UHGV virus genome: UHGV-0137934
Reading direction: 5' to 3' (one strand)
From: a virus
DNA: 53,703 nucleotides
Positions within the stretch are counted from its first letter, which is position 1, and every line of letters begins with the position of its first letter. Made by a program: the position numbers and the translations under genes. The notes under the pieces were generated by a model that was not told the DNA's origin, did not search any database, and saw only the letters and a list, made by a program, of their open reading frames with translations. Shown piece after piece: positions 1 through 53,703 of the stretch.

Positions 1-652
1 AATTCCTTCTCATCCACCCTTCCTTCAGACTCCCATAAATAACCAAGGATAACCTGTGAGGTTGCCTTTTTCCACCATCCATTCTTATTTAACTCAACAT
101 AATTTATCAGTGATACTAATTCAGTGGTTAACGACTTAGCTACCATACCCTGCTCCTAATTAATATTTATAGATGGATTTTTTTAATATCCTCAAAGGAT
201 ATAATTTATCTATTACCGCTTGTCAAATCTTTACTACAATTTTGGAGTTAAATTGTTTAGACTATTACTCACCTATATCTCATTAGAGCGAAAAACATAT
301 AGTTTTATCTGCTGTGTTTTAACAACGCGCAGAACTATGTATAGAGTTTGAAGGTAAAGGACATATACGCTACCGCTTTCCATCTGAAGACTACGAAATC
401 AATTATACTTGTATCTGATCGATCATGAATTGTCTATACAAACATAATATTTGCTTTCATTACTTATATCTATCCCACATAATCGCTTTCTATTCTGGCG
501 TGTAGTTAATCCGAGTTCGTCGTTTCATGGCAGCGACTCCCTTGATTAAGGATAGGATAGCATTGCAATGAGCCGTTGAACTCACAGCTATAAGCGGACT
601 CTTTCAGTAGGATGACCATTTGAACTGATTAGTAAGGTTAAAGTACGTACGA

Positions 653-1918
653 TCATCTGACCTGAAGCAAATCACTGTATCTAGTGGTATAGCGTGGAGA
701 AAGCATTTCTCGCTGCATTTGCCATGCGGTCTGGATTCCCTGCCCTGCAAAATAGAGCGTCCCCCTGCCATCCTTCGCGTTGAGGTGGTCTAAAACTTCC
801 ATCAGTTTCTCACTGTTCTGCCGCGGTGCGTTGTCATCGAAGAGGTTAAGCTGCGCTACGCCCTGGCTGTAGAAATCACCCAACATTACTCCTGCTTTCT
901 GGTAGCGATGCCCGTCTCGCCATATCATGTCGAGGCATTTCGTCGCTGCGGTGATTATGTCCCTACTGTCCTGTGTTGGAGTCAACAGCTTTACTGATGC
1001 GCTGTTTCCGTAATATGGCTCGTTAAGAGCAAAGGGGCTGGTTTTAACGAACGCTGAGATAAAGCGGCAATACTGGTGCTCACCACGAAGTTTCTCCGCT
1101 GCGCGCGAGGCATAGCTGCATATTGCCTGCCTCATCTCATGATATTCCGTGATACGCCCACCGAAAGAGCGACTGCAGACTATTTCCTGTTTTACGGGCG
1201 CGAACTCCTCCAGACCGAGACAAGGCTCGCCACGCAGTTCCCGCACGGTTCGCTCCAGAACCACATTGAAATGCTTCCGGATAAAACGGATATCCGTATC
1301 TGCAAGTTTTAACACTGTGTCTATCCCCATAGACTCCAGTTTTTTACTGATACGGCGCCCAACGCCCCATACTTCATCAACCGGCAACAGCGCCATTAAC
1401 TTCCTCTGCCGTTCCATATTCGACAAATCAACTACGCCTCCAGTCTGCCGCTGCCACTGTTTCGCTGCGTGATTGGCCAGCTTCGCCAGAGTTTTTGTCT
1501 GGGCTATGCCAACACCAACCGTGAGGTGCGTCCGGCGCAGAACCGTCTCGCGAATTTCCCGGCCAAAGTCGGTAAGGTCGCGACAGTTACGAACTCCTGT
1601 CAGATCGCAAAATGCCTCATCGATACTGTAAATTTCGCATCGTGGAGAGAGCTCTTCAAGCGTAGTCATGACCCGGTTCGACATATCCGCATAGAGCTCA
1701 TAGTTGCTACTAAACGCGATAATGCCGTGCCGGCGGAACATTTCCTTTTGTTTAAAGTACGGCTCCCCCATTTTGACGAACGGCTTTGCCTCTGCGCTAC
1801 GTGCAATCACACAGCCATCGTTATTGGAAAGGACGACCACTGCACGCCCTTTCAAGTCAGGGCGAAATACGGTCTCGCACGATGCGTAAAATGAATTCAC
1901 ATCACACAGGGCGAACAT
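653..1918 (-). CDS. umuC: DNA polymerase V catalytic subunit UmuC (Y-family translesion polymerase)
   Basis: 421 aa ORF; matches remembered E. coli UmuC along full length (MFALCDVN.FYASCETVFRPDL ... SIDEAFCDLTGV ... RYTTR..DLL.V); start 3 nt after umuD stop. Confidence 0.95.
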   Translation of the reverse strand: MFALCDVNSFYASCETVFRPDLKGRAVVVLSNNDGCVIARSAEAKPFVKMGEPYFKQKEMFRRHGIIAFSSNYELYADMSNRVMTTLEELSPRCEIYSIDEAFCDLTGVRNCRDLTDFGREIRETVLRRTHLTVGVGIAQTKTLAKLANHAAKQWQRQTGGVVDLSNMERQRKLMALLPVDEVWGVGRRISKKLESMGIDTVLKLADTDIRFIRKHFNVVLERTVRELRGEPCLGLEEFAPVKQEIVCSRSFGGRITEYHEMRQAICSYASRAAEKLRGEHQYCRFISAFVKTSPFALNEPYYGNSASVKLLTPTQDSRDIITAATKCLDMIWRDGHRYQKAGVMLGDFYSQGVAQLNLFDDNAPRQNSEKLMEVLDHLNAKDGRGTLYFAGQGIQTAWQMQREMLSPRYTTRYSDLLQVR

Positions 1919-1919
1919 C

Positions 1920-2339
1920 TCAGCCAGCCGCTTTGATGATAAATGTCACAACACCGAATACATCCAGCGTGTCCTCGCTTCCCACGACGATTGGTGAATA
2001 TGCGGGATTCATTGGGTTAAGCTGAACGCGTGGATGTAGTTGCAACTTCTTAACGGTGAATTCCCCGTCCACAGCGGCAATCACGATATCACCATGAACT
2101 GCGGTTCTTGAGCTATCCACGACCAGAAGATCCCCCTCTCCGATCCCGGCGTCCTTCATGCTGTCGCCCGCAGCTTTGACAAAATATGTCGCGCTGGGGT
2201 GGTTAACTAGCAACTCGTTCAGGTCGATGCGTTGCTCAACATAATCCTGCGCAGGACTCGGGAAACCACACTGAACAAGGTCGCTGTACAACGGAATCAG
2301 GATGATTTTGCGTAACTCAACGGGCGTGTAGAACTGCAT
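1920..2339 (-). CDS. umuD: UmuD, LexA-like S24 self-cleaving accessory subunit of Pol V
   Basis: Matches remembered UmuD ([26 protein letters not shown] ... GDSM ... [19 protein letters not shown]); ORF track extends to a GTG at 2354 but ATG at 2339 fits UmuD length. Confidence 0.9.
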
Positions 2340-2359
2340 GATAGACTCGCTCACATAAA

Positions 2360-2379
2360 TACTGTTTATATATACAGTA
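2360..2379. promoter_or_regulatory. LexA (SOS) box upstream of umuDC
   Basis: TACTGTTTATATATACAGTA: perfect CTGT-N8-ACAG palindrome about 21 nt upstream of the umuD ATG. Confidence 0.85.
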
Positions 2380-2700
2380 GATTTAACTCAGCGACATATC
2401 AATATAGGTTCTGCCTATCAATTTCCTTCGTTGCCGTAACGTATTGATGTAATAAGTACGGTAAGTCTTAAAATGTTTTCAGTGCTTAACTGTTTGATGA
2501 TTTTGCGAACAGTGCGACGATAAAATTTTGCAGCTATGGCACCGCCTCCATAGCAAATTGCTCATCTGCGGGCTCTTGCATACGGTTACCAGGTAGGGCA
2601 CTGAAGTGCCTGGTAGCAATACTTCATTGTTTTGTAAAGCTCAGCAACTATTTTTATGTAGTGGTGTCTTATATGTAATCAATAAAACACAGGCTCTTAA

Positions 2701-2808
2701 ATGACTACTTTACTCGTTGCCGCAACACTCTTTGCTGTCTCAGGCCTCATGATGTTTGGGCTTTTACAACTGTGGGAAGGCATATCAAATAATCACGAAA
2801 AGTTTTGA
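2701..2808 (+). CDS. possible 35 aa hydrophobic peptide (MTTLLVAATLFAVSGLMMFGLLQLWEGISNNHEKF)
   Basis: Short ORF in umuD-invertase intergenic region; one predicted TM helix; weak RBS. Confidence 0.2.
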   Translation: MTTLLVAATLFAVSGLMMFGLLQLWEGISNNHEKF

Positions 2809-2827
2809 TAGCCATTAGGCTTAAAGC

Positions 2828-3379
2828 TCATCCCGTTACTGGCAGATATTTATAGATAGTCTTCACCCCTACACCTATCACATCGGCTATCTGCTGGCGT
2901 GTAGCTCCGTTCTCCAGCATCCGGCGGCCTCGTTCCACAACTTCTTCGGTCATAACCCGGCGGCGGCCACCGATGCGCCCCTGCTCCCTTGCCGCTGCTA
3001 AACCGGCGCGGGTACGCTCGACGATCAACTCTCTTTCCATTTCCGCCAGTGCACTCATGACGTGGAAGAAAAAACGTCCTGCTGGCGTACTGGTATCGAT
3101 GCTGTCAGTCAGGCTTCGGAAATTCACCCCGCGCGCCTGCAGCTCTGATACCAGAGTGATCAGGTCACGCACGCTTCGCCCCAGCCGATCCAGTTTCCAG
3201 ACCACCAGCACATCACCCGGTCGCAGCCGCCGCAGCGCACGCTTTAGCCCTGGTCTCCGGGCATTCTTTCCGCTGGCCGTATCTTCGAAAACCAGCTCAC
3301 ATTCTGCGCGGATCAGCGCATTTTTCTGTAAATCGAGGTTTTGATCCCCGGTTGACACCCTGGCATAACCAATCAGCAT
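2828..3379 (-). CDS. serine recombinase, Hin/Gin/Pin/Cin-family DNA invertase
   Basis: 183 aa; N-terminal MLIGYARVSTGDQNLDLQ catalytic-serine motif, C-terminal HTH; adjacent to tail-fibre genes as in Mu Gin and P1 Cin. Confidence 0.9.
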   Translation of the reverse strand: MLIGYARVSTGDQNLDLQKNALIRAECELVFEDTASGKNARRPGLKRALRRLRPGDVLVVWKLDRLGRSVRDLITLVSELQARGVNFRSLTDSIDTSTPAGRFFFHVMSALAEMERELIVERTRAGLAAAREQGRIGGRRRVMTEEVVERGRRMLENGATRQQIADVIGVGVKTIYKYLPVTG

Positions 3380-3422
3380 GATGTAACCCTTTGAAATAGC
3401 TGATTGTAAAAAGCTCCGGTCT

Positions 3423-3473
3423 TTCGCTCAAACCCTCGTTTGCGCGAAGCCTCTTTTTGGAGCAAAAAACATG
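3423..3473. repeat. left inverted repeat of invertible segment; contains 26-bp hix/gix-like crossover site (3423-3448, core CT 3435-3436)
   Basis: TTCGCTCAAACC-CT-CGTTTGCGCGAA imperfect palindrome; 49/51 nt identical to reverse complement of 9980-10030; includes RBS and ATG of gene at 3471. Confidence 0.75.
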
Positions 3474-5426
3474 GCTGCAGATCTGAATCCGCCGCTGGGT
3501 ACGACGACGCCTGAAATCTTTTTAGATAACGTTAAGCGGGCCGATCGGTTAGTGAACGGGCCGGAGGAAACGGTAAACGATCGCGGCGGGGAACCGCTGG
3601 ATACCTGGCGTCAGATGATGGCGAAAAATGATGATGTCAGGCAGAACATCATTCCGCTGAGTCGCCAGTACATGACGCTTGATACGGCCCAGGCCGATAT
3701 CGTCAATATCCCGGAGGGCAGCACAACCTATGTGCGCAGTTCTGATGATGCTTATCTGGCTATTGAGTACAAAAACACTGGAGGCGTGCTGCAACCTACA
3801 GGAAGAACCATGATTTCAGGAAAGACTGCCGTAAGACGTACAGATGAATACTCTGACGGAGTTAATTATGCCTGGGGAAAGGTTATGTCCAGCGGGGAAA
3901 TACTTCCGGGTACTCTTCAGGGAATGGACGGATTGCCAGCGCCTGAAAACGTCGCAGCATACGCTGCCAAAGGTGTGGCGGTCTATCAGCTTAATCCCGC
4001 AGATATTCCGGCAGGACATGCGATTATCAAAGACGGCATTGTTTTGCTGGAAGCTGACCAGTCAGGGCGCCTTAATTACCTGCCACCGCTCAATCGTCGC
4101 GCGCGGCAGTCGGTGAATCAACGCCCTGAAATGGTCCTCACGCCGCTACCCGCATCAGTACGCGCGGCAGTCGAACCACTCGCCGAGCGTGCCTGTAAAT
4201 ACATGCTTTCAACGTGGGTGCCGACATGGGTTCCCCTGGCTGGCGGAACCGGGCTTCCAGCCACTGGCTCGACGATGGACAGCATAGAGCAATACCCGCT
4301 GATGCTGGCCGCAGTAGTTCACTGGATAAGCTGGTGTGATGCCGGTTACGCGGCCTGGGATGAAACGTTTATTGGCGTCAGTTATGACACTGCCGTTTCC
4401 TGGATTGTTCAGGGGCTGGATTTAGTGGTAAGTGCGCATCTGGCAAACGGTGGTTGGTGGGGAGGCCCGCCGCCGCCGTGGAGCGAAGCCTCTGAAGAAG
4501 TGGCGGTAACTTTCGGCTCACAGGCGGCAGAGCTGGCGCGTAATGTGGCCAGCCACTGCGACCTGATGGGCGCACACCTGACGGCAGCCCAGAAAACAAA
4601 AGTCACCGCAATGGTGGTGCATGAGGCTAACCGCTTTGTGAAGTACACGCCCAAATACCGCTGGACGCGCCCGGATATCCGGGGGCAGGTGACGGATAAC
4701 TACCCGACAGGCGATTCCAAATCAGAAGAAATCGCCTGGAACCTGGCTATCCTCGCCCGTGCACTGATTTTAGCCCCGGATAATGCCAATGCTGAGCGCT
4801 GGGCCGAGCGGCTGATTACGATGCAGATTGCGGCGCTGGGTGACAGAAACGACCTGTCCGAGACGATGACGATTAACGGGCTGGCTCCCTGCGATGTGAT
4901 GAACGGGACAAACGTTAACCCGACCCGCCTCGTTGAAAACCACGGGGTTGCTGATGGGCAGGATGTGTCCCGCTGGTACACGATGGCGTCATTGTCAGGT
5001 AGCGAGTGGATGTTTCGCACCTTCCTGCTGGCCGGGAAGCCAGTGCCATCGGCAGCCCTCTGGCATATGGCCGACACCATGCGGGCGCTGGCCTACAACC
5101 CGGATGGTTCGGTGTGGAGCATGGACTGGAGGGAGCCTGTCGGCGAACTGTCCTATGCACCGGCGATTGCCTACATGTTTGCCGAGCCGCGTCAGGACTA
5201 TATCGATACGCTGTTGCACCGCCTGGCGATTTTTGCCGGGCAGCAGGACGACACTACCGGGGCGCTGCCCGCCGGGGCGTTTAACTGGCCAGTCTATGGT
5301 TCTTCCCAGCCCGGCGAATTCCTGAGTTACATCCGTATGTCTGACCGCATGCAAAACCCGCTGACCTGTCCGCGTGCCACCAATACACATTACACCAGCC
5401 TTGCCGCTATTTACCGGAGCGTTTAA
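3471..5426 (+). CDS. receptor-binding tail fibre/tailspike protein, cassette A (currently in non-expressed orientation)
   Basis: 651 aa; N-terminal about 50 aa homologous to N-terminus of ORF 6320..9982; divergent C-terminal domain; lies inside invertible segment. Confidence 0.7.
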   Translation: MAADLNPPLGTTTPEIFLDNVKRADRLVNGPEETVNDRGGEPLDTWRQMMAKNDDVRQNIIPLSRQYMTLDTAQADIVNIPEGSTTYVRSSDDAYLAIEYKNTGGVLQPTGRTMISGKTAVRRTDEYSDGVNYAWGKVMSSGEILPGTLQGMDGLPAPENVAAYAAKGVAVYQLNPADIPAGHAIIKDGIVLLEADQSGRLNYLPPLNRRARQSVNQRPEMVLTPLPASVRAAVEPLAERACKYMLSTWVPTWVPLAGGTGLPATGSTMDSIEQYPLMLAAVVHWISWCDAGYAAWDETFIGVSYDTAVSWIVQGLDLVVSAHLANGGWWGGPPPPWSEASEEVAVTFGSQAAELARNVASHCDLMGAHLTAAQKTKVTAMVVHEANRFVKYTPKYRWTRPDIRGQVTDNYPTGDSKSEEIAWNLAILARALILAPDNANAERWAERLITMQIAALGDRNDLSETMTINGLAPCDVMNGTNVNPTRLVENHGVADGQDVSRWYTMASLSGSEWMFRTFLLAGKPVPSAALWHMADTMRALAYNPDGSVWSMDWREPVGELSYAPAIAYMFAEPRQDYIDTLLHRLAIFAGQQDDTTGALPAGAFNWPVYGSSQPGEFLSYIRMSDRMQNPLTCPRATNTHYTSLAAIYRSV

Positions 5427-5428
5427 TC

Positions 5429-6196
5429 ATGACCCTTGAAGTTGTTCCTGGAAGCCTGACCAGTCCCGACCCTTCCATTAAAAACTATGCCCCCTACGCT
5501 CCCGCTATTGGCGTGACCGGTTATACCGACCGCTGGCGTCCGGCGCTGGATTTTTCAGCCAGCATTACGGGAGACGCCGTTATCGCTTATCCGAGTCCCC
5601 TGGTGCCGGATAATGTTTTGTCGGGAAGCACAACGAATCCGCCAGTCATTGTCGATCAGTCTGGTGTTCGCATGGTCGACTGTGCCACAACAGGAGCGCT
5701 GGCAGCGCTGACAGACATTAACCGTAAGTTCGGTGACGTCAGTTTGCTGGCGGTATGGTATGAAGTACACGGCTCCGCATCCCACTCCATTCTGACCATC
5801 GGAGGATTGCGGTTCAGCCGGGCAAGCGCCAGCTGGGGTCTGTCCAAAATGTCCGGCGCTGCAGGGACAACACTGAGCATTTCCAACGATCCGGCTGCCG
5901 GAGGTGTGGCTATTTCCGCACGTCGCTATGCCGCTATTCTGACTATCCCTGCTGACAGCGCAGCCGCCGTAACGTTGCGCCTGATTGGTGCGGGCTCATC
6001 CGCTGTTAGTGTTTCTGGCATTATCACCCGCGGTGGTTCTGCAGATGAACAACGTCGGTTGCGGTTTGGTAAAGATTCGGGAGGCTCATCTAATACCGGA
6101 CCGCAGTTTGCCGAAATGGTTATCTGGGAGCGTCTTTTGACAGCGCAGGAAATCACAACCGTTTCTACCTATACAGCCAACATTTATACCCTATAG
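5429..6196 (+). CDS. hypothetical protein co-transcribed with cassette A fibre (possible fibre chaperone or second fibre subunit)
   Basis: 255 aa ORF starting 3 nt after fibre A stop; Ala/Gly/Ser-rich; no recognised motif. Confidence 0.45.
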   Translation: MTLEVVPGSLTSPDPSIKNYAPYAPAIGVTGYTDRWRPALDFSASITGDAVIAYPSPLVPDNVLSGSTTNPPVIVDQSGVRMVDCATTGALAALTDINRKFGDVSLLAVWYEVHGSASHSILTIGGLRFSRASASWGLSKMSGAAGTTLSISNDPAAGGVAISARRYAAILTIPADSAAAVTLRLIGAGSSAVSVSGIITRGGSADEQRRLRFGKDSGGSSNTGPQFAEMVIWERLLTAQEITTVSTYTANIYTL

Positions 6197-6319
6197 TCCA
6201 TTCAGGAACACATCGCGGCCGCCATGAAAATTGATAGCCGCAACTATTCCACGATCCCCCGGTAACCTTGTAAATAGTTACCGGGGTAGTCAGGCTCCCG
6301 GACCTTGCATATCTCCTGA

Positions 6320-9300
6320 TTAAGAATTGGTGACGTTCTCTAAATCCAGCTCATTTTCCTTAACAATGTTGTCTCTGGTGATGGTGCTGGCCATGTAGTC
6401 AGCGCTCGCCGCGGACATGCCTTTTGCATTGCCTTTAATGATGCTGTCTTTGAGGATAGCATCTGTTAACTGGGCACTGATCCCGATCCCGTTCTGACCA
6501 TTATTCAGAAGCATGGCGCCCCGAATAATGACGTTTTCCGCCGCATTGCCAAGCTGGATACCGCTCCCGCCATTTCTGGAGAAAGAGCCACCATTAACGG
6601 AGACCTCCCGAATCGGAGTTGTGACATTTGTTGCCGCAACAACCCGCAGCCCGTGGCTCTCGTTGTCTTCTGAAATGCAGTTATCGAGGTAATATCCGCG
6701 CGCATTATCACCGATTTCAGCGTTAACATAGTCTGCCGTTTTATACACTGCAAACCCGTTGCCGTTTCCGAAGCCCATCTGACGAGGCGTGAAATAGGGA
6801 TTCTGAATCTTGCTGGTCCCGTTTTCAATCGCCTTGCAGTCAGAGAATACGGCATTTATGCCATACCGGACCTCGCCAACCTGGCTACCATTATCGGCGG
6901 CGAATCCGTTCAGGTTGCGGTATGCCGTGCAGTTAGCATAGGAAAGGCCATTACAGCCAGCGTTACCGAAGCCAACCGCATTGCCTTCGCTATAGCAGTT
7001 CGTAACGTTAACACCCACCGGGAAATCGCCGATGATTGTTTCTCCGCTACTCTCCATGTGGTTGTGCCACTCGAAGAACATGCCGTGACCATAGTTATTC
7101 CGGTTAATGCAGTTCATCACCTGAATCGGCTCCCGTCCTGCGCGAAACGCGCCTACCCCGATCCCCATCCCGGCACAGGACCCATCCTGTTTATTCTGCC
7201 CGCAACCCTCTGTCACGATATGATCCAGCACGCCGGACATAATCATGTCCACTCCGAAGCCGGTTATCGCTGATTTATAAATCCAGATATTTCGGGCTAC
7301 GAAATCCTTAACGTACTCCATATTAATCCCACGACCCGCGCGAGAGCTGAGAATGTCCAGATTAAAGCCCAGGTTTTCGAAAGTGATTTTTTCGTAAACG
7401 TGATCGCTTAACTTCTCATTTTTAAACGGAACGTCGGCGCCGCAAATAATCGTGTTGTACATCCCGTCGCCGTAGATGTGGTTGAAGCTCTTGATGTAAC
7501 AGCCGGAGATTTTATACAGCCCACTTTCCATATAAACCTTGCCGCGTTTCTGGCGCTCCATTTTCAGGCAGAGCTTTTGAAGCAACGGGGTGTAATCATA
7601 AGCGAGGGTTTTATCGGGTCGGCCTGCCAGGTCATATAATTTATAAACCGGCTCCGAGAGTTCCAGAAAGGCTCTTTCACCTCCCCGACCATTTACCAGC
7701 ACGTTGAATGCAGTGGAGTCCCTGCGCCCGTCAGACACATGCGAAATCCCGACGTAAGCCACATCGTCTGATGTGAACAGGTCAAGCAAAGTGGACGTGT
7801 TAATGCCCGTGGTCAGCGTCTCAACGGAGAGAACACCACGGTTACTGTCCAGTCTGGCCATATACATGTAGGTGTTACCTGCGGCATATGACAGCGTGAC
7901 TTCTGCATCTTTGGGGACTGCGGCGCGGTCAAAAAGGTACGTAACCGCCGTAGGAACAGAAACTAACGAACCCGCAGCATCATAGGCCAGTCCGGGGTAG
8001 ATATCGCCGTACGGATTCGACGCCGGGCCTTTAATAAAAAAGGAATCATCTTCTGTGGTACTGAAGATAACGACCTCAGGATCATAAAGTCCGGTTGCTG
8101 AATAGTTGTTAACGGCGATAAACCCGTCTTCTTCAATCAGCGCACAGGCGTATCCGTAGTAATTGTTATTAACATAGGTAAACTGCAGCGTGCTTCCAAG
8201 ATATTTGCCGATTTTGTTATATCTGGCGCCCATAAACAGTGTAGCGCCTGCATTCGTCGAGTTTTGCACTGTCCTGGCTTTCACATAATCGCCAGCCTTC
8301 ACAGGGATAAGCGCCGTGCTCATGTAGTTTACATTCGAATCCACGCGGCCTGAATTACCGTTCGACCGCACAACTCCCACTTCCCACGAATCGGCAGGGT
8401 AAGTGTACTGTTTGACCCTGGAGCCAACAGCATACTTACGCTTACGAATAAAGGCAGGAAGACTGCCGTCGGTCATATATGCGGTGACATATATCGTGCA
8501 GGCCTCAGTGGCGGTATACAGATGCTCGGTGTAGACAGAGCCCGCTTTGAAAGCAAAACTGATCGGCTCAAATACCCCCTCAGAAATATATTTAGAAAGT
8601 ACAGGCAAGCCATATTTAGCGGTTAAGGCATTTGAGTTTAAATTTACCCTGGCAAAAACAGATTCCCCGGCCTCCAGTTCAACGACATACAGCTTCTGGT
8701 ACAGGCTGGAAACCAGCGCGCCCGCCATGGAAATGTACTGATTGGGAATGATTGTCGCCGTTGCTCTGGCGTTAATGTCGGCGTAATAAACATCCGTGAC
8801 TTTATTTTCAACCAGATTCTGTGTGCTGGGGACGGCAACATCAAGAGCAGAATCCACTTCACGGCGTTTAATTAGCCCTGCTGAAATAGAGTAGCTGGAG
8901 TCCCGCGCTGCCGTGGATAAAATCGCAGTGCTTAAAGACAGTACGATGTACCCGTCGGTTGGCACGGAATAGCTATACTCTTTGATGCTTTCAGCGCCGT
9001 TGCCGATCACGCCCTCGACAAAAGACGCAGCCGAATGGCTGGAGAAAAACGCAATGGCATAGCCTGAAGACGGCAGGGCCAGACGGGCTGAAATAATACT
9101 CCCCACCGTAACCTTAATGAATCCCGTATTAAAACTGGTTGCAGATACCGTAGGGTAAGAGGTTGGCGCGCTTACGCTCACGAATCCATTATTCGGGAAT
9201 GCCTCTGCACCGCTGGCGGTCACGGCCTCACCGACAAGGGTATTTATCGCGGTTTCAAACGTCTCGAATGAAGTATAGCCACCGGCTTTATCGCTGTTAT

Positions 9301-9982
9301 CCACCGTCAGCACGTCTTTGATCACCTCACAGGCGAATGTCTGTGACGTTGCGATGCGTGTTGCCAGAATAATAAAACCATCCGCGGGGACAGCAAAAGT
9401 CCGGGTGTAAGCCTCAGGCCCGACCCCGACATTCTCGGCAGAAATAAACGTTTTGTCCTGATCGTAAAACGCAACGTTTGCGTAACTGGCGCTGTTATTC
9501 GCCGCCGTCAGTTTAAGCTGCTGGCCCTTAGTAACCGCAATATACGTTGAGTTCCTCCAGTTAGCCGAAGATACCCGCGAACCATCAGCTTTAACGATGT
9601 AGTTTGAACCGGTCAGGTCACTGAGAACGGCCAGCGGGGTAGAGCCTATAAGGCCATTGATGTAATCGACGATTTGCGCGTTCTGATACCCGGCTTTGGC
9701 CCATGCCGTCCCGTTCCAGAGGTACAGCGTCCCGGTTGCCGTGTCCATCGCCAGTGTGTTGGGTTCTGACGGCGTAAAGGCCAGTAATTCCGCCGCTGAT
9801 GCAAACCCCATCGCACCGCCCGCCGCTTTTAGTCTCGCTATCGCCTGACGCCAGGAATCCAGCGGCTCACCTTCGCGGTCGGGAACATCAGCAGCGGGGC
9901 CATTCACCAGCTTATCCAGGCGCTCGGCGTTATCGAGCAGTACCGCAGGAGAAGTGCTCCCCAGAGGAGGATTAAAGGCCAT
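6320..9982 (-). CDS. tailspike/tail fibre with right-handed beta-helix (depolymerase-like) C-terminal region, cassette B (currently in expressed orientation)
   Basis: 1220 aa; N-terminus MAFNPPLGSTSPAVLLDNAERLDKLVNGP homologous to cassette A; C-terminal Gly/Asn-rich repeats typical of parallel beta-helix polysaccharide-degrading tailspikes. Confidence 0.75.
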   Translation of the reverse strand: MAFNPPLGSTSPAVLLDNAERLDKLVNGPAADVPDREGEPLDSWRQAIARLKAAGGAMGFASAAELLAFTPSEPNTLAMDTATGTLYLWNGTAWAKAGYQNAQIVDYINGLIGSTPLAVLSDLTGSNYIVKADGSRVSSANWRNSTYIAVTKGQQLKLTAANNSASYANVAFYDQDKTFISAENVGVGPEAYTRTFAVPADGFIILATRIATSQTFACEVIKDVLTVDNSDKAGGYTSFETFETAINTLVGEAVTASGAEAFPNNGFVSVSAPTSYPTVSATSFNTGFIKVTVGSIISARLALPSSGYAIAFFSSHSAASFVEGVIGNGAESIKEYSYSVPTDGYIVLSLSTAILSTAARDSSYSISAGLIKRREVDSALDVAVPSTQNLVENKVTDVYYADINARATATIIPNQYISMAGALVSSLYQKLYVVELEAGESVFARVNLNSNALTAKYGLPVLSKYISEGVFEPISFAFKAGSVYTEHLYTATEACTIYVTAYMTDGSLPAFIRKRKYAVGSRVKQYTYPADSWEVGVVRSNGNSGRVDSNVNYMSTALIPVKAGDYVKARTVQNSTNAGATLFMGARYNKIGKYLGSTLQFTYVNNNYYGYACALIEEDGFIAVNNYSATGLYDPEVVIFSTTEDDSFFIKGPASNPYGDIYPGLAYDAAGSLVSVPTAVTYLFDRAAVPKDAEVTLSYAAGNTYMYMARLDSNRGVLSVETLTTGINTSTLLDLFTSDDVAYVGISHVSDGRRDSTAFNVLVNGRGGERAFLELSEPVYKLYDLAGRPDKTLAYDYTPLLQKLCLKMERQKRGKVYMESGLYKISGCYIKSFNHIYGDGMYNTIICGADVPFKNEKLSDHVYEKITFENLGFNLDILSSRAGRGINMEYVKDFVARNIWIYKSAITGFGVDMIMSGVLDHIVTEGCGQNKQDGSCAGMGIGVGAFRAGREPIQVMNCINRNNYGHGMFFEWHNHMESSGETIIGDFPVGVNVTNCYSEGNAVGFGNAGCNGLSYANCTAYRNLNGFAADNGSQVGEVRYGINAVFSDCKAIENGTSKIQNPYFTPRQMGFGNGNGFAVYKTADYVNAEIGDNARGYYLDNCISEDNESHGLRVVAATNVTTPIREVSVNGGSFSRNGGSGIQLGNAAENVIIRGAMLLNNGQNGIGISAQLTDAILKDSIIKGNAKGMSAASADYMASTITRDNIVKENELDLENVTNS

Positions 9983-10030
9983 GTTTTTTGCTCCAAAAAG
10001 AGGCTTCGCCCAAACGAGGGTTTGTGCGAA
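9980..10030. repeat. right inverted repeat of invertible segment; 26-bp hix/gix-like site at 10005-10030 (core AG 10017-10018)
   Basis: Reverse complement matches 3423-3473 at 49/51 positions; lies between stop of 10060..13116 and ATG of 6320..9982. Confidence 0.75.
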
Positions 10031-10059
10031 AAGAGTTAATAAGGGGTTTTTATGGGGTA

Positions 10060-13000
10060 TTAAGCGACGTCGCCGGGGTATGTGGCGTCGTCGTAGGCGT
10101 AGAAATCATCACGGTACTGACGGGCAGTCACCTGGCATGTACCATCGGATTGAGGCGCAATCTCTTCTATAATCGCGTCGTATGTCCTGCGTGAAGATGT
10201 GCAGAAAATCAGACGCGGCGGTTCGATATACGGATCATTTAATATGATCCCGTCAAACTCTGAGTCATATGGAACAGACAGCTGATAGTCACCAACCGCT
10301 GAGGCCACCAGCAAAGCGGAAGCCGAGCCATCCTGATAACGCAGGATTGCCCGTGGATTTTCAAATGACCAGTCGAGCGGCTCCGTAACCGTGAACGTTG
10401 TGACCCCGTCTGCTGTGTTCATTGCTTCAACAAGACAACTAATCGTTTTATTTCCAGGGATATCATCCGTCAGCAAAATACGATCCCCGTAATTATAACA
10501 AAGCGCGTCAAGCTCGGTCGTCGTTGAATAGTTACGCCGCTGCTTTTGATATTTCATCAGCCTGCGCATGCCTATCTGATAGGCGTGATCTCGGTTAAGA
10601 ACGCCGTCAAGTTCATAGTTTTCAACTTTAAAAGGTGTAGGGTTGCCAGGCATACGGCATTGCACCGTCTCTTCTGCCCACGTTGTACCGTTGATATAAG
10701 TGACATCAACGCCATCATAATCATCATCAGATGGCGGGGTGAAGGCTGTTTGCAGCTCTTCGGTCATTTCATGCGGGCTGATAACCCCGGTCCACGGCTT
10801 AACCCCTTCCCGCCCTACAGACGCCAGTCCATCACTCAGCAGGAAATAGGACCTCCCGGCATTAGCAATCTTCTGAAGCATTTCAAGGGCAGAGATACTG
10901 TCACCAGCAGCGAAATCGAAATACTCACCATTGGGTGTCCATACCGTGGTTTCCAGAAGATCAATGGCCTCAGTATCCATATCAAGTCCAAGCGAACCAC
11001 CAACATGATACAACGCACCTGAAATACTTCTTGCCGCACCTTTGTCATAAATTCGCGTTGCGACAACGTTCACTCGCCGATCAGACTGAGCGGCCAGCTT
11101 CCCGCCGGTTTCCACCGTCACCGCCAGAAGCGTAACGCCAGGATAAGATGCAGGCCGTGAAAGTAACCGCCCTCTCAATGCCTGCCAGTACATAGAATCA
11201 CGAGCATTGTTACTCCCTTGCTCGTTCCGGCGGCGACAACGAACTTCGACAAGGCCGGGAGTGCTGAGATCAAACCGTTCAGTAAATCCCAGGCCATTGA
11301 CGTTTTGCAGAGCATAAACGCCTTCGCGGCTGGCCCATCCGGCACCAGAACCATAAACGCGGTACTGAATTTCCCATTCACAATGGCGGATACGCTTTTT
11401 GCCTTTGTTGTCAAAACCGCAAATCCCGGAAGGAAATGAGAAGTTCACCTCGAAGGCGTCCACAACTTCATTTTCAGGACAAACAAGAAACGGCCCCATC
11501 CAGGTATTATTGTCGTTAATACCCGTAGCCTGATAATCGATCATCGTGCGCGGGGCAAACCCCAACCAAGAAGGATCAACAACACCTTCGACCACACGCT
11601 GAACCGTTGCTGTAGTACCGTCAGCATCAGCAATCCGATATTCGTTACCACGATGAGCCAGAGAAAGCCGCTGTGTCCCCTCCGGAATTCCCGAGAATGC
11701 CGCACCAGTTGCGCGACCATAAGCGAGCGTAACATTAGCCGTGATCGCAGGACTTCCACCACTTGAGGGCGTACCAGCAGTAAATTCCGGTGTGTCACCA
11801 AAAACAGAAACGGGGAGTGCTGATGATGTGATATTTCCGCCCCTCCACGGGCTGGATATTTCAACTATCCGCACAACACCGCCATCATCCTGAGCAACCA
11901 GCCCCGACCCCGTCAGCCCTTCATTAATTGCCGCCAGAAGTCCTGACATATTCAGATAATCAGCTACAAGGGAGACGGTGAAGGAAGTTGCATTCCAGGT
12001 TAAATCAAATGTCTGTCCCGATGTGGAAAAATCATAGGTTGTCGGTGCAGCATTTCCACGTACAGCAGCAGCACCTCCCCCGACACCAGGAACCGCATCC
12101 TGTTTTGGGGTATACGTTGCGATCACCAGGTCATATTCTGCACCGTTAATCTCCAGCGTGACTGGCATTCCGGCGGCTGGATTAATTTCCGCCAGCGTAT
12201 CGCTGGTAAGAACGCTATAACCCGATGAGGTTGAAACCAGATAATTGGTTGGCGCAACGATAGTTACAATAGTTCCCGTCACCCACGATTCTGGCAACGC
12301 ATTCCCTTCATCGTCATCATCGTTATCGTCGTCTAATCCGTTAAATGTCACCGATGCACCGGAAACAGTCATACTGTCAGCGGTGATGTCCGTTGAGTCA
12401 GGAGAGGTTTGAGCCATATCAAGGCCCGTCCCGCTTGACGTACCGCCCACTTCAGTCGAGTTGTACCAGTTTTCACTGCGACGATCTGCCGACACATCAG
12501 AGCCTGGTGGGTAAACATCATGGGAGAACGACTCCCCAAGCGCTGTGGTTGGAGTCTCGCCGACACGAATATCACCATTTGTGAACGCGACATTGCCAAC
12601 ACTCACGCAAAGGAGCATTTCCACACGCATGATCGTCGGGTCGTTCGGGTCAAAGCGAGTGACCGGTTGCACAACATAATCAGGGTATACACGATAGCGC
12701 CCGAATAATTCCCGGATGGGGTCACCCAATTTTGCGGTATTGGCTTTTGCCGGATTTAAATCAAGACCAGTGCCGCTCGATGAAGAGTATCCGCCTTTGT
12801 CCATATTGGACATTGTGATCAAAACATAAACAGCTGAGGCAGCAGCAATCGCCAGCGCCGCCCATGCTGCAACGGCAGCAGCCGTTGCGAAGGGGACCGG
12901 ATAAATTCGAACATCACTTTCAGGTTTGATAAAGCAAAGTGGCCACTCATGAGGAGGAACGTTAATGCCCCCCACTTCAACCGCAATCGGATGTTTTTCC

Positions 13001-13116
13001 TGCTCCCGATACTCTTTTACATTCTTTACCATCCATTCATGAAAGGACATCGCGCCATGTTCGTGGGTTTCCAGCGGCTCACCAGGCAGGCGGGACGGGT
13101 AAAATCTGATGGTCAT
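10060..13116 (-). CDS. large tail tip/hub protein (central fibre or host-specificity-type protein)
   Basis: 1018 aa ORF immediately downstream of NlpC/P60 gene in tail module; hydrophobic Ala-rich segment near N-terminus; Asp-rich stretch. Confidence 0.6.
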   Translation of the reverse strand: MTIRFYPSRLPGEPLETHEHGAMSFHEWMVKNVKEYREQEKHPIAVEVGGINVPPHEWPLCFIKPESDVRIYPVPFATAAAVAAWAALAIAAASAVYVLITMSNMDKGGYSSSSGTGLDLNPAKANTAKLGDPIRELFGRYRVYPDYVVQPVTRFDPNDPTIMRVEMLLCVSVGNVAFTNGDIRVGETPTTALGESFSHDVYPPGSDVSADRRSENWYNSTEVGGTSSGTGLDMAQTSPDSTDITADSMTVSGASVTFNGLDDDNDDDDEGNALPESWVTGTIVTIVAPTNYLVSTSSGYSVLTSDTLAEINPAAGMPVTLEINGAEYDLVIATYTPKQDAVPGVGGGAAAVRGNAAPTTYDFSTSGQTFDLTWNATSFTVSLVADYLNMSGLLAAINEGLTGSGLVAQDDGGVVRIVEISSPWRGGNITSSALPVSVFGDTPEFTAGTPSSGGSPAITANVTLAYGRATGAAFSGIPEGTQRLSLAHRGNEYRIADADGTTATVQRVVEGVVDPSWLGFAPRTMIDYQATGINDNNTWMGPFLVCPENEVVDAFEVNFSFPSGICGFDNKGKKRIRHCEWEIQYRVYGSGAGWASREGVYALQNVNGLGFTERFDLSTPGLVEVRCRRRNEQGSNNARDSMYWQALRGRLLSRPASYPGVTLLAVTVETGGKLAAQSDRRVNVVATRIYDKGAARSISGALYHVGGSLGLDMDTEAIDLLETTVWTPNGEYFDFAAGDSISALEMLQKIANAGRSYFLLSDGLASVGREGVKPWTGVISPHEMTEELQTAFTPPSDDDYDGVDVTYINGTTWAEETVQCRMPGNPTPFKVENYELDGVLNRDHAYQIGMRRLMKYQKQRRNYSTTTELDALCYNYGDRILLTDDIPGNKTISCLVEAMNTADGVTTFTVTEPLDWSFENPRAILRYQDGSASALLVASAVGDYQLSVPYDSEFDGIILNDPYIEPPRLIFCTSSRRTYDAIIEEIAPQSDGTCQVTARQYRDDFYAYDDATYPGDVA

Positions 13117-13517
13117 TGCCAGAACTCCACTTTAACGAACCGCCGTTTGAAACGAGACAGAGGAAGAAATGTCACGTTTGTTTGCGGGTTGCACTCTGCA
13201 ACAAGCAACTGATCGCCAATCCGCACGACAACGGCAACATGTGTGACGGTGGACCCGGAATAGCAAACAGCCCCAGCCCCTTCGCTGGGCTCACAACGGG
13301 TCAGCGATATCATCAATTTTTTGGCCTCACGGTTGAGACCACCATCATCTTTCGTCACTCCTGCAAAATCCGGCCAGGCGGGTAGACCGAGGTCCCGCCG
13401 AACTTCATTGATAAGGCCGAAGCAGTCGAGATTTGGATAATCACGACCACCTTTCAGCCAGACAACGGATTCATATTTTTCCTGTTTGAACATCACGCCT
13501 CCGCAAATCACAGGCAT
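13113..13517 (-). CDS. tail-associated NlpC/P60-family peptidase
   Basis: 134 aa; DCFGL (catalytic Cys context) and downstream His (THVAVV) consistent with NlpC/P60; position as in GTA/HK97-like tail tips. Confidence 0.55.
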   Translation of the reverse strand: MPVICGGVMFKQEKYESVVWLKGGRDYPNLDCFGLINEVRRDLGLPAWPDFAGVTKDDGGLNREAKKLMISLTRCEPSEGAGAVCYSGSTVTHVAVVVRIGDQLLVAECNPQTNVTFLPLSRFKRRFVKVEFWQ

Positions 13518-13564
13518 AAAAAAACCTCGTCAATGCGAGGTAGATTTGTTGGTTCGCTTACCTA

Positions 13565-14047
13565 TTAGTTCGTGTAGCGAAGTCCAGGGAAGAATGGCAA
13601 CTTGTAACGATTACGGGGCCAGGCCGTATCAAGTACATTCAGATACCCTGCCGTAAGCTGTGCCTGAAGAGCCGTCCAGTAGCCGGGCTTCAGCTTCAGC
13701 GTATAGGGAGGGGAAGCGGGTGCAGACAGATCATCAGAAGTGTAATTCCGATAGGTCAATGACGATTCACTCAGGTCGTCCAACGCATCCGTAATGATTG
13801 TTGAGACCTCACCATCAATGTTACCGACCACAAATTTTAAATCTTGTGTCCCATCACTGTTCCTGGCTGGTAGAGCAATTTCAATTCCTCCCGCTATAAA
13901 CGTTACTGTTTGCCCTCCTTCTGTGGTGGCGGTGATATCTTCATATCCATTGCAAATATAATGAATCGTATCTCCGACAGTTATTTGCAGTGTTTCAATA
14001 ATGGCTTCAGAACCGCTGCTGGCATAAAGTTGGTTAATCACCGTCAT
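13565..14047 (-). CDS. tail tip assembly protein (hypothetical)
   Basis: 160 aa ORF between tape measure and peptidase genes. Confidence 0.45.
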   Translation of the reverse strand: MTVINQLYASSGSEAIIETLQITVGDTIHYICNGYEDITATTEGGQTVTFIAGGIEIALPARNSDGTQDLKFVVGNIDGEVSTIITDALDDLSESSLTYRNYTSDDLSAPASPPYTLKLKPGYWTALQAQLTAGYLNVLDTAWPRNRYKLPFFPGLRYTN

Positions 14048-14513
14048 GCTTCGGCCACTCCTTGTTCAGCGCAATATCAAGCAGCGAACTACCCGTAATC
14101 CATTCTGGATAATACCCCCACCCAGCAGGAGGCATAGGACGCTCCCATAACTCAATGGGCGCAACATAGCGCCAGAACAAACCACCTTCTGGCGTCGGCC
14201 CCCTATAGATATCTGTAAATCTGCAGACGTAATTCTTATGTCCGACAGGCGTCAGCAAAGGCATATTAAACCAGGCGCTGCCATCAGAAAGCACATCCCG
14301 GTACCACGCCTCAAAAGCTTGCGCCTGGGCATCATCAAAGAGCCATGCAATATCTGTTTCTGTAGGTACGGATGTATAAGCACGCCTTTGACGTCGCCTG
14401 CCAGTAATAATTGGCGTGCTTTTTAGCGGCGAAACTGGCTTAAGACCAAAACTATCTTTAAGAGGTCCTGGCAAATAGTCCGAGGGGTAATTAATCGGTG
14501 TTGTAATAGCCAT
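14034..14513 (-). CDS. distal tail protein (hypothetical)
   Basis: 159 aa ORF directly downstream of tape measure gene. Confidence 0.45.
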   Translation of the reverse strand: MAITTPINYPSDYLPGPLKDSFGLKPVSPLKSTPIITGRRRQRRAYTSVPTETDIAWLFDDAQAQAFEAWYRDVLSDGSAWFNMPLLTPVGHKNYVCRFTDIYRGPTPEGGLFWRYVAPIELWERPMPPAGWGYYPEWITGSSLLDIALNKEWPKHDGD

Positions 14514-17071
14514 CAGCCAATTTTCCTCCCCGAGTTTGTTTTCCCCATTAATACCTTGTGCAAATCACCCTGCCCGCTGGCTATGGAGTTAACAGCTTTC
14601 CGATATCCGCGCTCAGCCCCCTCATCAGCCGCCTTACGTACCAGCGACAATGTGGCATCTGAAGGATTGCCATTGATAGGAATGGTGATATTTGGGGCAT
14701 AGATAGCGCCACCGCCGGTTGACTGGTTCGCTACCCGATCCAACGTAGCATCCAACTTTGCACTGGTTTTAGCTGTGGTAACTCGTTCACCTTCCTGTAG
14801 GAGCCAGGTTCCTGTTTTTGGTACTGAGTCAATGCCATCATGCGCCATACCTGATATTGAAGCGACGGATATAGCAGCAACCATTGGTTGCGTTACAGCA
14901 GCGGCAGCAGCCATGGCTGCTGGAGCCATTGCAGGCCCAACTATTGGTATTGCGGCGGTTGAAGCAAAAGCGGCAAGTTGACCCTGTAATGCAGTAGCCT
15001 GTGCATTAGCAATCATTGCAGGAATAGCAGAGGCCTGTACTGATTTGTTAACCAGCATTTGGACACCCTGGTACACAATCCATTGAGCAGCCATATCGAC
15101 AAGAGCTTGAATCACAGATTCACCAAGATCTGCAAAAATACCTTTTATAGCTTCTCCCATCGACTCGGTACCATCGATAACATTATATAAATGCTCAGAG
15201 ATGGAATCAGTAGCTGAACCCAGTATCGATGTCATCGCATTAGCTGCTTGCTGGTAGTAATCACTAGAAATGTCAGCAAAGTCAGCTAATGAACTTGAGA
15301 TGCCAGATTGCCAATCACTTTGTAAATCATCTGACTCCTGATAATAACTTTCCTGTATTTGCAAGCGTTCTTTAAGTGCATCCTTTAACGCCTCTTTCTT
15401 TTTATCATATAAACTATTATCAATATCACCAGACTGAAGTTGATTTAAAAGTTCCTCTTGTCTCGATTCGAAATCCTGCTGAATGCCATTTAACTCTCGC
15501 ATTCTGCCACGGTCCTTACTTCCCAAAGAAAGACCCATAATTTCGTTATCATATCCCTGTCGGACAAGCTTGTTTTGCCTTGTTAAACCGGAAATATATT
15601 CTGCAACCTTTGCATTCTCTTGGTTAAGTCGCAGTTCTTCTTTTTTAGAGTCAAGTGTTTTTGCAGCAATACGAAGCTGTTCTTTTTGATCCTCAGATAA
15701 TTTTTTCAGGTTCCCACTGGCAATATCAAAATTTATTTTTTCAAGCTCTGTAACTTCAGCTGTTTTTTTACCAGTAGTTTCAATAAGTGCAGCTTGTTTC
15801 TGTAAGTCTAGTAATCTACTTTTGAATGCGTTATCAGTTGGGTTTTTCTTAGCAGTTTGCTTCTGGTTCGATTCATCTTTACCAAGATTATAATTATCAG
15901 TGGTGTTCGGCTCTATGTCCATGTCAGAAAGCAAGGACTGCATCCCCTTCGCGGCCCTTTGTGATTCTTCTGGGGTGAGTATCGATCCTTTGATTGCTTG
16001 CAAAAAATCACGGCGCTTGTTTAAAAAATCTAACTCTTCTTTTTGTTCCTTACTCTGGTTACCTCTCTTGTTCAGGAATTCAATACGCTGTTCTACGTCG
16101 TTTAGATCGGAAGCATCGTAATTCCCTGATACGGCACCAACGCGAGAGCGTGTATAGGATGCGATAGCTCCCAAACCACCAGCTATTCGGCCAACCACTC
16201 CTGCAAGACTGATTGCCTCACCTACAAGGTCCGAAATACCCTGAAGAACAGCAGGATCAGTAAATACGTCTCGAATATCATCCAGCCCATCCTGCAAAGG
16301 TGACAGATCAATTTTTGCTAGACCTGATGCAATTTCCATCCTCATGCCGCGCGCGCTGGTCTCGATATCCTGAAAGAACTGATTAACTTTAACCAGATTA
16401 TCAATATCTTCCTGGGGAGGTGCGACACCAAAATCTTTTGACAACTGGATAAATTGCTTCAATTTCTCGTTATTGTTATCGAACAACGGCAACATTTTTG
16501 ACAGGTCATTACCCAGACTTTCGAGGATATTGGTTTTCCCGGCCTGAGAGGGGATTTTCTGTAATGCTCCACTGATAGCCATCAGTTGCTTGTCAGGGGA
16601 TTGCTGGGCCAACTTCTGAGCTGAAAGCCCGAGAGTATCCAGTGCCTGAGCAGCCTCACCTGATTTGTTCAGAACCGCATCGCCGACTTTATCGTTAATA
16701 TCTTTAAAAATATCTGCAATATTATCGCCAGTTAAACCGGCTTGTTCAGCTGCGTATTGCCAGGATAATAAATCTTGAGTGGACATTTTTAATGATTTTG
16801 CCCACCTGTCAGCCTCAGTTACCTGCTGAGCGGTGTTTTTTACAATCGCCAGACCAGCAATGCCAATTCCAACGGCAGCAGTAGCTGCTGCTACGCCAAT
16901 AGCAGCCAGGGATGCCCCAACCTCTTTAGCGTCTTTTTTTACCTGATCGCGCCATTTTTGGGACGACCTTTCAGCCTTATCCATCCCCTGAACAAATCCG
17001 CCTACTTTTGCTATCAGGTCAATTGTTAATGTACCAAGGGATTTTCCAGCCATTAAGTTTTCTCCAGGCAT
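14513..17071 (-). CDS. tail tape measure protein
   Basis: 852 aa; long coiled-coil/low-complexity protein with N-terminal hydrophobic Ala/Gly segments; canonical position. Confidence 0.85.
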   Translation of the reverse strand: MPGENLMAGKSLGTLTIDLIAKVGGFVQGMDKAERSSQKWRDQVKKDAKEVGASLAAIGVAAATAAVGIGIAGLAIVKNTAQQVTEADRWAKSLKMSTQDLLSWQYAAEQAGLTGDNIADIFKDINDKVGDAVLNKSGEAAQALDTLGLSAQKLAQQSPDKQLMAISGALQKIPSQAGKTNILESLGNDLSKMLPLFDNNNEKLKQFIQLSKDFGVAPPQEDIDNLVKVNQFFQDIETSARGMRMEIASGLAKIDLSPLQDGLDDIRDVFTDPAVLQGISDLVGEAISLAGVVGRIAGGLGAIASYTRSRVGAVSGNYDASDLNDVEQRIEFLNKRGNQSKEQKEELDFLNKRRDFLQAIKGSILTPEESQRAAKGMQSLLSDMDIEPNTTDNYNLGKDESNQKQTAKKNPTDNAFKSRLLDLQKQAALIETTGKKTAEVTELEKINFDIASGNLKKLSEDQKEQLRIAAKTLDSKKEELRLNQENAKVAEYISGLTRQNKLVRQGYDNEIMGLSLGSKDRGRMRELNGIQQDFESRQEELLNQLQSGDIDNSLYDKKKEALKDALKERLQIQESYYQESDDLQSDWQSGISSSLADFADISSDYYQQAANAMTSILGSATDSISEHLYNVIDGTESMGEAIKGIFADLGESVIQALVDMAAQWIVYQGVQMLVNKSVQASAIPAMIANAQATALQGQLAAFASTAAIPIVGPAMAPAAMAAAAAVTQPMVAAISVASISGMAHDGIDSVPKTGTWLLQEGERVTTAKTSAKLDATLDRVANQSTGGGAIYAPNITIPINGNPSDATLSLVRKAADEGAERGYRKAVNSIASGQGDLHKVLMGKTNSGRKIG

Positions 17072-17115
17072 AAAAAAACCCCGCCGAGGCGAGGTTCATA
17101 ATTTAATTTAAGCGA

Positions 17116-17493
17116 CTATTTTTTAAGTGCCTCGGCATAAGCTTGGGCGGTTTTTTGTGATGATTCCATGACATCATCAGCCAATGTTTGTTGGCCCCAC
17201 TTAGCCACTTTCCCGCTTACAAACGTAACAACTAGTCGATCATTAGCTAATTGTTCGTTATCGATAATAGTGTAGCCGTATAGAGACTTATTCCAATAAA
17301 TCCAGCGTTCGCGCTCTGGGTTAACATCAGTCCTTCTAGGCGATCCCATAATCTGCATAACATCGTTTTTGCTCATCCCAAGAGATAGAAGCATAGATTT
17401 CTGGTTGTAGTCGATTTTCTGGACTGTTGGGGCGCAGCCAGTAATTGTTAAAGCGGATGCGCCAAGTACTAAAGCGAAAATTAACTTTTTCAT
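17116..17493 (-). CDS. lipoprotein, BamE/SmpA-OmlA-like domain (moron inside tail operon)
   Basis: 125 aa; signal peptide with lipobox LTITGC; segment SLGMSKNDVMQIMGSP resembles BamE fold signature. Confidence 0.7.
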   Translation of the reverse strand: MKKLIFALVLGASALTITGCAPTVQKIDYNQKSMLLSLGMSKNDVMQIMGSPRRTDVNPERERWIYWNKSLYGYTIIDNEQLANDRLVVTFVSGKVAKWGQQTLADDVMESSQKTAQAYAEALKK

Positions 17494-17556
17494 ATCCCTA
17501 TCCCAGTAGTTATTAGTTTACTGATGATAGTGATCCTGCACTGCATTTAACAGTTA

Positions 17557-17820
17557 TCAGTGCCAATTTTTCATGGCATCTTGAAGCGACAAAGGGGATT
17601 CATTGATATGGGGCGCAAAGTCACTGACCTTATAAGTAGGCGTGTTCTTCGCCTTATTGATGTTCGCCAGAACAGAAGCGACCATCGAGGCCCCCCACTC
17701 GGTTCGCATCATGTTGTTAAGCTGACCATACTTATTGCGGTACTTTACCCATATCTGAAACTCACGGAGGCTCATTCGCTCCTGAGCCTCCTCGATCGTT
17801 CTCCCGCCAATGCCGTTCAT
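17557..17820 (-). CDS. tail assembly protein (gpT-like region, own ATG)
   Basis: 87 aa ORF immediately after chaperone gene, different frame. Confidence 0.4.
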   Translation of the reverse strand: MNGIGGRTIEEAQERMSLREFQIWVKYRNKYGQLNNMMRTEWGASMVASVLANINKAKNTPTYKVSDFAPHINESPLSLQDAMKNWH

Positions 17821-17822
17821 GA

Positions 17823-18206
17823 CTAACTCACACCAGAACTCGTCTTCTCCTGTGAGTTCGTAGTCTTTCCCAGCTCGTTGACTCCCTGAATTACGGTCAG
17901 CAAGGCAATAACAATCGGGCCATCAAGTGCACCACGGTCTTCAGATGCAGTTCCGAGAATGTCCGCCTCGGTGAAGATTTGCTTGCCTTCCTCATCACAG
18001 ATATGGGCGGCAATACGCCCAGCCACCGGATCTGATTTGCCGTTATACGCCAGCAGTTCAGCTTTAGTGGTGTGGTAGCCCATAGGACGTACAAAGACGG
18101 TTGCAATATGTTCTTGCCCGTCACGACCTTTCCATTTGATTTCTTTCTCTACCGGGCGGCCAGTGAATGCCCCGGTTTCTTTTAACGTATCGAGAGTAAG
18201 CTGCAT
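17823..18206 (-). CDS. tail assembly chaperone (gpG-like)
   Basis: 127 aa acidic protein between tube and tape measure genes. Confidence 0.5.
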   Translation of the reverse strand: MQLTLDTLKETGAFTGRPVEKEIKWKGRDGQEHIATVFVRPMGYHTTKAELLAYNGKSDPVAGRIAAHICDEEGKQIFTEADILGTASEDRGALDGPIVIALLTVIQGVNELGKTTNSQEKTSSGVS

Positions 18207-18249
18207 TTCAACTCCTGAATAGTGAAGCCCGGATTTCCGGGCATAATGG

Positions 18250-18741
18250 TTACGCGGCGGCTTTCGGAACCCATACTGAAGAGCCCGAGCGCTGAATGGT
18301 GGCAGAGGTCGTCACAACCGCATTGCCCTGAAAATCGAATGGAAAATCGGAAACATAGCCCTGGAAAATAAACCAGGTGCGATCAGATGGAAGCACCAGA
18401 CCATCAACAGCATCTTCATCGCCGGAAGCGGCAACGGTCGGAACGCTGGTGCCATCTGACCAGCCAACGGCAAAAGTTAATGACGCCTGGTCATTAGCTT
18501 CTGCAAGGCCATGTAGCATGATGTGGCTGGCGTTCGTCGGGTCAGCATTGAGCCCGACAGTTGCAGCCGCTGGCGTTTTCAGACCTTTTTTGTAGGTTCT
18601 GGAATCCCGTTCACTCAGGCAGGTATCTTCAATCTGATCGGCGGGGTTGCCGCCGGGATTGAAGCTAGTGATACATTCAACCTCGCTGACCACGCCAGAT
18701 TTCAGAACAAAGAACTGTGTGCCTTGCGTTAATACAGACAT
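18250..18741 (-). CDS. major tail (tube) protein
   Basis: About 163 aa from ATG at 18741 with GGAGA RBS; Thr/Ser/Gly-rich beta-type protein in canonical position. Confidence 0.6.
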
Positions 18742-18798
18742 TTTTAGTCTCCATAAATAGAAAAACCCGCTCAAAGCGGGTCAGTTTAGGGTTGTTGG

Positions 18799-19164
18799 TT
18801 ACCTGGACGCGATCCAGTCAACATCGAAGGAATAGCGGTATTTCATCGTGGAATCATTACGGCTTTGCTCTCCCCACCGGGTAATATAGGCTTTCCCTTC
18901 GATGGCATCACGCAATGCGTGGGCCACGGCAATTACATCTGCATCGGTATCACCATAAACATCAACCTGAAGAGAGTAGTGATCAGCATCTGGCCGCTGG
19001 TTCAGGTAATTTTCAGGAGAGCCGCCAATGTTTTGCCAGACCGCGTAGGGGTAAACGATATTGTCATCCTGTATCCCGAAGGGATAGAGCCTGACGGGGT
19101 TGGTACCCAATAAATCCTTTACAGCCTGGCTTGCCGCGCAGACAGAGAATATTGGAGCTATCAT
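18799..19164 (-). CDS. tail completion/terminator-type protein (hypothetical)
   Basis: 121 aa ORF between HK97 gp10-like and tube genes. Confidence 0.45.
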   Translation of the reverse strand: MIAPIFSVCAASQAVKDLLGTNPVRLYPFGIQDDNIVYPYAVWQNIGGSPENYLNQRPDADHYSLQVDVYGDTDADVIAVAHALRDAIEGKAYITRWGEQSRNDSTMKYRYSFDVDWIASR

Positions 19165-19703
19165 ACGGACGTTCCTTTTTTGGCTGCGCTACGGACGGCA
19201 CGATCGATAGCCTTTTCCAGTTCCACAGCGAAAATATTAATTACGTCAGTATCCACGCCATTCATTGCCGGGCGTAGTATTGGCCTCGCAGCCATATGCT
19301 CGGTCCCGAATTCCAGAAATCGCCAGTACCAGGTATCACCACCGGGATTGCCTTTATCTCCGGCTGTATTATAACTTTTACCCGCCCTGCCTTTTCGCAC
19401 ATTGGCCTTTGTATTGGCATATTGCCTTGCTCCGCCCATTACCCCTACACGAAAGGTTGGGTCGCCCGTTCTGCGAAAGGCTTTGCTGCTGAAACTGACG
19501 ACAATATTTTTATAGATGGCTTCTTTAGTAAGAAAGTCATCAACACGAGCGGCATTACTGCGGGCCCTGTCCCGGATGACGTTTGCTGCTTTACGCAGCG
19601 CTGCACGCCCGGTTTTATTGCGGGTCACCTGTGAGACAGCATCCATCTTGCCCAGCACCGACTCAAGCCCGGTAAGGTTAACCTCTACACCATCAGCCAT
19701 CAT
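19161..19703 (-). CDS. HK97 gp10-family head-tail joining protein
   Basis: 180 aa; position and general similarity to gp10 family as remembered. Confidence 0.55.
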   Translation of the reverse strand: MMADGVEVNLTGLESVLGKMDAVSQVTRNKTGRAALRKAANVIRDRARSNAARVDDFLTKEAIYKNIVVSFSSKAFRRTGDPTFRVGVMGGARQYANTKANVRKGRAGKSYNTAGDKGNPGGDTWYWRFLEFGTEHMAARPILRPAMNGVDTDVINIFAVELEKAIDRAVRSAAKKGTSV

Positions 19704-20025
19704 TCACCCCTTCTGAGCAGGGCAGCGTCAGATACTCCCTGCCGCTGCGCGGGTCTGGTAAAACGCCTTCAATGTTGTAAATGCCATCGCGATACAGAAT
19801 CCTGTGCTTTCTGGTGACGCCCGCCCGGTAGCGAATCGTTATACGCGTTGTTATCTCGCCCTGTGATGCCTGGGCCGCGATAAACTCCCGCGCAGATAAG
19901 GGGGAGATTTCGGCCCAGATGGTTGCGACATCGCGCCAGGTATTGATTACGGCGCCCGTTGTCGGGCTCTGCTCTTTTACCGGCTCCTGCAGGATAACCC
20001 TGTGACGCAATTTCCCGGCCTGCAT
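19693..20025 (-). CDS. head closure/head-tail adaptor protein
   Basis: About 110 aa from ATG at 20025 (ORF track extends to 20085); canonical position. Confidence 0.55.
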   Translation of the reverse strand: MQAGKLRHRVILQEPVKEQSPTTGAVINTWRDVATIWAEISPLSAREFIAAQASQGEITTRITIRYRAGVTRKHRILYRDGIYNIEGVLPDPRSGREYLTLPCSEGVNDG

Positions 20026-20026
20026 A

Positions 20027-20230
20027 TCACCCCCTGGGTTTTCCGCTGAGATAGGTTTTCGGCTCTGCCTGCACATCCTCTTCACCGGCCAGAGACTGAA
20101 TGATCACATCACACAGAGCCATGTTTGATTCAGCCAGGCGGTTTATCGCTTCCGTCTGCTCTCTCTGTGCTGCTGTTTGTTCGCTCAGCGCTGCTATCAG
20201 CGCGTTTACCTGTTGCTCGTTCATAGGCAA
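20027..20230 (-). CDS. hypothetical small protein
   Basis: 67 aa ORF in gap between connector and adaptor genes; stop abuts next ATG. Confidence 0.4.
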   Translation of the reverse strand: MPMNEQQVNALIAALSEQTAAQREQTEAINRLAESNMALCDVIIQSLAGEEDVQAEPKTYLSGKPRG

Positions 20231-20289
20231 TTTTCGTCCACTTTTTTAACCATTCACGCCGACGGCGGCACCCTTCGCAGGCCATATTT

Positions 20290-20628
20290 TTATACCCCCA
20301 TATCGATGCGATAGGGATTAAGCAACCAACGCGCAGGGCCAGGGATATCATGACCCAGGTCATCCCCACGGTTTTCATATAGCCAGCCCAGTATAAGAAG
20401 AACCGCACTCTGAATAGAGGGCGTGATAATAATTGGGCGATCGCCGGCGCCTTCATTTTCAATTGCGTTATCCAGCGCGGCCTGGTCAGCAAAAAAGCGT
20501 CGGTTAAGAAACTGCATAGCAGCATCCTCCGCAGCGGCAAGATACCCCTCCACCATCGTTTTATCGATTTCATCATCCAGCCTGAGATGTTCCATGGCTG
20601 TTTCAGTGTTGATTACCGTCATAACCAT
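20290..20628 (-). CDS. gp6-like head-tail connector protein
   Basis: 112 aa; position downstream of capsid gene; family resemblance. Confidence 0.6.
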   Translation of the reverse strand: MVMTVINTETAMEHLRLDDEIDKTMVEGYLAAAEDAAMQFLNRRFFADQAALDNAIENEGAGDRPIIITPSIQSAVLLILGWLYENRGDDLGHDIPGPARWLLNPYRIDMGV

Positions 20629-20885
20629 TACCCTTTGGTTTCGGGGGCGCGGTTCATTTTGTTATCAGGGACTTCACCAACTATCGTCACCAGCCCGTTA
20701 CCTTTGAGCTCGGCAGCACGTAAGCGAGAGACATGAAAAGGATCATCGGCAGGCGTCCTGAAAATGTCGCCATCCATAAAACGCCGGACAGGCTGAACCT
20801 GAATAGTCCCGGACTCAGAGGGTTCTGGCGCCACATTTTTACCGTCGGATACAGACGGTTCAGCCACATTTTTTCTGGCCATCAC
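20628..20885 (-). CDS. hypothetical head-associated protein
   Basis: 85 aa ORF directly after capsid gene. Confidence 0.4.
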   Translation of the reverse strand: MMARKNVAEPSVSDGKNVAPEPSESGTIQVQPVRRFMDGDIFRTPADDPFHVSRLRAAELKGNGLVTIVGEVPDNKMNRAPETKG

Positions 20886-20927
20886 AATCTCCTCAGAAAG
20901 AGAGGGCCGCTAAGCGGCCCTGAATTG

Positions 20928-22148
20928 TCAGCCGCCAGAAGCGGTTACATTACCGGTGACAAATGCTTCCGGACGATAAACTGCTAATGCCAGACGCTCT
21001 TCCGCACGAATGGTGACCATGTTTTTAATAAAGTCATCTTCGTTCTCAGTGGAGAGCAGCACTTCGATATCCATGCGATCGAAGATTTGCGCAGCCATGT
21101 TGAAGGCTCCAGTCAGGAAGTTGTTCTGCGCCATAGCCTGAGTTTCCACAACAGGAAGCCCCCAGATACGTGGAACACCACCATTGACCGGCTGCGCAAT
21201 GATGTAGCGGCCTTCGTTATCTTTGGTCAACTCGATGCCTGCCCAGTCAATCGGGTTCAGTACAAAACCAGACGCCGGATATTCTGCAAGAACGGCCTGC
21301 AGAACAGCCAGGCGAAGACGGTCGATCGGCGTGGCGTTGGACAGGGTAAGCGCTGGAGCAAATTCTGTTGCCTGCGGCAGAATACCGAGGATATTCGCGC
21401 CGGTGCCATCGCCGCTCAGCAACTGCTGCTCCTCTTTAAAGCGAAGACCATACTGAGCACGGCCATCGATATAACTGGCCAGACCGGGCGCATCGTCCAG
21501 GATCTGACGGGACGCTTTAAAATAATGCGCAATGGTACGTACCGGCGCACTTTTCAGCTCAAACTTAATGTCTGATTTTGGCTTGAGGGCACCTTCCGCC
21601 ACAGCTGCAGCATTATTGGTAAACCCCGTTTCCTGAACGAATTCAATACCGTTGGATGCAGTATTACCGGGGATCAGCAGGTTACGGATGGTAAGAGTGC
21701 GTTCCGGTGGTGCGATAATGCCCTGAACACGATCGGATACAACCAGACTGTTTGTTGCGCTCACGCCAGTGCCCGTAGTCGCCGGCACGTTCATAATATC
21801 TTTCTGTTCCAGCTTGACGCGGATGCTCTTACGGGCCGAACTGTCCATGCCTTTGAACTCTTCACTTTCGACCACCAGCTCACCGAGCGATTTTCGCTGT
21901 GCAGGTGCATCGTTCGGGCGGCGTGCACCTTTTTGCTCCAGCTCAGTGAGACGTTCTTTCAGCTCGTTCATCTGATTAAGGCTTTCGTCCGTTCTTTGTT
22001 TCAGTTCCAGCGAAACGGTTTCTCCTGCCTCCATTTTTCTCTTCACGTCTTCGCCGAAGTTTTTGACCTGATCAATCACCATGGTGAGCTGGGAGGAGAT
22101 TTCACCAATACTTTGTGGCTGATCGTCAGCCGATTTTTTCTGGTACAT
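20928..22148 (-). CDS. major capsid protein, HK97 family
   Basis: 406 aa; N-terminal coiled-coil delta domain then HK97-fold capsid region. Confidence 0.9.
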   Translation of the reverse strand: MYQKKSADDQPQSIGEISSQLTMVIDQVKNFGEDVKRKMEAGETVSLELKQRTDESLNQMNELKERLTELEQKGARRPNDAPAQRKSLGELVVESEEFKGMDSSARKSIRVKLEQKDIMNVPATTGTGVSATNSLVVSDRVQGIIAPPERTLTIRNLLIPGNTASNGIEFVQETGFTNNAAAVAEGALKPKSDIKFELKSAPVRTIAHYFKASRQILDDAPGLASYIDGRAQYGLRFKEEQQLLSGDGTGANILGILPQATEFAPALTLSNATPIDRLRLAVLQAVLAEYPASGFVLNPIDWAGIELTKDNEGRYIIAQPVNGGVPRIWGLPVVETQAMAQNNFLTGAFNMAAQIFDRMDIEVLLSTENEDDFIKNMVTIRAEERLALAVYRPEAFVTGNVTASGG

Positions 22149-22157
22149 ATAAATCCC

Positions 22158-22865
22158 TTAGAGAATTTTTGGGAGAGAAAACTGGCTCAGTTGCTGGCGC
22201 ATCGCCGCAATAGCCGCTTTGGTTTCGCCGTCTTCGCCCCCGGACTCACTCCGGTCAAGCAGATAGGACAGTCCGCGGGAGGCGACCGCGGCGGACTGAC
22301 TTTTCGAGAAACCTGCCTCTCGCAGGAACTTCTCAAATTCAGGTAAGGAAGGAAGATCACCGTGTGACAGCTTCGACTTAATGACGTCAATACGCGCATC
22401 ATCATTGGCCGGCACGGTAACAATGGAGATTTCAACCAGGTCGAGCTTCGTTAAGGTGCGGATCCGGGTTTTCTCATCGTAATTTGACTCACGGACGTAA
22501 TAGCCAATGGAAAGGCCGGTAATGGCACGGGTTTTCATGCCCCGCCAGGCAGTTTTCGCGTAGGCCGCGTCTTCAAGCCACAGGGCCCCTTCACCAAAAA
22601 GCCCATGTTTATCTTCTTTCAGGGTCGAGATGTCCCAGTTCCCTATGGGTTCGCCGGTGCGATGCTGCCAGAGAACCGGGAACGTTCTCCCCTTCGCCAG
22701 TGTTTCCTCGATGCTTTCGAGGAAAGCACCCGGCGCCACGACTTCGTTGTAGCTATCCACCACATCGAAGACAGAACCGTACCCAGAAAAAAGGCCGTCA
22801 TCGTTGACGGCCTTAATGTCGAAGTCGAATGCCTTTACTTTCATGGCTGCGTTTTTCCGGTACAT
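22158..22865 (-). CDS. prohead protease, HK97 family
   Basis: 235 aa; position between portal and capsid. Confidence 0.85.
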   Translation of the reverse strand: MYRKNAAMKVKAFDFDIKAVNDDGLFSGYGSVFDVVDSYNEVVAPGAFLESIEETLAKGRTFPVLWQHRTGEPIGNWDISTLKEDKHGLFGEGALWLEDAAYAKTAWRGMKTRAITGLSIGYYVRESNYDEKTRIRTLTKLDLVEISIVTVPANDDARIDVIKSKLSHGDLPSLPEFEKFLREAGFSKSQSAAVASRGLSYLLDRSESGGEDGETKAAIAAMRQQLSQFSLPKIL

Positions 22866-24160
22866 TCCGGCGTCTCCTCTGATTTAATGCCAAGCCATTC
22901 CCGCAATGCGTTTTTGGCTGATTCACTGTCGCCGGACTTACCAAGCTGATCAATCGGCAGCAGGTTGGATTGAACGGTTAGTTGGTCAGCGCCAGGTTTT
23001 GGCTGAAGGTTTTCTTTTTGCCGTGCTTCATTGCGGGTCATCAGACCGTTCTGAGTCATCGTTGAGTAAAAAGCGGCACGGGCGGCGCTGTCGGCACGTA
23101 AGAGACCTTCGATGGAAAACTCCGCGAAGTACTTATTTCTTTCTCCCGGCGCCAGGAGACTTTTACGAATCGCCTGCTCAATACGGGTCAACCATGGACG
23201 AAGTGAAAACGTTAAAAAGCCAATCAGCATCTGTTCGACGCCACTTCCCCACATCGTCTGCCCCTGGGCGCTATGTCCAATCAACCCCGGCCATACTCTG
23301 AACCACCGACAAATCTCTTCGATATTGAATGCTCTGGACTGCAGCATCTGGGCGTCTTCCGGGTTGAGGTCAACAGGCTGAAACTTCATTCCGGCTTCAA
23401 GAACCATCATTTTCCCGGTATTCATGGAGCCAGAAAATTGTTCGACCATGCTTTCACGTACTTCATTGCGCTGCTCTTTTTTCAGGATTTGATCCATTGA
23501 GAGAACGCCGCTGGGCCGCATACCGTTTTTAAAAACTTTGGCGCTGGCTTCATCTGTTGCCATTGCCAGACCAAGTGTCTGCCGGGCATAACTGACAGGT
23601 GACAGGCCCATGACACCATTGGTGCTGAACGCACGGATGTGCATGATGTCCCGTTCATCAATGTTTCGGGATGTACCTGAAGGCCAGTCACGGTAGGTAT
23701 AAATAGGATCTCCGCTCTTGCTTAAATCAACCTTCATCCTTTCTGGCCTGAGCGGTACAAGCGAGGTAATACGCTTTCCGGTACGGTCGATTTCTGCGTA
23801 AGCATTCCCCCATAAAAGCAGACTGGCCATGATCATTTCCCAGAACTCCACAGCGGTCATGTCAGCATTTGGTTGATTATGGAGGAGCTCATAAAGCGGG
23901 TGATCATTTGCACTCTGGCGACCATCAGCCGTTTTTTCGTAAAAACCAACAGGTAATGTCGCGATGGTTTCGGATAACAGCCTGACGCATGACCACACTG
24001 CCGATAACTGCAGGGCTTTATCAACCGTAACGGATTTGCCTGCTGCGGACTGCCCACCTGCATAAGCAGCCCAGAATTCACCGTCGGTAAGGGAGATGGG
24101 TACGCCTAGCCACCGGCGAACGGCGCTTTTTATCCGGCCTGGCTTCTTCTCTTTATTCAT
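22841..24160 (-). CDS. portal protein
   Basis: 439 aa; canonical position after terminase. Confidence 0.9.
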   Translation of the reverse strand: MNKEKKPGRIKSAVRRWLGVPISLTDGEFWAAYAGGQSAAGKSVTVDKALQLSAVWSCVRLLSETIATLPVGFYEKTADGRQSANDHPLYELLHNQPNADMTAVEFWEMIMASLLLWGNAYAEIDRTGKRITSLVPLRPERMKVDLSKSGDPIYTYRDWPSGTSRNIDERDIMHIRAFSTNGVMGLSPVSYARQTLGLAMATDEASAKVFKNGMRPSGVLSMDQILKKEQRNEVRESMVEQFSGSMNTGKMMVLEAGMKFQPVDLNPEDAQMLQSRAFNIEEICRWFRVWPGLIGHSAQGQTMWGSGVEQMLIGFLTFSLRPWLTRIEQAIRKSLLAPGERNKYFAEFSIEGLLRADSAARAAFYSTMTQNGLMTRNEARQKENLQPKPGADQLTVQSNLLPIDQLGKSGDSESAKNALREWLGIKSEETPECTGKTQP

Positions 24161-24166
24161 GGTGAC

Positions 24167-25903
24167 TCACACAATGATGGGATTACTGAAAAAGTCGTCG
24201 ATATCGCCAGAATCATCCTCATAGCCTTCGGAGGCACCGATTGCCATAGCGCCCGCTACAATGCCGTCGATACGCCCGGTACTTTTTTTCTTGGCAAAAA
24301 TTCGGTTTTCTTTCTGATCAGCCTCCGTCACTGCTGAAGCCGCATTCCAGCGAAGACAAGGGTTCGTCCTGATGATAATGACGCTGTCATCAAGCAACTC
24401 TTCAAACAATTCGATGGAGTGAGGCATCCACAGCCCGGAATCTTTCGCTTTGTAATACCCTTGCCCATGAGGGATTAAGGGAACAGAAACAGATGCTTCC
24501 TCAAGCTCCGGCTCAAGATATTTAATGCGATACTGGTCGAAGGCGATGGCCTTGATATCAAACTTTTGAGTCAGATCTGCAATGCGCTGGGCAACAAAGC
24601 CGTATTTCACTGCTTTGCCAGGTGTGGTGTGTATGTGACCATCGCGCTCCCAGGCGTCATAAGGTACCCTGTCCGTTTTGGCCCGTTCCAGTAACGTATC
24701 TTTCGGGGTCCAGAACTCCACCAGCAACTTACGTTGTTTTGGAAAAAACAACGCCAGTGCCGTCAAATCACGCGATCCGGACAGGTCCAGACCGCCATAG
24801 CATTCCTCACCTTCCAGTTCATCTGGATCAAAGCTCTCCTCACAACTCATCCAGACATCACTGCTCATCCATGGATTAGCCGCGTCAACCCACTGACAGA
24901 AGTTAAGACGTCTGACGATGCTCTCTTTCGATGGCATCCCGCGGGCCTGAGTCACCTGCTCACGAAGATAGCTTTCTTCAAAGGTGTGACCCAGCGAAGG
25001 GTTAGCTTTCTTCCAGCAGGACTCATCCTTGAAAGGATCGTCTCCTTCATCCAGAGAACAAATGAAGGCGAAAAAGCTGTCATCTTCTATCGAACCGGCA
25101 GAAACCTTTCGGCCGTATTCGTGATAGTCATAGCAGACGCTCGTTTTATCGTGCCCACTGTTGGTGATCATGAAAATCAGCGCCTGCCGACGACCTTTGG
25201 TACCGGCACGCATCATTTCAACAACCTGATTGCTTTTATGCTCGTGAACTTCATCAATAAGAGCGCAATGTGGTCGCGGGCCGGACTGCCCGTCATCTGA
25301 ACTGATTGGACGAAAGAAGGAACCAGACTGAAGAAAAGCCAGGTTCCATTCCTTCCCGGCACCACCTGATTTCTGAATACGTGCGGAAAGAGCTGGAGAT
25401 TGATCAACCATCGCCACCGCATCACGGAAAAGGACCATTGCCTGGTCTTTCTTCGTGGCAGCGGCATAAACTTCAGCGCGTGCCTCTTTATCCGCAGTGA
25501 GACAGTAAAGCCCTATACCCGCAGACAGAGGGGATTTCCCGGATCCCTTCCCGGACTCCACGTAAACCATTCGGAACCGGCGAAAACCTCTGGCGTTTTT
25601 CCAGCCAAAAATAGATCCAACGATGAAGCACTGCCAGGGCAGTAACACGAAAGGCTCGCCTTCGAAATCACCACCATTGAGCTTCAGAACTTTAGCAAAA
25701 TAGTCAATCGAGCGTTGCGCCGCCTCAACATCCCAGTGCAGACCACGGGCATGACATGACTGCAGATCGTTGAGGTGGCGCTGGCATGAGTTACGTATGT
25801 CAGGACCAGCCAGTTCTTTGCCCGAGGTTACATCCATCGCATATTGGGTTGCTGGATCAACCGAAGAACTTGTCGAGCGTGTCCTCTTCGGGGTCTTCGC
25901 CAT
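24167..25903 (-). CDS. terminase large subunit
   Basis: 578 aa; Walker A-like GKGSGKS motif; nuclease C-terminal region. Confidence 0.9.
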   Translation of the reverse strand: MAKTPKRTRSTSSSVDPATQYAMDVTSGKELAGPDIRNSCQRHLNDLQSCHARGLHWDVEAAQRSIDYFAKVLKLNGGDFEGEPFVLLPWQCFIVGSIFGWKNARGFRRFRMVYVESGKGSGKSPLSAGIGLYCLTADKEARAEVYAAATKKDQAMVLFRDAVAMVDQSPALSARIQKSGGAGKEWNLAFLQSGSFFRPISSDDGQSGPRPHCALIDEVHEHKSNQVVEMMRAGTKGRRQALIFMITNSGHDKTSVCYDYHEYGRKVSAGSIEDDSFFAFICSLDEGDDPFKDESCWKKANPSLGHTFEESYLREQVTQARGMPSKESIVRRLNFCQWVDAANPWMSSDVWMSCEESFDPDELEGEECYGGLDLSGSRDLTALALFFPKQRKLLVEFWTPKDTLLERAKTDRVPYDAWERDGHIHTTPGKAVKYGFVAQRIADLTQKFDIKAIAFDQYRIKYLEPELEEASVSVPLIPHGQGYYKAKDSGLWMPHSIELFEELLDDSVIIIRTNPCLRWNAASAVTEADQKENRIFAKKKSTGRIDGIVAGAMAIGASEGYEDDSGDIDDFFSNPIIV

Positions 25904-26321
25904 TCACTTTCACCTTCGTCCTTGCCGCTGGCGTCAGACCGAATTCAACCAGGTAACTTTTAAAACGGCGGTCGGCATCGGCCAGCATCGAAACGGCCGG
26001 GTTAGCTTTGATAAGAAAACCACCCTCGGTCTGGACGGTATAGGTTCTTCCCTCTACTGCGATGGTGTCGCGCAACTGAAGGATATCAGCGTAAATATCA
26101 CATAGCCGTTCAAGGGCTAAGGTATCGGCAACCGTCAACACCCCCATCCCGTCAAGGAGAACAGTCAACCTTCCCCAGGCAACCTTTCCCCAGTCGGTCA
26201 GGTGCGCCGGCGGGCTTGGAATTTCTCGCGCCGGAGTCGGTTCTTTATCGTTGAGTTTACGTTTGCCCGGGTTGCCGGAGACCACTTTGAGGTGGGTCGG
26301 TTTCGGGCGTCTTCCTGCCAT
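25857..26321 (-). CDS. terminase small subunit
   Basis: 154 aa basic N-terminus; overlaps large subunit start. Confidence 0.75.
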   Translation of the reverse strand: MAGRRPKPTHLKVVSGNPGKRKLNDKEPTPAREIPSPPAHLTDWGKVAWGRLTVLLDGMGVLTVADTLALERLCDIYADILQLRDTIAVEGRTYTVQTEGGFLIKANPAVSMLADADRRFKSYLVEFGLTPAARTKVKVNGEDPEEDTLDKFFG

Positions 26322-26438
26322 CGGAACCTCCCGGAAAAAAACTTTTCATTTCGCGGTTGTGCACAAAAAGGATGGGCGGCGGTCATTTGGGTTCGAGGTT
26401 CTGAACTTTTGACCCGCCCCTCCCCTATGGAATTGACG

Positions 26439-26780
26439 TCATCTGAACCAGTGAGAATTTGGATCAAGCGGAATACCATTTTCATCGCAGCCGATAACGG
26501 TGCCGCGCTTCTCCATTCGCTGTTTCGTTGAGTCATGGTGCTGCTTACACAGCGCTTGCCAGTTCTTCCGGCTCCAGAAAAGCTTTTGCGCCTTCGCTAT
26601 TGCCTGGCTGTCACCAGAGCGTAGAGCCTCTTTCAGTTTGTGAGGGGTGATGTGGTCAACCACCGTTGCAGCTGTCACCCTGCCTTGCTCCTGGCACATG
26701 ACGCACAAGGGGTGCGCACGAAGGAAGATAAGACGCTCACGGTCCCATTTGCTGCCATAGATGCGGGGCTCTTTGTTCAT
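26439..26780 (-). CDS. HNH endonuclease (terminase-associated)
   Basis: 113 aa; Cys-rich HNH motifs (CVMCQ ... HHD); directly upstream of terminase genes. Confidence 0.8.
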   Translation of the reverse strand: MNKEPRIYGSKWDRERLIFLRAHPLCVMCQEQGRVTAATVVDHITPHKLKEALRSGDSQAIAKAQKLFWSRKNWQALCKQHHDSTKQRMEKRGTVIGCDENGIPLDPNSHWFR

Positions 26781-26896
26781 GCTCTCGTCCTAATGCTTGG
26801 ATGGGCGTACGATCCTCACCTGACCGAACAGCGCCGGGCGCTTAACCTCGCCGTTTTCGGCAGTGAGGTAACCACGGCTATCAAGCACAGCGGCAA

Positions 26897-27025
26897 TCAC
26901 CTCGCCTCTTTCATCGTCAGCAGAAAAGCGTGCTTTACATCAACGCCATTGAGATAAAACGTGTTATGTTCGCGACTGGATGCGATGCGTCCGCCCGGAT
27001 CGTCGTCGAGAACTATCAGGCGCAT
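26897..27025 (-). CDS. small ORF, 42 aa, possibly 5' part of a frameshifted gene
   Basis: ATG with strong GGAGG RBS; in-frame stop after 42 codons; a second frame continues to about 26786. Confidence 0.3.
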   Translation of the reverse strand: MRLIVLDDDPGGRIASSREHNTFYLNGVDVKHAFLLTMKEAR

Positions 27026-27080
27026 ATTTCCTCCAATAAAAAGCCCCGCTTGTGCGAGGCTATATCAATTATCGAAAAAA

Positions 27081-27314
27081 CTACCAGCCAACCTGTTTGA
27101 TTCCTTTGATAATCTCTTCATCACTTAGGTCGTATTGAAAACGAGCGATAAAATACTCACTACCCTGATAAGAAAATGTTTCAATCGGAATATCTATTTG
27201 GCCGTGGTTGCCTTTAGGGTCAACGCCATAACATTGGTAAACATTTAAGTTTTGTTCCAGTTTTATAATTTTAGGCTCAAGCCCAGGTAGCAATACTAAT
27301 ACTAATTTATACAT
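27081..27314 (-). CDS. hypothetical protein
   Basis: 77 aa ORF in AT-rich segment. Confidence 0.4.
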   Translation of the reverse strand: MYKLVLVLLPGLEPKIIKLEQNLNVYQCYGVDPKGNHGQIDIPIETFSYQGSEYFIARFQYDLSDEEIIKGIKQVGW

Positions 27315-27381
27315 TTTTATCTCCTCAGCTAACTCGAAGAGACATTATCACAGGCACTCAGTGAATGCCTGCTGTAATGCC

Positions 27382-27627
27382 TTAACTGGATTGTTCGGCG
27401 CTGGTATCGAAGAGCGGCAGCGCTTCAGTTGCTTCCTGTACTGCTTTCATCGTCTTTGCTACCACTTCGGTTTCTGTCGTGACGCGGCTGTATTGCTGGA
27501 TGAAAAGCTGATACTTAAGCGGGCTGTCCTGAACAAACTCTACAGCGACTTTTGCGGCGGCAGTGTCATAGTTCAGGGTTGAAAGCAGGTTCAGGCGAAT
27601 CTGCTGGGCGTCGGTGATTTCGGTCAT
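27382..27627 (-). CDS. hypothetical protein
   Basis: 81 aa ORF. Confidence 0.45.
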   Translation of the reverse strand: MTEITDAQQIRLNLLSTLNYDTAAAKVAVEFVQDSPLKYQLFIQQYSRVTTETEVVAKTMKAVQEATEALPLFDTSAEQSS

Positions 27628-27839
27628 GTCTTACCTCTAAGCGATGTGGGGAGCATTATCGAAGCCACTCGGCAGAATGGCTCCTGTAATGCCCGATCAG
27701 GCCTCGCTGGCCCGCTCAACCAAATCTTTGAAGTCCTGGCACATATGCAGTAGATGACCATGATCGTCGACAAAGTTGTAGCTTTTGAATAGTTCTACGA
27801 TTTCCTCGGGACTCTTCCCACTCAAACGAGGAAACCGTT

Positions 27840-28055
27840 TTGAATCGTCAACCTGTTTCATCTTCAAATCTCCATTCAGTTGGTTACGACCACGCCACTT
27901 CAACACTGGAAATTGCATTCCATAGCGGTGGCATTTATCAATACTCTCGGGTTCCATCTACCGTATACACAGCACTAATGAATGCGTCGTCAAAAGGCCA
28001 GTATTTTGATGCCCACATCAAAAAAGCTGGCTACGCTTACCGCAAAGTTGGGTGA
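27840..28055 (+). CDS. KTSC-domain protein
   Basis: 71 aa with TTG start and GAGGA RBS; VSSSNL.SVGYD ... TLEI.FHSGG.YQY..VP..VY..L motif. Confidence 0.55.
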   Translation: MNRQPVSSSNLHSVGYDHATSTLEIAFHSGGIYQYSRVPSTVYTALMNASSKGQYFDAHIKKAGYAYRKVG

Positions 28056-28134
28056 GAAATCTAAGCGAGGCTTGGCCTCGCTTTTTTATCTGAGGCTCTG
28101 TATGCGGATATAGCCCTGCATGCATCTAGACTGT

Positions 28135-28311
28135 TTACTTCTTAACGCTGTCCGGCATTACCGCACCAACCACGCCAGCCAGCGCCACACCGCCAGCGAT
28201 GACGGTTTCCTGAATGCCCGGAGGCATCTGGTAGCCAAATACGCCAGCAATGACCAAGATGATGCCGCGCCAGGTTGACGGCTCTTTCAGTCGATTAATG
28301 AGATAGTTCAT
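28135..28311 (-). CDS. small membrane protein translationally coupled to endolysin (lysis accessory?)
   Basis: 58 aa from ATG overlapping endolysin stop (ATGA); two hydrophobic segments. Confidence 0.45.
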   Translation of the reverse strand: MNYLINRLKEPSTWRGIILVIAGVFGYQMPPGIQETVIAGGVALAGVVGAVMPDSVKK

Positions 28312-28850
28312 AGTTCCACTCTTTCCTTTACCCAACCATAGAGAAAATCTTCATTTGCCGCCCGAGCTTCAGCAAGCTCAAGATAGCGAGCGCCCTGGCT
28401 ACAATTCAGCCCCTTCAGCAGCGTGGTTTCACCATCTTTGCCACGAACAGCGAGATAACTTTTCAGGGCGGCGATGGTGATGTTGCCGATTGCACCGTCC
28501 GGATTCAGATCCGGATATAGCTTGCCCTGCATATTCAGAGCTGATAACCAGCGCTGTAGGAATGTACTGGCGACACGTGGCCCCATGTTCACGCCGGTAT
28601 CACACAATTCCTGTGCAATGGCTGGCGACAACTCGGCGATGCGGTCGAACTTCGGTTCAGTCCAGTATTGCGACAGATAAATGGCTTTGGCTGTATCCCG
28701 TGGTAACGCCTTCATATCGCCGCTATAGCCATACGCGCGGGCAGTAGTCTGAGTGATACCCCAGCGCGTAGGGCCGCCTTTATCATTCGGGTTATTTACG
28801 TAACCCCCTTCTTTACCGAGAATGCCCTCGATAATCTGATCTGCTGTCAT
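28308..28850 (-). CDS. endolysin, GH108-type with peptidoglycan-binding C-terminal region
   Basis: 180 aa; N-terminal ILGKEGGYVNNPNDKGGPTRWGITQ motif. Confidence 0.8.
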   Translation of the reverse strand: MTADQIIEGILGKEGGYVNNPNDKGGPTRWGITQTTARAYGYSGDMKALPRDTAKAIYLSQYWTEPKFDRIAELSPAIAQELCDTGVNMGPRVASTFLQRWLSALNMQGKLYPDLNPDGAIGNITIAALKSYLAVRGKDGETTLLKGLNCSQGARYLELAEARAANEDFLYGWVKERVEL

Positions 28851-29158
28851 GGCGCCTTAACTCCGGTAATGCGCTCCCAGAAATAGGTCAAAGCAACAGA
28901 ACCCATTGCCCCGCTAATTCCGGAAGTCGCCAGTATCATGTAAATGCTCAGTCCGCTTTCAATGCTCACCAGGCCAGCAATAACGCCGGTAAACCCTGAA
29001 ACCACCATTTGGGCAAGAGCATTGAACAAGCTCCATGTTGCCTTGCTCTGCTTCACATCTATCAGGTAGCGGACAAGTCCACCCCAGCAAGCAATGATCA
29101 GCAGAACCAGCCAGGACATCCCGGCAATGCTCTCTTTGTCTTGCATACGTTTAGCCAT
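28847..29158 (-). CDS. holin
   Basis: 103 aa with about three hydrophobic helices; overlaps endolysin start; GGAGG RBS. Confidence 0.65.
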   Translation of the reverse strand: MAKRMQDKESIAGMSWLVLLIIACWGGLVRYLIDVKQSKATWSLFNALAQMVVSGFTGVIAGLVSIESGLSIYMILATSGISGAMGSVALTYFWERITGVKAP

Positions 29159-29639
29159 AGTTACCGCCTCCGATGAAAGATCGGGAAGCTGTGTGAATAA
29201 ATGGGTGGGCTCTGCGCAAGCGCCCTGCGATTGGGTTATGAACCGTCGCAGGTGAGCCCTGTATGGGGAAAGGCCGCCAGATTGATTTACGACAAAGCAC
29301 TGTGTGACTAACGTTCTGGCCGCGCATTGAGGGCTTAAGCTTCAGAAAATAAACAGATAAAAAAAATTCAAGCCACCAAAATTAAGGATCACAAAATCAA
29401 AGCATTGATTTTATTAAATAAAAATAAATCAAAGCAAAAAATAGGAATGCAGACAAGCATATTTTACTTATTAATAAGTAATTTACGGAATTAGACACCA
29501 TAAAAATCAATAAAATCAATAAACCATAAATTCAGATTAATTAGTTAAAATTAACAAGTTTTAAGGGTTAGGATTTTTCTCACTACAACTATAAATTCCT
29601 GCCAATCAATGAAAGAAAGTACTTTGGGGTAGAAATTAC

Positions 29640-29762
29640 ATGTCAAATTTACTGATGCTAGCCTTAGCTATAGCTCTTCTTCTTATTGGTATTGGTTTTC
29701 TTGTCTCTTATATAAGAGACAGGAAAAGATATAAAAATACTTTTAAAAATAGGCGTAGATAA
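29640..29762 (+). CDS. small membrane peptide A (40 aa, TM helix plus basic tail RDRKRYKNTFKNRRR)
   Basis: Paralogue of peptide at 31509-31628; shared upstream motif GTTAGGATTTTTC. Confidence 0.4.
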   Translation: MSNLLMLALAIALLLIGIGFLVSYIRDRKRYKNTFKNRRR

Positions 29763-30060
29763 CCACTTACCAGAAATAGAAAGATGTTAGACACATCTTC
29801 TGACCAATAAAATTATAAACCTAAGGGATTTCGACCAAATCATTTTCATAACTTCGCGTTAGCTAACAATTTCTTTGTCTGAACACGCTGCAAATTAAAA
29901 GGCTTAACTAGTTTGCATAGGCTGGAGTGTCGCGATTATTTACAGTGCTTTAGTAAATCGCTATGATTTACGGACTGGGGAGGCCTGAGACTCACCCCAG
30001 TGCCCTTAAAATCTGATTGATGCTTTTGAGGTCCGCTTCCCGAAGTGGACCTTTTTTTGC

Positions 30061-30088
30061 CCAAAGAAAAGGCCCGCCGAAGCGAGCC
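30061..30088 (-). terminator. intrinsic terminator (minus strand)
   Basis: Minus-strand hairpin GGCTCGC-TTCG-GCGGGCC followed by TTTTCTTT. Confidence 0.5.
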
Positions 30089-30119
30089 TGCCACTGCTGT
30101 TTCTTTGTTTGTATTGGTT

Positions 30120-30253
30120 GTGGTGCCGGGTGCCTCCCGGTGAGCTTTTGGGTGACCGACCATAGCTCGCGTTCATTAGCTTCTAACTCTGCTGACGTTA
30201 CCGTGCCACATTGTCTGGTCAGTTCCGCCCCGCCGCACAGGGGGATTCACCAC
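30120..30253. repeat. structured element A (134 nt) with conserved termini GTGGTGCCGGGTGCCTCCCGGTGAGC ... GGGGGATTCACCAC
   Basis: Paralogue of 31142-31253; termini can pair (GTGGTG/CACCAC); internal CCGGG...CCCGG hairpin; ERIC-like end motif. Confidence 0.35.
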
Positions 30254-30324
30254 GCACTTTAATTAACCAACCATTTAGACTCATGTCAATTATTTGTGTT
30301 CTATGCATCAACGTAGATAATCCG

Positions 30325-30522
30325 CTAACCAATAACTCTTCTGGCTGTTGTGTAAATTTTCGTCAAATACAGATCTTTTGTCTGATCATTATGAATTTGA
30401 AGCATCAAATGCAAAGTCTGATCTGTAATAGGTTGGCCGGTTTCTTTTAGCATTATGATAGCTCTACCCAGCACTCGACAGACATCATCGTACATAGCCT
30501 GGTGTTCTTCTTTTGGCGACAT
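30325..30522 (-). CDS. small regulatory-type protein (possibly AriR/YmgB-like connector family)
   Basis: 65 aa from ATG at 30522 with GGGAG RBS; weak family resemblance only. Confidence 0.35.
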   Translation of the reverse strand: MSPKEEHQAMYDDVCRVLGRAIIMLKETGQPITDQTLHLMLQIHNDQTKDLYLTKIYTTARRVIG

Positions 30523-30538
30523 TCTACGGGCTCCCTGA

Positions 30539-30757
30539 TCACATCGGCTTCGCTTCAAATTGACTCATTGCAAGAAGATTTTCCCACAAATTATTGGCTG
30601 GGCTCAAGGCAAATAAGCAGCTTACAGGATGATCGGGGAGCAGGTCAAAGAAGTGTCTGAAAACATGTGACTGAATCTCCAGCTTTGGGCGGAGCTGGCA
30701 GGTTGCTTTGGTTGCTGGATTTTTAAACTCGCAACCATGAAATGCTTCTCTCAGCAT
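30539..30757 (-). CDS. hypothetical ORF
   Basis: 72 aa, poor RBS. Confidence 0.2.
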   Translation of the reverse strand: MLREAFHGCEFKNPATKATCQLRPKLEIQSHVFRHFFDLLPDHPVSCLFALSPANNLWENLLAMSQFEAKPM

Positions 30758-30940
30758 TGCATTAAGGAAAGGCTCGATAATTGATTTGCTTATACCTGGA
30801 ACCGACTCAACGAGGGTTTTAAAGTGAGCCGCAGTATTTGCTGCGACACTGGTTGCAATAGCTATATGGCTGGATACTTCAACCCCCCTCAGTGCCAGAA
30901 AGCCCCCCTCTTATTGCTGTGAGTCCTCTCATGAACGAGG

Positions 30941-30971
30941 GGAAAAAAAAAGCCCGCTTTGAGAGCGGGCT
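30941..30971 (-). terminator. intrinsic terminator (minus strand)
   Basis: Hairpin AGCCCGC-TTTGAGA-GCGGGCT with 8-nt U-run on minus strand. Confidence 0.6.
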
Positions 30972-31141
30972 GAAAAAGTTGGCTTTCGAGGAGTAACGAT
31001 AAAGAAAGGTTCCTGATAGTCCGAGCTACCGATTTACCAGAAAAGCATTCCCTTTAATGTCGTTACTGTAATTAACCATAGTCTGCCAAAGAGGATGAGT
31101 AAACCTAACAGGATGTTCAGTTTACTTACTTGCGATTAGAT

Positions 31142-31253
31142 GTGGTGCCGGGTGCCTCCCGGTGAGCATGCCCCAACAGACATCACTCGCGTGGTATTCA
31201 CAGGGCTTTCGCTCTATTAGTTGGACGCCCCTCCGCATAGGGGGATTCACCAC
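31142..31253. repeat. structured element B (112 nt), paralogue of element A
   Basis: Identical 26-nt 5' end and near-identical 3' end to element A; variable middle. Confidence 0.35.
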
Positions 31254-31508
31254 AACAATAGATTAGCCATGCAGCATTCACATAGTCAATACCCTGTAGT
31301 TATAGGGTATATACGCATGCCGACAACTCTTAAATAAGTCAGAACACGATTAATTAATGCATATGAAATCATTACGGTATTAATGATAAAAACTCATACA
31401 AAACAATAAATTTAAAAGGAATTATCCGTTAGGATTTTTCCTACGCCAATCGCAAACTACGTTTTATAAAAACAAGAATGTCCATACTCTTTCCAGAGGT
31501 TAACTCAC

Positions 31509-31628
31509 ATGACAGCCATACTGATGATAGCGTTAGCTGTAGTTCTTCTTTTAGTTGCTGTGGGATTCCTGATTTCTTACATCAAAGAAAGGCGTAGATA
31601 TAAAAACACCTTTAAAAAATGGCACTAG
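31509..31628 (+). CDS. small membrane peptide B (39 aa)
   Basis: MTAILMIALAVVLLLVAVGFLISYIKERRRYKNTFKKWH; AGAGG RBS; paralogue of peptide A. Confidence 0.4.
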   Translation: MTAILMIALAVVLLLVAVGFLISYIKERRRYKNTFKKWH

Positions 31629-31657
31629 CCGATTGTTTGGGCAATCTTCAGGAGGGG

Positions 31658-31807
31658 TTATCCCCTCCGCTTCCATGCTGATAAACGGTTCAAGAAGAAC
31701 GCCAGTATCACGATAATCACCACCATATCCATCAGCATACCAGCCAGTCGCCAGCCTACGAACAGTAGAACACCAAACGGCACCCAGAAACACAGCCTGC
31801 GCAGCAT
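31658..31807 (-). CDS. small two-helix membrane protein (49 aa), coupled to upstream binding-protein gene
   Basis: MLRRLCFWVPFGVLLFVGWRLAGMLMDMVVIIVILAFFLNRLSAWKRRG; ATG 3 nt after stop of 31810..32655; not in ORF track (under 60 aa). Confidence 0.4.
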   Translation of the reverse strand: MLRRLCFWVPFGVLLFVGWRLAGMLMDMVVIIVILAFFLNRLSAWKRRG

Positions 31808-31809
31808 GA

Positions 31810-32655
31810 TTATTTGCCGTTAGTGCCGAGTACACGGCTCAGGTTTTTCAGCAGGACAGTCGATGCCGTTTCCAGCATATCATCACCGGCATCGGTATTT
31901 GCGACCACCAGCGTTTTAGTGCAAGGAACCTTCACCTTTGAATCGCTCAGCCAGCCGGACTCGGTCACCGCCTTTTTCAGCTCGTACACCGGTTTCCCGT
32001 TTGGCAGTTTATCGTCGACGTGCCAGCCGTTCATGTCGATCATCGTCAGGCCGCTGCCTTCCTGATTAACCGCCTCCAGAAACTTATTCGACCGGTCCGG
32101 TGCTGATACCCAGAGGAAGGCGTCATACTCGCCAGTGGTGACTTTCGCCAGAGAGCGCACACCGCCTTTGGCATAGGTCTCGACTTTGGCGTAATCCTTT
32201 TCCAGCCCCTGAAGATATTGCCAGGATGCATACGATCCGCTGGTTGGATCTCCGACTGCGATTTTCACACCAGCCTTTAAATCTCCTTCATCGCTGACCT
32301 TGCCCCCCTTCTTCACTGCAACAAAAACGCATTCATCTGCCAGTTCGCCGATTATGTCCACCTTCTGCGCTTCGTTGCTATGCCGACTGCGCCAGAACTG
32401 GAAAGCATCAGCCTGGGTGAAACCGATCTGGGCAGTACCGCTGGCAACCTTGTCGAGATTGTCCAGAGAGCCTTTACTGGGGATCACCATCGAGCTATAG
32501 CCATACTCACTTAGTGCGCTGGCGAGATTAACGCCATACACCGCGTTATAAGTCAGGCCCTGCTGGCCAGTAGTGATGACGACATCCGCAGCTGCCGCAA
32601 CATTACTCAGGCACAGCGAAGCGACCGCGATGGCGGCCATGATTAACTTTTTCAT
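31810..32655 (-). CDS. secreted periplasmic solute-binding-protein-like protein (TAXI/PhnD-like superfamily)
   Basis: 281 aa from ATG at 32655 with AAGGAAAG RBS; signal peptide MKKLIMAAIAVASLCLSNVAAA; ORF track N-terminal extension is unlikely. Confidence 0.5.
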   Translation of the reverse strand: MKKLIMAAIAVASLCLSNVAAAADVVITTGQQGLTYNAVYGVNLASALSEYGYSSMVIPSKGSLDNLDKVASGTAQIGFTQADAFQFWRSRHSNEAQKVDIIGELADECVFVAVKKGGKVSDEGDLKAGVKIAVGDPTSGSYASWQYLQGLEKDYAKVETYAKGGVRSLAKVTTGEYDAFLWVSAPDRSNKFLEAVNQEGSGLTMIDMNGWHVDDKLPNGKPVYELKKAVTESGWLSDSKVKVPCTKTLVVANTDAGDDMLETASTVLLKNLSRVLGTNGK

Positions 32656-32890
32656 GTGACTTTCCTTTACAGGGGTGAGCCAGTGCCCAGAGGTGATCGC
32701 CCTCAGAGAAGTCACGCGACCATTCTGTGGCTCACCCCTGTTAAGGCTCTGAGGATGATATGCACCGGCACCGGTGCAGAAATGAAAAAGCGCGCGTATG
32801 CGAGCCTTTAATTGTTGCCGCCACGTGGCGACTTTTTCACCAGTCTGATATCGTTGATTTGCCAATAACCATACAGACAAGGGGATTAAT

Positions 32891-33349
32891 GTGTCTGACT
32901 ACCACAACCTGTTACATGTGATTAAATCGCGCGTGTGTGAAAACAGGAGCATGTCGCACTCCGCTTATTATCCGGGCAGCATGCAGGACAATCAGATCAG
33001 AAACAGAACGGCGCTGATTTATGTCCTCGAAATGCTTCTCCATCTGCACAGACTAAAGTATGCCACTATTTTCAATCCGCTTGAGGGGAAAGCTGCGCTG
33101 CACCATCTCATCTTTATGAAAACAAATTGGCGGCCGTCAGTAATCAGAGATCTGAAATTGGAAGATGCTCTTTTTGTTATCCAGGATGAACTGAGGATAG
33201 AGAACATAAGCGACGAAGCTCAGGAGGCTTTAAGCTCATTCAACCTCCCTTCAGTTGCTTTCCTGTTTGAGGATTTTCCAGAAGAGGACTGGAACTATAG
33301 GGAAAACTCAACGTTCCTTCGAAACCTGATGATGAAAGCAACTCAATAG
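32891..33349 (+). CDS. hypothetical protein
   Basis: 152 aa; GTG start with AAGGGGA RBS; 3' end overlaps convergent ORF. Confidence 0.35.
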   Translation: MSDYHNLLHVIKSRVCENRSMSHSAYYPGSMQDNQIRNRTALIYVLEMLLHLHRLKYATIFNPLEGKAALHHLIFMKTNWRPSVIRDLKLEDALFVIQDELRIENISDEAQEALSSFNLPSVAFLFEDFPEEDWNYRENSTFLRNLMMKATQ

Positions 33350-33497
33350 ACTTGTCGATTTCTTTCAGCCGTTCTTCAAGAGCGGCTTTTTCTGCCACCA
33401 GACGATTGAATTGTGCAAGATGGATTTTCTGTTGCCCAAGCCAATCTTCCAGCTGTTGAGTGGTCATACCCGGGTTAAAAAAATATGGTTGCTGCAT
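33240..33497 (-). CDS. hypothetical coiled-coil protein
   Basis: 85 aa from ATG at 33497 with GGGGGA RBS. Confidence 0.4.
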   Translation of the reverse strand: MQQPYFFNPGMTTQQLEDWLGQQKIHLAQFNRLVAEKAALEERLKEIDKSIELLSSSGFEGTLSFPYSSSPLLENPQTGKQLKGG

Positions 33498-33791
33498 ACA
33501 GTCCCCCAAGATATAGATAAGGCCCGCGGATGCGAGCCTTCCAGCACAAAAACATTCACCTATTGGCTTTTACCAAAACCAGCCCCAGTTATCGACGAAC
33601 ACCTGAAGACAGGTAAACGCTATGTTATCAAATAGATACAACCTAATTTCCATGATAAGCCCCTTAAGTTTCGTTCATTGTCTAACCCATAGTAAGAATC
33701 TCATATTCAGTGAGCTCATTCTGGAACTATGGAACTAAAAAGAGCCAATATAGACATTTATTTTAAAAGTTACTTTTTTGAATCTTAGAAA

Positions 33792-34841
33792 CTAACTCAG
33801 CAAACTGCGCATTTCACTGACCGTCTGTTCAAACCGCTCGGTTTCCAGTTCAACGCCGATTCCACTCCGCCCAAGCAGAGCCGCTTGCTTTAGTGTGGAA
33901 CCCGAACCAGCAAAGAAATCAGCTACGACATCCCCTGGCCGACTGCTTGCAGTAATGATCTGCTGGAGCATATCGGCAGGTTTTTCGCATGGGTGCTTAC
34001 CTGGATAAAACTGAACCGGCTTATGTGTCCAGACGTCGGTATATGGCACCGTGACCGACACGCTAAATGGGCGCCGTAACCGGTAAAGCTCCTGCTGAAG
34101 TTCAGAATACTTCCGGTTAAGTGATTGCCAGGTAGCGACAAGCTGGTGGTGAGGTTTTCCCAGTTCGTTGCGTGAGTGCTTATCCATGGCGATTTTTTGA
34201 AACAGAGCCTGCAACTTCAAATAATCGGCTTCATTCGGCAGTTGCCACTGGCTAAGGCCAAACCAGTGGGAAACCATATTTTTTTTACCCGTGGCTTCTG
34301 CAATCTGGGCCGACGTCACGCCAAGAGATTCCCGGGCATCCCGGAAGTAAGAAATTAAAGGCGTCATGATGTGTTGCTTTAACTCATTACACTTTGCGGC
34401 ATATCCATCGTCTTTGGGCCTGTATGGCCCCTGATAATGGTCGGCAAAAATGATACGCTCAGTGGCCGGGAAATAAGCGCGTAAGCTCTCCTTATTGCAG
34501 CCGTTCCATCGCCCTGATGGCTTAGCCCAGATGATATGGTTGAGCAGGTTAAACCGCTCTCTCACCAACAGCTCAATATCCGCTGCCAGGCGGTGCCCAC
34601 AGAACAGATACATGCTGCCGGCAGGTTTTAACACTCGCCAGAACTGTGCCAGACAGCTATCCAGCCAACGTAAATAGTCCTCGTCCCCCTGCCATTGGTT
34701 ATCCCAGCCGTTTGGCTTCACCTTAAAATAAGGCGGATCGGTAACAATAAGATCAATGGAGTTATCGGGTAGTGATGGGAGGTATTGCAGGCAATCAGCA
34801 TTGATTAATTCAACACTGGATATTTTTACAGTATTTTTCAT
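33792..34841 (-). CDS. DNA methyltransferase, N6-adenine/N4-cytosine type (DPPY motif)
   Basis: 349 aa; IVTDPPYF motif; C-terminal SAM-binding FFAGSGST. Confidence 0.8.
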   Translation of the reverse strand: MKNTVKISSVELINADCLQYLPSLPDNSIDLIVTDPPYFKVKPNGWDNQWQGDEDYLRWLDSCLAQFWRVLKPAGSMYLFCGHRLAADIELLVRERFNLLNHIIWAKPSGRWNGCNKESLRAYFPATERIIFADHYQGPYRPKDDGYAAKCNELKQHIMTPLISYFRDARESLGVTSAQIAEATGKKNMVSHWFGLSQWQLPNEADYLKLQALFQKIAMDKHSRNELGKPHHQLVATWQSLNRKYSELQQELYRLRRPFSVSVTVPYTDVWTHKPVQFYPGKHPCEKPADMLQQIITASSRPGDVVADFFAGSGSTLKQAALLGRSGIGVELETERFEQTVSEMRSLLS

Positions 34842-34990
34842 AGATCAGTAAGCGTAACTCTGATAGGCTCACTTTGCTTTTGCGCTAAAGCAGTGGGCCG
34901 TGGTTAGCTTGTGACCTGAAAGCATGAGCTGATGGCTGGTCGGGTGCTACAACACCCACCAGCCGCCCATTTTCACAGCAAAAGCCCCCA

Positions 34991-35182
34991 TTACTGGAGG
35001 CGCTTATAACATCCGAACTGATAATCAGATAACCCCGCCATTACCAGCTGCGTAAGTATGAGCTGGCAGCGTTCGCGGCTCAGGTGAGTATTCTGAGCAA
35101 TCTCCCCAGCCGTAGCCGGTTTGTCACTTAATTCATCAAAAACAGCCTTGGCTGTTTCCGTTATATCTTGCTGATTTAGCAT
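34991..35182 (-). CDS. small winged-helix-like protein, first ORF after candidate late terminator
   Basis: 63 aa from ATG at 35182 with GAGGT RBS. Confidence 0.4.
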   Translation of the reverse strand: MLNQQDITETAKAVFDELSDKPATAGEIAQNTHLSRERCQLILTQLVMAGLSDYQFGCYKRLQ

Positions 35183-35283
35183 GTCTTTTACCTCAAATAA
35201 GTGGTGTGACATACAGATAACTCTGGTGACGGTATCCAGCAAGAACTAATTGAAAGAGAAGAAGATTTTATCGATTTTAGCCC

Positions 35284-35308
35284 ATAAAAAAACCCGCTCG
35301 CTGGCGGG
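35284..35308 (-). terminator. candidate tR'-type intrinsic terminator downstream of Q-like gene
   Basis: Minus-strand hairpin CCCGCC-AGCGA-GCGGG followed by U7. Confidence 0.5.
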
Positions 35309-35348
35309 TTAATCAACGTTGAACATACAAAGCCCATCGTTATAGATA

Positions 35349-35376
35349 AAATTACACAAAAGCGGCAACTTTGCAA
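35349..35376 (-). promoter_or_regulatory. candidate late promoter (P_R'-like): TTGCAA-N16-TAATTT
   Basis: Sigma70-like hexamers on minus strand between Q-like stop and terminator. Confidence 0.3.
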
Positions 35377-35392
35377 GTAACGTGTCGCTAAA

Positions 35393-36223
35393 TTATGCGA
35401 TATTTATGAAATCAGACACCTTTGTCACACGTTTAAGTTGTGAGTCGGTATAACTCTCTTCCTCAAAGCATTTTGTAACCAGACTTTCATAGAAAGGTTT
35501 CCAGCTGTATCGCCAGGTACGTTCTGGCAGACCAGGCAGCTCAGAGAGTATACCTCTGTAAGCATTTGAAGACTTAGGACGACTATAACCGCGACCTTCA
35601 CAACGTTTACATACTTTGTAGACAGGCACTCCCTGCAGCTCTGACTCTTTACGGTCCAGGGTTTTTCCCGTACCGCCACACTGGCATCGCTTGCTGATTT
35701 TCCCGGTGCCGCCGCATTTAAAGCAGAGAACATGGTCAATCTCTTCCACCTGACGTTTTACTTCAAAATCCGAAGGTGACTGCCCGAGGTCTTTTGCCCA
35801 TTGCGGTAATCTCATTTTGTAGTGGCTTTTTTCCACCATTGAGGTTTTTTTTATGAAGCCTGAACCAGAACACTTCCTGCAATCTACGCTGTCAGCTGCA
35901 GACGAGGCATAGTCGTTATAAGCGAACCGAGCTATTATCAGCATACACAGCGGGAACTTCTTCCCTGCTGCTTTTCTTATCGATCGAGGCGCTTTTGATT
36001 TTGCATATTCAGCCAACCAACTGACGGATGCCTTTCTGTCGTGTTCGCTGATTCCAGCTTTACCCAAAAACATTGACAGGCCTATTCCCGCCTCTGCCTG
36101 TGTCATCCCCAGTGCGGCCATTACATCTGTCACAGTGAGTTGCTCGCTGGCGGTTGCACGACCGCTATCGGAAATATGCATTCCTTTGGGCGCGAAAAAT
36201 TTGGGAATTGATTCAATATTCAT
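35393..36223 (-). CDS. Q-like late antiterminator (zinc-finger type)
   Basis: About 276 aa; CxxC...CxxC motifs; position upstream of late promoter/terminator. Confidence 0.5.
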   Translation of the reverse strand: MNIESIPKFFAPKGMHISDSGRATASEQLTVTDVMAALGMTQAEAGIGLSMFLGKAGISEHDRKASVSWLAEYAKSKAPRSIRKAAGKKFPLCMLIIARFAYNDYASSAADSVDCRKCSGSGFIKKTSMVEKSHYKMRLPQWAKDLGQSPSDFEVKRQVEEIDHVLCFKCGGTGKISKRCQCGGTGKTLDRKESELQGVPVYKVCKRCEGRGYSRPKSSNAYRGILSELPGLPERTWRYSWKPFYESLVTKCFEEESYTDSQLKRVTKVSDFINIA

Positions 36224-36241
36224 GCTCAGTACTCCATACAC

Positions 36242-37297
36242 TCAAGCTTTTACAATGACGCCGATACCCATTACCCGATCCAGAAAACGAGCCCACAGCT
36301 CTAACTGAGTGCCATATTTCTTTTCGAACTCTGATGTATTGGCGTGTAATTCATCGTGATGCACTCTGCACAGTGGTATCACGAAGAGATCATGGGCCTT
36401 GGTGCCAGTTCCCCCCAGACCATTCCCTATTATATGGTGTGGATCGTCTGATGGTTGCCTGCAGCATTCACATGGCTGAGTTTTAACCCAACGTGTGTAA
36501 ACTTCGCAGGTCCAGCGCCGGCGCTTTGGGCGGCGCATAAATGATTCGGGGCTGTTCGGATCGACACTAAGCCTCAGAGTGGGTTTACTTTCAATCTGAG
36601 GTTGCTCAATGAGTACGCTGGCGTCCGCCAGGTCTATGCCCTCAACAAGATCCTGAAGGATTTCACCTGCAGCAAATGACGGGACAATATCGCTATCCTT
36701 ATAAACGGACAGGAAAGGTTCCTCAGGCAGTCTTAAGGCCTGTTGCGCCATCGTCTCGGTTATTGCGTCAGCAATGCCGGATTTCACAGCCCACCAGCAG
36801 AGCTCCGCCATCGATAATTCGCGCTCCTTATTGTATCCAAGGCTGATCAGCACCCTTTCAATCACCCACTGAACCAGATTCTGATAAGCCAGCTCTGACA
36901 ACATTTCGGTGGTCTGCTCACGTAATTCATTATCACAATGCCAGCAGACAACCATGGCGCCAGGCGGATGCCGCATAGTCACTAATTCATGGTGGTGATA
37001 GTGGGAATGCGGGTACTGGCACTCTCTGACATTTCGTAGAAGCCAGGCCTCAAGAGCGTTAATTCCACCAGCTGCGTTAATAACCCTCTCATCCCTCATG
37101 AAAAAACGCAGAATGTCCATTTCGGCAAGCGGCTGACGTGCATCGGCGATCCGCCCAGTGGGCAGTGTTTTCATCTTCTCTGGCTGACGCTCTATCAGGA
37201 CACGGCCGCCGGTAAAGAGAGGCATCAATTCACGACCGGGTTTGAAAAGAACAACACCGAGACGAGACACGACTTCAGGGGTCAGTAATGCTCTCAC
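36242..37297 (-). CDS. DUF968-type phage protein with HNH-like C-terminal motif
   Basis: 351 aa; C-terminal PCECC ... HHIIGNG ... CRVHHDELH. Confidence 0.5.
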   Translation of the reverse strand: MRALLTPEVVSRLGVVLFKPGRELMPLFTGGRVLIERQPEKMKTLPTGRIADARQPLAEMDILRFFMRDERVINAAGGINALEAWLLRNVRECQYPHSHYHHHELVTMRHPPGAMVVCWHCDNELREQTTEMLSELAYQNLVQWVIERVLISLGYNKERELSMAELCWWAVKSGIADAITETMAQQALRLPEEPFLSVYKDSDIVPSFAAGEILQDLVEGIDLADASVLIEQPQIESKPTLRLSVDPNSPESFMRRPKRRRWTCEVYTRWVKTQPCECCRQPSDDPHHIIGNGLGGTGTKAHDLFVIPLCRVHHDELHANTSEFEKKYGTQLELWARFLDRVMGIGVIVKA

Positions 37298-38148
37298 TGA
37301 ATGCCCCCAGAAAGCTCTTTATCGTGGGTATATTCCCCATTCCAGGATTGCTTCATAGGCAGTTGTCCCTTCAGATACTTGCGATAAAGCCAAACAGCCC
37401 CATCGCGTAGGAGGACGGGCTGGTATGTTGTGAAACTGGCGGCGGCGCTCGGTGAAACTTTTGTGCTCTTCTCGGTGAGATACTTATCCCTGACCTGAGA
37501 TCTGACACGCCATTGAGCGTGATTGCCGTTAGGATTGTCATCGTAAAGCCAGTTAGCGCTCTGTAGGAAGGCGCTGACTTTACTGACGTTGACTCCATTC
37601 AGACGTTTGCAGAACTGCACTGGGGATAAGCCGTCGGTAAACAGGTTTTCAAGATGATCGATATATTGAGCCAGCCGGTGACTTAAAGCCTCAATCCTCT
37701 GCCTGGCTTCATACTCATCAGCCCACGCCCTGGCAGCTAGCGCCGGGTTGGAAAATTCAGGATGCGTATGGCTTATCGCTGATTTTGCCTGCTGCTCGCA
37801 ACTAATGAAATAACGCCTTACCTGACGACCTTTTTCATTGCGCTCTACCATCGCTAACTCTTTACCCATATCGATGGTGACCATGTAATCCACTGCCGGG
37901 CGCCCGCCGAGTGGGTTTTCGCCAGAACTGGCGATAACTGTATAATCGATGTTTTCAGCAAAACCGTACTGGCTAATACGAGACTTTATCCAGTTGCTGA
38001 AGTCACGACCGACCCCAAGAAAATTATGCAGTCGCCTGGCGCTTACCAACGAAGCTCTCTGATCGCCGATTGTGCCCTGCATTACCGGAATTACCTGATG
38101 CAATTGATTATCGACAGGCGTAGCTACGCCCATAACATGGTTAGCCAT
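37294..38148 (-). CDS. antirepressor (AntA/KilAC-type)
   Basis: About 284 aa from ATG 38148 with GGAGA RBS; N-terminal Bro/AntA-like region. Confidence 0.6.
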   Translation of the reverse strand: MANHVMGVATPVDNQLHQVIPVMQGTIGDQRASLVSARRLHNFLGVGRDFSNWIKSRISQYGFAENIDYTVIASSGENPLGGRPAVDYMVTIDMGKELAMVERNEKGRQVRRYFISCEQQAKSAISHTHPEFSNPALAARAWADEYEARQRIEALSHRLAQYIDHLENLFTDGLSPVQFCKRLNGVNVSKVSAFLQSANWLYDDNPNGNHAQWRVRSQVRDKYLTEKSTKVSPSAAASFTTYQPVLLRDGAVWLYRKYLKGQLPMKQSWNGEYTHDKELSGGIQ

Positions 38149-38237
38149 ATTTATCTCCATACACTCTGAAGTGACGAAAGGGCCTGCACGCCCGTTTCGT
38201 TTGCACCATTCGACATTACTGCCAACTAGCAAATCTT

Positions 38238-38636
38238 TCAACCCACAGCTGTACATACATCCACCACTTTTTGATAGCAGACTATGGTGATTTCTACCCT
38301 GCCTCCTTTGACGATTTCACCCCATTCAATAGCCATACGCTTAACCTGGTTGTCGTCCTCCCAGATACCGGCATAAGTCAAAGCATCAAGAAGTGCCTTG
38401 TTGTAATTGTCCAGGTCACGCCGGCGATAGTCTGGCGGATAGAGAATAATTTCTACAGCTGCTGGCGCGGTAGATGGTTTTGGTATTGCACGCAGTTGCT
38501 CAATGATCGCTGAACGTACTGCATGTTTGAATTTACGGCCGGCTGCGCTGACAAGGTGTTTACCTTTTGCGGGCCCCTTATTTGGGGACCGCCAGTAGAT
38601 GTTCACGCTGGGTGGGAATGGAAGAATAAATTTCAT
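38238..38636 (-). CDS. rusA: RusA Holliday-junction resolvase
   Basis: 132 aa; LPFPPSVN ... DLDNYNKALLDALT motif. Confidence 0.85.
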   Translation of the reverse strand: MKFILPFPPSVNIYWRSPNKGPAKGKHLVSAAGRKFKHAVRSAIIEQLRAIPKPSTAPAAVEIILYPPDYRRRDLDNYNKALLDALTYAGIWEDDNQVKRMAIEWGEIVKGGRVEITIVCYQKVVDVCTAVG

Positions 38637-39109
38637 TCTGCCTCCAGCACTATCTTCAACTCAAACGGAACATCTCCTCCGCAATAGCAGAGCGGGCCAA
38701 GGTCAGACATAAGGCTCCACAGGGTCATTGACGTATAGCCATTTTCGTCTGTTACCGGGGGCGAAAAGTCCCCGAAGATCCCCGGGTGCTGGATTCGATT
38801 CTGCTCGTGTTGTTTTTCCAAATGTCTGAGGGAGACTTCATTGAGTTTCACTTTTACGATGCTGTTGAGATTGACCGATATTTCTCTGGCCAGCAGCGCA
38901 GGGGTGATACTGATACCGCGAGAAACCCCGCGGCTGATTGTGATAACACCCTTTTTCTCTAACGCCTTGAGGTGCGTTGCTGCTGCATTGGGGGACCGGC
39001 ACCCCAGCATGCCGGTCAGTTCGTAAGTTGTAGGCGGAAAACCATGTTTACGCTGATATTCGATCAGGAGGTCAAGGACCTCCTGCTGCCTTAAGGTCAA
39101 GGAAGTCAT
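38633..39109 (-). CDS. LexA-type winged-HTH DNA-binding domain protein lacking S24 peptidase domain
   Basis: About 158 aa; N-terminus LTLRQQEVLDLL ... GFPPTTYEL ... NAAATHLKALEKKGVI matches LexA DNA-binding domain; C-terminus unrelated to LexA. Confidence 0.6.
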   Translation of the reverse strand: MTSLTLRQQEVLDLLIEYQRKHGFPPTTYELTGMLGCRSPNAAATHLKALEKKGVITISRGVSRGISITPALLAREISVNLNSIVKVKLNEVSLRHLEKQHEQNRIQHPGIFGDFSPPVTDENGYTSMTLWSLMSDLGPLCYCGGDVPFELKIVLEAE

Positions 39110-41193
39110 GCTGCCTGCTCCTCTCTGTTCACGCACATTTCGGGTAAGTTAGCGCGTACCAGCGCTTCGGCGAACGGCGGCGGGACGGCATTGCCACAGC
39201 GCGCGACCTGCTTATCTTTCGCGTATTTCACGCCGCGGTAATCCTGGTCAATGATGTACCACTCGGGGAAGCCCTGCGCCCGGTAAAGTTCGTGTGGCTG
39301 CAGCATGCGCATGCCGATATCAACGATGCGGTAAGTCACTCCGTCGATTTCCACCAGCCCGGTGCATTCCTCTCCGCAGTATTCCTGCAGGAACGACAGT
39401 ACCTGCTGCGCTCGCTCTTCATCATAGTCCTCTGCCGCCAGAGTCGTTTTAACCTCCCCTACGTGCTGGCCACCGGCAGTGATAGTCGGCATCGGCTCGT
39501 CAGTAGGCTGGCCGTCACGGCAAGTACCGCGGAGCTTGACCAGATGAGACGTAACCATTGCGGCATCAGCCTTTGTCGTCATGGTTTGCAGTGGCTCGCT
39601 AACGTCACGTGGCCTGCTCTGCCCAGCGCGACCGCCGACACCAACAACCTGAGCAGTAACCAGCGCATGATGATCGACAGTAGTAACTGAGTGAGTAGGT
39701 TCGTCCAGGTCAATACCGGCGCCCTGGTAGTTCCCTCCGTAGTGTTTTGCCAGAAACGCACCAACTACGGCATGTTTCCCGCCACCAGCCACAACGGTGC
39801 CCAGCGGCTTATCCATACCTGGCACGCGAGGTGCCTGTCCTGGCCGTTCCCCGTATCCCGTTTGAATGAGCGTCGGCACAACCAGCTGCGATTTACCGCC
39901 ACCGCCCGCGGTGATTGTTGCGCTAGGCTCATCCGCACGGTGTCCGATGCTGGCGCCGAACTGCCGGGCGATAACCGGAGCGACGACACAGGCGCGCGAT
40001 TCTTTCAGGATGGTGTGAGCGGGTTTATCGAGCGGGCGTGGTTTAGCCTGGTACTCGCTGCCGCCATTGCCATCCAGGAACGGAGCCAGCTCTGCTTCAA
40101 CAATACCCATAGCGTGACCATTCCCGCCCGGGCGTTTTGCGGTACCGGCCGTCACCGTCGGCAACGGATCGGTGACTTCCTGACCGGTAGCTCCGGTTCG
40201 GAATTTTGTCAGATGAGGTACCGCAATTGCGTAGCCGTGGGTTTTCGTAATCGTCTGTAGCGGATCGTCCAGCGCCTGTCCCCGGAAACAGTCGTATTTA
40301 CCGCGTGTCGTTGTGTGATTGCACTTCACGATGAACGGCGAAGCGCTTTCGATAACAAAGCGCTGAATGCCGCGGGCAATCCGTTTTAGCGTATTCTCTG
40401 CCAGTGACTTTTTGCGACCGAAGATGCTCGGCGCGGGGATTGACCAGTCTATGCATTCCGCTGCTGTACGCCACGGCTCCAGCTGGCCCGCCAGCACGGC
40501 GGCAGACTTCGGATCCCCGTGCGTGGCTTCCGGCCAGACTATCGGTTTCCCGTCCCGGCGCATCACCATGAAGAACCGCTTACGGATGGTCGGCGCACCA
40601 TAATCGCAGGCGCGCAGCTCGCGAAAATCGACGACATAACCCAGCCCGGCAATTAAGCGCTTGGCCTGCTCGCTATCCGGTGAAAACTCCAGAAACTCGC
40701 AACACTCCACCAGTGCAGGATGATCTGCTGGAATACCGGTGGTAAGCATCCCGACAAATGCATTGAAAGTTTCACCGATGCGTGCCGGATCCGGTCGCAT
40801 TTCTGCCGCGAGTAACGGGCCCCACGTTTTAAACTCTTCGACGTTTTCCAGCATCATGACTCGCGGGCCAACATCCAGCGCCCAACGAATGACGATCCAT
40901 GCCAGCCCTCGAATAGTTTTCTCTACTGGTTTAGCACCTTTCGCTTTAGAAAAGTGACGACAGTCAGGCGAGAACCATGCCAGGCCGACAGGCTTGCCAC
41001 TGGTAGCGGCTAATGGGGATACATCAAACACACTTTCGCAATAGTGAAGCGTGTCGGGATGGTTAGTGCGGTGCATAGCAACGGCGTTAACATCGTGGTT
41101 AATCGCGATATCAACGCTACGCCCTATCGCCAGCTCAATACCTGTACTGGCACCACCGCCACCAGCAAAATTATCGACAATAATCTCACGCAT
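39106..41193 (-). CDS. DNA (cytosine-5) methyltransferase, long form with repeated target-recognition-like segments (probably multispecific)
   Basis: 695 aa; motif I FAGGGG, motif IV SPDCRHFSKAKG, motif VI ENV, C-terminal CGNAVPPP; central region with repeated P.xTITAGG-type segments. Confidence 0.8.
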   Translation of the reverse strand: MREIIVDNFAGGGGASTGIELAIGRSVDIAINHDVNAVAMHRTNHPDTLHYCESVFDVSPLAATSGKPVGLAWFSPDCRHFSKAKGAKPVEKTIRGLAWIVIRWALDVGPRVMMLENVEEFKTWGPLLAAEMRPDPARIGETFNAFVGMLTTGIPADHPALVECCEFLEFSPDSEQAKRLIAGLGYVVDFRELRACDYGAPTIRKRFFMVMRRDGKPIVWPEATHGDPKSAAVLAGQLEPWRTAAECIDWSIPAPSIFGRKKSLAENTLKRIARGIQRFVIESASPFIVKCNHTTTRGKYDCFRGQALDDPLQTITKTHGYAIAVPHLTKFRTGATGQEVTDPLPTVTAGTAKRPGGNGHAMGIVEAELAPFLDGNGGSEYQAKPRPLDKPAHTILKESRACVVAPVIARQFGASIGHRADEPSATITAGGGGKSQLVVPTLIQTGYGERPGQAPRVPGMDKPLGTVVAGGGKHAVVGAFLAKHYGGNYQGAGIDLDEPTHSVTTVDHHALVTAQVVGVGGRAGQSRPRDVSEPLQTMTTKADAAMVTSHLVKLRGTCRDGQPTDEPMPTITAGGQHVGEVKTTLAAEDYDEERAQQVLSFLQEYCGEECTGLVEIDGVTYRIVDIGMRMLQPHELYRAQGFPEWYIIDQDYRGVKYAKDKQVARCGNAVPPPFAEALVRANLPEMCVNREEQAA

Positions 41194-42139
41194 GAGCGGT
41201 CCCCCTCATGCTGCCGACCAGCCCACCAGCAACGGTGATGATTTCGCTGGTGGGCACGCGCTCCAGCCACAACTGGTTAATGTGGGCCTTCAGCTTGTTC
41301 TGCTGGGAGAACTCCAGATCCTCTGCGCCTTGTACCTGTCCAAAGACGAGTCCAACTTCCAGTGGCCAGATCCGGGATTCAGGCTCAGCCAATGATGCAA
41401 CAGCATCGGGGATGATCACTTCAGGAGACTGAACTGGCGAAACTGGTGACAGGAATTTTCCTGCAGCAAACTCAGCCAGCGCCATACTTGCGCGCCCTTT
41501 TGCTTCCAGCTCAACGCGATCGATATAGCTAAAATGTTCACCGCGCCAGGTCTTATCAAATACCGCAATGGCCCCGGCAAAGAAGGCGCTGGTGGGCTTC
41601 TGCTTTTCGTCGGCCGGCACAAACCACGTTGGGAGATCGAATCCAATACGACCACGAATAAACATGATGTGATCGGCATATTCCGGCCACCATGTTTCAC
41701 TTGTTGCTGACTTCACGAGGTAAATGTAACGACCACCCTTTTCACGCTGCTCGGCGGTATAGTTCATAATATGAGTCATGCCAGTGATGGCTTGTTTTTC
41801 ATGGTACTGCGAACGGCTGTACGGCGGATTAGCAAAGGCCGCTCCTCCGAGTTCTACCAAACGACCAGACCAGTCCTGCGTCAGCGCATTATCTTCAGCG
41901 GTATACCATGCCGGACATTTTGTATTGCTGTCGTCTGCAAACAGGTCCAGTACCAGCGGGCCAAACATAGCGTTAACGCCCCAGAATAGCAGATCAGGGG
42001 TACGCCATTGATCCCCGACTTCTTTTAAATAATGCGCACTACGCTGGCGCTGTTCCTCAAGTGCCAGGCAATAAGGGCTGACTGTTTTTGTTAAAGTTTG
42101 CTCTTCTGCGGTCATAGCTTCTTGTACTTCCTGACTCAT
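41186..42139 (-). CDS. phage Dam-type N6-adenine DNA methyltransferase with C-terminal extension
   Basis: 317 aa; DLFADDSNTKCPAWYT and FANPPYS motifs. Confidence 0.7.
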   Translation of the reverse strand: MSQEVQEAMTAEEQTLTKTVSPYCLALEEQRQRSAHYLKEVGDQWRTPDLLFWGVNAMFGPLVLDLFADDSNTKCPAWYTAEDNALTQDWSGRLVELGGAAFANPPYSRSQYHEKQAITGMTHIMNYTAEQREKGGRYIYLVKSATSETWWPEYADHIMFIRGRIGFDLPTWFVPADEKQKPTSAFFAGAIAVFDKTWRGEHFSYIDRVELEAKGRASMALAEFAAGKFLSPVSPVQSPEVIIPDAVASLAEPESRIWPLEVGLVFGQVQGAEDLEFSQQNKLKAHINQLWLERVPTSEIITVAGGLVGSMRGTAHA

Positions 42140-42317
42140 AGTTTTCCCCTGCGCTGATCAGCATCAACAAGTGCTCTCAATAACCAGTAACGGCGATCAA
42201 AGCTGAAAAGGTCATTTCTGAGGAGTGCATATTTTCTGCGAAAAATAACGTCGTGCTGCCACCAGTAACGCCAGTGATGCAAACGCACAAGGCGCCGGAG
42301 ACTTATCAAAATCTTCT

Positions 42318-42776
42318 TCAATCGGAGCACAAGTCACCTCCGCAGTAATTTCCGGCCAGATAGCATGACCCGGCGGAATCATTCATGTTTCTGGCGTTTC
42401 GAACAGAAGCATTCTTAAGACGCAGGTACCGCTCTCTTGCTTTAGCCGTACAGTTGCTGTCACAAAGTTGCTGCCATACCGTCGCCGCACGGCGGTAATA
42501 GCGTTTCTCTTCCAGCTTTTTGGCTGTCGCTTCAAGGGCAAGAATCTCCCCCGAAAGCCCACCAGGCAGGTACTCTTCAATATCGATGGATCCCGCTACG
42601 AAGTAGATAAACCCACCAGTAACTTCAACGCTGGCAAGTTTCCCGTCGTAGTACAGGCGATGAACAGCGCTCTTCACTGTTACCGGTTTGGTTTCAGGAA
42701 ATGCCGCAGTGATATCGCGCAGCATTTTGCCTGGATTCTTCTCAATAAATTCAAAGATCGACTTGGCTATGTTCAT
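42318..42776 (-). CDS. hypothetical protein
   Basis: 152 aa; overlaps O-like stop. Confidence 0.4.
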   Translation of the reverse strand: MNIAKSIFEFIEKNPGKMLRDITAAFPETKPVTVKSAVHRLYYDGKLASVEVTGGFIYFVAGSIDIEEYLPGGLSGEILALEATAKKLEEKRYYRRAATVWQQLCDSNCTAKARERYLRLKNASVRNARNMNDSAGSCYLAGNYCGGDLCSD

Positions 42777-43684
42777 CCCCGGAACCCCCGTGGAATCGTG
42801 GTTTGTACTGGACTAATTGAATTAACATCCCGCGGTCTGGTTTTGTCCCACGACTCCCTTGGCGGGCGGCCTTTAGCATCCCAACGGATAGCGCTTTGCA
42901 GATATCCCTCGAATTTTTTAGGGCCGAAAAGTGTCTCGGGTCGCATGTACTGGTATTGCTCGTCGTTGCCATGCCAGTGCTCATGCTTGACGTCAATTAC
43001 CAGTTTCAAGTCGCTAACGGTATGACCTTCGCGGAGGCGGGCGCGAATGTTCTCCAGCGAGGTCTTAGATTTCTGGTAACGGGAACCGCTGACCAGATTC
43101 AGGTGTGCCAGAACTTCGATCGCGTTATCGGTAATAACAACTTCAGGATCCGGCTTATCGTCGGGTTCCGCAGGAGCCCGACAAGAAGGTTTTTTAGATG
43201 ACGGATCTAATGACGGATCTAATGACGGATCGCCTTCAACCATTGAGGGGTCCTCCCGCAATATTTGAGGGGGTACAGACCCATTATTTGAGGCATCAGA
43301 ATTTGACCCCTCAAATTTTGAACCCTCAAATTCTGAGGCATCAAATTTTGATTGTTCACGTGGCGTTGCGTAGAAAATTTTTGCTTCAGCTGCTGCACGT
43401 TCCAGCATGTCAACATTGAGTTTATAAACGTTCGAATTATTCTTTCCGCCCACGCGCCGTTCCTGCTTCTTCAGCCAGCCTTTAGCCTGAAGCTTTTTGA
43501 TAGCGCTGCGGACAGTATTCTCGCTCTTGGCGCCGATCTGTCGCTGAATAGTGGTTACCGCTGGCCATGACACACCTTCGTCATTACTGAAATCTGCCAG
43601 GCGAGCCATGACCGCTATTTCTGAGATTATCAGCCCTTTGAAAGCGCATGCTTCCCATACGAGGCCGTGTAATTTACTGCTCAT
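42773..43684 (-). CDS. replication initiation protein, O-like (HTH N-terminus), with internal origin iterons
   Basis: 303 aa; N-terminal winged-helix region; acidic repeat-encoding middle (FEGSKFEGS, DPSLDPSLDPS) coincides with DNA iterons. Confidence 0.65.
   Translation of the reverse strand: MSSKLHGLVWEACAFKGLIISEIAVMARLADFSNDEGVSWPAVTTIQRQIGAKSENTVRSAIKKLQAKGWLKKQERRVGGKNNSNVYKLNVDMLERAAAEAKIFYATPREQSKFDASEFEGSKFEGSNSDASNNGSVPPQILREDPSMVEGDPSLDPSLDPSSKKPSCRAPAEPDDKPDPEVVITDNAIEVLAHLNLVSGSRYQKSKTSLENIRARLREGHTVSDLKLVIDVKHEHWHGNDEQYQYMRPETLFGPKKFEGYLQSAIRWDAKGRPPRESWDKTRPRDVNSISPVQTTIPRGFRG
43195..43350. repeat. origin-like iterons inside O-like gene
   Basis: Tandem 12-bp ATGACGGATCTA x2.5 (43198-43232) and at least four copies of CCTCAAAT(T/A)/TTTGAGG motif. 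Confidence 0.55.
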
Positions 43685-43853
43685 GGCTGCCCTCTACTTC
43701 CCTGAACTTGCGTTGAAACTGATCGAGTGGGCTAAAGCACTCGTGGGAATAGCCTTCCCGCAGGTAGATGACGCGACGTGTCTCAGGCTCCCAGCGGATA
43801 ACTCTGACTGGATTGCCATAGTGGTCTTTGAACTTCCGGTTAACTTCTCGCAT
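43674..43853 (-). CDS. hypothetical 59 aa protein between cII-like and O-like genes
   Basis: ATG with GGAGGG RBS; stop overlaps O-like start; not in ORF track. Confidence 0.4.
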   Translation of the reverse strand: MREVNRKFKDHYGNPVRVIRWEPETRRVIYLREGYSHECFSPLDQFQRKFREVEGSHEQ

Positions 43854-44025
43854 AACGCTTTAGCCCTCCGGTTAAAGACCCCCACAACTCCGCGTGCCCG
43901 ACTGTGGTTACACTCGACCCATTTACCGCATACCATGCGCTCATACCGAAACGACGAAACGCCCGGGATCGGGTACATCCGTAGTTGCGGTAATTGAAGA
44001 TTTACGATTAAATTGCTCATGCGGA

Positions 44026-44577
44026 TTATTTCTCCATACACAAAGATTTATTCGCCACGACGCCCGGAGCTGCACACTCGCGGGCGTCACTCTTTTCTGA
44101 CTGGCAAAAGACACGGAAAAGCAATGTCAAATGCTCCTGCCATTTCGCCATCACCTGATAACTGTTCTCCTCGATCTGCTCTCGTTCTGCCTGGTCAATA
44201 ACACCGTCAGCTGTAGCTTTACGGAGATACTGTGAGTGCTTTCCGATCCACTCGATAGACTCCATCAGGCGCTGGTTGATATCGGCGTTATCAACGTCCT
44301 CAATATCTGCCAGCGGCACAAAAACCCCGTTCGAATGGCGGGCTATCGCATTGGCTATATGATTCGAACCACCAGCGCGCTGCAGAACCATTGCCCAGCC
44401 TAGAGGGAAAATCTGATCTCCATCGGCACGTAAGCGGTTAAACAATGCGTTTTCAGTAACACCCAGCCATTCAGCTGCTTCTGCATACCCACCGTCCAAA
44501 TCAGTGATCGTTTTTTTGATCGCAGCCACCAGCCAAGCCGGCTGCTTATCAATTTTCCATTCAGGTTCTATACCCAC
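44026..44577 (-). CDS. cII-like/YdaT-like regulatory protein
   Basis: 183 aa; follows cro-like gene as ydaS-ydaT pairs do. Confidence 0.45.
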   Translation of the reverse strand: MGIEPEWKIDKQPAWLVAAIKKTITDLDGGYAEAAEWLGVTENALFNRLRADGDQIFPLGWAMVLQRAGGSNHIANAIARHSNGVFVPLADIEDVDNADINQRLMESIEWIGKHSQYLRKATADGVIDQAEREQIEENSYQVMAKWQEHLTLLFRVFCQSEKSDARECAAPGVVANKSLCMEK

Positions 44578-44621
44578 TGTTTGCCCCTTATCTCTGTGGT
44601 TAACGCTGCTAAAACCAAATG

Positions 44622-44822
44622 TTATTGTTTGGAATAGATATCTGGTCGGAGATCAAACTTCGTGATCGCGCCGGATGTGCTTTTTTCCAGTTTTTTTGCC
44701 AGATCAAATCCGGCTTTTTTGTAGCCGTTAAAAACTAAACGCAGATAACCGGGTGTAGAGCCAACGTTTGCAGCTAAATTGCTTTGTTGCTCTTTAGTTA
44801 ATGAATCCCAGAACTCTTTCAT
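44622..44822 (-). CDS. Cro/YdaS-type HTH regulator
   Basis: 66 aa from second ATG (AGGAGG RBS 8 nt upstream); divergent from cI. Confidence 0.6.
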   Translation of the reverse strand: MKEFWDSLTKEQQSNLAANVGSTPGYLRLVFNGYKKAGFDLAKKLEKSTSGAITKFDLRPDIYSKQ

Positions 44823-44892
44823 ATATGTACCTCCTGTGTACATATTACACGAAAGAAATGAACCTTCAAGGTACTTGTACCACGAAGGTACA
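44823..44892. promoter_or_regulatory. cI/cro divergent operator-promoter region with GTAC-type palindromes
   Basis: ATATGTAC-N7-GTACATAT (44823-44845), GGTACTTGTACC (44870-44881), GGTACA (44887-44892). Confidence 0.5.
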
Positions 44893-44909
44893 CACGGTTT
44901 AATTTCAAT

Positions 44910-45584
44910 ATGAAAACAATCCAGGAAATCAGGCGGTTAAACGCCAGAAAATTGCGTGATGGTGTTGGCGGTAATATTTACTTCGCCAATATGATTGATC
45001 GCGAGCCGACTCAAACCAGCCGGTTCATGGGAGATGGCGCCACTAAAAACATCGGCGATGCAATGGCAAGGCACATTGAAAAGTGTTTTGACTTACCTAC
45101 TGGGTGGTTAGATCAGGAACATCAAACCACTAATGTTGCTAAAACTCCCGATGTCTCTGATACAAATAGAAATATCACCATGGTTCCGGTTATATCCTGG
45201 GTACAAGCAGGAGCATGGACCGAAGTTGGCTATGCTGAGGTTGATTTGAATAGCACTGAAAACTATCCATGCCCTGTTCCTTGTGGGCCGATGACTTATA
45301 TTCTTCGTGTTATTGGCGACTCAATGATCGACGAATATAGGCCCGGTGATATGATTTTTGTTGATCCCGAAGTTCCAGCAGTACATGGAGATGATGTGAT
45401 CGCCTTAATGCACGATTCTGGTGAGACTACATTTAAACGGTTGATTGAAGATGCAGGACAACGCTATCTAAAAGCACTTAACTCAAACTGGCCAGAACCT
45501 TACATCAAAATCAATGGTAATTGCTCTATCATTGGTACCATAATTTTTTCCGGTAAACCAAGACGATACCGAACGAAAACATAA
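44910..45584 (+). CDS. CI-type repressor (HTH plus S24 LexA-like peptidase)
   Basis: 224 aa; C-terminal VIGDSM ... ETTFKRL motif of S24 autoproteases. Confidence 0.85.
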   Translation: MKTIQEIRRLNARKLRDGVGGNIYFANMIDREPTQTSRFMGDGATKNIGDAMARHIEKCFDLPTGWLDQEHQTTNVAKTPDVSDTNRNITMVPVISWVQAGAWTEVGYAEVDLNSTENYPCPVPCGPMTYILRVIGDSMIDEYRPGDMIFVDPEVPAVHGDDVIALMHDSGETTFKRLIEDAGQRYLKALNSNWPEPYIKINGNCSIIGTIIFSGKPRRYRTKT

Positions 45585-45595
45585 CAAAGACTATT

Positions 45596-45619
45596 AAACC
45601 TGCTTCGGCGGGTTTTTTT
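45596..45619 (+). terminator. intrinsic terminator after cI
   Basis: AAACCTGC-TTCG-GCGGGTTT hairpin plus T7. Confidence 0.6.
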
Positions 45620-45623
45620 ACAC

Positions 45624-45656
45624 TTGACAATGTACCTCAACGGTACATAATGTACC
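45624..45656 (+). promoter_or_regulatory. P_L-like promoter overlapped by two operator palindromes
   Basis: TTGACA-N16-CATAAT; TGTACC-N5-GGTACA (45631-45647) and GGTACA-TAA-TGTACC (45642-45656). Confidence 0.6.
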
Positions 45657-45757
45657 TAAAAGAAACAGCGAACAGGCAGGACGCCCACGAAGTAGCCGCC
45701 CGGGGCATATGAAGACCGGGATGATTCGCTGACAGATAAACCAAATAGGAACAGATC

Positions 45758-45991
45758 ATGGCAAGCAAAGGCATTGAAAACCTTATCAAGGACGCATTAG
45801 CAAACGGCTGTCATGTAGTCCGTAAAGCGCATCGCTTCGAGGTAAGCAAGAAAGGCCAAAAATCAATCACTCTTATTATTTGTGAAGATGGCACAGCTTA
45901 CCGGGGAGATATTGACCTAACGATCGCCATAGCCATTCGCACTCAAAAAGAAATGCGCAGCATCCTCGGCCTGCCGGCCAAGGCAAGTTAA
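45758..45991 (+). CDS. hypothetical 77 aa protein, first ORF of P_L-like operon
   Basis: ORF with AGGA RBS; not arginine-rich like N; weak HicA-like resemblance only. Confidence 0.45.
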   Translation: MASKGIENLIKDALANGCHVVRKAHRFEVSKKGQKSITLIICEDGTAYRGDIDLTIAIAIRTQKEMRSILGLPAKAS

Positions 45992-45999
45992 TTACCACA

Positions 46000-47109
46000 G
46001 GTATCTTCGGGAGGGGTTGCGGAGCTGGATTGACCACCAGCAACAGAAACTCACCCGACATACAGCAGCCGTTTAGCCCACGGCGTCGGGGGTCCAGTAG
46101 ACCTGGATTAATACTGTAGGGGTTATGCCGGTTGGTCGCCGGCGCCCCGCCCGAAGATACCTGATCGAACATGGCGAAAGCCGACAGCGTTGAAGGCGAT
46201 TTTCTCGGTTTGCGCGCTAAACAATAGCGGGGGTGAAATCGGGGCGGAGAAGCAGAATCCGCGATGTCGGGACTTGATACTTCCGGCCAGACCAATAAGC
46301 CGAATGATCGCGTAACGGTCCTTTGCATCTGCCCCGGCGAGGTGGCGCCGCCGGACCGGGGTAGATGAATCGTACACAACATGAAAGCGCATTCCATCTT
46401 CATCCGTCGTGGGGACTGGTTTGTAACTGAAGGAGTGCGCTTCCAGTTGTGAACGGCAATATTCACGACCGTTGTATGGCACATGCAGCGTTAGCAGCCC
46501 GGATGGTTCCCTTGAAGTTCCATGCGCTATCCGGACAACTGGAATGTGCAAGCCAAGTGTTTCAGGCACGACGTGCGCCCCACCAGCGCGGCGAAAAGGT
46601 GTGACGCCCGGGAAGAGTCCGGGACACAACGATGAGGGCATTGACGAGCAAGGCACAGAGTCTGGTTCGATTCCAGACGCCAGGATAGTTCTATATCTGG
46701 TGATGGGCAGGGAAAAGGTCCGTTCGATTCGGACACCGGCAGTGCTCTCTTCGTTGTGGTAATTGCGGCTATGCGCACGTGACGAGCCAAACCCGTTCAA
46801 TGAATGCGTTTCCGGGCAGTGTACGTCGCCGGTTATGGCTTAACCCGGCAGGTGGAGGCACCACCGCCACAACCTAGTTAACTGTGCTGTGTGTAGTCTT
46901 GGCGGTTATCCAGTTTTCCACTATCCAAAGGAGGAAGAGGATAACGTTCTGATGGATAACCGCCCTTTTTACACAATACACAAGAGCATCACCGGGTGAC
47001 GGGCTCATTACCCAATCCACCCGGGCGGCGTCCTAACCGCAGGTGCTCTTCTGTGTTGTGTACGGAGAAATTCCCGGCGGTGGCAGCCGCCTTTCGAGAG
47101 GGTAAAACC
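46000..47109 (+). other. GC-rich structured non-coding region (candidate large ncRNA or cis-regulatory RNA)
   Basis: No credible ORF; multiple long inverted repeats and twin T-loop-like hairpins (see findings). Confidence 0.35.
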
Positions 47110-47481
47110 ATGAGTAATGATCGCATGACAGTAGTGCCCGATTTCCTGGGTGAACTGGACGCCGGCGTGTTCATGAACAAGATTGCGGCGGCTCTTAATA
47201 CCACCGCGCTCGGCGTTCTGAACAACGGCAACAAAGGCAAGGTTGTCCTCACCTTTGATTTTGAGCGTATGGGCAACTCTGTTGAAGAGAAGCGCGTCAA
47301 GATTAAGCACAAGCTGAACTACAGCACCCCAACTCCCCGCGGCAAAGCGTCGGAAGAGGACACCACCGAAACACCAATGTGGGTTAACAAAGGCGGCAAG
47401 CTCACTATCCTGCAGGAGGATCAGGGGCAACTCTTCGGTATCACCGGCACGGTGGACGGAAAGCTTAAAGCGGCTCAGTGA
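47110..47481 (+). CDS. YfdP-like hypothetical protein
   Basis: About 124 aa from ATG 47110 (GAGGG RBS); ORF track start at 46996 is unlikely. Confidence 0.5.
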   Translation: MSNDRMTVVPDFLGELDAGVFMNKIAAALNTTALGVLNNGNKGKVVLTFDFERMGNSVEEKRVKIKHKLNYSTPTPRGKASEEDTTETPMWVNKGGKLTILQEDQGQLFGITGTVDGKLKAAQ

Positions 47482-47537
47482 TCCGCACGCACAAATTCAC
47501 TGATACCACTTCGCTAATCAGTTAATAAGGAATTTTT

Positions 47538-48365
47538 ATGTCTCAGTTAGACAGCGGTACTTTTCAGCAGGTTAAAGACCTGGTGCTTTCGGGTTATCAC
47601 CTGGAAGATATTAACGGTCTGGCCTGCCCGACAGTCCTGCGCCCAGAAAATACCAGCGTTGAAAGCCTGGAGCGTTTTTCTCTTGAGCGCTTCCGTTTCC
47701 GCGGCGCCATGGACACAACCAGCATTGATGATTTCGTTCGCTATTCTGTTAGTTATGCCCAAGAAGAAGAAAAGGCACGTTGCTTTATTGATGCCGATAA
47801 CATGCTGGCCCGTTCTATCTTCAATATCGGCACGCTGGATAACCCAGGCCACGCTGATAACGTCGCCTCGATCAAGCTTAAGAAGACAGCGCCCTTCCGC
47901 GCGTTACTGGCGATCAACGGCGATCACCTTAATCAGAAGCAAATCGCTGAGTGGCTCGAAGACTGGAGCGATTATCTGCTGGCATTTGATGCTGGCGGCA
48001 ACACGATGACGATCGCCCAAGCTGCGCAAGCTGTCCGCCGCGTCACTATCCAACAGGCGACTCAAGCCGACCATGAAGATAGTGACTTTAGCGGAAAGAA
48101 ATCGTTGATGCAAAGTATTGAAGCCAGCAGTAAAGAGGTTATGCCAGTAGCGTTTGAGTTTAAGTGTGTACCCTATGAGGGCCTGGGCGAACGTCGTTTC
48201 AGTCTGCGCAATAGCCTGCTCAAAAGTAGCGAGCCGGTATTCGTTCTGCGTATTGTCCAGCTGGAAGCCCAGGAAGAAGCGATCGCCAATGAGTTCCGCG
48301 ATCTGCTGATTGGCAAGTTCGACGGCAAGCCGGTAGAAACCTTTATCGGCAACTTCAAAGCCTGA
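47538..48365 (+). CDS. DUF2303/YfdQ-like protein
   Basis: 275 aa; size and synteny match CPS-53 yfdQ as remembered. Confidence 0.5.
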   Translation: MSQLDSGTFQQVKDLVLSGYHLEDINGLACPTVLRPENTSVESLERFSLERFRFRGAMDTTSIDDFVRYSVSYAQEEEKARCFIDADNMLARSIFNIGTLDNPGHADNVASIKLKKTAPFRALLAINGDHLNQKQIAEWLEDWSDYLLAFDAGGNTMTIAQAAQAVRRVTIQQATQADHEDSDFSGKKSLMQSIEASSKEVMPVAFEFKCVPYEGLGERRFSLRNSLLKSSEPVFVLRIVQLEAQEEAIANEFRDLLIGKFDGKPVETFIGNFKA

Positions 48366-48494
48366 TTGCTCTCCATTAAATCCCCGGCGCCGCGGGGATT
48401 TATTAAAGCGTAATCCTGCAAATAATCGCCACCTGGCGAGGGATTCCTACACCCAAAAAACAGCGCTGTGCAGGCGTAAAGTATGGAGAAAAAA

Positions 48495-49022
48495 ATGAGC
48501 TTTATTCAAACCTTTTCAGGCAAACATTTTAACTATCTCGACATCCAGCAAGACGCCATCGAGATCGAAGATATTGCTAATGCACTCTCGAACATCTGCC
48601 GCTTTGCCGGTCACCTGCCTGAGTTCTATAGCGTCGGCCAGCACAGCGTTTTAACAAGCCAACTGGTACCTCAGGAATTTGCGCTTGAAGCGCTGCTGCA
48701 TGACGCCGCCGAGGCATATTTGCAGGATATCCCTGCCCCATTGAAACGCCTTCTTCCTGACTACCGAGCCATTGAAGATCAGGTTGATGCAGCTATTCGC
48801 CAAAAATTCGGCCTGCCGGCTGAGCAGCACCCGACCGTTAAATATGCCGACCTGGTGATGCTGGCCAGCGAACGTCGCGACTTTGAGATCGACGACGGCA
48901 CCCATTGGACGATGCTCGACGGCGTCATTCCTACCGACCAATTTGTGATTAATCCCGTCCGCCCTGGTCAATCTTACGGCATGTTCATGAACCGCTTTAA
49001 CCAACTGATGGAGCGGCGCTAA
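48495..49022 (+). CDS. HD-domain 5'-deoxynucleotidase, YfdR-like
   Basis: About 175 aa; H...HD metal-binding pattern (GQHSVL ... LLHDAAEAY ... D). Confidence 0.6.
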   Translation: MSFIQTFSGKHFNYLDIQQDAIEIEDIANALSNICRFAGHLPEFYSVGQHSVLTSQLVPQEFALEALLHDAAEAYLQDIPAPLKRLLPDYRAIEDQVDAAIRQKFGLPAEQHPTVKYADLVMLASERRDFEIDDGTHWTMLDGVIPTDQFVINPVRPGQSYGMFMNRFNQLMERR

Positions 49023-49225
49023 TGGCACACGTGAAAGTGAAAGAATTGGTTGCTGCAGCGTACGCTGCGGCACCTGACCTACCACCAGCAGCAGCAGCCC
49101 AATTAATGCAAGACATAGCGTCAAGGCTGGATGTGACCTTTGTCGCCCTTACAGAGGCAATGGACCAGAACACCGCTATGGCCGCGATGATAGCGAACCT
49201 GAGCGAGGAAAACAGAAATGGCTAA
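49022..49225 (+). CDS. hypothetical small protein
   Basis: 67 aa Ala-rich ORF overlapping neighbours. Confidence 0.35.
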   Translation: MAHVKVKELVAAAYAAAPDLPPAAAAQLMQDIASRLDVTFVALTEAMDQNTAMAAMIANLSEENRNG

Positions 49226-50006
49226 AAACTCGATCGATGCTTATGGCGCCAGCGGCAAGACAAACGTTCTGATGTTCGAGCCGGAAAATCTGCATATTGT
49301 CACTGACAAGGCTCACCCGCTTTACGATGAACGTATTCACTTACCTCTCAGTGAAGCCATGGTGCTGAACATCATAGACCAGGGTGTTCTGGAGCCGATT
49401 ATTGTCTGGAAAGACCCGGAAACTGGGTACTCCTGCGTGGTTGATGGCCGTCAGCGTGTCCGTCATACCCTGGAGGCTAACAGACGCCTGGCCAAAGAGG
49501 GTAAAACTCCGCTACTGGTTCCGGCTGTCACTAAACGCGGTTCTGCTGTTCGCATGGCTCAGGCAATGGTCAGCGCAAACGAAATCCGCCAGGCCGACAC
49601 ACCGCTGGGCAGGGCCAAAAAGATGGCTGATGCGCTGGAGCGCGGGCATGACGAGGAAGACCTAGCGCTGATGTTCGGCGTCAGTGTCCCCACTGTACGC
49701 GCTACGCTATCCCTTCTGGATGCCACTCAGGCAGTCAAAGACGCGGTAGAGTCCGGCGCAGTGACCGTTACCCAGGCACGGCAACTGGCATCACTGAAAC
49801 CCGAAGAACAGCGGGAAAAGGTAGCCGAAATCGAAGCGGCGACCGCTGGCACTACCGGTCATGAAAAAGCGCGTCGTCAGCGCCAGGTCCTCGGCGATAA
49901 GAAACCGCGCCTTAAAACTCGCAAAGAAATCACAAAAGCCCTCGAAGCTGCCAACGGTGAATACGCTGATGCTCTGCGCTGGGTACTTGGGGAGGTAACA
50001 TTATGA
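49218..50006 (+). CDS. ParB/Srx-fold (ParB N-terminal domain-like) protein
   Basis: 262 aa; VLEPIIVWKDPETGYSCVVDGRQRVRH matches ParB-N/sulfiredoxin arginine finger region. Confidence 0.6.
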   Translation: MAKNSIDAYGASGKTNVLMFEPENLHIVTDKAHPLYDERIHLPLSEAMVLNIIDQGVLEPIIVWKDPETGYSCVVDGRQRVRHTLEANRRLAKEGKTPLLVPAVTKRGSAVRMAQAMVSANEIRQADTPLGRAKKMADALERGHDEEDLALMFGVSVPTVRATLSLLDATQAVKDAVESGAVTVTQARQLASLKPEEQREKVAEIEAATAGTTGHEKARRQRQVLGDKKPRLKTRKEITKALEAANGEYADALRWVLGEVTL

Positions 50007-51082
50007 GTAAAGTAGGAGATCATTTCTTTGAGTTTCCTGCATCACGTGGAACTCAGGGCGGTTCAATTGTCCTGATGCTAACTGTTCCTGCACGGACCCT
50101 TACGCGAGTTCTCGCCAGCGATAATTACGGGGACACTCTTGAACGCTCGCAGCGAGAACTGAACCCAGCCAGGGCGAAAAAGTTTTATCAGTATCTTGTT
50201 GAAGCATACGAAAACAAAGAGCCATTTATCATTCCACCGCTGGTAGGTAACTGCGATTCGTATGTTGAATTCGAAGAGTTCGGAAACACTAATGTCGGGG
50301 TGGCCCGATTCCCGATGGACGCAGAGATTAAATTGTTTGATGGTCAGCATCGCGCAGCAGGTATTGCGGAATATTGTCGCACCATTGATGAACCGATCCA
50401 TGTCCCGATGATGCTTACTCTCCAGTTGCCACTGAAGACACGGCAGCAGTTTTTCTCCGACATTAACAACAATGTTTCGAAACCTTCTGCGGCTATCAAT
50501 ATGGCCTATAACGGTCGTGATAAGAACGCGCAGGAGATGGTTAGTTTTATCAGTTCACACAGCGTATTTTCTGAAGTCACCGATTTTGAGCATAACGTCG
50601 TTCCCGCGAAAAGTGATAAGTGGGTGAGCTTCAAAGCCCTTAGTGATGCTACTGCAAAATTTTCCGGTTCATGTTCACAAGATGACCTTGAGGGGTTGTG
50701 GAATGCCTGGCTGATGCTGACTGGTTTAGATGATATTCGCCGAGGTACGAACCAGGTCGAGTACAAACGCGAGTATATCCAGTTCCATGCTGTGATGATT
50801 AACGCCTTTGGCTACGCCGTGCAGAGGTTAAGCGAAGGTCGGGGAGTTCGCGGGGTCACGCTGATGATTGAGGACTTGGTAATGAATACCGGCATTGCCG
50901 AACGTGAAGATTTCTTCCTCCTTTCATCATGGGATGGTATTTGCGCCAGCTGCGAGAAAACAAGGCCAACGGTCATTGCGAATGTCTCATCTCAGAAAGC
51001 TGCAGCATCACGCCTGATGGATGCCATCGCGAATAAAAACTTGTCTGTCAGTAGCGGTAAGGAATCAGCCAATGACCAATAA
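50003..51082 (+). CDS. DGQHR-domain protein (DndB-like)
   Basis: 359 aa; exact DGQHR motif at residues 113-117 (nt 50339-50353); ATGA overlap with upstream ParB-like gene. Confidence 0.65.
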   Translation: MSKVGDHFFEFPASRGTQGGSIVLMLTVPARTLTRVLASDNYGDTLERSQRELNPARAKKFYQYLVEAYENKEPFIIPPLVGNCDSYVEFEEFGNTNVGVARFPMDAEIKLFDGQHRAAGIAEYCRTIDEPIHVPMMLTLQLPLKTRQQFFSDINNNVSKPSAAINMAYNGRDKNAQEMVSFISSHSVFSEVTDFEHNVVPAKSDKWVSFKALSDATAKFSGSCSQDDLEGLWNAWLMLTGLDDIRRGTNQVEYKREYIQFHAVMINAFGYAVQRLSEGRGVRGVTLMIEDLVMNTGIAEREDFFLLSSWDGICASCEKTRPTVIANVSSQKAAASRLMDAIANKNLSVSSGKESANDQ

Positions 51083-51740
51083 CCAGTTAACCAGAGAACG
51101 TCTGGAAAAAATTAAATCATGGCGTGACACCTACGGTGCCGGAAGCAACGTAATGCTGCCAGCTGAAGAGGCTGAGGAGCTGGCTCGCATCGCGCTGGCC
51201 GTAATAGACAGCGAGCCGGTCCGCAACCCTGTGCTGGCGTATGCCGACAGTTATCGTGATATGGCGAAACAAGGCGTCAAGTCAGTCCCAATATGGAGCG
51301 TCATTACCGACCTAGAGCGAAACATAGCGCCGCTCTATATCCACGCGCAGCAGCCGGTAGTGCCGGAGGAAAAGCCAATGCCTAATCCGCTGAGCATGTA
51401 CGCCGTTGATGCTGTAGCGGCTATAGCAGAGGTGAAAGGCTGGAACGCCTGCCGCGCCGCCATGCTCCAGGCTGGCAACTCTCCGGTAATTCCGGATGGT
51501 TACATGATGGTGCCGATGAGGCTAACCGCTGAGAACGGTGCAAAAGCAGCGCTTCTCGGGGAATTCAATCTTGAATATACGCTGACATGCCATGAGTGTT
51601 TTGGTGAAGGGTGCGACGACTGCTGCGGCGAGGGAACCTGGACGAGCACCATGCCGATTGACTGGACTACCATCAAAGAAATCTGGGATAAGGCCATTAA
51701 TCACTTCGCAGCCGCCCAGCGGGAGGTGAAAAGTGAGTAA
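51072..51740 (+). CDS. hypothetical protein with C-terminal Cys cluster (CHECFGEGCDDCCGEG)
   Basis: About 222 aa from ATG 51072 with AAGGA RBS. Confidence 0.45.
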   Translation: MTNNQLTRERLEKIKSWRDTYGAGSNVMLPAEEAEELARIALAVIDSEPVRNPVLAYADSYRDMAKQGVKSVPIWSVITDLERNIAPLYIHAQQPVVPEEKPMPNPLSMYAVDAVAAIAEVKGWNACRAAMLQAGNSPVIPDGYMMVPMRLTAENGAKAALLGEFNLEYTLTCHECFGEGCDDCCGEGTWTSTMPIDWTTIKEIWDKAINHFAAAQREVKSE

Positions 51741-51966
51741 AGCCGAATTATTTCAAAGGCTTAAGGCTCTTACTACAGATTTTCATACTCTGGCATGTGA
51801 GCTTGATATCGGTGACAAGCGCACAGAAGTTTTCGAAATTTACGAAGTTCTGCGCCGGGCTCAGCGTCGCGGTGCAGCTGGTGAAATGTTGGCTGCAACT
51901 AATCCGCTGCTTAGTCCTGGCATTCCTGATGATATGGAATGGACGAATTTCGAAAACGAGGATTAA
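51733..51966 (+). CDS. hypothetical protein
   Basis: 77 aa ORF. Confidence 0.4.
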   Translation: MSKAELFQRLKALTTDFHTLACELDIGDKRTEVFEIYEVLRRAQRRGAAGEMLAATNPLLSPGIPDDMEWTNFENED

Positions 51967-51971
51967 GACTG

Positions 51972-52250
51972 ATGCCCAGCAAACTTAAACGCCGGCGTTG
52001 GCGCAGTATGCGTGAGGATCTAGCCTGGTATAAAGCAGAGGCAGATGACTGGAAAGCCATAGCCCTTGAACATGCAAACGAACTGTCAGTTCTTCGCAGA
52101 CATTCGCTTCATGTTCCGTTACCAGTGCTTATTCCTGTGGAAATTGTCCACCAACTAAATGCAAGTAAACATAAAGATCACCCGTTATGTAAAACCTGTA
52201 TTGACGGGCTACGCAGTGGTTGTTCGTCATGTGCTTATAATATTCGATAA
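51972..52250 (+). CDS. hypothetical basic protein with C-terminal Cys motifs
   Basis: 92 aa from ATG 51972. Confidence 0.4.
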   Translation: MPSKLKRRRWRSMREDLAWYKAEADDWKAIALEHANELSVLRRHSLHVPLPVLIPVEIVHQLNASKHKDHPLCKTCIDGLRSGCSSCAYNIR

Positions 52251-52278
52251 CCGGGTGCAGCCGGTGTATGGAGAAAAA

Positions 52279-52515
52279 ATGTCACGTATGGTCTCTTTAC
52301 TCGAATGGGCGAAAGATGAATTCGGTAGTGAAGCCCCTAGCGAGCGTGTATTAAAAAAATACGCTAAAGGTCAAATGATAGCGCCGCCACCGATGCGAGT
52401 TGGACGGCGCTGGATGGTTGACAGAGAAGCTCGTTTTATAGGTGTCGTTGCTGAACCTCAACTTCCAATAAATGTAAACCCAAAATTGAGACGGATAATT
52501 AACGATGGCAGCTAG
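52279..52515 (+). CDS. xis: excisionase (Xis-like)
   Basis: 78 aa from ATG 52279 (GGAGA RBS); overlaps int start; lambda Xis-like pattern. Confidence 0.65.
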   Translation: MSRMVSLLEWAKDEFGSEAPSERVLKKYAKGQMIAPPPMRVGRRWMVDREARFIGVVAEPQLPINVNPKLRRIINDGS

Positions 52516-53653
52516 ACCGCGCACTCATAAAATCTCTATCCCAAACCTGTATTGCAAGCTTGATAAACGCACCGGTAAGGTTTACTGGCAATACAAACAC
52601 CCTATTTCTGGGCGTTTTCATAGCCTCGGCACAGATGAAGCTGAGGCAAAGCAGGTGGCAAGTGAAGCAAACACGATCATTGCAGAGCAGCGAACCAGGC
52701 AGATCCTTAGTATTAACGAGCGTCTGTCGCGTATGAAAGGAAACCGCGCGGACATTACAGTGACAGCATGGCTTGATAAATATGAATCCGTGCAGGAGGA
52801 AAGGTTGAAACACAACGAACTTCGACCAAATTCTTTTAGGCAAAAAGCTAAACCTATCCGGCTTTTTCGTGAGCATTGCGGCATGCAATATCTGAAAGAC
52901 ATTTCAGCACTAGATATTTCTGAAATAACAGATGCGGTTAAGGCTGAGGGTCATAATAGAATGGCTCAAATTGTTCGCATGGTATTAATTGATGTATTTA
53001 AAGAGGCACAGCATGCTGGACATGTTCCGCCAGGTTATAACCCTGCCCAGGCTACTAAGCAACCTCGAAACAAAATTACTAGACAACGTTTATCACTGGA
53101 GGAATGGAAGACTATTTATGAATGCGCTGAGCATCAACAGCCATATTTGCAGTGCGGAATGCTACTCGCAATAGTAACCGGCCAGCGCATAGGTGATATT
53201 TGTAATATGAAATTCACAGATATTTGGGATGATATGTTACATATTGTGCAGGAAAAAACAGGTTCTCGCCTTGCCATTCCGCTCTCACTAAGAAATGAAG
53301 TACTAGATATTTCGCTACGAGATGTTGTTTCAAAATGTAGAGATGCGGTGGTTAGTAAATATCTGGTCCACTTCAGACATACCACCTCTCAGGCTAACCG
53401 TGGTGATCAAGTATCCACGAAAACTCTGACTTCTACATTTAAAAAAGCTCGGGACAAAAGTTGTCTTGCATGGGATGAAGGAAGCGCCCCAACCTTCCAC
53501 GAACAGAGATCTCTTTCAGAACGGTTATACCGCGAGCAGGGCCTAGATACTCAGAAGTTACTGGGCCACAAATCGAAAAAAATGACGGATAAATACAACG
53601 ATGACCGGGGTAAAGACTGGCTCGTTGTAGGTCAGAAAGCAATACGATTTTAA
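52505..53653 (+). CDS. int: tyrosine integrase, lambda Int family
   Basis: 382 aa; closely resembles remembered lambda Int (LAIVTGQRIGD, PTFHE.RSLS.RLY, LLGHKS..M...Y). Confidence 0.9.
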   Translation: MAARPRTHKISIPNLYCKLDKRTGKVYWQYKHPISGRFHSLGTDEAEAKQVASEANTIIAEQRTRQILSINERLSRMKGNRADITVTAWLDKYESVQEERLKHNELRPNSFRQKAKPIRLFREHCGMQYLKDISALDISEITDAVKAEGHNRMAQIVRMVLIDVFKEAQHAGHVPPGYNPAQATKQPRNKITRQRLSLEEWKTIYECAEHQQPYLQCGMLLAIVTGQRIGDICNMKFTDIWDDMLHIVQEKTGSRLAIPLSLRNEVLDISLRDVVSKCRDAVVSKYLVHFRHTTSQANRGDQVSTKTLTSTFKKARDKSCLAWDEGSAPTFHEQRSLSERLYREQGLDTQKLLGHKSKKMTDKYNDDRGKDWLVVGQKAIRF

Positions 53654-53658
53654 GCCAG

Positions 53659-53703
53659 TTTTGGGGAGGAATTTTGGGGAAAGTTTTGGGGAAAGATTTT
53701 GAA
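53659..53703. repeat. direct repeats TTTTGGGGA x3 plus partial copy just downstream of int (candidate arm-type Int sites/att region)
   Basis: Copies at 53659-53667, 53672-53680, 53684-53692; window ends inside array. Confidence 0.35.

Follow-up and report, generated by a model that had tools for sequence, protein, structure and literature searches.

In the 53,703 nucleotides of viral genome UHGV-0137934 that were analysed (the window), a gene for an exported solute-binding protein (SBP), a coupled 49-aa hydrophobic ORF and a structured leader RNA were found together on one strand. We tentatively interpret them, with a little less than even confidence, as a three-part phage cassette in which a transporter-independent periplasmic receptor and a mini-membrane partner have a role at the envelope or in exclusion, by a mechanism that we infer. 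Judged from the sequences, neither the SBP gene nor the 49-aa ORF is a chance ORF. Given that the same set (an SBP without a transporter, a mini-protein and a leader) recurs in many phages, the cassette probably works for the phage, at the envelope, and does not feed the cell.

Coordinates of the cassette and its surroundings are provided in Table 1. The 49-aa ORF starts 3 nt past the SBP stop, as the first-pass annotation had stated, and both ORFs were read on the minus strand. The GC-rich hairpin covers the stop of the 49-aa ORF and sits between that ORF and a convergent gene for a small membrane protein; no U-run follows it on either strand. Carriage of the pair as prophage cargo, also proposed at first pass, is supported, and the prophage context is confirmed by genes in the window for a lambda-type integrase, an S24 repressor, Q, holin/endolysin and terminase. 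The sRNA STnc100 is encoded nearby.

Table 1. Features of the SBP cassette and of the neighbouring late region, in positions of the window unless residues are given
Feature	Position	Strand	Remarks
SBP gene	32655->31810	minus	281-aa exported divergent TAXI-family SBP, phrog_6856
SBP gene stop TAA	31812-31810		followed by TC, then the ATG of the 49-aa ORF
SBP pocket residues	Y36, S63, Q81, E108, G140, W182, V183
49-aa hydrophobic mini-protein ORF	31807->31658	minus	translationally coupled to SBP gene
GC-rich hairpin GGAGGGG-TTAT-CCCCTCC	31651..31668	not assigned	read from sequence
Structured 5' leader RNA, ~135 nt	32656..32784	minus	folding, covariation
Leader hp0	32777-32762	minus
Leader pseudoknot 5' strand CCUCAGAG	32754-32747	minus
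Leader anti-Shine-Dalgarno CCUU	32746-32743	minus
Leader P1	32738-32728 paired with 32682-32672	minus
Leader pseudoknot 3' strand CUCUGAGG, in the loop of P2 (P2 lies inside P1)	32708-32701	minus
Leader Shine-Dalgarno AAGG	32667-32664	minus	paired to anti-Shine-Dalgarno
Terminator-like hairpin and T-run GGCTCGC-ATAC-GCGCGC-TTTTT	32785..32806	minus	read from sequence; upstream edge of cassette
Putative late promoter TTGCAA-N17-TAATTT and terminator	35285..35380	minus	promoter read by eye
Strong terminator AACCCGC-CAGCGA-GCGGGTT-T7	within 35285..35380	minus	directly 3' of Q
Gene Q	35393-36241		Pfam Antiterm 8e-46

By inspection, the N-terminus of the SBP (MKKLIMAAIAVASLCLSNVAAAA, followed by D) is organised as the n, h and c regions of a signal peptide, predicted to span approximately residues 1-23, with an A-x-A cleavage motif near residue 22-23; the same layout was seen by inspection in 39/39 aligned relatives. 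A lipoprotein was ruled out by the absence of a lipobox and by a signal-peptide Cys that varies among relatives. The protein matched the Pfam family NMT1_3 (PF16868) at 42 bits, over a cut-off of 27, and NCBIfam TIGR02122 at 68.5 bits, under a cut-off of 84.35; its own family in PHROG, phrog_6856, is listed there with function unknown. An AlphaFold model (pLDDT 90.8) was compared with the PDB using Foldseek, and the top seven matches were all TAXI proteins (E 8e-16 to 5e-14, TM 0.63-0.72), the next structural class appearing only at E>=1.8e-9 and PhnD-type proteins at E~2e-8. A profile of the SBP family matched solved TAXIs at 2e-10. Assignment to the PhnD/phosphonate ABC type (PF12974) was rejected: the match covered a partial stretch only and scored 23.1 bits, under the cut-off of 27, and the fold matches were far weaker. 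The gene had been described beforehand as signal-peptide-bearing and "TAXI/PhnD-like"; the exported binding protein and the TAXI half of that label stand, and the PhnD half does not. On the strength of the model, the SBP is a divergent TAXI-type solute-binding protein with a two-lobe fold, sharing approximately 17% identity with characterised cellular TAXIs.

The ligand residues reported for VcGluP (Y45, S75, Q93, E125 and G156; PMC11574862) align with Y36, S63, Q81, E108 and G140 of the SBP. These five residues are invariant in 39 sequences with identities down to 33%, and C109 and C245 are invariant in the same alignment. The pocket appears to resemble an amino-acid/glutamate pocket, which would suggest that class of ligand. 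A simple receptor mask, one of the roles first suggested, would have no need of an invariant pocket for small molecules. Against 20 homologues the SBP gave a dN/dS of 0.02-0.08, indicating strong purifying selection. At E<=1e-30 it was matched by 153 clusters (50% identity), and relatives in 120 clusters have a uniform length of approximately 275-285 aa and intact signal peptides.

Homologues were found in 47 phage records, jumbo phages among them at 65-76% identity, and at 73 IMG/VR loci. The relatives occur in lambdoid prophages and in Klebsiella, Erwinia and Salmonella jumbo phages, and the more distant ones (38-59% identity) also lie within phage-like contigs. Nearly all relatives whose context was examined are phage-borne, with the host side poorly sampled (a scan of genome contigs returned 2 loci only). 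No TRAP permease was found near the SBP gene in 90 loci, and no polytopic membrane ORF was found near it in the window and 89 related loci apart from two exceptions, of which one is a chromosomal locus in Marinobacterium and the other a distant ORF. The annotated gene contexts that were inspected agree with this. The observation that the gene lacks a permease or ATPase partner was thus borne out, both in the window and in the related phage loci. The literature on phage TAXI proteins yielded annotation-level mentions only.

Given that small ORFs are rarely called (a word-indexed protein search returned 2 clusters), the small ORFs were read directly from the sequence in 70+ loci. The downstream ORF is open at 49-54 aa across relatives, with a dN/dS of 0.2-0.6 despite dS >1, and always adjoins the SBP stop, in the forms TAAtcATG, ATGA, TAATG, TAGATG and TAAgttATG. 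Every temperate-type locus has it coupled 3' of the SBP gene, and so do the jumbo phages of Klebsiella; Erwinia-type jumbo phages and loci L075 and L077 have instead a 55-61-aa hydrophobic ORF directly 5' of the SBP gene. The partner is retained beside the SBP in two gene orders and over SBP identities of 46-99%. Two copies of the SBP gene, one in Pseudaeromonas phage KLEP7 and one in a Marinobacterium chromosome, stand without it. What was first noticed in the window as a coupled hydrophobic ORF is therefore a conserved adjoining partner with varied stop-start forms, and the concern that it might not be conserved in homologues is answered by its retention there.

The 49-aa protein (MLRR...WRLAGMLMD...KRRG) has basic ends and central invariant R20, G23, L25 and D27. 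It belongs to no family in Pfam, NCBIfam, PHROG or PADLOC, and as a short, hydrophobic tblastn query it gave no match against phages. When an HMM of its family was searched against all flanking ORFs, the upstream ORFs of the Erwinia phages were not reached. Its earlier description as a two-helix protein agrees with hydropathy and positive-inside prediction, whereas AlphaFold, run on the single sequence, placed residues 3-48 in one continuous helix and not in a hairpin, a model that does not inform on topology.

The leader was folded at a minimum free energy of -65 kcal/mol (z = -6.3), and its architecture was predicted independently in five sequence types. Pairing is kept in 91.6% of cells and reaches 100% in the helices of the pseudoknot and the Shine-Dalgarno, with compensatory changes, and 12 distinct pseudoknot 7-mers occur, each with its complement kept. 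The covariance model scored 145 bits in the window, and the leader matched at least 120 viral contigs. In Rfam 15 nothing was found at the gathering threshold, only chance microRNA-like matches (E 0.4-9). From sequence comparison, then, the leader is an RNA class absent from Rfam 15 and is predicted to pair the Shine-Dalgarno. It also lies 5' of tciAB and other accessory genes, approximately 15 unrelated gene families in all, and for this reason is unlikely to be a ligand-specific riboswitch for the SBP substrate. The shared leader may gate the translation of phage accessory genes in general; if so, it would matter for forecasts of when prophage cargo is expressed, virulence-type morons included.

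At the upstream edge of the cassette, the terminator-like hairpin is slightly degraded in the window, and other phages have an unrelated intrinsic terminator in the same place, directly 5' of the conserved leader. Promoter prediction and inspection gave no convincing sigma-70 promoter 5' of the leader. The cassette lies 2.6 kb 3' of a PR'/tR'-like promoter-terminator pair adjoining Q. Because this putative promoter and terminator are located just 3' of Q, the cassette was placed inside a Q-dependent late transcription unit, and its timing would be late. The locus had been called a lysogenic-conversion island; this is unsupported because the cassette would lie in a Q-dependent late region behind a terminator. 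In addition, its Shine-Dalgarno is locked in a predicted RNA helix and the gene is also found in virulent jumbo phages.

A link to the phage Tci/Ter module was seen in the gene neighbourhoods. In the Erwinia jumbo phages the ORF 5' of the SBP gene is phrog_1470, "TciB-like" (4e-19), with a gene for TciA/TerB (4e-57) ahead of it, and tciA, tciB and the SBP gene form one operon; TciA is part of the SBP cassette in this version only. The lambdoid phage JLK-2012 has the order Q, tRNAs, leader, tciA, tciB and then holin, and its leader scored 99.5 bits with the covariance model made from SBP leaders. When the leader was searched against sequenced phages with blastn, 16/16 matches covered most of it, and in the three phages checked (Kp4871-1, Fostie and Evi) it ends 1-2 nt 5' of a tciA homologue. 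The Tci cassette of P1/lambdoid phages, tciA-tciB(-tciC), which encodes a TerB-like protein and small membrane proteins, therefore has the same leader RNA and occupies the same slot (Q, tRNAs, cassette, holin). In both cassettes the gene for a soluble protein comes first, and translation is coupled to that of a hydrophobic protein of approximately 50 aa with basic ends. The soluble component differs, being a predicted periplasmic SBP in one and a cytoplasmic TerB domain in the other; the window cassette has no TerB-domain protein (phrog_632), and the SBP stands in that position.

The 49-aa protein resembles TciB in architecture without a sequence match: its family gave no PHROG match to phrog_1470 even at E<=10, and hhalign against the TciB alignment returned a probability of 3.7%, which is not significant. 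The link is accordingly drawn from architecture, position and the shared leader, not from demonstrable TciB homology. Sharing the leader says less about common function than sharing the slot does, given that unrelated genes also have this leader. For phage P1, the annotation gives the function of Tci itself "by homology" only, and phage Ter components have been proposed to act against superinfection (PMC7824862). The genetic tie between the SBP and Tci/TerB provides a testable handle on the roles of phage binding proteins and of tci in P1 and lambdoid phages.

In the reading that we prefer, the leader RNA would hold the Shine-Dalgarno in a helix, leaving translation off by default, and the cassette would be transcribed with the late genes via Q antitermination. 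The exported, disulfide-bearing, divergent TAXI-fold SBP would keep its small-molecule pocket and would feed neither a TRAP nor an ABC transporter. A mini inner-membrane protein of approximately 50 aa would be co-translated with the SBP, which may act with it on the periplasmic side of the inner membrane through a putative physical interaction. The most likely role would be a ligand-dependent change or guarding of the infected-cell envelope, for example against superinfecting phages or colicin-like agents. Given that genomic slot, operon layout and leader RNA are common to both, we propose that the cassette is a variant form of the Tci module of phages (TciA/TerB and TciB). By analogy with the Tci/Ter module, to which it would be related in use, it possibly acts in superinfection exclusion, a role that draws indirect support from the genetic link to TciA(TerB)/TciB and from the published proposal on Ter components; the SBP and the 49-aa protein gave no match in PADLOC and no likeness to known exclusion proteins. 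A broader version, which we consider fairly unlikely, would have phages of several unrelated types use the SBP and mini-membrane protein (some with TerB) as a receptor that reports an amino or organic acid across the inner membrane and sets the infection decision (exclusion, envelope remodelling or lysis timing), with the pseudoknotted leader switch gating many accessory ("moron") cassettes.

It is unlikely that the SBP gene is instead an auxiliary metabolic gene whose product passes an amino or organic acid to a host transporter (TAXI-TRAP QM, GltS-type or other) and boosts nutrients. Such a role would fit the intact, invariant ligand-contact residues, the strong purifying selection, the presence of the gene in both lytic and temperate phages and the ability of TAXI SBPs to pair with different membrane partners (PMC12344293). 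However, with approximately 17% identity to characterised cellular TAXIs and examined relatives that are nearly all from phages and not host orthologues, a docking surface matching a host permease is improbable. A nutritional role also leaves the conserved mini-membrane partner and the TciA/TciB link unexplained, and expression near lysis, as inferred above, would leave little time for nutritional gain. We know of no TAXI-TRAP system in E. coli K-12.

Quite unlikely, in our estimate, is sequestration, in which the SBP would blind a sensor or transporter of the host by soaking up a periplasmic metabolite or signal, or would act as a post-lysis "public good". The small ORF is treated there as an unrelated or merely stabilising neighbour. 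The conserved pocket, the absence of the partner in some relatives and its fast evolution (dN/dS up to 0.6) are compatible with a decoy, but the partner is kept beside the SBP in both gene orders over the whole identity range given above, and the stop-start coupling is preserved in several sequence forms.

Control of lysis timing, with the SBP and small membrane protein modulating the holin on a periplasmic signal in an antiholin/RI-like manner, is judged very unlikely. The temperate-phage cassette lies just 5' of the holin and endolysin genes, downstream of a relative with 38% identity come a membrane protein and an M15 peptidase, and the mini-protein is holin-like in being small and hydrophobic with a charged C-terminus. 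In the window, however, approximately 2.5 kb with two sRNA genes and other ORFs separate the cassette from the holin; in jumbo phages the SBP gene lies within tRNA clusters, away from lysis genes; and no similarity to known antiholins or holins was found. A functionless, decaying remnant of a host transporter operon acquired by the phage, a possibility raised at first pass as a pseudogene fragment, has the absence of a permease in its favour and nothing more, and is refuted by the dN/dS, the uniform lengths with intact signal peptides and the number of clusters spread over unrelated phage types, so that we give it next to no probability.

Among known systems, the SBPs of TAXI-TRAP transporters (VcGluP/VC0430 and TtGluBP/TTHA1157; PDB 8S4J, 9IBO and 1US4) were the best structural matches and have the same two-lobe fold. 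They are exported or periplasmic, as is the phage SBP by its signal peptide, and share the ligand-contact Tyr, Ser, Gln, Glu and Gly. The phage SBP is shorter by approximately 20-40 residues, no fused Q-M permease (DctQ-DctM) is encoded near any phage locus, and it has its own invariant C109/C245 pair, whereas VcGluP has intradomain disulfides (PMC11574862). In the Bordetella pertussis TAXI-GltS system (BP0403), a TAXI SBP is described as working with a membrane partner other than TRAP (PMC12344293), and BP0403 and the phage SBP both have no TRAP membrane component in the operon. The partner of BP0403 is a full GltS-type transporter, and that SBP is dimeric with an extra N-terminal domain (PMC12344293). 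The phage SBP, in contrast, has as its only partner a mini-protein of approximately 50 aa, incapable of being a carrier alone.

The logic proposed for the SBP cassette is that of T4 Imm/Sp-type superinfection-exclusion pairs, in which a resident phage supplies a periplasmic protein and a small inner-membrane protein. To our knowledge these pairs have no sequence or fold relationship to the SBP cassette and no small-molecule binding pocket. Cyanophage PstS is likewise a phage-carried periplasmic binding protein without transporter genes of its own, and raises phosphate supply during infection; it is closely orthologous to the host protein and works through the PstCAB of the host. The phage SBP, in contrast, is a member of a clade that is mainly phage-borne and distant from characterised cellular TAXIs, and it comes with a membrane mini-partner of its own. 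The usual assumption is that SBPs are there to feed transporters, and a selected, permease-less phage TAXI clade with a mini-partner departs from that assumption.

By its gene content, the window is a lambdoid prophage, and the cassette described here is located between the antiterminator gene Q and the lysis genes (see table). The cassette consists of a solute-binding protein (SBP) gene and a hydrophobic ORF encoding a mini-protein, which begins 3 nt after the SBP stop, as the first-pass annotation described (TAA, two bases, then ATG). No tRNA was found in a search of the window. Other prophage cargo included an ECs1072-family gene that is strand-opposed to and overlaps a phrog_3501 ORF, an N6/N4 DNA methylase, a C5 cytosine methylase and, near the integrase, a DndB-like gene; a translesion polymerase gene and a resolvase or invertase gene at the far window end may be extra accessory genes. 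The 39-40-aa single-pass membrane protein 'KPN_two_small' is encoded by two diverged copies (73% identity), each divergent from one copy of the prophage sRNA STnc100, an arrangement like that of type I toxin-antitoxin pairs. One of these copies converges on the 49-aa ORF; a small-membrane-protein gene with an identical NCBI product name is present at the corresponding position in an E. coli prophage.

Coordinates of features in the window and in related loci
Feature	Sequence	Position	Strand	Detail
UmuC/ImpB-type translesion polymerase	window	653-1918	-	
Serine resolvase or invertase	window	2828-3379	-	
Large terminase	window	24167-25903		
Endolysin	window	28308-28850		
Holin	window	28847-29158		
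KPN_two_small	window	29640-29762	+	
STnc100	window	30059-30282	-	97 bits
STnc100	window	31099-31282	-	70 bits
KPN_two_small	window	31509-31628	+	
Mini-protein ORF	window	31807-31658	-	49 aa
SBP ORF	window	32655-31810	-	281 aa
Fold with U-run/start-codon pairing	window	32640-32790	-	
Leader	window	32656-32784	-	
ECs1072-family gene	window	32891-33349	+	
phrog_3501 ORF	window	33240-33509	-	
N6/N4 DNA methylase	window	33792-34841	-	
Antiterminator Q	window	35393-36241		
C5 cytosine methylase	window	39106-41193	-	695 aa
S24 repressor	window	44910-45584		
DndB-like gene	window	50003-51082	+	
Lambda-type integrase	window	52505-53653		
Leader	L090	2864-3003		
Leader	L003	1088-1221		
Leader	L040	9408-9545		
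Leader	L049	9853-9975		
Leader	L052	9521-9643		
Chromosomal SBP relative and neighbours	L005 (Marinobacterium)	2200-6879		

The SBP starts with a typical predicted signal peptide (MKKLIMAAIAVASLCLSNVAAAA/D). NCBIfam TRAP_TAXI matched it end to end at 68.5, below the curated cut-off of 84.35, Pfam NMT1_3 scored 42 bits (above its cut-off of 27), and Phosphonate-bd (Pfam) was under its cut-off. The seven top PDB matches of an AlphaFold model built with 39 homologues (pLDDT 90.8) were all TAXI proteins (4DDD, VcGluP 9IBO/8S4J, VCA0144 and TtGluBP 8U79/1US4; E 8e-16 to 5e-14), with every non-TAXI SBP class far weaker at E ≥ 1.8e-9, and a family profile also matched these TAXI chains (2e-10 to 7e-9). 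Because of these scores and matches, the SBP is classified from sequence and model as a very divergent TAXI protein (~17% identity); the TAXI half of the TAXI/PhnD-like resemblance first proposed therefore stands, and a PhnD-like identity is ruled out. The glutamate-holding residues of VcGluP (Y45, S75, Q93, E125, G156, and Y200/M201; PMC11574862) align to SBP Y36, S63, Q81, E108, G140, and W182/V183; of these, the first five do not vary across an alignment that extends down to 33% identity. Given that just 78% and 54% of TAXIs have equivalents of Y45 and Q93, respectively, retention of these residues suggests an amino acid or carboxylate as the predicted ligand, with glutamate not proven. C109 and C245 are likewise invariant, are placed by the model on two long inter-lobe strands, and likely form a disulfide.

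The SBP gene is functional and nearly always phage-borne. Its dN/dS was 0.02-0.08 against 20 homologues, and nearly all of the ~120 clusters found were 275-285 aa long. An exhaustive profile search returned 153 clusters (50% identity) at E ≤ 1e-30, beyond which the matches grade into ordinary TAXIs (4569 at E ≤ 1e-3). By tblastn, the gene was found in 47 sequenced phages, with copies in Klebsiella ~300-kb jumbo phages (75% identity), Erwinia and Salmonella ~240-kb jumbo phages (65-72%), and Pseudaeromonas phage KLEP7 (50%) and weaker matches in alphaproteobacterial phages; 73 loci were obtained by scanning IMG/VR, and relatives with 38% and 59% identity were on phage-like contigs too. The family is phrog_6856 ('unknown function') in PHROGs. 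Giant proteins with 3-4 tandem SBP-domain copies were present in the representative library (P0162, 1137 aa; P0255, 1063 aa; P0197, 2478 aa). The sole clearly chromosomal, non-phage context seen was the Marinobacterium contig, where the genes immediately before the relative (51% identity) encode an ABC exporter-type half-transporter and a membrane protein of 651 aa without a Pfam match; these neighbors may form a partner system in cells for the SBP clade.

No transporter-like ORF (≥ 150 aa with ≥ 5 hydrophobic segments) was found near the phage copies in the window and 89 related loci, and annotated contexts agree, confirming the lack of a transporter partner that was initially noted. One less likely alternative is that the SBP serves nutrient uptake via a host permease. 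TAXI proteins are able to work with partners other than TRAP (PMC12344293), but a 50-aa protein cannot itself serve as a carrier.

Direct reading of the DNA, in which gene callers mostly overlook the partner, placed a 49-54-aa hydrophobic ORF against the SBP stop in every temperate-type locus and in the Klebsiella jumbo phages, so that the coupling first seen in the window holds across these loci. The junctions vary in sequence, yet stop-to-start coupling is always kept. Residues R20, G23, L25, and D27 are invariant (motif W/F-R-x-A/T-G-x-L-x-D), and frame and length are maintained at a dN/dS of 0.2-0.6 with dS > 1. Over its C-terminal third, the window allele departs from its relatives (...FFLNRLSAWKRRG vs ...VVCRYWPFKRKS) and is without the W-P-x-K motif; the window SBP shares 96-99% identity with the SBPs of these relatives (against locus L014, dN is 0.24 for the mini-protein and 0.008 for the SBP). 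Judged by hydropathy and the distribution of charges, the mini-protein may be an N-in/C-in hairpin, in line with the two helices originally described, and AlphaFold with a single sequence gave one helix (residues 3-48). The downstream ORF is missing in Erwinia-type jumbo phages, where a similarly built 55-61-aa ORF is directly upstream of the SBP. Both share a basic N-terminus, a basic residue that separates two hydrophobic stretches, and a basic tail, often with W-P-x-x-K.

Roughly 135 nt 5' of the SBP start are conserved, also in loci where the sequence beyond is unrelated, and this leader is always preceded by an intrinsic terminator. Five sequence types independently gave one predicted fold shape, a small hairpin and then a long P1 enclosing P2, in which the P1 base is lengthened by CCUU pairing with the Shine-Dalgarno (SD) AAGG and a pseudoknot joins the P2 loop to the eight bases immediately preceding the anti-SD. 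The window leader folds at -65 kcal/mol (z = -6.3). Of the cells in an alignment of 14 sequences, 91.6% pair, vs 34-54% with slid partners; pairing reaches 100% in the pseudoknot and SD helices, where compensatory changes occur (CG/UA; GC/UA/AU). The G-U pairs, together with a score six times higher on the sense strand, point to a coding-strand RNA. The minimum-energy fold also pairs the SBP start-codon region (AUGAAAAAG) without mismatch to the U-run of the terminator together with CAU (CUUUUUCAU), a possible second initiation block that is not conserved in every leader type.

A covariance model built from SBP leaders matched before other genes of the same phages and before tciA in Erwinia jumbo phages and in the lambdoid phage JLK-2012 (99.5 bits). 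Pseudoknot 7-mers occurred as 12 variants among 37 distinct copies with the complement kept in each, and the mean helix was 7.2 bp vs 4.8 with swapped partners and 4.4 with shuffled loops. Leader blastn against sequenced phages returned 16 records, all covering most of the leader; in the three checked (Kp4871-1, Fostie, and Evi) the match stops 1-2 nt before the tciA homologue. A strict sequence pattern matched at least 120 IMG/VR contigs (L091 onward), in which the following gene encoded a tail-fibre-J-like protein (54 cases), TciA (26), a 'moron'-class glycosyltransferase (13), the SBP (6), phrog_10235 (6), or, in single or few cases, a Rha/Ant-like regulator and others. Rfam 15 returned no family. 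The leader is reported here as new and as a candidate cis-regulatory RNA class, and is read as gating the translation of phage accessory cassettes in general.

The sequence directly past Q contains a plausible promoter, TTGCAA-N17-TAATTT, that makes up a classic PR'/tR' arrangement with the strong terminator there. On the same strand, the cassette follows after 2.6 kb; a terminator of its own precedes it, and no sigma-70 promoter is recognizable. The simplest reading is that it would be expressed late via Q antitermination, which counts against the lysogenic-conversion island proposed in the first-pass annotation. An action of the SBP and mini-protein in lysis timing is a second, unlikely alternative.

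The SBP pair and the tciAB pair share one genomic slot: JLK-2012 has Q, three tRNAs, tciA, an overlapping tciB, and a holin further downstream, and in the E. coli prophage the order is a Q-like gene, tRNA-Thr, SBP, the 49-aa ORF, a small membrane protein, and holins. P1 has tciA (TerB-like), tciB (54 aa), and tciC (35 aa) amid tRNA genes, their function being assigned by homology only. In Erwinia jumbo phages, tciAB and SBP are joined in a single operon, the upstream ORF being phrog_1470 'TciB-like' (4e-19) and the gene preceding it TciA/TerB (phrog_632, 4e-57). Homology of the 49-aa family to TciB cannot be shown (hhalign probability 3.7%, no PHROG match).

Some phage copies were already labeled 'TAXI/TRAP solute receptor' or 'immunogenic protein' in GenBank; the searchable literature yielded no study of the function of phage TAXI copies and no description of the mini-protein partner, Tci link, or leader. 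The analysis shows an exported protein of TAXI fold that keeps its pocket and has no permease beside it, a mini-membrane partner that is conserved and coupled to it, a slot, layout, and leader common with tciAB, and occurrence in temperate and virulent phages. Simple ligand sequestration, a third and less likely alternative, would draw on the pocket; the conserved partner counts against it. We tentatively propose, at slightly below an even chance, that in lytic growth the SBP and mini-protein act jointly at the inner membrane as an envelope module of the Tci kind, which may exclude, or protect from, secondary invaders; identity and architecture are far more secure than this role. The comparison is with the Tci module (TciA/TerB plus TciB), whose slot, layout, and leader the cassette has, and an exclusion or protection role has been proposed before for phage Ter components (PMC7824862).

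Follow-up and report, generated by a model that had tools for sequence, protein, structure and literature searches.

Methyltransferase genes and their prophage setting

The three DNA methyltransferases encoded in the analyzed window (the whole stretch of 53,703 nucleotides of virus genome UHGV-0137934) look like an ordinary anti-restriction stack with one modular C5 family added to it. An anti-restriction function of the set as a whole is likely. The host element is a Klebsiella-type lambdoid prophage with integrase, cI/cro/cII, Q, lysis and terminase genes; several small ORFs of the prophage have no assigned function. All three methyltransferase genes are intact and lie on the minus strand, and the features relevant to their expression are as follows:

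33792..34841, minus strand: beta-class N6-adenine methyltransferase, orthologue of M.EcoGII, 349 aa (PF01555 N6_N4_Mtase, E = 1.3e-40)
34984..35310, minus strand: region separating Q from the M.EcoGII-like gene, with two terminator-like hairpins and a small ORF
35310..35291 and 35001..34984, minus strand: the terminator-like hairpins (consensus terminator scan)
34991..35242, minus strand: the small ORF (PHROG match, phrog_331)
35393..36241, minus strand: Q-type antiterminator (PF03589 Antiterm, E = 7.9e-46)
36242..37297: HNH-containing DUF968 protein
39106..41193, minus strand: C5-cytosine DNA methyltransferase, 695 aa, one catalytic core split by an eight-unit array (PF00145, E = 2.8e-19)
41186..42139, minus strand: phage Dam-family N6-adenine methyltransferase, 317 aa (PF05869 Dam, E = 1.1e-42; NPPY at residue 104)

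A sequence-only reading had placed here a DPPY-type N6/N4 methyltransferase, a Dam-type enzyme with an extension, and a 695-aa C5 enzyme with repeated P.xTITAGG-like segments. Domain and motif matches confirmed all three. The lack of a cognate restriction endonuclease, also claimed in that reading, was borne out: of the ORFs scanned with Pfam and PADLOC, none was recognized as a restriction-type nuclease.

The early and late operons meet at the Q-type antiterminator. The early-right operon contains the Dam-type and C5 genes, which directly follow the replication gene. Gene junctions overlap throughout the order small ORF, Dam, C5, LexA-DNA-binding-domain protein, RusA, AntA. The start of the Dam-type gene overlaps the upstream ORF (ATGA), its stop codon overlaps the start of the C5 gene by 8 nt, and the end of the latter is overlapped by the gene of the LexA-DNA-binding-domain protein. 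The M.EcoGII-like gene is located downstream of Q and the two hairpins, and the same post-Q position was observed in Citrobacter phage phiNP and in other lambdoid and Stx phages. The phage phiNP carries the same methyltransferase triad in the same order.

The two adenine methyltransferases

In the product of 33792..34841, DPPY (residue 35) and FAGSG (residue 310) occur in the beta-class order. Its sequence was aligned with that of M.EcoGII (Supplementary Table S1 of PMC11551740), an enzyme of an E. coli O104:H4 prophage. Both proteins are prophage-encoded, have 349 aa and the order DPPY, target-recognition domain (TRD), FxGxG. The alignment covers 349/349 residues, TRD included, with 76% identity and 87% similarity, and is unbroken over the following domain, whose limits were taken from PMC11551740:

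34131..34364, minus strand: residues 160-237 of the M.EcoGII-like enzyme

The 'DNA methylases' of SfV, phiP27, cdtI, mEp460, Stx2 phages and phiNP are 77-83% identical to this protein, and the family is present in half of the complete E. coli genomes. M.EcoGII is a non-specific adenine methyltransferase that is silent in lysogens, and many restriction enzymes fail to cut DNA methylated in this way in vitro (PMC5778455). The enzyme is toxic on expression (PMC5778455; PMC12707154). The protein described here is a Klebsiella-lineage orthologue in which 24% of the residues differ. Based on the 76% identity, it is probably also non-specific for adenine context, and silence in the lysogen may likewise be expected. 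Because the gene follows Q and two terminator-like hairpins, the PR'-tR' layout of lambda points to late expression; the enzyme is probably made late, in a Q-dependent manner.

The second adenine enzyme consists of two parts:

41492..42034, minus strand: Dam domain, residues 36-216 (PF05869/TIGR01712)
41186..41491, minus strand: C-terminal extension of ~100 aa, residues ~217-317, outside the Dam domain

It shares with the phage Dam family (PF05869/TIGR01712) the NPPY motif, a domain match far over the curated cut-offs (187 bits against TIGR01712, with a cut-off of 97), and a gene location within the lambdoid nin/replication region. For T1 Dam, HP1 Dam and VT2 Dam, family members that have been characterized, GATC is the reported target, and by analogy the same specificity is expected here. 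The enzyme differs from most of its phage homologues in the C-terminal extension, which gave no Pfam match. Of 467 records of phage homologues, only 12 reach a query coverage of 80% or more. The extension is, however, kept in ST64B Sb44, the phiNP mtase and others, and it matches phrog_111 over its full length.

The C5 enzyme and its array of repeated units

Of the three enzymes, only the cassette-bearing C5 methyltransferase is uncharted. It belongs to an under-studied, modular family, and no measured specificity was found for any of its members in the literature on multispecific and phage C5 enzymes. Its parts are:

40504..41193, minus strand: N-terminal catalytic part, residues 1-230, motifs I-VIII (pLDDT mostly >85)
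39427..40278, minus strand: eight-unit TRD-like array between motifs VIII and IX, residues 306-589 (unit HMM matches)
40189..40278, minus strand: unit 1, residues 306-335, type G
40066..40182, minus strand: unit 2, residues 338-376, type N
39949..40038, minus strand: unit 3, residues 386-415, unclassified type
39847..39942, minus strand: unit 4, residues 418-449, type C
39730..39819, minus strand: unit 5, residues 459-488, type C
39625..39711, minus strand: unit 6, residues 495-523, type E
39520..39609, minus strand: unit 7, residues 529-558, type D
39427..39510, minus strand: unit 8, residues 562-589, type A
39106..39357, minus strand: C-terminal catalytic part, residues 613-695 (pLDDT 85-94)

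Judged by its sequence, the protein is a genuine C5 enzyme. Motifs I (FAGGGG), IV (SPDC), VI (ENV), VIII (RKR) and X (GNAV) were found. The C-terminal part, with motif IX RMLQPHELYRAQGFP and motif X GNAVPPP, aligns to the prophage CP-933R enzyme 3g7u and DNMT1 in PDB sequence alignments. The N-terminal part aligns with M.HhaI (hhalign, E = 3.6e-9; the sequence used was identical to PDB 10mh_A), and in a Foldseek search the modelled catalytic core matched DNMT1, MET1, 3g7u, M.HaeIII and M.HhaI. In motif IV, S-P-D-C stands where P-C is usual, and columns S75, P76, D77, C78 and H80 are invariant across the family; the catalytic behaviour may thus differ from that of textbook enzymes. A helix (residues 592-606) precedes the C-terminal part and takes the place of the terminal 'B' unit usual in the family.

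The units, of about 30-48 aa each, are diverged and have the consensus EPLPTVTAGG..ALV..FL.KYYG. Their mean pairwise local alignment score was 30.3, as compared with 18.4 +/- 0.7 in residue shuffles (z = 16.7). Typing of the units gave the string G-N-(unclassified)-C-C-E-D-A. P6 and T9 are invariant, and a scaffold of the form P..T.T...hydrophobic is common to all cassettes, each of which has its own loop at positions 13-17, type-specific and conserved within the type. Two AlphaFold2 runs gave pLDDT <50 over the array, too low for comparing the units with solved TRDs.

The C5 family is very large, with 2,555 clusters at 50% identity (matches at E <= 1e-30). It is phage-borne and spans Proteobacteria, Firmicutes, Planctomycetes and others. 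The number of units ranges from 2 to 12 and is most often 8 (151 family representatives); the unit strings of natural variants include GFCDAB, GFCEDAB and GHRFCEDAB. Klebsiella and Raoultella genomes contain many copies of the gene described here, with 89-99% identity, and in these orthologues the units are conserved as strongly as the catalytic core. The array units are under purifying selection. At the same time, unit number differs in 54% of the pairs with N-domains at least 90% identical, and enzymes whose catalytic domains are 96-97% identical differ by the gain or loss of whole units. Since such changes occur between enzymes with catalytic domains at least 90% identical, the units behave as modules. 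The C-terminal order C-E-D-A-B is kept from Paenibacillus to Gemmata, which is easier to reconcile with a structural scaffold than with freely optional specificity cassettes.

Comparison with known C5 methyltransferases

The monospecific enzymes of solved structure (M.HhaI, M.HaeIII and 3g7u) share the catalytic fold and motifs with the enzyme described here, but they have one TRD of ~80-100 aa versus an array of ~285 aa. The closest architecture is that of the Bacillus temperate phage enzymes M.SPRI, M.Phi3TI, M.SPbetaI (MtbP), M.Rho11sI and M.H2I, which are also phage-borne orphans and have a single catalytic core and an enlarged VIII-IX variable region of contiguous short segments. These multispecific enzymes have 2-5 TRDs, as against eight units in the present enzyme and 2-12 across the family. 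The present units are also shorter, with a clear common scaffold, motif IV is SPDC, and the family extends over several phyla. MtbP reportedly has two specificities, and each of its TRD cores contains a P-x-x-T-[LV]-x-T element resembling the unit core.

The sequence-only reading had taken the layout for that of multispecific phage methyltransferases. Its gross form holds, with one core and tandem, separable units of ~35 aa; the identification of the units as TRDs does not follow from the comparisons. The generic unit profile matched neither M.SPbetaI nor M.HhaI, and nothing relevant in the PDB. With hhalign, the catalytic domain alone aligned, while the array units did not. Type-specific profiles gave matches of 1-5 bits on MtbP, located solely at its two TRD cores, and for five unit types none of 200 shuffles did so. 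At the level of sequence, the similarity of the array to Bacillus phage TRDs is weak to marginal. By eye, the recognition loop 'ITLSAYGGG' of M.HhaI is similar to the unit core 'PTVTAGG', without statistical support.

Proposed function and alternative explanations

On balance, we favour the explanation that the three enzymes act in the lytic phase to protect progeny phage DNA, the C5 enzyme cassette by cassette. The identity of the 'DPPY-type N6/N4' enzyme as an M.EcoGII orthologue strengthens the anti-restriction reading, and so do the orphan triad in a lambdoid prophage and its counterpart in phiNP; the multispecificity of the C5 enzyme is plausible but unproven. The restriction-less methyltransferases would probably be produced only in lytic growth and would mark progeny DNA and thereby protect it from restriction when a new host is entered. 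The Dam-type and C5 enzymes would probably be made together during DNA replication, because their start and stop codons overlap. The M.EcoGII orthologue, made late, would methylate adenines in nearly any context. Singly or in small groups, the C5 cassettes would dock in turn beside the catalytic domain, each presenting its own recognition loop to the major groove, and several different cytosine motifs would thereby be methylated, most likely by the mechanism of the Bacillus phage enzymes. Those enzymes are believed to make phage DNA resistant to numerous restriction systems (PMC12707154; PMC8936443). True cassette-wise multispecificity, taken by itself, has slightly under an even chance.

The early operon is repressed by CI and the late one depends on Q, so that silence of the genes in the lysogen is expected and a methylome comparison of lysogen and cured strain is a weak refutation test. 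Against multispecificity, only two 5mC motifs were seen by bisulfite sequencing in the methylomes of 14 K. pneumoniae strains, which may or may not carry the C5 gene (PMC9684165). The lack of further motifs is what silence in lysogens would produce anyway.

The main competitor of cassette-wise recognition, though rather unlikely, is that the eight units are structural repeats of one extended, solenoid-like DNA-binding domain, with a single or a relaxed, near context-free specificity. In the relaxed case, the enzyme would be a cytosine counterpart of M.EcoGII, its units helping it to grip the DNA or to act processively instead of serving as independent TRDs. The conserved C-E-D-A-B order and position-specific tails across phyla speak for it, as do the lack of significant profile matches to known TRDs, AlphaFold models with no autonomous domain per unit, and the non-specific adenine enzyme already present in the same phage. 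However, a co-folded domain would poorly tolerate gain and loss of whole units at 96-97% catalytic identity. Non-specific binding does not need strongly type-specific loops, and the type profiles picked out only the two TRD cores of MtbP.

It is improbable that the enzymes serve chiefly phage physiology (replication, packaging, control of gene expression or host epigenetics) and not anti-restriction. P1, for instance, needs Dmt/Dam methylation at its pac sites. The Dam-type and C5 genes are translationally coupled to the replication and recombination genes around them, the overlap with the LexA-DNA-binding-domain protein gene fits regulation, and many phage orphan methyltransferases may regulate the viral cycle, according to reviews (PMC12707154). 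On the other hand, it is hard to see a regulatory logic in non-specific methylation of the M.EcoGII type, which blocks many restriction enzymes in vitro, and a set of three enzymes that acts on both A and C, with fast cassette turnover, has the look of an arms race. GATC is neither depleted nor enriched in the prophage (178 observed versus 185 expected).

A restriction-modification system with a nuclease encoded elsewhere in the prophage or host, or too divergent to be recognized, is largely refuted and very improbable. The ORFs of unassigned function and the HNH-containing DUF968 protein could be cited in its favour, but DUF968 belongs to the usual gene set of the nin region in lambdoid phages, and the PADLOC and Pfam scans found no restriction nuclease. 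Moreover, methylation of the M.EcoGII type cannot be paired with a sequence-specific nuclease. The same methyltransferases are orphans in phiNP and in distant prophages: no nuclease accompanies the family members from Achromobacter, Paenibacillus and Gemmata, which likewise lie in early regions of prophages, and at the Gemmata locus a PF05869 Dam gene is located near the C5 gene.

Organization of the prophage and the methyltransferase neighbourhood

The window is a lambdoid prophage, in which the antiterminator gene Q is followed by holin, endolysin, the small and large terminase, and the head and tail genes. The three methyltransferase (MTase) ORFs recognized in the sequence-only reading are present on the minus strand, each with a clear MTase signature.

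Landmarks and methyltransferase genes of the prophage
52505..53653: integrase
44910..45584: S24 repressor
42.7-44.6 kb: cII-like and replication genes
41186..42139, minus strand: Dam-type adenine MTase
39106..41193, minus strand: C5-cytosine MTase
35393..36241: Q, after RusA, AntA and DUF968 in the early-right operon
33792..34841, minus strand: M.EcoGII-like adenine MTase

Among sequenced phages, Klebsiella phage Kp4866-6 is the closest, with 95% nucleotide identity across the C5 gene, and the best match to the C5 enzyme is a Klebsiella michiganensis protein (99%). Citrobacter phage phiNP carries replication gene O, a Dam-type gene, a long 'putative methylase' and, further on, Q, a beta-class 'dam' and holin, with the three MTases identically ordered. 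As the triad is shared with phiNP, it is not peculiar to the window but a module that recurs among lambdoid phages of enterobacteria.

ATGA overlaps were found at the junctions of a small ORF with the Dam-type gene, of the C5 gene with the gene of a LexA DNA-binding-domain protein, and of the latter with RusA. The Dam-type and C5 genes overlap by 8 nt, and RusA and AntA likewise overlap. These overlapping junctions place the Dam-type and C5 genes in one tightly packed early-right transcription unit, which sits directly downstream of the replication gene. No cognate restriction endonuclease adjoins the MTases, as the sequence-only reading had held; their neighbours are replication genes, RusA, AntA, DUF968, Q and lysis genes. 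The only nuclease matches obtained with PADLOC and Pfam in the window were a packaging-associated HNH protein (26439..26780) and DUF968/HNH. Because this search revealed no restriction nuclease, the interpretation of the MTases as part of a Type II restriction-modification system was rejected.

The LexA DNA-binding-domain protein (38633..39136, minus strand) is devoid of the S24 peptidase domain, and its true start is probably the ATG at 39109. The 273-aa phrog_29443 matches the first 155 aa of the C5 enzyme as well as the C-terminal part of the LexA-type protein. This composite match indicates that other phages carry deletion derivatives in which the two genes are fused. GC content is 58% in the 39-41 kb interval that contains the C5 gene, compared with about 50% in the neighbouring intervals.

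The M.EcoGII-like adenine methyltransferase

The 349-aa product of 33792..34841 matched PF01555 (E = 1.3e-40) and contains the motifs DPPY (residue 35) and FAGSG (residue 310) in the order of the beta class. For comparison, the M.EcoGII sequence was taken from Supplementary Table S1 of PMC11551740. The two proteins share 76% identity and 87% similarity, with two gaps, across the full 349 residues. The alignment takes in residues 160-237, which in M.EcoGII were modelled as a helix-turn-helix target-recognition domain (PMC11551740). On the strength of this full-length alignment, the enzyme previously described as 'DPPY-type' is an orthologue of M.EcoGII. Murray et al. described M.EcoGII as a 349-aa beta-class enzyme of an E. 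coli O104:H4 prophage that methylates adenine in any context, is unexpressed in the lysogen, and is harmful to cells once expressed (PMC5778455). The gene family was found in 2,749 of 5,426 complete E. coli genomes, and includes the 'DNA methylase' of the SfV, phiP27, cdtI, mEp460 and Stx2 phages.

In the window, the gene is preceded by Q and by a pair of terminator-like hairpins (35310..35291 and 35001..34984). By analogy with the PR'-tR' region of lambda, this position suggests late, Q-dependent expression. Orthology, together with the location behind Q and the hairpins, predicts that the enzyme methylates adenine irrespective of context and is silent in the lysogen. Naming it as an M.EcoGII orthologue mends the annotation and would account for how such prophages can escape most adenine-sensitive restriction.

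The Dam-type adenine methyltransferase

The 317-aa product of 41186..42139 matched PF05869 Dam with E = 1.1e-42 and a score of 146 bits (cut-off 28.1). It also matched the NCBIfam equivalog TIGR01712, 'phage N-6-adenine-methyltransferase', with 187 bits (cut-off 97). The NPPY motif is located at residue 104, and the Dam domain ends near residue 216. Judged by both profiles, the enzyme is a member of the phage Dam family. No sequence similarity to solved structures was found. Characterised phage members, such as the Dam enzymes of T1, HP1 and VT2, are GATC-specific, and the same specificity is assumed here by analogy. The enzyme, like the M.EcoGII orthologue, is of a known kind; of the two, the latter is now precisely named.

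The extension noticed in the sequence-only reading was also recovered:

41186..41491, minus strand: C-terminal extension of the Dam-type enzyme, residues about 217-317, ~100 aa

A Pfam search with the extension gave no match. It is kept in ST64B Sb44, the phiNP mtase and a handful of other proteins, and most phage homologues end after the Dam domain. Records of certain phages (Flotzy, Eeyore, ST64B) annotate a PAPS-reductase-like protein together with the Dam domain or place it alongside; phrog_33262 connects the two.

Catalytic core and unit array of the C5 methyltransferase

The 695-aa product of 39106..41193 matched PF00145 with E = 2.8e-19. The motifs follow one another in the canonical order: I (FAGGGG), IV (S-P-D-C), VI (ENV), VIII (RKR, residues 204-206), IX (residues 629-643) and X (GNAV). 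Motif IV has the family-invariant form S-P-D-C-x-H-F-S, compared with the usual P-C-Q-x-F-S. Foldseek matched the catalytic core to DNMT1, 3g7u, M.HaeIII and M.HhaI, and an hhalign comparison with M.HhaI gave E = 3.6e-9. It is evident from the motifs and the catalytic fold that the protein is a genuine PF00145 C5-cytosine MTase.

Between motifs VIII and IX, at residues 306-589, the enzyme contains eight contiguous units of 30-48 aa each, counted with an HMM.

Units of the C5 methyltransferase (residues)
Unit 1: 306-335
Unit 2: 338-376
Unit 3: 386-415
Unit 4: 418-449
Unit 5: 459-488
Unit 6: 495-523
Unit 7: 529-558
Unit 8: 562-589

Pairwise local alignments of the units had a mean score of 30.3, compared with 18.4 +/- 0.7 when the residues of this region were shuffled (z = 16.7), and thus the repeated segments seen in the sequence-only reading are real. 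The unit consensus, derived from a family-refined profile, is QPVDEPLPTVTAGGHHALVAAFLVKYYGTS. With letters denoting unit types, the type string of the window enzyme is G-N-(unclassified)-C-C-E-D-A. The usual terminal B unit is absent, and a helix at residues 592-606 takes its place.

In 119 orthologues with 89-99% identity to the window protein, the share of differing positions is 4-6% for units 1, 3, 4, 5 and 7 and 9.5% for the catalytic N-domain. This low divergence indicates that the array is under strong purifying selection, and on this ground the interpretation of the array as a degenerate or disordered linker was rejected. Swapped units were looked for among the same 119 orthologues and none was found; the differences are evenly spread and the units are well conserved. 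For this reason, the ~6% of the C5 gene left unaligned in two-piece phage matches is no longer read as a sign of a cassette swap. The full protein was modelled with AlphaFold2 from a diverse alignment of 88 sequences, which gave a confident catalytic domain and an array with pLDDT below 50. The array was likewise below 50 in P0344, a natural six-unit homologue modelled from an in-register alignment of 54 sequences.

The C5 family and turnover of its units

An exhaustive representative search yielded 8,250 clusters (50% identity) at E <= 0.001 and 2,555 at E <= 1e-30. The proteins range in length from about 470 to over 1,100 aa. In 151 representatives, the number of units varied from 2 to 12, most commonly 8, and correlated with protein length (r = 0.61). 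The family is represented in Proteobacteria, Paenibacillus, Gemmata, Terrimicrobium and other taxa, and also among phages that infect Ralstonia, Vibrio, Aeromonas, Pseudomonas, Rhizobium and Agrobacterium. Three distant members (from Achromobacter, Paenibacillus and Gemmata) were inspected and lie in prophage-like early regions with no recognisable nuclease. In a planctomycete prophage-like region on a contig of Gemmata sp. G18 (6001..9428), a six-unit member is located 1.2 kb upstream of a PF05869 Dam gene. The pairing of C5 and Dam-type genes therefore recurs far outside Enterobacterales.

When 2,061 units taken from 270 proteins were clustered, about 20 recurrent types emerged. P6, T9 and the hydrophobic positions 19 and 23 are common to all units. 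Type-specific residues, conserved among units of one type, occupy the loop that follows T-x-T (positions 13-17) as well as positions 8, 20-22 and 26; at position 15, for instance, entropy is 2.75 bits overall versus 0.95 bits within type. We compared 96 pairs of proteins that share at least 90% identity in their N-terminal regions. Unit number differed in 54% of these pairs, and only 18% had an identical type string. The strings GFCDAB, GFCEDAB and GHRFCEDAB occur at 96-97% identity, all in intact ORFs. Since unit number differs between proteins with near-identical N-domains, the units behave, in these comparisons, as separable modules. The variation is concentrated in the N-terminal units, and the C-terminal order C-E-D-A-B is kept across phyla.

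Comparison of the units with known target-recognition domains

The reference proteins were M.HhaI, in a sequence identical to PDB 10mh_A, and the 443-aa multispecific enzyme MtbP (M.SPbetaI), whose sequence was taken from Bacillus phage SPbeta. MtbP has two specificities, and we found in it two P-x-x-T-[LV]-x-T cores, 'SPTLTTMGGGHRE' and 'EPAFTVNTIDRHG'. The generic unit HMM gave no significant match to either protein (-1.0 bits on MtbP, -4.9 bits on M.HhaI). Type-specific HMMs matched MtbP solely at the two cores of its target-recognition domains (TRDs), weakly, with 1-5 bits; for types B, E, F, I and K, the score was reached by 0 of 200 shuffles. The same type-specific HMMs had no significant match in M.HhaI. 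When the family profile was aligned with MtbP and M.HhaI by hhalign, the catalytic domain alone aligned, and the alignment stopped before the TRDs. A search of all PDB sequences with the 32-position unit profile returned just a chance match to a polysaccharide monooxygenase.

The C5 enzyme resembles those of the Bacillus phages SPR, phi3T and SPbeta in having a single core and an enlarged motif VIII-IX region made of tandem, contiguous short units. To this extent, the multispecific-type architecture proposed in the sequence-only reading stands; any homology of the units to Bacillus TRDs is uncertain, with type-specific matches of 1-5 bits. The observation behind that reading was thus confirmed and its interpretation partly supported. 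To our knowledge, the use of several TRDs by one catalytic domain has been structurally unresolved since the Bacillus phage work of the 1990s. In the literature on multispecific or phage C5 enzymes, we found no measured specificity for any member of the family, and a 2025 review credits multi-TRD arrays only to temperate phages of Bacillus (PMC12707154). The family is apparently uncharacterised in the literature searched; it is modular and appears to extend a known concept.

Proposed role of the three methyltransferases

The best-supported reading of the three enzymes is layered self-protection made only in lytic growth. Early on, the Dam-type and modular C5 enzymes would act on DNA during replication, and later the M.EcoGII-type enzyme would methylate adenines globally. 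In the C5 enzyme, the cassettes would take turns presenting different loops beside the single catalytic domain. Such Bacillus-type, cassette-wise multispecificity is the reading that we favour, tentatively, by analogy with the Bacillus phage enzymes. The main rival is that the repeats build one composite DNA-binding domain with a single specificity or a relaxed one. The C-terminal unit order, conserved across phyla, speaks for this rival and against free modularity; the separable behaviour of the units speaks for the cassettes. We regard the composite domain as rather unlikely. Both MTase operons are expected to be silent in the lysogen, as documented for M.EcoGII, and so a lysogen methylome would be uninformative as a refutation.

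A broader proposal, possible if doubtful, is that the C5 enzymes form a very large, pan-bacterial, phage-borne family in which each of the 2-12 cassettes of ~35 aa, belonging to at least 20 recurrent types, may recognise a separate cytosine target and may be added, lost or swapped over short evolutionary times. If true, the family would be a natural combinatorial anti-restriction device, the Bacillus phage multispecific type would reach well outside Bacillus, and the count of methylated motifs would rise in step with that of the units. The thousands of natural variants, with single-cassette differences on nearly identical cores, suit the mapping of cassettes to motifs. Should the cassettes be true specificity modules, they would provide a parts list for engineering cytosine methyltransferases and aid in predicting the host range of Klebsiella temperate phages and their evasion of restriction.

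Other features of the prophage

The Rfam sRNA family STnc100 was matched twice on the minus strand, at 30059..30282 and 31099..31282 (97 and 70 bits; gathering score 47), in a 2.6-kb low-GC, ORF-poor stretch that has the holin gene on one side and a cargo gene on the other. The product of 31810..32880 (minus strand) begins with a segment resembling a signal peptide (MKKLIMAAIAVASLCLS...) and contains an NMT1_3/TAXI-like periplasmic solute-binding domain. Its gene, which lies downstream of both Q and the M.EcoGII-like gene, occupies the 'moron' slot and is adjoined by a divergent 152-aa ORF (32891..33349, plus strand; phrog_5286).

The early-left operon (49218..50006, 50003..51082 and 51021..51740, plus strand) codes for a ParB-HTH protein, a DndB-like protein (PF14072, 1.7e-43; PADLOC DndB, 1.9e-35) and a phrog_60 protein. 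DndACDE genes are absent alongside the DndB-like gene. This may represent a DNA-modification-sensing or counter-defence pair.

The region left of the tail genes (653..2354, minus strand; 2828..3379, minus strand; 3471..6196, plus strand) holds a pair of UmuD-like S24 peptidase and UmuC (IMS family) genes and a Hin-type serine invertase. The invertase is adjoined by two plus-strand ORFs with no Pfam matches, which face a 1,220-aa minus-strand ORF (6320..9982). This arrangement suggests an invertible tail-fibre region.

What the first reader, a model, noticed from the sequence alone, without database searches (positions are those of the whole stretch)
38633..39109. LexA DNA-binding-domain-only protein in the early-right operon
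The N-terminal roughly 70 aa closely follow the LexA winged-HTH (LTLRQQEVLDLLIEY ... GFPPTTYEL ... SPNAAATHLKALEKKGVI), but the C-terminal roughly 85 aa show no S24 Ala-Gly/Ser-Lys peptidase features. A non-cleavable LexA-box binder made by the phage could rewire the host SOS response or phage induction. A perfect LexA box sits at the nearby umuDC operon (2360-2379).
Basis: partly seen in the sequence, partly recalled or inferred. Interest (0 to 1): 0.5.

Follow-up and report, generated by a model that had tools for sequence, protein, structure and literature searches.

The report
Phage LexA-like protein without protease
A Klebsiella prophage carries a real early gene that joins a copy of the DNA-binding head of the bacterial SOS repressor LexA to an unrelated, uncharacterised phage domain, so the protein cannot be switched off by DNA damage; what DNA it binds is still unknown.

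Summary

The gene sits between a C5 methylase and rusA in the delayed-early operon of a lambdoid Klebsiella prophage, with ATGA overlaps on both sides. Both domains are under purifying selection.

LexA-head-only proteins are common in lambdoid phages (SfV, mEp460, Stx phages; at least 582 IMG/VR contigs) but uncharacterised there. The only studied analogue, GIL01 gp6, binds a non-SOS palindrome and activates transcription.

"Non-cleavable" is supported; "LexA-box binder" is not shown. The base-contact residue E45 is Thr and the backbone contact R28 is Thr.

Two strong SOS boxes lie in the window (umuD, and the 5' end of a late DNA methylase). The methylase box also occurs in phages lacking this gene. 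Public annotation as "repressor and protease LexA" is wrong.

The parts
38633..39109 (-). Gene for the 158-aa LexA-head/unknown-domain protein (CDS 38636-39109 plus stop codon 38633-38635)
   Evidence: ORF list and translation. The identical protein is in NCBI as MBX8656934.1 from Klebsiella michiganensis. dN/dS is 0.05-0.13 for the DNA-binding domain and 0.15-0.37 for the C-terminal part.
38906..39109 (-). Residues 1-68: LexA-type winged helix-turn-helix DNA-binding domain. Recognition helix is S39-P-N41-A42-A-A44-T45-H46; wing is R60-G-V-S-R64-G65-I.
38882..38905 (-). Residues 69-76: linker with lower model confidence; no Ala-Gly cleavage site
   Evidence: pLDDT dips to 60-67 over residues 61-80 and pTM is 0.46, which fits two independently placed domains. 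Sequence.
38636..38881 (-). Residues ~77-158: small alpha/beta domain of an unannotated phage family (consensus FNxNxxVKVKLT..G...L..QH.EL...P...F.xP..DE.GY...QLW.LM..FG.....G...PFET.I.I)
39106..39109 (-). ATGA overlap: stop codon of the upstream C5 cytosine methylase (39106-41193) overlaps the start codon of this gene
   Evidence: Sequence. Suggests translational coupling (inference).
38633..38636 (-). ATGA overlap: stop codon of this gene overlaps the rusA start codon (rusA 38238-38636)
   Evidence: Sequence. RusA Pfam hit.
39118..39123 (-). Shine-Dalgarno-like GAGGAG, 8 nt upstream of the ATG at 39109
   Evidence: Read from the sequence. Homologues start at the same Met/Val, which supports ATG 39109 rather than GTG 39136.
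2360..2379 (.). Candidate target only: canonical SOS box TACTGTTTATATATACAGTA just upstream of umuD (1920-2354)
   Evidence: Exact CTGT-N8-ACAG match. Scores 28.6 bits on a LexA-box matrix, above all training sites. Binding by the phage protein is untested.
34814..34833 (.). Candidate target only: SOS box (minus strand TACTGTAAAAATATCCAGTG) at +8..+27 of the late-region N6/N4 DNA methylase ORF (33792-34841)
   Evidence: 22.6 bits. The same box at the same position occurs in 80 of 80 methylase homologues in viral contigs and in mEp460 and Kp4866-6. It also occurs in 24 of 70 loci that lack a LexA-head gene upstream, so it does not depend on this protein.

Best explanation
The gene encodes a RecA-insensitive member of the LexA family of DNA-binding proteins.

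Shown. A LexA winged-helix head, most similar to gammaproteobacterial LexA, is joined by a short linker to an unrelated ~80-aa phage domain. That domain occupies the place of the S24 autopeptidase and dimerisation domain. The gene is a conserved member of the delayed-early (nin-region) operon of lambdoid Klebsiella prophages, with overlapping start and stop codons on both sides. It would therefore be made after infection or after induction, not in the lysogen.

Inferred. The C-terminal domain supplies the dimerisation that a LexA head needs to bind a palindromic operator tightly. The dimer occupies SOS-box-like palindromes (xTGT-N8-ACAx). Candidates are the host SOS boxes and the two phage-borne boxes at umuD and at the late methylase. 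Because the protein cannot be cleaved, it would keep or restore repression of such promoters while host LexA is being destroyed. This could hold down host SOS functions, SOS-triggered bacteriocins or rival prophages during phage growth. The exact operator sequence may differ from CTGT because Glu45 is Thr.
For: Domain identity and boundaries.

No S24 domain and no Ala-Gly.

Readout residues: S39, N41 and A42 are kept, and wing residues R64 and G65 are invariant across the phage family. Residue roles come from PMC3091678 and PMC11442139.

Real, selected gene: dN/dS 0.05-0.37. There are 170 members in its 90% cluster on many Klebsiella contigs and at least 582 relatives in IMG/VR.

Conserved slot: Dam, (C5-MTase), this gene, RusA, KilA-N/AntA, DUF968, Q. 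This order holds although immunity and Q modules differ between loci. That argues for a target not tied to one phage's immunity region.

Dimerisation role of the C-terminal partner: the same head is found with three alternative C-terminal partners. These are a ~35-aa tail, this domain, or a whole RusA. RusA is a homodimer, which I state from general knowledge. The domain also occurs as tandem duplicates within one chain, P0067 and P0123.

Candidate sites and induction logic: strong canonical SOS boxes are present in the prophage. The prophage repressor is S24-type, so induction coincides with LexA loss.

Precedent: GIL01 gp7 shows that a phage can enforce SOS repression after damage and hold down a co-resident prophage (PMC9700832).
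Against: E45 is a base-contact residue whose E45K change is reported to abolish specific recA-box binding. Here it is Thr. R28 is also Thr and E44 is Ala.

Positions 44-45 differ between phage clades. This is not expected if all clades read the invariant host box.

GIL01 gp6 shows that a truncated phage LexA can evolve a different operator and act as an activator.

The methylase SOS box is present in 24 of 70 loci without the gene. 10 of 12 'ND'-type loci have the gene but no strong box downstream. There is therefore no genomic coupling to a phage-borne SOS box.

Dimerisation by the C-terminal domain is not demonstrated. Its frequent occurrence as a stand-alone protein in virulent phages suggests it may have a function of its own.

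No DNA-binding data exist.
Confidence: 0.4

Rival explanations
1. A gp6-like phage-internal regulator. The captured LexA head has diverged to read a phage-specific palindrome rather than the SOS box. It switches a phage promoter on or off as a timing device during lytic growth, with no direct action on the host SOS regulon.
For: GIL01 gp6 is a truncated LexA homologue that binds GaCACAnnTGTGaC and activates the late promoter (PMC6182141). Here E45 is Thr and R28 is Thr, and mutating readout residues is reported to change specificity. Positions 44-45 are diversified between clades, as for a specificity determinant.
Against: No over-represented or repeated palindrome was found in the prophage. 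Palindromes conserved across the 30 long-form loci were concentrated in the replication-gene region and coding sequence, and none suggested an operator. The flanking immunity and Q modules vary while the protein stays the same, and late genes have their own Q antiterminator. The head is much closer to host LexA (56%) than to gp6 (29%).
Confidence: 0.3
2. The C-terminal domain is the active part. It is a small phage effector that binds a host or phage protein. The LexA head only tethers it to DNA, or the protein acts mainly through protein-protein contacts rather than as a classical repressor.
For: The domain is mostly found alone as a small protein: 79 of the 148 listed hits are 80-99 aa. It occurs in very different phages, including virulent Bacillus, Pseudomonas and T5-like phages. 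It is fused to other unrelated segments, some of which look like zinc ribbons by eye from CxxC pairs. In Pantoea phage PdC23 it is a separate gene a few genes upstream of rusA.
Against: No partner or activity can be inferred. No Pfam model, no PDB fold match and no informative neighbours were found. The head is under the stronger purifying selection. Short-tail and RusA-fused forms of the head exist without this domain, and no stand-alone copy of the domain lies near the short forms.
Confidence: 0.15
3. It is what the public records call it: a bona fide 'SOS-response repressor and protease LexA', meaning a cleavable LexA paralogue.
For: Source annotations of the identical protein and its cluster.
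Against: No S24 domain at E<=1. The TIGR00498 score of 61.8 is below the 110.95 cut-off and the match covers residues 1-70 only. There is no Ala-Gly site. The C-terminal fold is unrelated.
Confidence: 0.01
4. A decaying or accidental fusion with no function.
For: Frameshifted or truncated copies exist (P0040, P0043, P0046; L016, L040, L041, L061).
Against: Both halves are under purifying selection. The same architecture is conserved in homologues whose C-terminal domains are only 44-49% identical to this one, P0065, P0066 and P0068. The gene is tightly coupled into the operon.
Confidence: 0.03

Closest known systems
Cellular LexA (E. coli/Klebsiella type; TIGR00498, MEROPS S24)
   Different: There is no S24 domain, no Ser-Lys dyad region and no Ala-Gly site, so RecA-stimulated cleavage is not expected. 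E44 is Ala, E45 is Thr and R28 is Thr. The C-terminus is an unrelated small domain. The gene is phage-encoded and expressed from a lytic operon.
GIL01 gp6 (Bacillus tectivirus; truncated LexA homologue, activator of late promoter P3)
   Same: A phage-encoded early-gene product built from a LexA DNA-binding domain without the protease. It is the only experimentally studied case of this kind that I found (PMC6182141).
   Different: Only 29% identical over 65 residues. gp6 is 66 aa with no C-terminal domain. The phage type and host phylum differ. Each protein resembles its own host lineage's LexA: gp6 is 44% identical to B. thuringiensis LexA, and this protein is 56% identical to E. coli LexA. 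I infer independent captures. gp6's operator and activator role cannot be transferred to this protein.
Short LexA-head proteins of lambdoid phages (SfV orf42, SfII, mEp460_046, cdtI, Stx2 phages; PHROG 362 'transcriptional repressor')
   Same: The head is 64% identical. The genomic slot is the same, between Dam and RusA and upstream of KilA-N/AntA, DUF968 and Q. Their function is also untested and they are only catalogued, for example as pham 237 in Stx phages (PMC8136144).
   Different: They are 103-113 aa with a ~35-aa tail (..ALVxGDExAREHAIxFLExRG..) instead of the 80-aa domain. Recognition-helix positions 44-45 are VE, AD, VD, ND or SD rather than AT or AS.
Non-cleavable LexA mutants (e.g. 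S119A) and the LexA N-terminal fragment
   Same: This is a functional analogy: a LexA head that DNA damage cannot remove. S119A is cited as non-cleavable in bioRxiv 10.1101/2020.07.14.201889.
   Different: Those proteins keep LexA's own dimerisation domain and its wild-type recognition helix. The natural N-terminal fragment is short-lived, which I state from general knowledge and did not test here.
GIL01 gp7
   Same: A phage factor that strengthens SOS repression after DNA damage and holds down a co-resident prophage (PMC9700832). This is the kind of benefit proposed here.
   Different: gp7 works by binding host LexA and has no LexA-like domain of its own.
Stand-alone members of the C-terminal domain family (PHROG 29443/5792; Bacillus phage Grass U5PUJ8; Pantoea phage PdC23 pdc_056; Vibrio phage 230E39-1 P0070)
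   Same: 36-43% identical over ~80 residues in tblastn. The BFVD model of Grass U5PUJ8 superposes with TM 0.89.
   Different: They lack the LexA head. Two of them (pdc_056 and P0070) are nevertheless annotated as an SOS regulatory protein or LexA, apparently by transfer from fusion proteins like this one.

Membership tests
LexA repressor (TIGR00498 / S24 autopeptidase family) | N-terminal LexA-type winged helix-turn-helix domain | tested here: met
LexA repressor (TIGR00498 / S24 autopeptidase family) | C-terminal S24 peptidase/dimerisation domain with Ser-Lys dyad | tested here: not met
LexA repressor (TIGR00498 / S24 autopeptidase family) | Ala-Gly self-cleavage site in the hinge | tested here: not met
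   The 158-aa sequence contains no Ala-Gly dipeptide.
LexA repressor (TIGR00498 / S24 autopeptidase family) | Full-length equivalog score | tested here: not met
   61.8 bits against a cut-off of 110.95; the match covers residues 1-70 of a 203-position model.
LexA repressor (TIGR00498 / S24 autopeptidase family) | Specific binding to CTGT-N8-ACAG through S39, N41, A42 and E45 | tested here: inconclusive
   S39, N41 and A42 are kept; E45 is Thr and R28 is Thr. Binding itself cannot be tested with these tools.
Truncated phage LexA homologues (GIL01 gp6 type) | Phage-encoded protein consisting of a LexA DNA-binding domain without the protease | tested here: met
   This protein has an extra C-terminal domain that gp6 lacks.
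Truncated phage LexA homologues (GIL01 gp6 type) | Sequence relatedness to gp6 beyond the general LexA fold | tested here: not met
   29% identity, pairwise E 2e-06. This is lower than the identity to E. coli LexA (56%).
Truncated phage LexA homologues (GIL01 gp6 type) | Binds a non-SOS palindrome at a late promoter and activates it | not testable with these tools
   No candidate operator was found. Late control here has a Q antiterminator.
Lambdoid short LexA-head proteins (PHROG 362; SfV orf42 / mEp460_046) | Homologous head in the Dam-X-RusA slot of the nin region | tested here: met
   phrog_362 E 4.8e-32 over residues 1-71. 64% identity and the same synteny.
Lambdoid short LexA-head proteins (PHROG 362; SfV orf42 / mEp460_046) | Short (~35 aa) C-terminal tail, total length ~105-113 aa | tested here: not met
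   The protein is 158 aa and the tail is replaced by the 80-aa domain.
Unnamed phage domain (PHROG 29443 / 5792) | Sequence and fold match over the ~80-aa domain | tested here: met
   phrog_29443 E 6.6e-67. 521 homologues. BFVD TM 0.89 to stand-alone members.
EF-hand calcium-binding motif | 12-residue loop with acidic ligands at positions 1, 3, 5 and 12 | tested here: not met

The most novel reading that the evidence does not exclude
Lambdoid phages of enterobacteria carry a damage-proof LexA surrogate. It is a LexA head dimerised by a previously undescribed fold. The phage makes it early in lytic growth, and it re-silences SOS-box promoters while host LexA is being destroyed. This would shut down host SOS functions, SOS-triggered bacteriocin lysis and LexA-controlled rival prophages. 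The 80-aa C-terminal module would then be a new, portable dimerisation domain used widely by phages.
Probability: 0.25. Interest if true: 0.7.

Novelty: new variant of a known kind. Interest (0 to 1): 0.45.

Why it matters
Phage proteins built from a LexA head without the protease turn out to be common in lambdoid phages of Klebsiella, E. coli, Shigella and Salmonella, including Stx phages. I found no functional study of them.

If they bind SOS boxes, they are a direct viral override of the bacterial DNA-damage response. That would bear on prophage induction hierarchies, toxin phage biology and SOS-driven mutagenesis under antibiotics. If they bind something else, they are a second, independent case, after GIL01 gp6, of a host master repressor's head being re-tooled by a phage.

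There are also two practical points. This family is mis-annotated as "repressor and protease LexA". That label has spread to stand-alone copies of an unrelated domain that has no Pfam model and no solved structural relative.

Tried and rejected
1. Operator search within the prophage. I enumerated perfect inverted repeats and tested palindromic half-site enrichment for arms of 4-6 nt and gaps of 2-10 nt against shuffles. Nothing convincing emerged beyond the cI operators (GTACAT type, near 44.8 and 45.6 kb), an ori-like repeat in the O gene and codon-driven CTGG/CCAG pairs.

2. Operator search across loci. Palindromes conserved across the 30 long-form loci were concentrated in the replication-gene region and coding sequence, and none suggested an operator.

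3. A weak LexA-like site at the 3' end of rusA (38247-38266). It scores 12-14.6 bits in several loci. It lies in coding sequence and only one half-site is good in each locus, so I did not accept it.

4. Coupling between the gene and the methylase SOS box. The box is in 80 of 80 methylase homologues whether or not the gene is present, and many short-form loci have the gene without a box. I rejected this as evidence of a dedicated target.

6. Searches that could not run or found nothing. The search for related loci with the domain alignment failed because no stretch was conserved enough. The genome-contig scan found no relative. The afdb50 library was unavailable. Megablast found no match in E. 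coli complete genomes.

7. The LexA-DNA structure paper could not be read. Contact residues are therefore taken from secondary sources.

8. The LexA-box matrix was built from 20 E. coli sites recalled from memory. Individual sites may contain errors, so scores are indicative only.

Full report
WHAT IS THERE

The finding's coordinates are exact for a minus-strand gene. The CDS is 38636-39109 and the stop codon is 38633-38635. A GTG 27 nt upstream would extend the ORF. However, homologues begin at the Met/Val that corresponds to ATG 39109, and a GAGGAG lies 8 nt upstream of it.

The start codon overlaps the stop codon of a 695-aa C5 cytosine methylase as ATGA at 39106-39109. The stop codon overlaps the start codon of rusA as ATGA at 38633-38636. 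The gene is therefore packed into an operon.

The surrounding genes make a lambdoid prophage.
- On the minus strand: a cII-like gene, an O-like replication gene, Dam, the C5 methylase, this gene, RusA, an AntA-domain protein, DUF968 and a Q antiterminator.
- Downstream of Q: late and lysis genes and structural genes.
- On the other strand: an S24-type cI-like repressor, recombination genes and a lambda-type integrase.

A simple scan found no promoter-like site on the gene's strand within the early operon. It found only weak terminator-like hits, none between the gene and the cII end.

The identical protein is in NCBI from Klebsiella michiganensis, accession MBX8656934.1. Klebsiella phage Kp4866-6 encodes a 97.5% identical copy.

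THE TWO DOMAINS

Residues 1-68 are a LexA winged helix.
- Pfam LexA_DNA_bind: E 1e-19 over the whole model.
- E. coli LexA DNA-binding domain: E 1.6e-16, with 38 of 68 residues identical.

Nothing resembling the S24 peptidase follows.
- There is no PF00717 hit at E<=1. UmuD and the cI-like repressor in the same window do hit PF00717 strongly.
- The NCBIfam lexA equivalog aligns to residues 1-70 only and falls below its cut-off.
- The protein contains no Ala-Gly dipeptide.

Residues ~77-158 are a separate module.
- A phmmer search of 1.84 billion representatives with residues 72-158 found 521 relatives. Of the 148 listed, 79 are proteins of 80-99 aa.
- Some relatives are tandem duplicates and some are fused to unrelated segments.
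- With 84 homologues as the alignment, AF2 gives a very confident model, pLDDT 95.
- BFVD returned only uncharacterised phage proteins from Bacillus, Pseudomonas, Agrobacterium, Pantoea and T5-like phages.
- Neither Pfam nor PHROGs gives it a function.
- A weak profile hit to a calmodulin EF-hand (E 0.0013) lacks the acidic ligands at loop positions 1 and 12. I do not read it as a calcium site.

Both halves of the gene are under purifying selection. dN/dS is 0.05-0.13 for the head and 0.15-0.37 for the rest. The same two-domain architecture recurs in homologues whose C-terminal domains are only 44-49% identical (P0065, P0066, P0068). This is a stable fusion, not an accident.

HOW COMMON IT IS, AND WHAT IS KNOWN

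LexA-head-only proteins are frequent in lambdoid phages.
- tblastn found them in 92 phage records. These include SfV (orf42), SfII, mEp460 (gene 046, 'LexA DNA binding domain protein'), cdtI and many Stx2 phages.
- In the annotated records listed, the gene lies next to or overlaps the Dam methylase. In mEp460 and in three Klebsiella loci it sits directly upstream of RusA.
- IMG/VR holds at least 582 relatives.
- Most are 103-113 aa with a short tail. The 155-158-aa form with the extra domain is the Klebsiella/Raoultella variant.
- A third form has the head fused directly to RusA.
- Stand-alone copies of the C-terminal domain are not found next to the short forms. The tails are therefore alternatives.

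I found no functional work on the enterobacterial proteins. A Stx-phage genomics paper only lists a pfam01726 'LexA family' pham (PMC8136144).

The one studied analogue is GIL01 gp6. It is a 66-aa truncated LexA homologue that binds GaCACAnnTGTGaC over the -35 region of the late promoter and activates it (PMC6182141). gp6 is only 29% identical to the head here. Each protein resembles its own host lineage's LexA, so I infer independent captures.

DOES IT BIND SOS BOXES?

This is the crux and cannot be settled here.

In favour:
- The head is close to gammaproteobacterial LexA.
- S39, N41, A42, H46 and the wing R64-G65 are invariant in the phage family.
- The protein keeps its slot while immunity and Q modules change around it. 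This fits a target common to all hosts.

Against:
- Secondary sources state that readout of CTGT is mediated mainly by S39, N41, A42 and E45, and that mutating these residues alters specificity (PMC11442139).
- N41 and E45 contact bases and R28 contacts the backbone. E45K is reported to abolish specific recA-box binding (bioRxiv 10.1101/2020.07.14.201889).
- Here E45 is Thr, R28 is Thr and E44 is Ala.
- Across phage clades, positions 44-45 read AT/AS, AD/VD/ND/SD or VE. That pattern is more typical of a specificity determinant than of a residue pinned by an invariant host site.

I scanned the window with a LexA-box matrix built from E. coli sites recalled from memory. Two sites scored well above any score seen in shuffles. 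One is the umuD box at 2360-2379 (28.6 bits). The other is at 34814-34833 (22.6 bits), lying at +8..+27 of a late-region N6/N4 DNA methylase ORF.

The methylase box is notable in its own right.
- It is present at the same position in all 80 methylase homologues retrieved from viral contigs, and in mEp460 and Kp4866-6.
- The codon overlapping the second half-site reads TCC, AAC or CAC in different loci, while the CAG half-site is kept. This suggests selection on the DNA site.
- However, 24 of 70 such loci have no LexA-head gene upstream. 10 of 12 'ND'-type loci have the gene but no strong box downstream.

The box therefore looks like a host-LexA site. It is a candidate for the phage protein, not a dedicated target. 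De novo searches for another operator found nothing.

MOST LIKELY MECHANISM

Shown:
- A LexA-type DNA-binding head.
- No protease and no cleavage site.
- A different C-terminal domain.
- Delayed-early operon membership.
- Purifying selection.

Inferred:
- The protein is made after infection or induction. The prophage repressor is S24-type, so induction coincides with LexA cleavage.
- The C-terminal domain provides dimerisation. Supporting hints are that the head is found with interchangeable partners, including RusA, which is a known homodimer from general knowledge. The domain also occurs as tandem duplicates in single chains.
- The dimer binds SOS-box-like palindromes and represses them in a RecA-insensitive way.

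I give this 0.4. A phage enforcing SOS repression after damage has precedent in GIL01 gp7, which holds down a co-resident prophage (PMC9700832).

The main rival, at 0.3, is a gp6-like phage-internal regulator with its own operator. A second rival, at 0.15, is that the C-terminal domain is an effector in its own right and the head only a tether. The database label 'repressor and protease LexA' is refuted by the domain tests.

VERDICT

This is a new variant of a known kind, the truncated phage LexA homologue. It is distinguished by an unannotated C-terminal domain with no solved structural relative. It belongs to a large, unstudied family in medically relevant lambdoid phages. Interest is moderate. 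The protein is easy to test, and either outcome would be informative: SOS override, or a second independent re-tooling of the LexA head.

Noticed in passing
window 34814-34833 (also L009 41021-41040; L008 32126-32145; loci L090-L169): A strong LexA box sits inside the first codons (+8..+27) of the late-region N6/N4 DNA methylase (33792-34841, minus strand). It is present in 80 of 80 homologues from viral contigs. The codon overlapping the second half-site reads TCC, AAC or CAC in different loci while the CAG half-site is kept, which suggests selection on the DNA site itself. Its role is unknown. It could give SOS control of a moron methylase, or act as a LexA roadblock ahead of the lysis genes.
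   Followed up: partly
window 653-2354 and 2828-3379: umuDC with a perfect SOS box lies next to a DNA invertase and tail-fibre genes at the left end of the prophage. A similar umuDC-plus-Hin arrangement is annotated in Klebsiella phage ST846-OXA48phi9.2, so umuDC may be phage cargo. Prophage ends (att sites) were not located. Kp4866-6 shows no umuD-type box.
   Followed up: partly
window 30059-30282 and 31099-31282 (minus strand): Two copies of the sRNA family STnc100 (Rfam RF02076, 97 and 70 bits) lie about 1 kb apart in the late-operon region between the methylase and the lysis genes. They were also seen as direct repeats D1 and D3.
   Followed up: no
L006 4001-4249 (Pantoea phage PdC23 pdc_056); L007 3977-4285 (Vibrio phage 230E39-1 P0070); NCBI MBX8656934.1 and its cluster: Annotation error that has spread. 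The window protein is named 'SOS-response repressor and protease LexA' although it has no protease. Stand-alone copies of the C-terminal domain, which have no LexA head at all, are annotated as 'SOS regulatory protein LexA' or 'putative SOS-response repressor and protease LexA'.
   Followed up: yes
L043 from 10001, L044 from 527, L048 from 10001; protein P0051: In some viral contigs the LexA head is fused in frame to a complete RusA Holliday-junction resolvase, giving 202-208 aa. The P0051 cluster has 37 member sequences. This could be a functional fusion in which the RusA dimer replaces the tail, or a tolerated loss of the stop codon.
   Followed up: partly
window ~38146-38256 and ~38176-38196: The AntA-domain ORF listed from 38256 probably starts at ATG 38148 (MANHVMG, preceded by GGAG), because this start is conserved in related loci. 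If so, the ~90-nt rusA-antA spacer holds a conserved hairpin, GGGCGTGCAGGCCC followed by TTTCGTC.
   Followed up: no
L009 (mEp460) 23255-23302 and 31970-31989: Phage mEp460 carries a short LexA-head gene and has four strong SOS boxes in 44.5 kb. Two are upstream of a DinI-like gene and one is at the late methylase. One near-perfect box (TACTGTTTTTACATACAGTA) lies inside the coding region of the S24-type prophage repressor gene.
   Followed up: no
window 38636-38881 (C-terminal domain); alignment A2: The domain profile gives a weak hit to the helix-loop-helix of calmodulin EF-hands (E 0.0013; shared D-x-[DN]-G-Y...L..M..LG). The usual calcium ligands at loop positions 1 and 12 are missing. This may be chance or a degenerate EF-hand-like element.
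   Followed up: partly
window 41186-42139, 39106-41193, 33792-34841: The prophage encodes three DNA methyltransferases: Dam-type, a 695-aa C5 enzyme whose best Pfam stretch covers only residues 6-122, and an N6/N4 type. Protein P0053 is a hybrid of a Dam N-terminus and the C-terminal domain of the LexA-like protein, which points to deletions across this block.
   Followed up: no

What the first reader, a model, noticed from the sequence alone, without database searches (positions are those of the whole stretch)
46000..47109. 1.1 kb GC-rich, heavily structured, apparently non-coding block in the slot that holds N/nutL and rexAB in lambda
Directly downstream of cI there is an intrinsic terminator, then a strong operator-overlapped promoter (45624-45656), one 77 aa ORF, and then about 1.1 kb with no credible ORF. 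The only long frames (minus-strand 46123..46800 and 45876..46484) overlap each other in different frames and are H/R/S/P/C-rich and K-poor, so they look like non-coding artefacts. The sequence shows a 17-bp inverted repeat (46000-46016 with 46145-46161, 16/17 complementary) closing a 128-nt domain, two hairpins with the identical T-loop-like heptaloop TTCGATT, a CCCGG-GAAGAGT-CCGGG hairpin, and further long stems near the 3' end. This is the lysogen-expressed or early-left position where phages often park exclusion or antitermination functions. A large structured RNA (put-like antitermination element, or a novel ncRNA) is my leading hypothesis, but it is inference only.
Basis: partly seen in the sequence, partly recalled or inferred. 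Interest (0 to 1): 0.75.

Follow-up and report, generated by a model that had tools for sequence, protein, structure and literature searches.

The report
Phage array of tRNA-like RNAs
The 1.1 kb "empty" stretch after the phage repressor gene is a string of separately conserved, folded non-coding RNA modules, several of them tRNA-like; most are absent from RNA databases, so phages of gut bacteria appear to carry an undescribed RNA toolkit in their first-expressed operon.

Summary
After cI come a terminator, a repressor-controlled promoter, a 77-aa ORF, and then 1.1 kb that does not code for protein. Among close relatives, substitutions fall evenly on the three codon positions, whereas the flanking genes show strong third-position bias. 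Indels are mostly not multiples of three.

The block is not one large RNA. It is a mosaic of at least eight modules, each found separately in other enterobacterial phages. The best supported module, U2 (46625-46759), has a ~20-bp closing helix and three hairpins. Two of these hairpins are exact copies of a tRNA T-arm. In 45 distinct homologues 94% of pair cells are base-paired and 19 of 36 pairs show compensatory change. It is + strand specific and has no Rfam match. It occurs in well over 100 viral contigs, and in genomes only in Enterobacterales.

In Uetakevirus phages U2 abuts tRNA-Arg(UCU). Elsewhere it is followed by tRNA-like or STnc100-like domains. The block ends in a DicF-like hairpin with a U-run and a conserved 5'-UTR element (U4).

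Most likely the block is a co-transcribed, nuclease-processed RNA array. A put-like role fits a separate leader at 45666-45731 better than it fits the block. The function is unproven.

The parts
45596..45619 (+). Intrinsic terminator of cI (context)
   Evidence: AAACCTGCTTCGGCGGGTTTTTTT read directly from the sequence. Weak Rfam hits here are terminator-only matches.
45624..45651 (+). Early-left (PL-like) promoter overlapped by a cI operator (45631-45647)
   Evidence: 11 of 12 matches to the sigma-70 consensus. The operator TGTACC-N5-GGTACA is shared with the cro-cI intergenic region.
45666..45731 (+). Leader A: conserved 5' leader RNA of the early-left transcript. Candidate antitermination or anti-Rho element. 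Lies outside the finding's coordinates.
   Evidence: In 53 distinct contexts it starts about 14-16 nt after the -10 of a promoter, and the operators differ between contexts. The sequence is nearly invariant, with one covarying hairpin. Single copy in the window.
45758..45991 (+). 77-aa ORF. Together with module B it looks inserted relative to phiNP, where A is followed directly by C.
   Evidence: phrog_12911, E = 8e-37. The A|C junction is seen in L003.
45997..46163 (+). Module B: 167-nt domain closed by the 16/17 inverted repeat
   Evidence: z = -5.9. Shared with ST64B at 80% identity. Only 2 compensatory pairs in 7 sequences, so the structure is not proven by covariation.
46167..46373 (+). 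Module C: multi-hairpin domain
   Evidence: Found in phiNP and in E. coli and Buttiauxella prophages. 10 of 43 predicted pairs show compensatory change.
46374..46451 (+). U1: short unit with the same type of closing helix as U2 and U4 (CACAACAUGAAAGCGCA...UGCGCUUCCAGUUGUG)
   Evidence: z = -4.4. 30 homologues; the helix is invariant, so no covariation is available. Picked up by the U4 model through its stalk (17.1 bits).
46452..46623 (+). Module D2 plus two small hairpins. The second hairpin (46607-46623) has a conserved GAAGAGU loop.
   Evidence: Shared with Klebsiella and Uetakevirus phages. The hairpin stem covaries: CCCGG/CCGGG, CCTCG/CGAGG, CCTGG/CCAGG. The fold of D2 itself is not significant (z = +0.3).
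46625..46759 (+). U2: cloverleaf-like RNA. It has a ~20-bp closing helix, T-arm mimic 1 (46661-46677), a variable hairpin (46680-46700) and T-arm mimic 2 (46718-46734).
   Evidence: Covariance model gives 157.8 bits on + against 21.8 on -. 94.2% of cells are paired and 19 of 36 pairs are compensatory; 0 of 500 shuffles reach this. z = -4.95.
46753..46873 (+). U3: domain closed by GUUGUGG...CCACAAC, with a D-arm-like hairpin and a GGUGG-AGGCA-CCACC hairpin. It occupies the place of the tRNA and shares its 5' strand with the U2 stalk.
   Evidence: Comparison of the domains that follow U2. The equivalent domain in L006 hits STnc100 at 35 bits, below the cut-off of 47. The window copy has no Rfam hit. 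z = -1.3 only.
46886..46970 (+). DicF-like sRNA/terminator: invariant single-stranded 5' stretch UUGCUGUGUGUAGUCUU, a long GC-based hairpin, then CUUUUU
   Evidence: DicF model scores 16.5 bits, below the cut-off of 48. 7 compensatory pairs and an invariant U-run in 14 homologues. z = -4.4.
46971..47061 (+). U4: stalked unit with the conserved interior GACGGGCUCAUUACCCAAUCC, lying between the terminator and the sb37-like gene
   Evidence: z = -7.7. 6 compensatory pairs in 28 homologues. The model scores 110 bits here and finds a related element at 29207-29259 on the minus strand.
47076..47112 (+). Small hairpin, Shine-Dalgarno sequence and start codon of the sb37-like gene (47110-47481)
   Evidence: Read from the sequence. 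phrog_204, E = 2e-41. Strong third-position bias shows this gene is real.

Best explanation
The block is the untranslated middle of the early-left (PL-type) transcript of a Klebsiella-type, ST64B-like temperate phage. It encodes a tandem array of independently folding RNA modules.

Shown:
- It is non-coding and + strand specific.
- It is built of modules that recombine between phages at short conserved helices (CACAAC / GUUGUGG / CCACAAC).
- At least four modules (U2, U4, C and the DicF-like hairpin) have structures kept by compensatory change.
- U2 carries two exact T-arm mimics inside a ~20-bp stalk. It sits directly 5' of a tRNA, a tRNA-like domain or an STnc100-like domain.
- The array ends in a hairpin plus U-run, followed by a conserved 5'-UTR element.

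Inferred:
- On prophage induction the array is transcribed as one RNA. This resembles a ribosomal RNA operon, which also has a conserved leader, stalked structured RNAs and tRNA-like spacers.
- RNase III cuts the ~20-bp stalks, and RNase P cuts at the acceptor-like helices. This releases stable small RNAs.
- The T-arm mimics give tRNA-like folding and stability, or engage tRNA-handling enzymes.
- The DicF-like and STnc100-like pieces act as base-pairing sRNAs, as their named relatives do.
- The DicF-like hairpin acts as a partial stop that gates expression of the sb37-yfdQ-HD genes. Read-through is helped by leader A.
For: Non-coding:
- Variable sites among relatives of at least 90% identity fall 17/19/23 and 9/15/10 on the three codon positions of the two minus-strand ORFs. 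The neighbouring genes give 4/2/69 and 9/6/51.
- Indel runs that are not multiples of three, against those that are: 2:0 (B), 19:0 (C), 47:0 (U1), 19:0 (U4), 19:31 (U2).
- The long frame is broken in L076 and L025.
- No Pfam or PHROG hit.

Mosaic:
- 118 phage records match pieces of the block and none covers 80% of it.
- Module boundaries are sharp.

U2:
- Searches give 94.2% of cells paired, 19 of 36 pairs compensatory, and a covariation score of 0.288. Shuffles give 0.124 (0 of 500 reach the observed value). Slid controls give 0.055-0.083.
- Genome hits confirmed by the model are all in Enterobacterales.

tRNA link:
- tRNA-Arg(UCU) starts 3 nt inside the U2 stalk in 14 of 120 distinct contexts.
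- An Rfam tRNA hit follows U2 directly in L140.
- tRNA-like and STnc100-like followers are seen.

Other modules: U4, C, DicF-like.

Promoter, operator and leader.

Context: about half of 114 distinct contexts have a cI homologue upstream, and about half have sb37/YfdQ/HD downstream, on the same strand.

Composition: G exceeds C on the + strand across the block. This disfavours Rho loading sites.
Against: - There is no expression or processing data. Every step after "conserved structure" is inference.
- B, U1, D2 and U3 have little or no covariation support.
- U2's outer helix and U3's closing helix use the same GUUGUGG, so both cannot form at once. The order of folding and cleavage is unknown.
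- The long minus-strand open frame is statistically unusual (3 of 1000 shuffles).
- Homologues were collected with exact sequence patterns from U2. This inflates apparent conservation near those patterns. A second pattern from the other side of the unit reduced this bias.
Confidence: 0.55

Rival explanations
1. The whole block is a cis-acting regulatory leader. Its structures exist to control read-through (antitermination, anti-Rho or attenuation) into the sb37-yfdQ-HD genes. They do not make trans-acting or stable RNAs.
For: - No N-like protein is encoded on either side of the immunity region.
- An intrinsic-terminator-like hairpin with an invariant U-run sits inside the leader.
- U4 always lies between that U-run and the first gene.
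- Leader A is fixed at the transcript start across many immunity types.
- The G-rich + strand disfavours Rho.
Against: - Modules U1, D2 and U2 also occur in Uetakevirus phages, between structural genes and upstream of a tRNA, with no sb37 operon.
- The modules are swapped freely, which does not suit one integrated switch.
- No similarity to HK022 put.
- 1.1 kb is far more than any known cis antiterminator needs.
Confidence: 0.15
2. U2 and its tRNA-like neighbours are tRNA mimics that act as decoys or sponges early in lytic growth. Possible targets are host tRNA-cleaving defence nucleases, or tRNA-handling enzymes such as RNase P, TruB, TrmA and CCA-adding enzyme.
For: - Both U2 hairpins match the tRNA T-arm rule (G-UUCRAUU-C on a 5-bp stem) and are invariant in 45 distinct homologues.
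- The units sit next to real tRNAs or replace them.
- They lie in the first operon expressed on induction.
Against: - There is no anticodon arm, and no tRNA call by ARAGORN or Rfam.
- No defence or anti-defence gene is linked.
- The idea rests on resemblance only.
Confidence: 0.12
3. The block is the decayed remnant of a phage tRNA gene cluster. It is kept only because its short conserved helices serve as recombination linkers between modules, and the RNAs have no function of their own.
For: - Module borders coincide with CACAAC / GUUGUGG / CCACAAC.
- A graded series runs from true tRNA to tRNA-like to unrecognisable domains.
Against: - Compensatory changes keep helices intact across lineages.
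- Junction sequences and loops are invariant in 45 distinct U2 copies.
- The elements persist in compact phage genomes across several families of Enterobacterales.
Confidence: 0.08
4. A protein is encoded on the minus strand (46123-46800, 225 aa; or 45876-46484, 202 aa).
For: The stop-free stretch of 238 codons is reached in only 3 of 1000 dinucleotide shuffles.
Against: - No third-position bias, and more non-synonymous than synonymous changes (41 to 22 and 23 to 12), while the control genes behave as genes.
- The frame is broken in close relatives.
- Indels shift the frame.
- No family match.
- The frame spans modules that are separate in other phages.
Confidence: 0.02

Closest known systems
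STnc100 / PasD prophage sRNAs (Rfam RF02076; Zhu, Shabalina and Storz, bioRxiv 10.64898/2026.05.13.724894)
   Same: - Prophage-encoded.
- The domain is closed by a (GU)UGUGGUG...CACCACAAC helix, followed by AAU and a hairpin, with a 3' hairpin carrying an AGGCA loop.
- Two bona fide copies lie in this same window.
- The domain after U2 in Salmonella phage 118970_sal3 scores 35 bits.
   Different: - The window's U3 gives no hit even at E = 10.
- U3 lies in the early-left operon without its own promoter. STnc100/PasD lie in the late region (Q to lysis genes).
- The interior is different.
DicF sRNA of the Qin prophage (Rfam RF00039)
   Same: - Same relative place: an untranslated piece of the operon that leaves the immunity region.
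- UUGGCGGU..CAGUUUU..CCGCCC hairpin plus a U-run.
- A conserved single-stranded 5' stretch.
   Different: - 16.5 bits against a cut-off of 48.
- A 28-nt insertion in the hairpin.
- A different 5' sequence, so different targets if it has any.
HK022 put RNAs (PMC9378689)
   Same: - A phage without N.
- A ~65-70-nt conserved RNA encoded at the very start of the PL transcript (leader A).
- Terminators lie downstream that must be passed.
   Different: - This applies to leader A, not to the 1.1 kb block.
- No sequence similarity.
- No second copy on the PR side.
- Activity is untested.
Stable non-tRNA RNAs of phage tRNA clusters (T4 species 1 and 2 RNAs). Cited from my own knowledge, not checked here.
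   Same: Structured RNAs of unknown function that are co-transcribed with phage tRNAs and have tRNA-like parts that allow tRNA-type processing.
   Different: - Different phages, and no sequence relation tested.
- Here the units sit in a temperate phage's early-left operon, and most copies have lost the true tRNA.
Ribosomal RNA operons (working analogy only)
   Same: A long untranslated transcript, a conserved leader directly after the promoter, structured RNAs enclosed by ~20-bp stalks, and tRNA or tRNA-like spacers.
   Different: - No boxA match of proven kind. UGCUCUU occurs only inside helices.
- No evidence for Nus factor use or RNase III cleavage.
Large ornate phage-associated RNAs (GOLLD, ROOL) and bacterial Y RNAs (YrlA)
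   Same: - Large structured RNAs in phages, next to tRNAs (GOLLD, ROOL).
- A long terminal stem plus a tRNA-like T-arm module (YrlA).
   Different: - No Rfam match at any threshold.
- The block is a set of swappable modules and lacks a single fixed architecture.
- No Ro-binding motif was seen.

Membership tests
HK022 put RNA | About 70 nt with two stem-loops, encoded just downstream of an early promoter | tested here: not met
   The block starts about 340 nt after the transcript start and is 1.1 kb long. Leader A (45666-45731) does meet the position and size criteria.
HK022 put RNA | Sequence similarity to putL/putR | tested here: not met
   The best local alignment of leader A to the HK022 nun-cI-cro region scores 23, which is chance level. 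No Rfam hit.
HK022 put RNA | A second copy downstream of PR | tested here: not met
   The window holds only one copy of the leader A core at up to 3 mismatches.
HK022 put RNA | Binds the RNA polymerase beta' zinc-binding domain and suppresses termination in cis | not testable with these tools
   Needs in vitro transcription or reporter assays.
tRNA | Cloverleaf with an anticodon arm, recognised by ARAGORN or Rfam RF00005 | tested here: not met
   ARAGORN finds 0 genes in the window. No tRNA hit at E up to 10 in 45500-47300.
tRNA | T-arm: 5-bp stem closed by G-C with loop UUCRANN | tested here: met
   46661-46677 and 46718-46734. The loop letters U, U, C, R, A and the closing G-C pair are invariant in 45 distinct homologues.
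STnc100 (RF02076) | Rfam gathering score of 47 bits | tested here: not met
   No hit for 46735-46990 at E up to 10. A positional equivalent in L006 reaches 35 bits. True copies in the window score 97 and 70 bits elsewhere.
DicF (RF00039) | Rfam gathering score of 48 bits | tested here: not met
   16.5 bits at 46888-46965.
Intrinsic terminator (46901-46970) | GC-rich hairpin directly followed by a U-run | tested here: met
   GGCGGUUAUCCA...UGGAUAACCGCC followed by CUUUUU. The stem covaries (7 pairs) and the U-run is invariant in 14 homologues and in 28 U4 homologues. Termination activity itself was not tested.
RNase III processing stalk | Roughly two turns (about 20 bp) of double helix enclosing the RNA to be released | tested here: met
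   The U2 helix has 21 pairs, 95.7% of cells paired and 9 pairs with compensatory change. U4 has about 19 pairs.
RNase III processing stalk | Cleavage by RNase III | not testable with these tools
   Needs an rnc mutant or an in vitro assay.
Known large ornate RNAs (GOLLD, ROOL, OLE, HEARO and others) | Match to the family's covariance model | tested here: not met
   cmscan of the whole window at gathering thresholds and of 45500-47300 at E up to 10 gave no such family.
Protein-coding gene | Third-position-biased, mostly synonymous substitution; indels in multiples of three; frame kept in relatives | tested here: not met
   Control genes in the same window pass the test.

The most novel reading that the evidence does not exclude
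Together with leader A, the block is a protein-independent phage "RNA operon" comparable to an rRNA operon. A promoter-proximal RNA makes polymerase termination-resistant. A train of stalked units is then cut out by RNase III and RNase P.

The central unit, U2, would be a new class of tRNA mimic with two T-arms on a long stalk. It would engage host tRNA machinery or tRNA-directed defence nucleases during the first minutes of induction. STnc100/PasD and DicF-like sRNAs would then be derived members of the same tRNA-descended superfamily.
Probability: 0.2. Interest if true: 0.85.

Novelty: new variant of a known kind. Interest (0 to 1): 0.62.

Why it matters
- Gene callers leave this 0.7-1.1 kb gap blank in ST64B, phiNP, Stx2a and Stx2c phages, Klebsiella prophages and many E. 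coli genomes.
- The gap holds several conserved RNA structures that neither Rfam nor the searchable literature describes. These include a very widespread double T-arm RNA.
- The gap sits in the first operon switched on when these prophages, some of them toxin-carrying, are induced.
- It gives concrete, testable candidates for three open questions: how N-less phages of this group get through early terminators, what tRNA-like stable RNAs do for phages, and where prophage sRNAs such as STnc100 and DicF came from.

Tried and rejected
- **Rfam.** Searched at gathering thresholds on the whole window and on 14 related loci, and at E up to 10 on sub-regions. Only STnc100 elsewhere in the window, weak DicF, and tRNA, C4 and isrK in relatives were found.
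- **ARAGORN.** No tRNA in the window.
- **Pfam and PHROGs on every long frame in the block.** Nothing.
- **Sliding 150-nt fold z-scores.** Uninformative, because the windows cut across domains. Unit-aligned folds were used instead.
- **Hammerhead reading of CGAUGAG.** Rejected. The motif lies inside the stalk and is replaced by covarying sequences in divergent copies.
- **Integron attC-like reading of CACAAC...GUUGUG.** Rejected. The interior is highly conserved, G-U pairs make the structure strand-specific, and the cores miss the attC consensus.
- **nut (boxA/boxB) reading.** A GAAGAG-loop hairpin and UGCUCUU strings exist. However, no arginine-rich N-like protein is encoded nearby, and the boxA-like strings are base-paired. 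Left unsupported.
- **mEp021/Gp17-type antitermination.** A different phage group with a different layout.
- **HK022 put similarity.** None.
- **Literature search for U2 core sequences.** No paper.
- **U1.** No covariation, because the helix never varies.
- **U3 and D2.** Folds are no better than shuffles.
- **Genome-collection scan.** 33 of the 40 exact matches, all those outside Enterobacterales, were chance hits not confirmed by the model.
Full report
**Setting**

The window resembles a Klebsiella prophage. The best match is phage Kp4866-6, at 94.5% identity over 54% of the last 13.7 kb.

Positions 44026-49022 form an ST64B-type immunity region:
- cII-like gene (minus strand)
- cro-like gene (minus strand)
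- cI with a Peptidase_S24 domain (44910-45584, + strand)
- a terminator (45596-45619)
- a promoter (45624-45651, 11 of 12 consensus matches)
- a 77-aa ORF (phrog_12911)
- the gap under study
- an sb37-like gene (47110-47481, phrog_204)
- a DUF2303/YfdQ gene
- an HD-domain gene

The promoter carries a perfect copy of the 17-bp palindrome TGTACC-N5-GGTACA. The same palindrome occurs three times between cro and cI. The promoter is therefore a repressor-controlled early-left promoter. The gap is the N/nutL slot of lambda, not the rexAB slot.

**Observation**

**Coding test**

No frame in the gap matches Pfam or PHROGs. The longest minus-strand stop-free stretch (238 codons) is unusual for this composition: only 3 of 1000 shuffles reach it. 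I therefore tested it directly.

Among relatives of at least 90% identity, variable sites fall as follows by codon position:

| Region | Position 1 / 2 / 3 | Synonymous : non-synonymous |
|---|---|---|
| Minus ORF 46123-46800 | 17 / 19 / 23 | 22 : 41 |
| Minus ORF 45876-46484 | 9 / 15 / 10 | 12 : 23 |
| sb37-like gene (control) | 4 / 2 / 69 | 80 : 6 |
| yfdQ gene (control) | 9 / 6 / 51 | 50 : 18 |

The long frame is broken in two close relatives, L076 and L025. Indels in four modules are never multiples of three. The gap is non-coding.

**Mosaic structure**

BLAST against 50,697 phage records finds 118 records that match pieces of the gap. None covers 80% of it, and most matches lie in unannotated sequence. 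In E. coli, 116 of 5,426 complete genomes match parts of it.

ST64B, phiNP, Stx2a_1447 and an E. coli prophage all have a blank 0.7-1.0 kb gap between cI and the sb37 homologue.

Pairwise matches break at sharp borders. These borders define modules B, C, U1, D2, U2, U3, a DicF-like element and U4. Upstream lies leader A.

**U2**

I collected homologues with two independent exact patterns, one from each side of the unit. I then built a covariance model.

The window copy scores 157.8 bits on the + strand and 21.8 bits on the minus strand. On 45 distinct sequences:
- 94.2% of pair cells form standard pairs. Controls with the partner slid by 1-3 columns give 38-54%.
- 19 of 36 pairs show change on both sides.
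- The covariation score is 0.288. Shuffles average 0.124, and 0 of 500 reach the observed value.

The structure has four elements:
- a closing helix of 21 pairs, which in many lineages is a perfect duplex with a different sequence
- a hairpin with loop UUCGAUU
- a strongly covarying variable hairpin
- a second hairpin with loop UUCGAUU

Both UUCGAUU hairpins obey the tRNA T-arm rule: a closing G-C pair and U, U, C, R, A in the loop. Both are invariant. The purine-rich junctions (GACGAGCAAGG and UGGGCAGGGAAAAGG) are also nearly invariant.

In the species-representative genome collection, the model confirms seven hits. They are in Edwardsiella, Buttiauxella (two), Izhakiella, Rouxiella, Pantoea and Serratia. 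The other 33 exact matches, all those outside Enterobacterales, were not confirmed by the model.

**Link to tRNAs**

In Uetakevirus phages (the SPN1S/SPN9TCW group and Klebsiella relatives), modules U1, D2 and U2 lie between structural genes. There U2 abuts tRNA-Arg(UCU), whose first three nucleotides are the last three of the U2 stalk.

Elsewhere the same GUUGUGG begins one of the following:
- a tRNA with an insertion (Rfam tRNA, 45.9 bits, L140)
- tRNA-like domains with canonical D- and T-arms (L030)
- domains of the form GUUGUGG-UGAAU-hairpin ... hairpin(AGGCA)-CACCACAAC

One domain of the last form scores 35 bits against STnc100, below the cut-off of 47.

The window's U3 has that layout but no Rfam hit. 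Two true STnc100 copies in the late region of the window begin and end with the same helix sequence.

U2's 3' strand and U3's 5' strand are the same nucleotides. The two helices therefore exclude each other.

**Stalked units as a family**

U1, U2 and U4 share the stalk sequence theme ACACAAC..GAGAGCA / UGCUCUC..GUUGUG. The U4 model picks up U1 through its stalk.

Some U2-type stalks enclose other interiors. One of them carries the U4 motif GACGGGCUCAUAACCCAAYC. The stalk is thus the constant part and the interior is exchangeable.

**3' end of the block**

The DicF-like element has three parts:
- an invariant single-stranded stretch, UUGCUGUGUGUAGUCUU
- a hairpin with seven compensatory pairs
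- an invariant CUUUUU

This is the anatomy of a terminator-ended sRNA. It scores only 16.5 bits against DicF.

U4 follows the U-run directly in all 28 homologues and has six compensatory pairs. A related element lies upstream of a late gene at 29207-29259 on the minus strand.

**Leader A**

Leader A lies outside the given coordinates but bears on the put-like idea. In 53 distinct contexts the 66-nt element 45666-45731 starts 14-16 nt after the -10 of a promoter. The operators of those promoters belong to many different immunity types.

Its sequence is almost invariant, with one covarying hairpin. It has no similarity to HK022 put and no second copy in the window. In position and size it is the best candidate for an RNA that modifies polymerase or recruits a factor.

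**Mechanism**

Shown:
- a repressor-controlled promoter
- a conserved leader
- a non-coding, + strand specific, G-rich array of conserved structures with ~20-bp stalks
- T-arm mimics and tRNA or tRNA-like neighbours
- a terminator-like hairpin
- a conserved 5'-UTR element

Inferred:
- The array is transcribed as one RNA on induction.
- It is processed at the stalks by RNase III and at the acceptor-like helices by RNase P.
- Stable small RNAs are released, some of which base-pair with targets as DicF and STnc100 do.
- The terminator gates the downstream genes, with read-through helped by leader A.

What U2 itself does is unknown. I rank the rival readings as follows: a purely cis-acting leader (0.15), tRNA-mimic decoys (0.12), a decayed tRNA cluster (0.08) and a minus-strand protein (0.02).

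**Novelty**

There is no Rfam family and no paper containing the core sequences. The only related literature concerns STnc100/PasD in the late region.

The kind of element is known: phage structured RNAs, tRNA-like RNAs and prophage sRNAs. New here are the U2 family, the stalked-unit organisation and the placement in the early-left operon. I rate it a new variant of a known kind, with interest 0.62.

**Caveats**

- There are no expression data.
- Homologues were found by exact patterns, which biases conservation near those patterns.
- The covariation controls do not fully remove phylogenetic signal.
- B, U1, D2 and U3 rest mainly on sequence conservation or thermodynamics.

Noticed in passing
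window 45666-45731 (+): A 66-nt leader RNA that is almost invariant. In 53 distinct phage contexts it starts 14-16 nt after the -10 of early-left promoters, and the operators of those promoters differ. It has one covarying hairpin. It is a candidate antitermination or anti-Rho element in phages without N.
   Followed up: partly
window 29160-31550 (- strand): A second ORF-poor stretch of about 2.4 kb in the late region. It holds two STnc100 copies (30059-30282 at 97 bits; 31099-31282 at 70 bits), each behind a promoter-like TTGAC sequence. Their ends use the same GUUGUGG/CCACAAC-type helix as the U3-like domains.
   Followed up: partly
window 29207-29259 (- strand): The U4 model hits a related element (20.2 bits, E = 0.002) with a compensated stem and the same interior motif GACGGUUCAUAACCCAAUC. 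It lies just upstream of ORF 28847-29158 (minus strand). The motif may be a recurring 5'-UTR signal.
   Followed up: no
window 44826-44892 and 45631-45647: Four copies of the palindromic operator TGTACC-N5-GGTACA: three between cro and cI and one over the early-left promoter. The window has 7 matches against 1.09 expected.
   Followed up: yes
window 45758-46163: The 77-aa ORF (phrog_12911) and module B look like one insertion. In phiNP and relatives, leader A is followed directly by module C.
   Followed up: partly
L022, L029, L032, L040 and others, just 5' of U2: A conserved sequence, CACCGAGCCUGAUGUGGUGAAAAGACAGGC, whose two stems interleave as in an H-type pseudoknot. In these loci it replaces the window's GAAGAGU hairpin.
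   Followed up: no
L001 179-367 and L004 88-276: ST64B and Stx2a_1447 carry a C4 antisense RNA and isrK next to an antirepressor gene, which points to a second, P1-like immunity layer. Neither was found in the window.
   Followed up: no
window 45992-47109 (- strand): A 238-codon stop-free stretch antisense to the RNA array, longer than in 997 of 1000 shuffles although it is demonstrably non-coding. The cause was not worked out; a purine-rich sense strand or helix symmetry are possibilities.
   Followed up: partly
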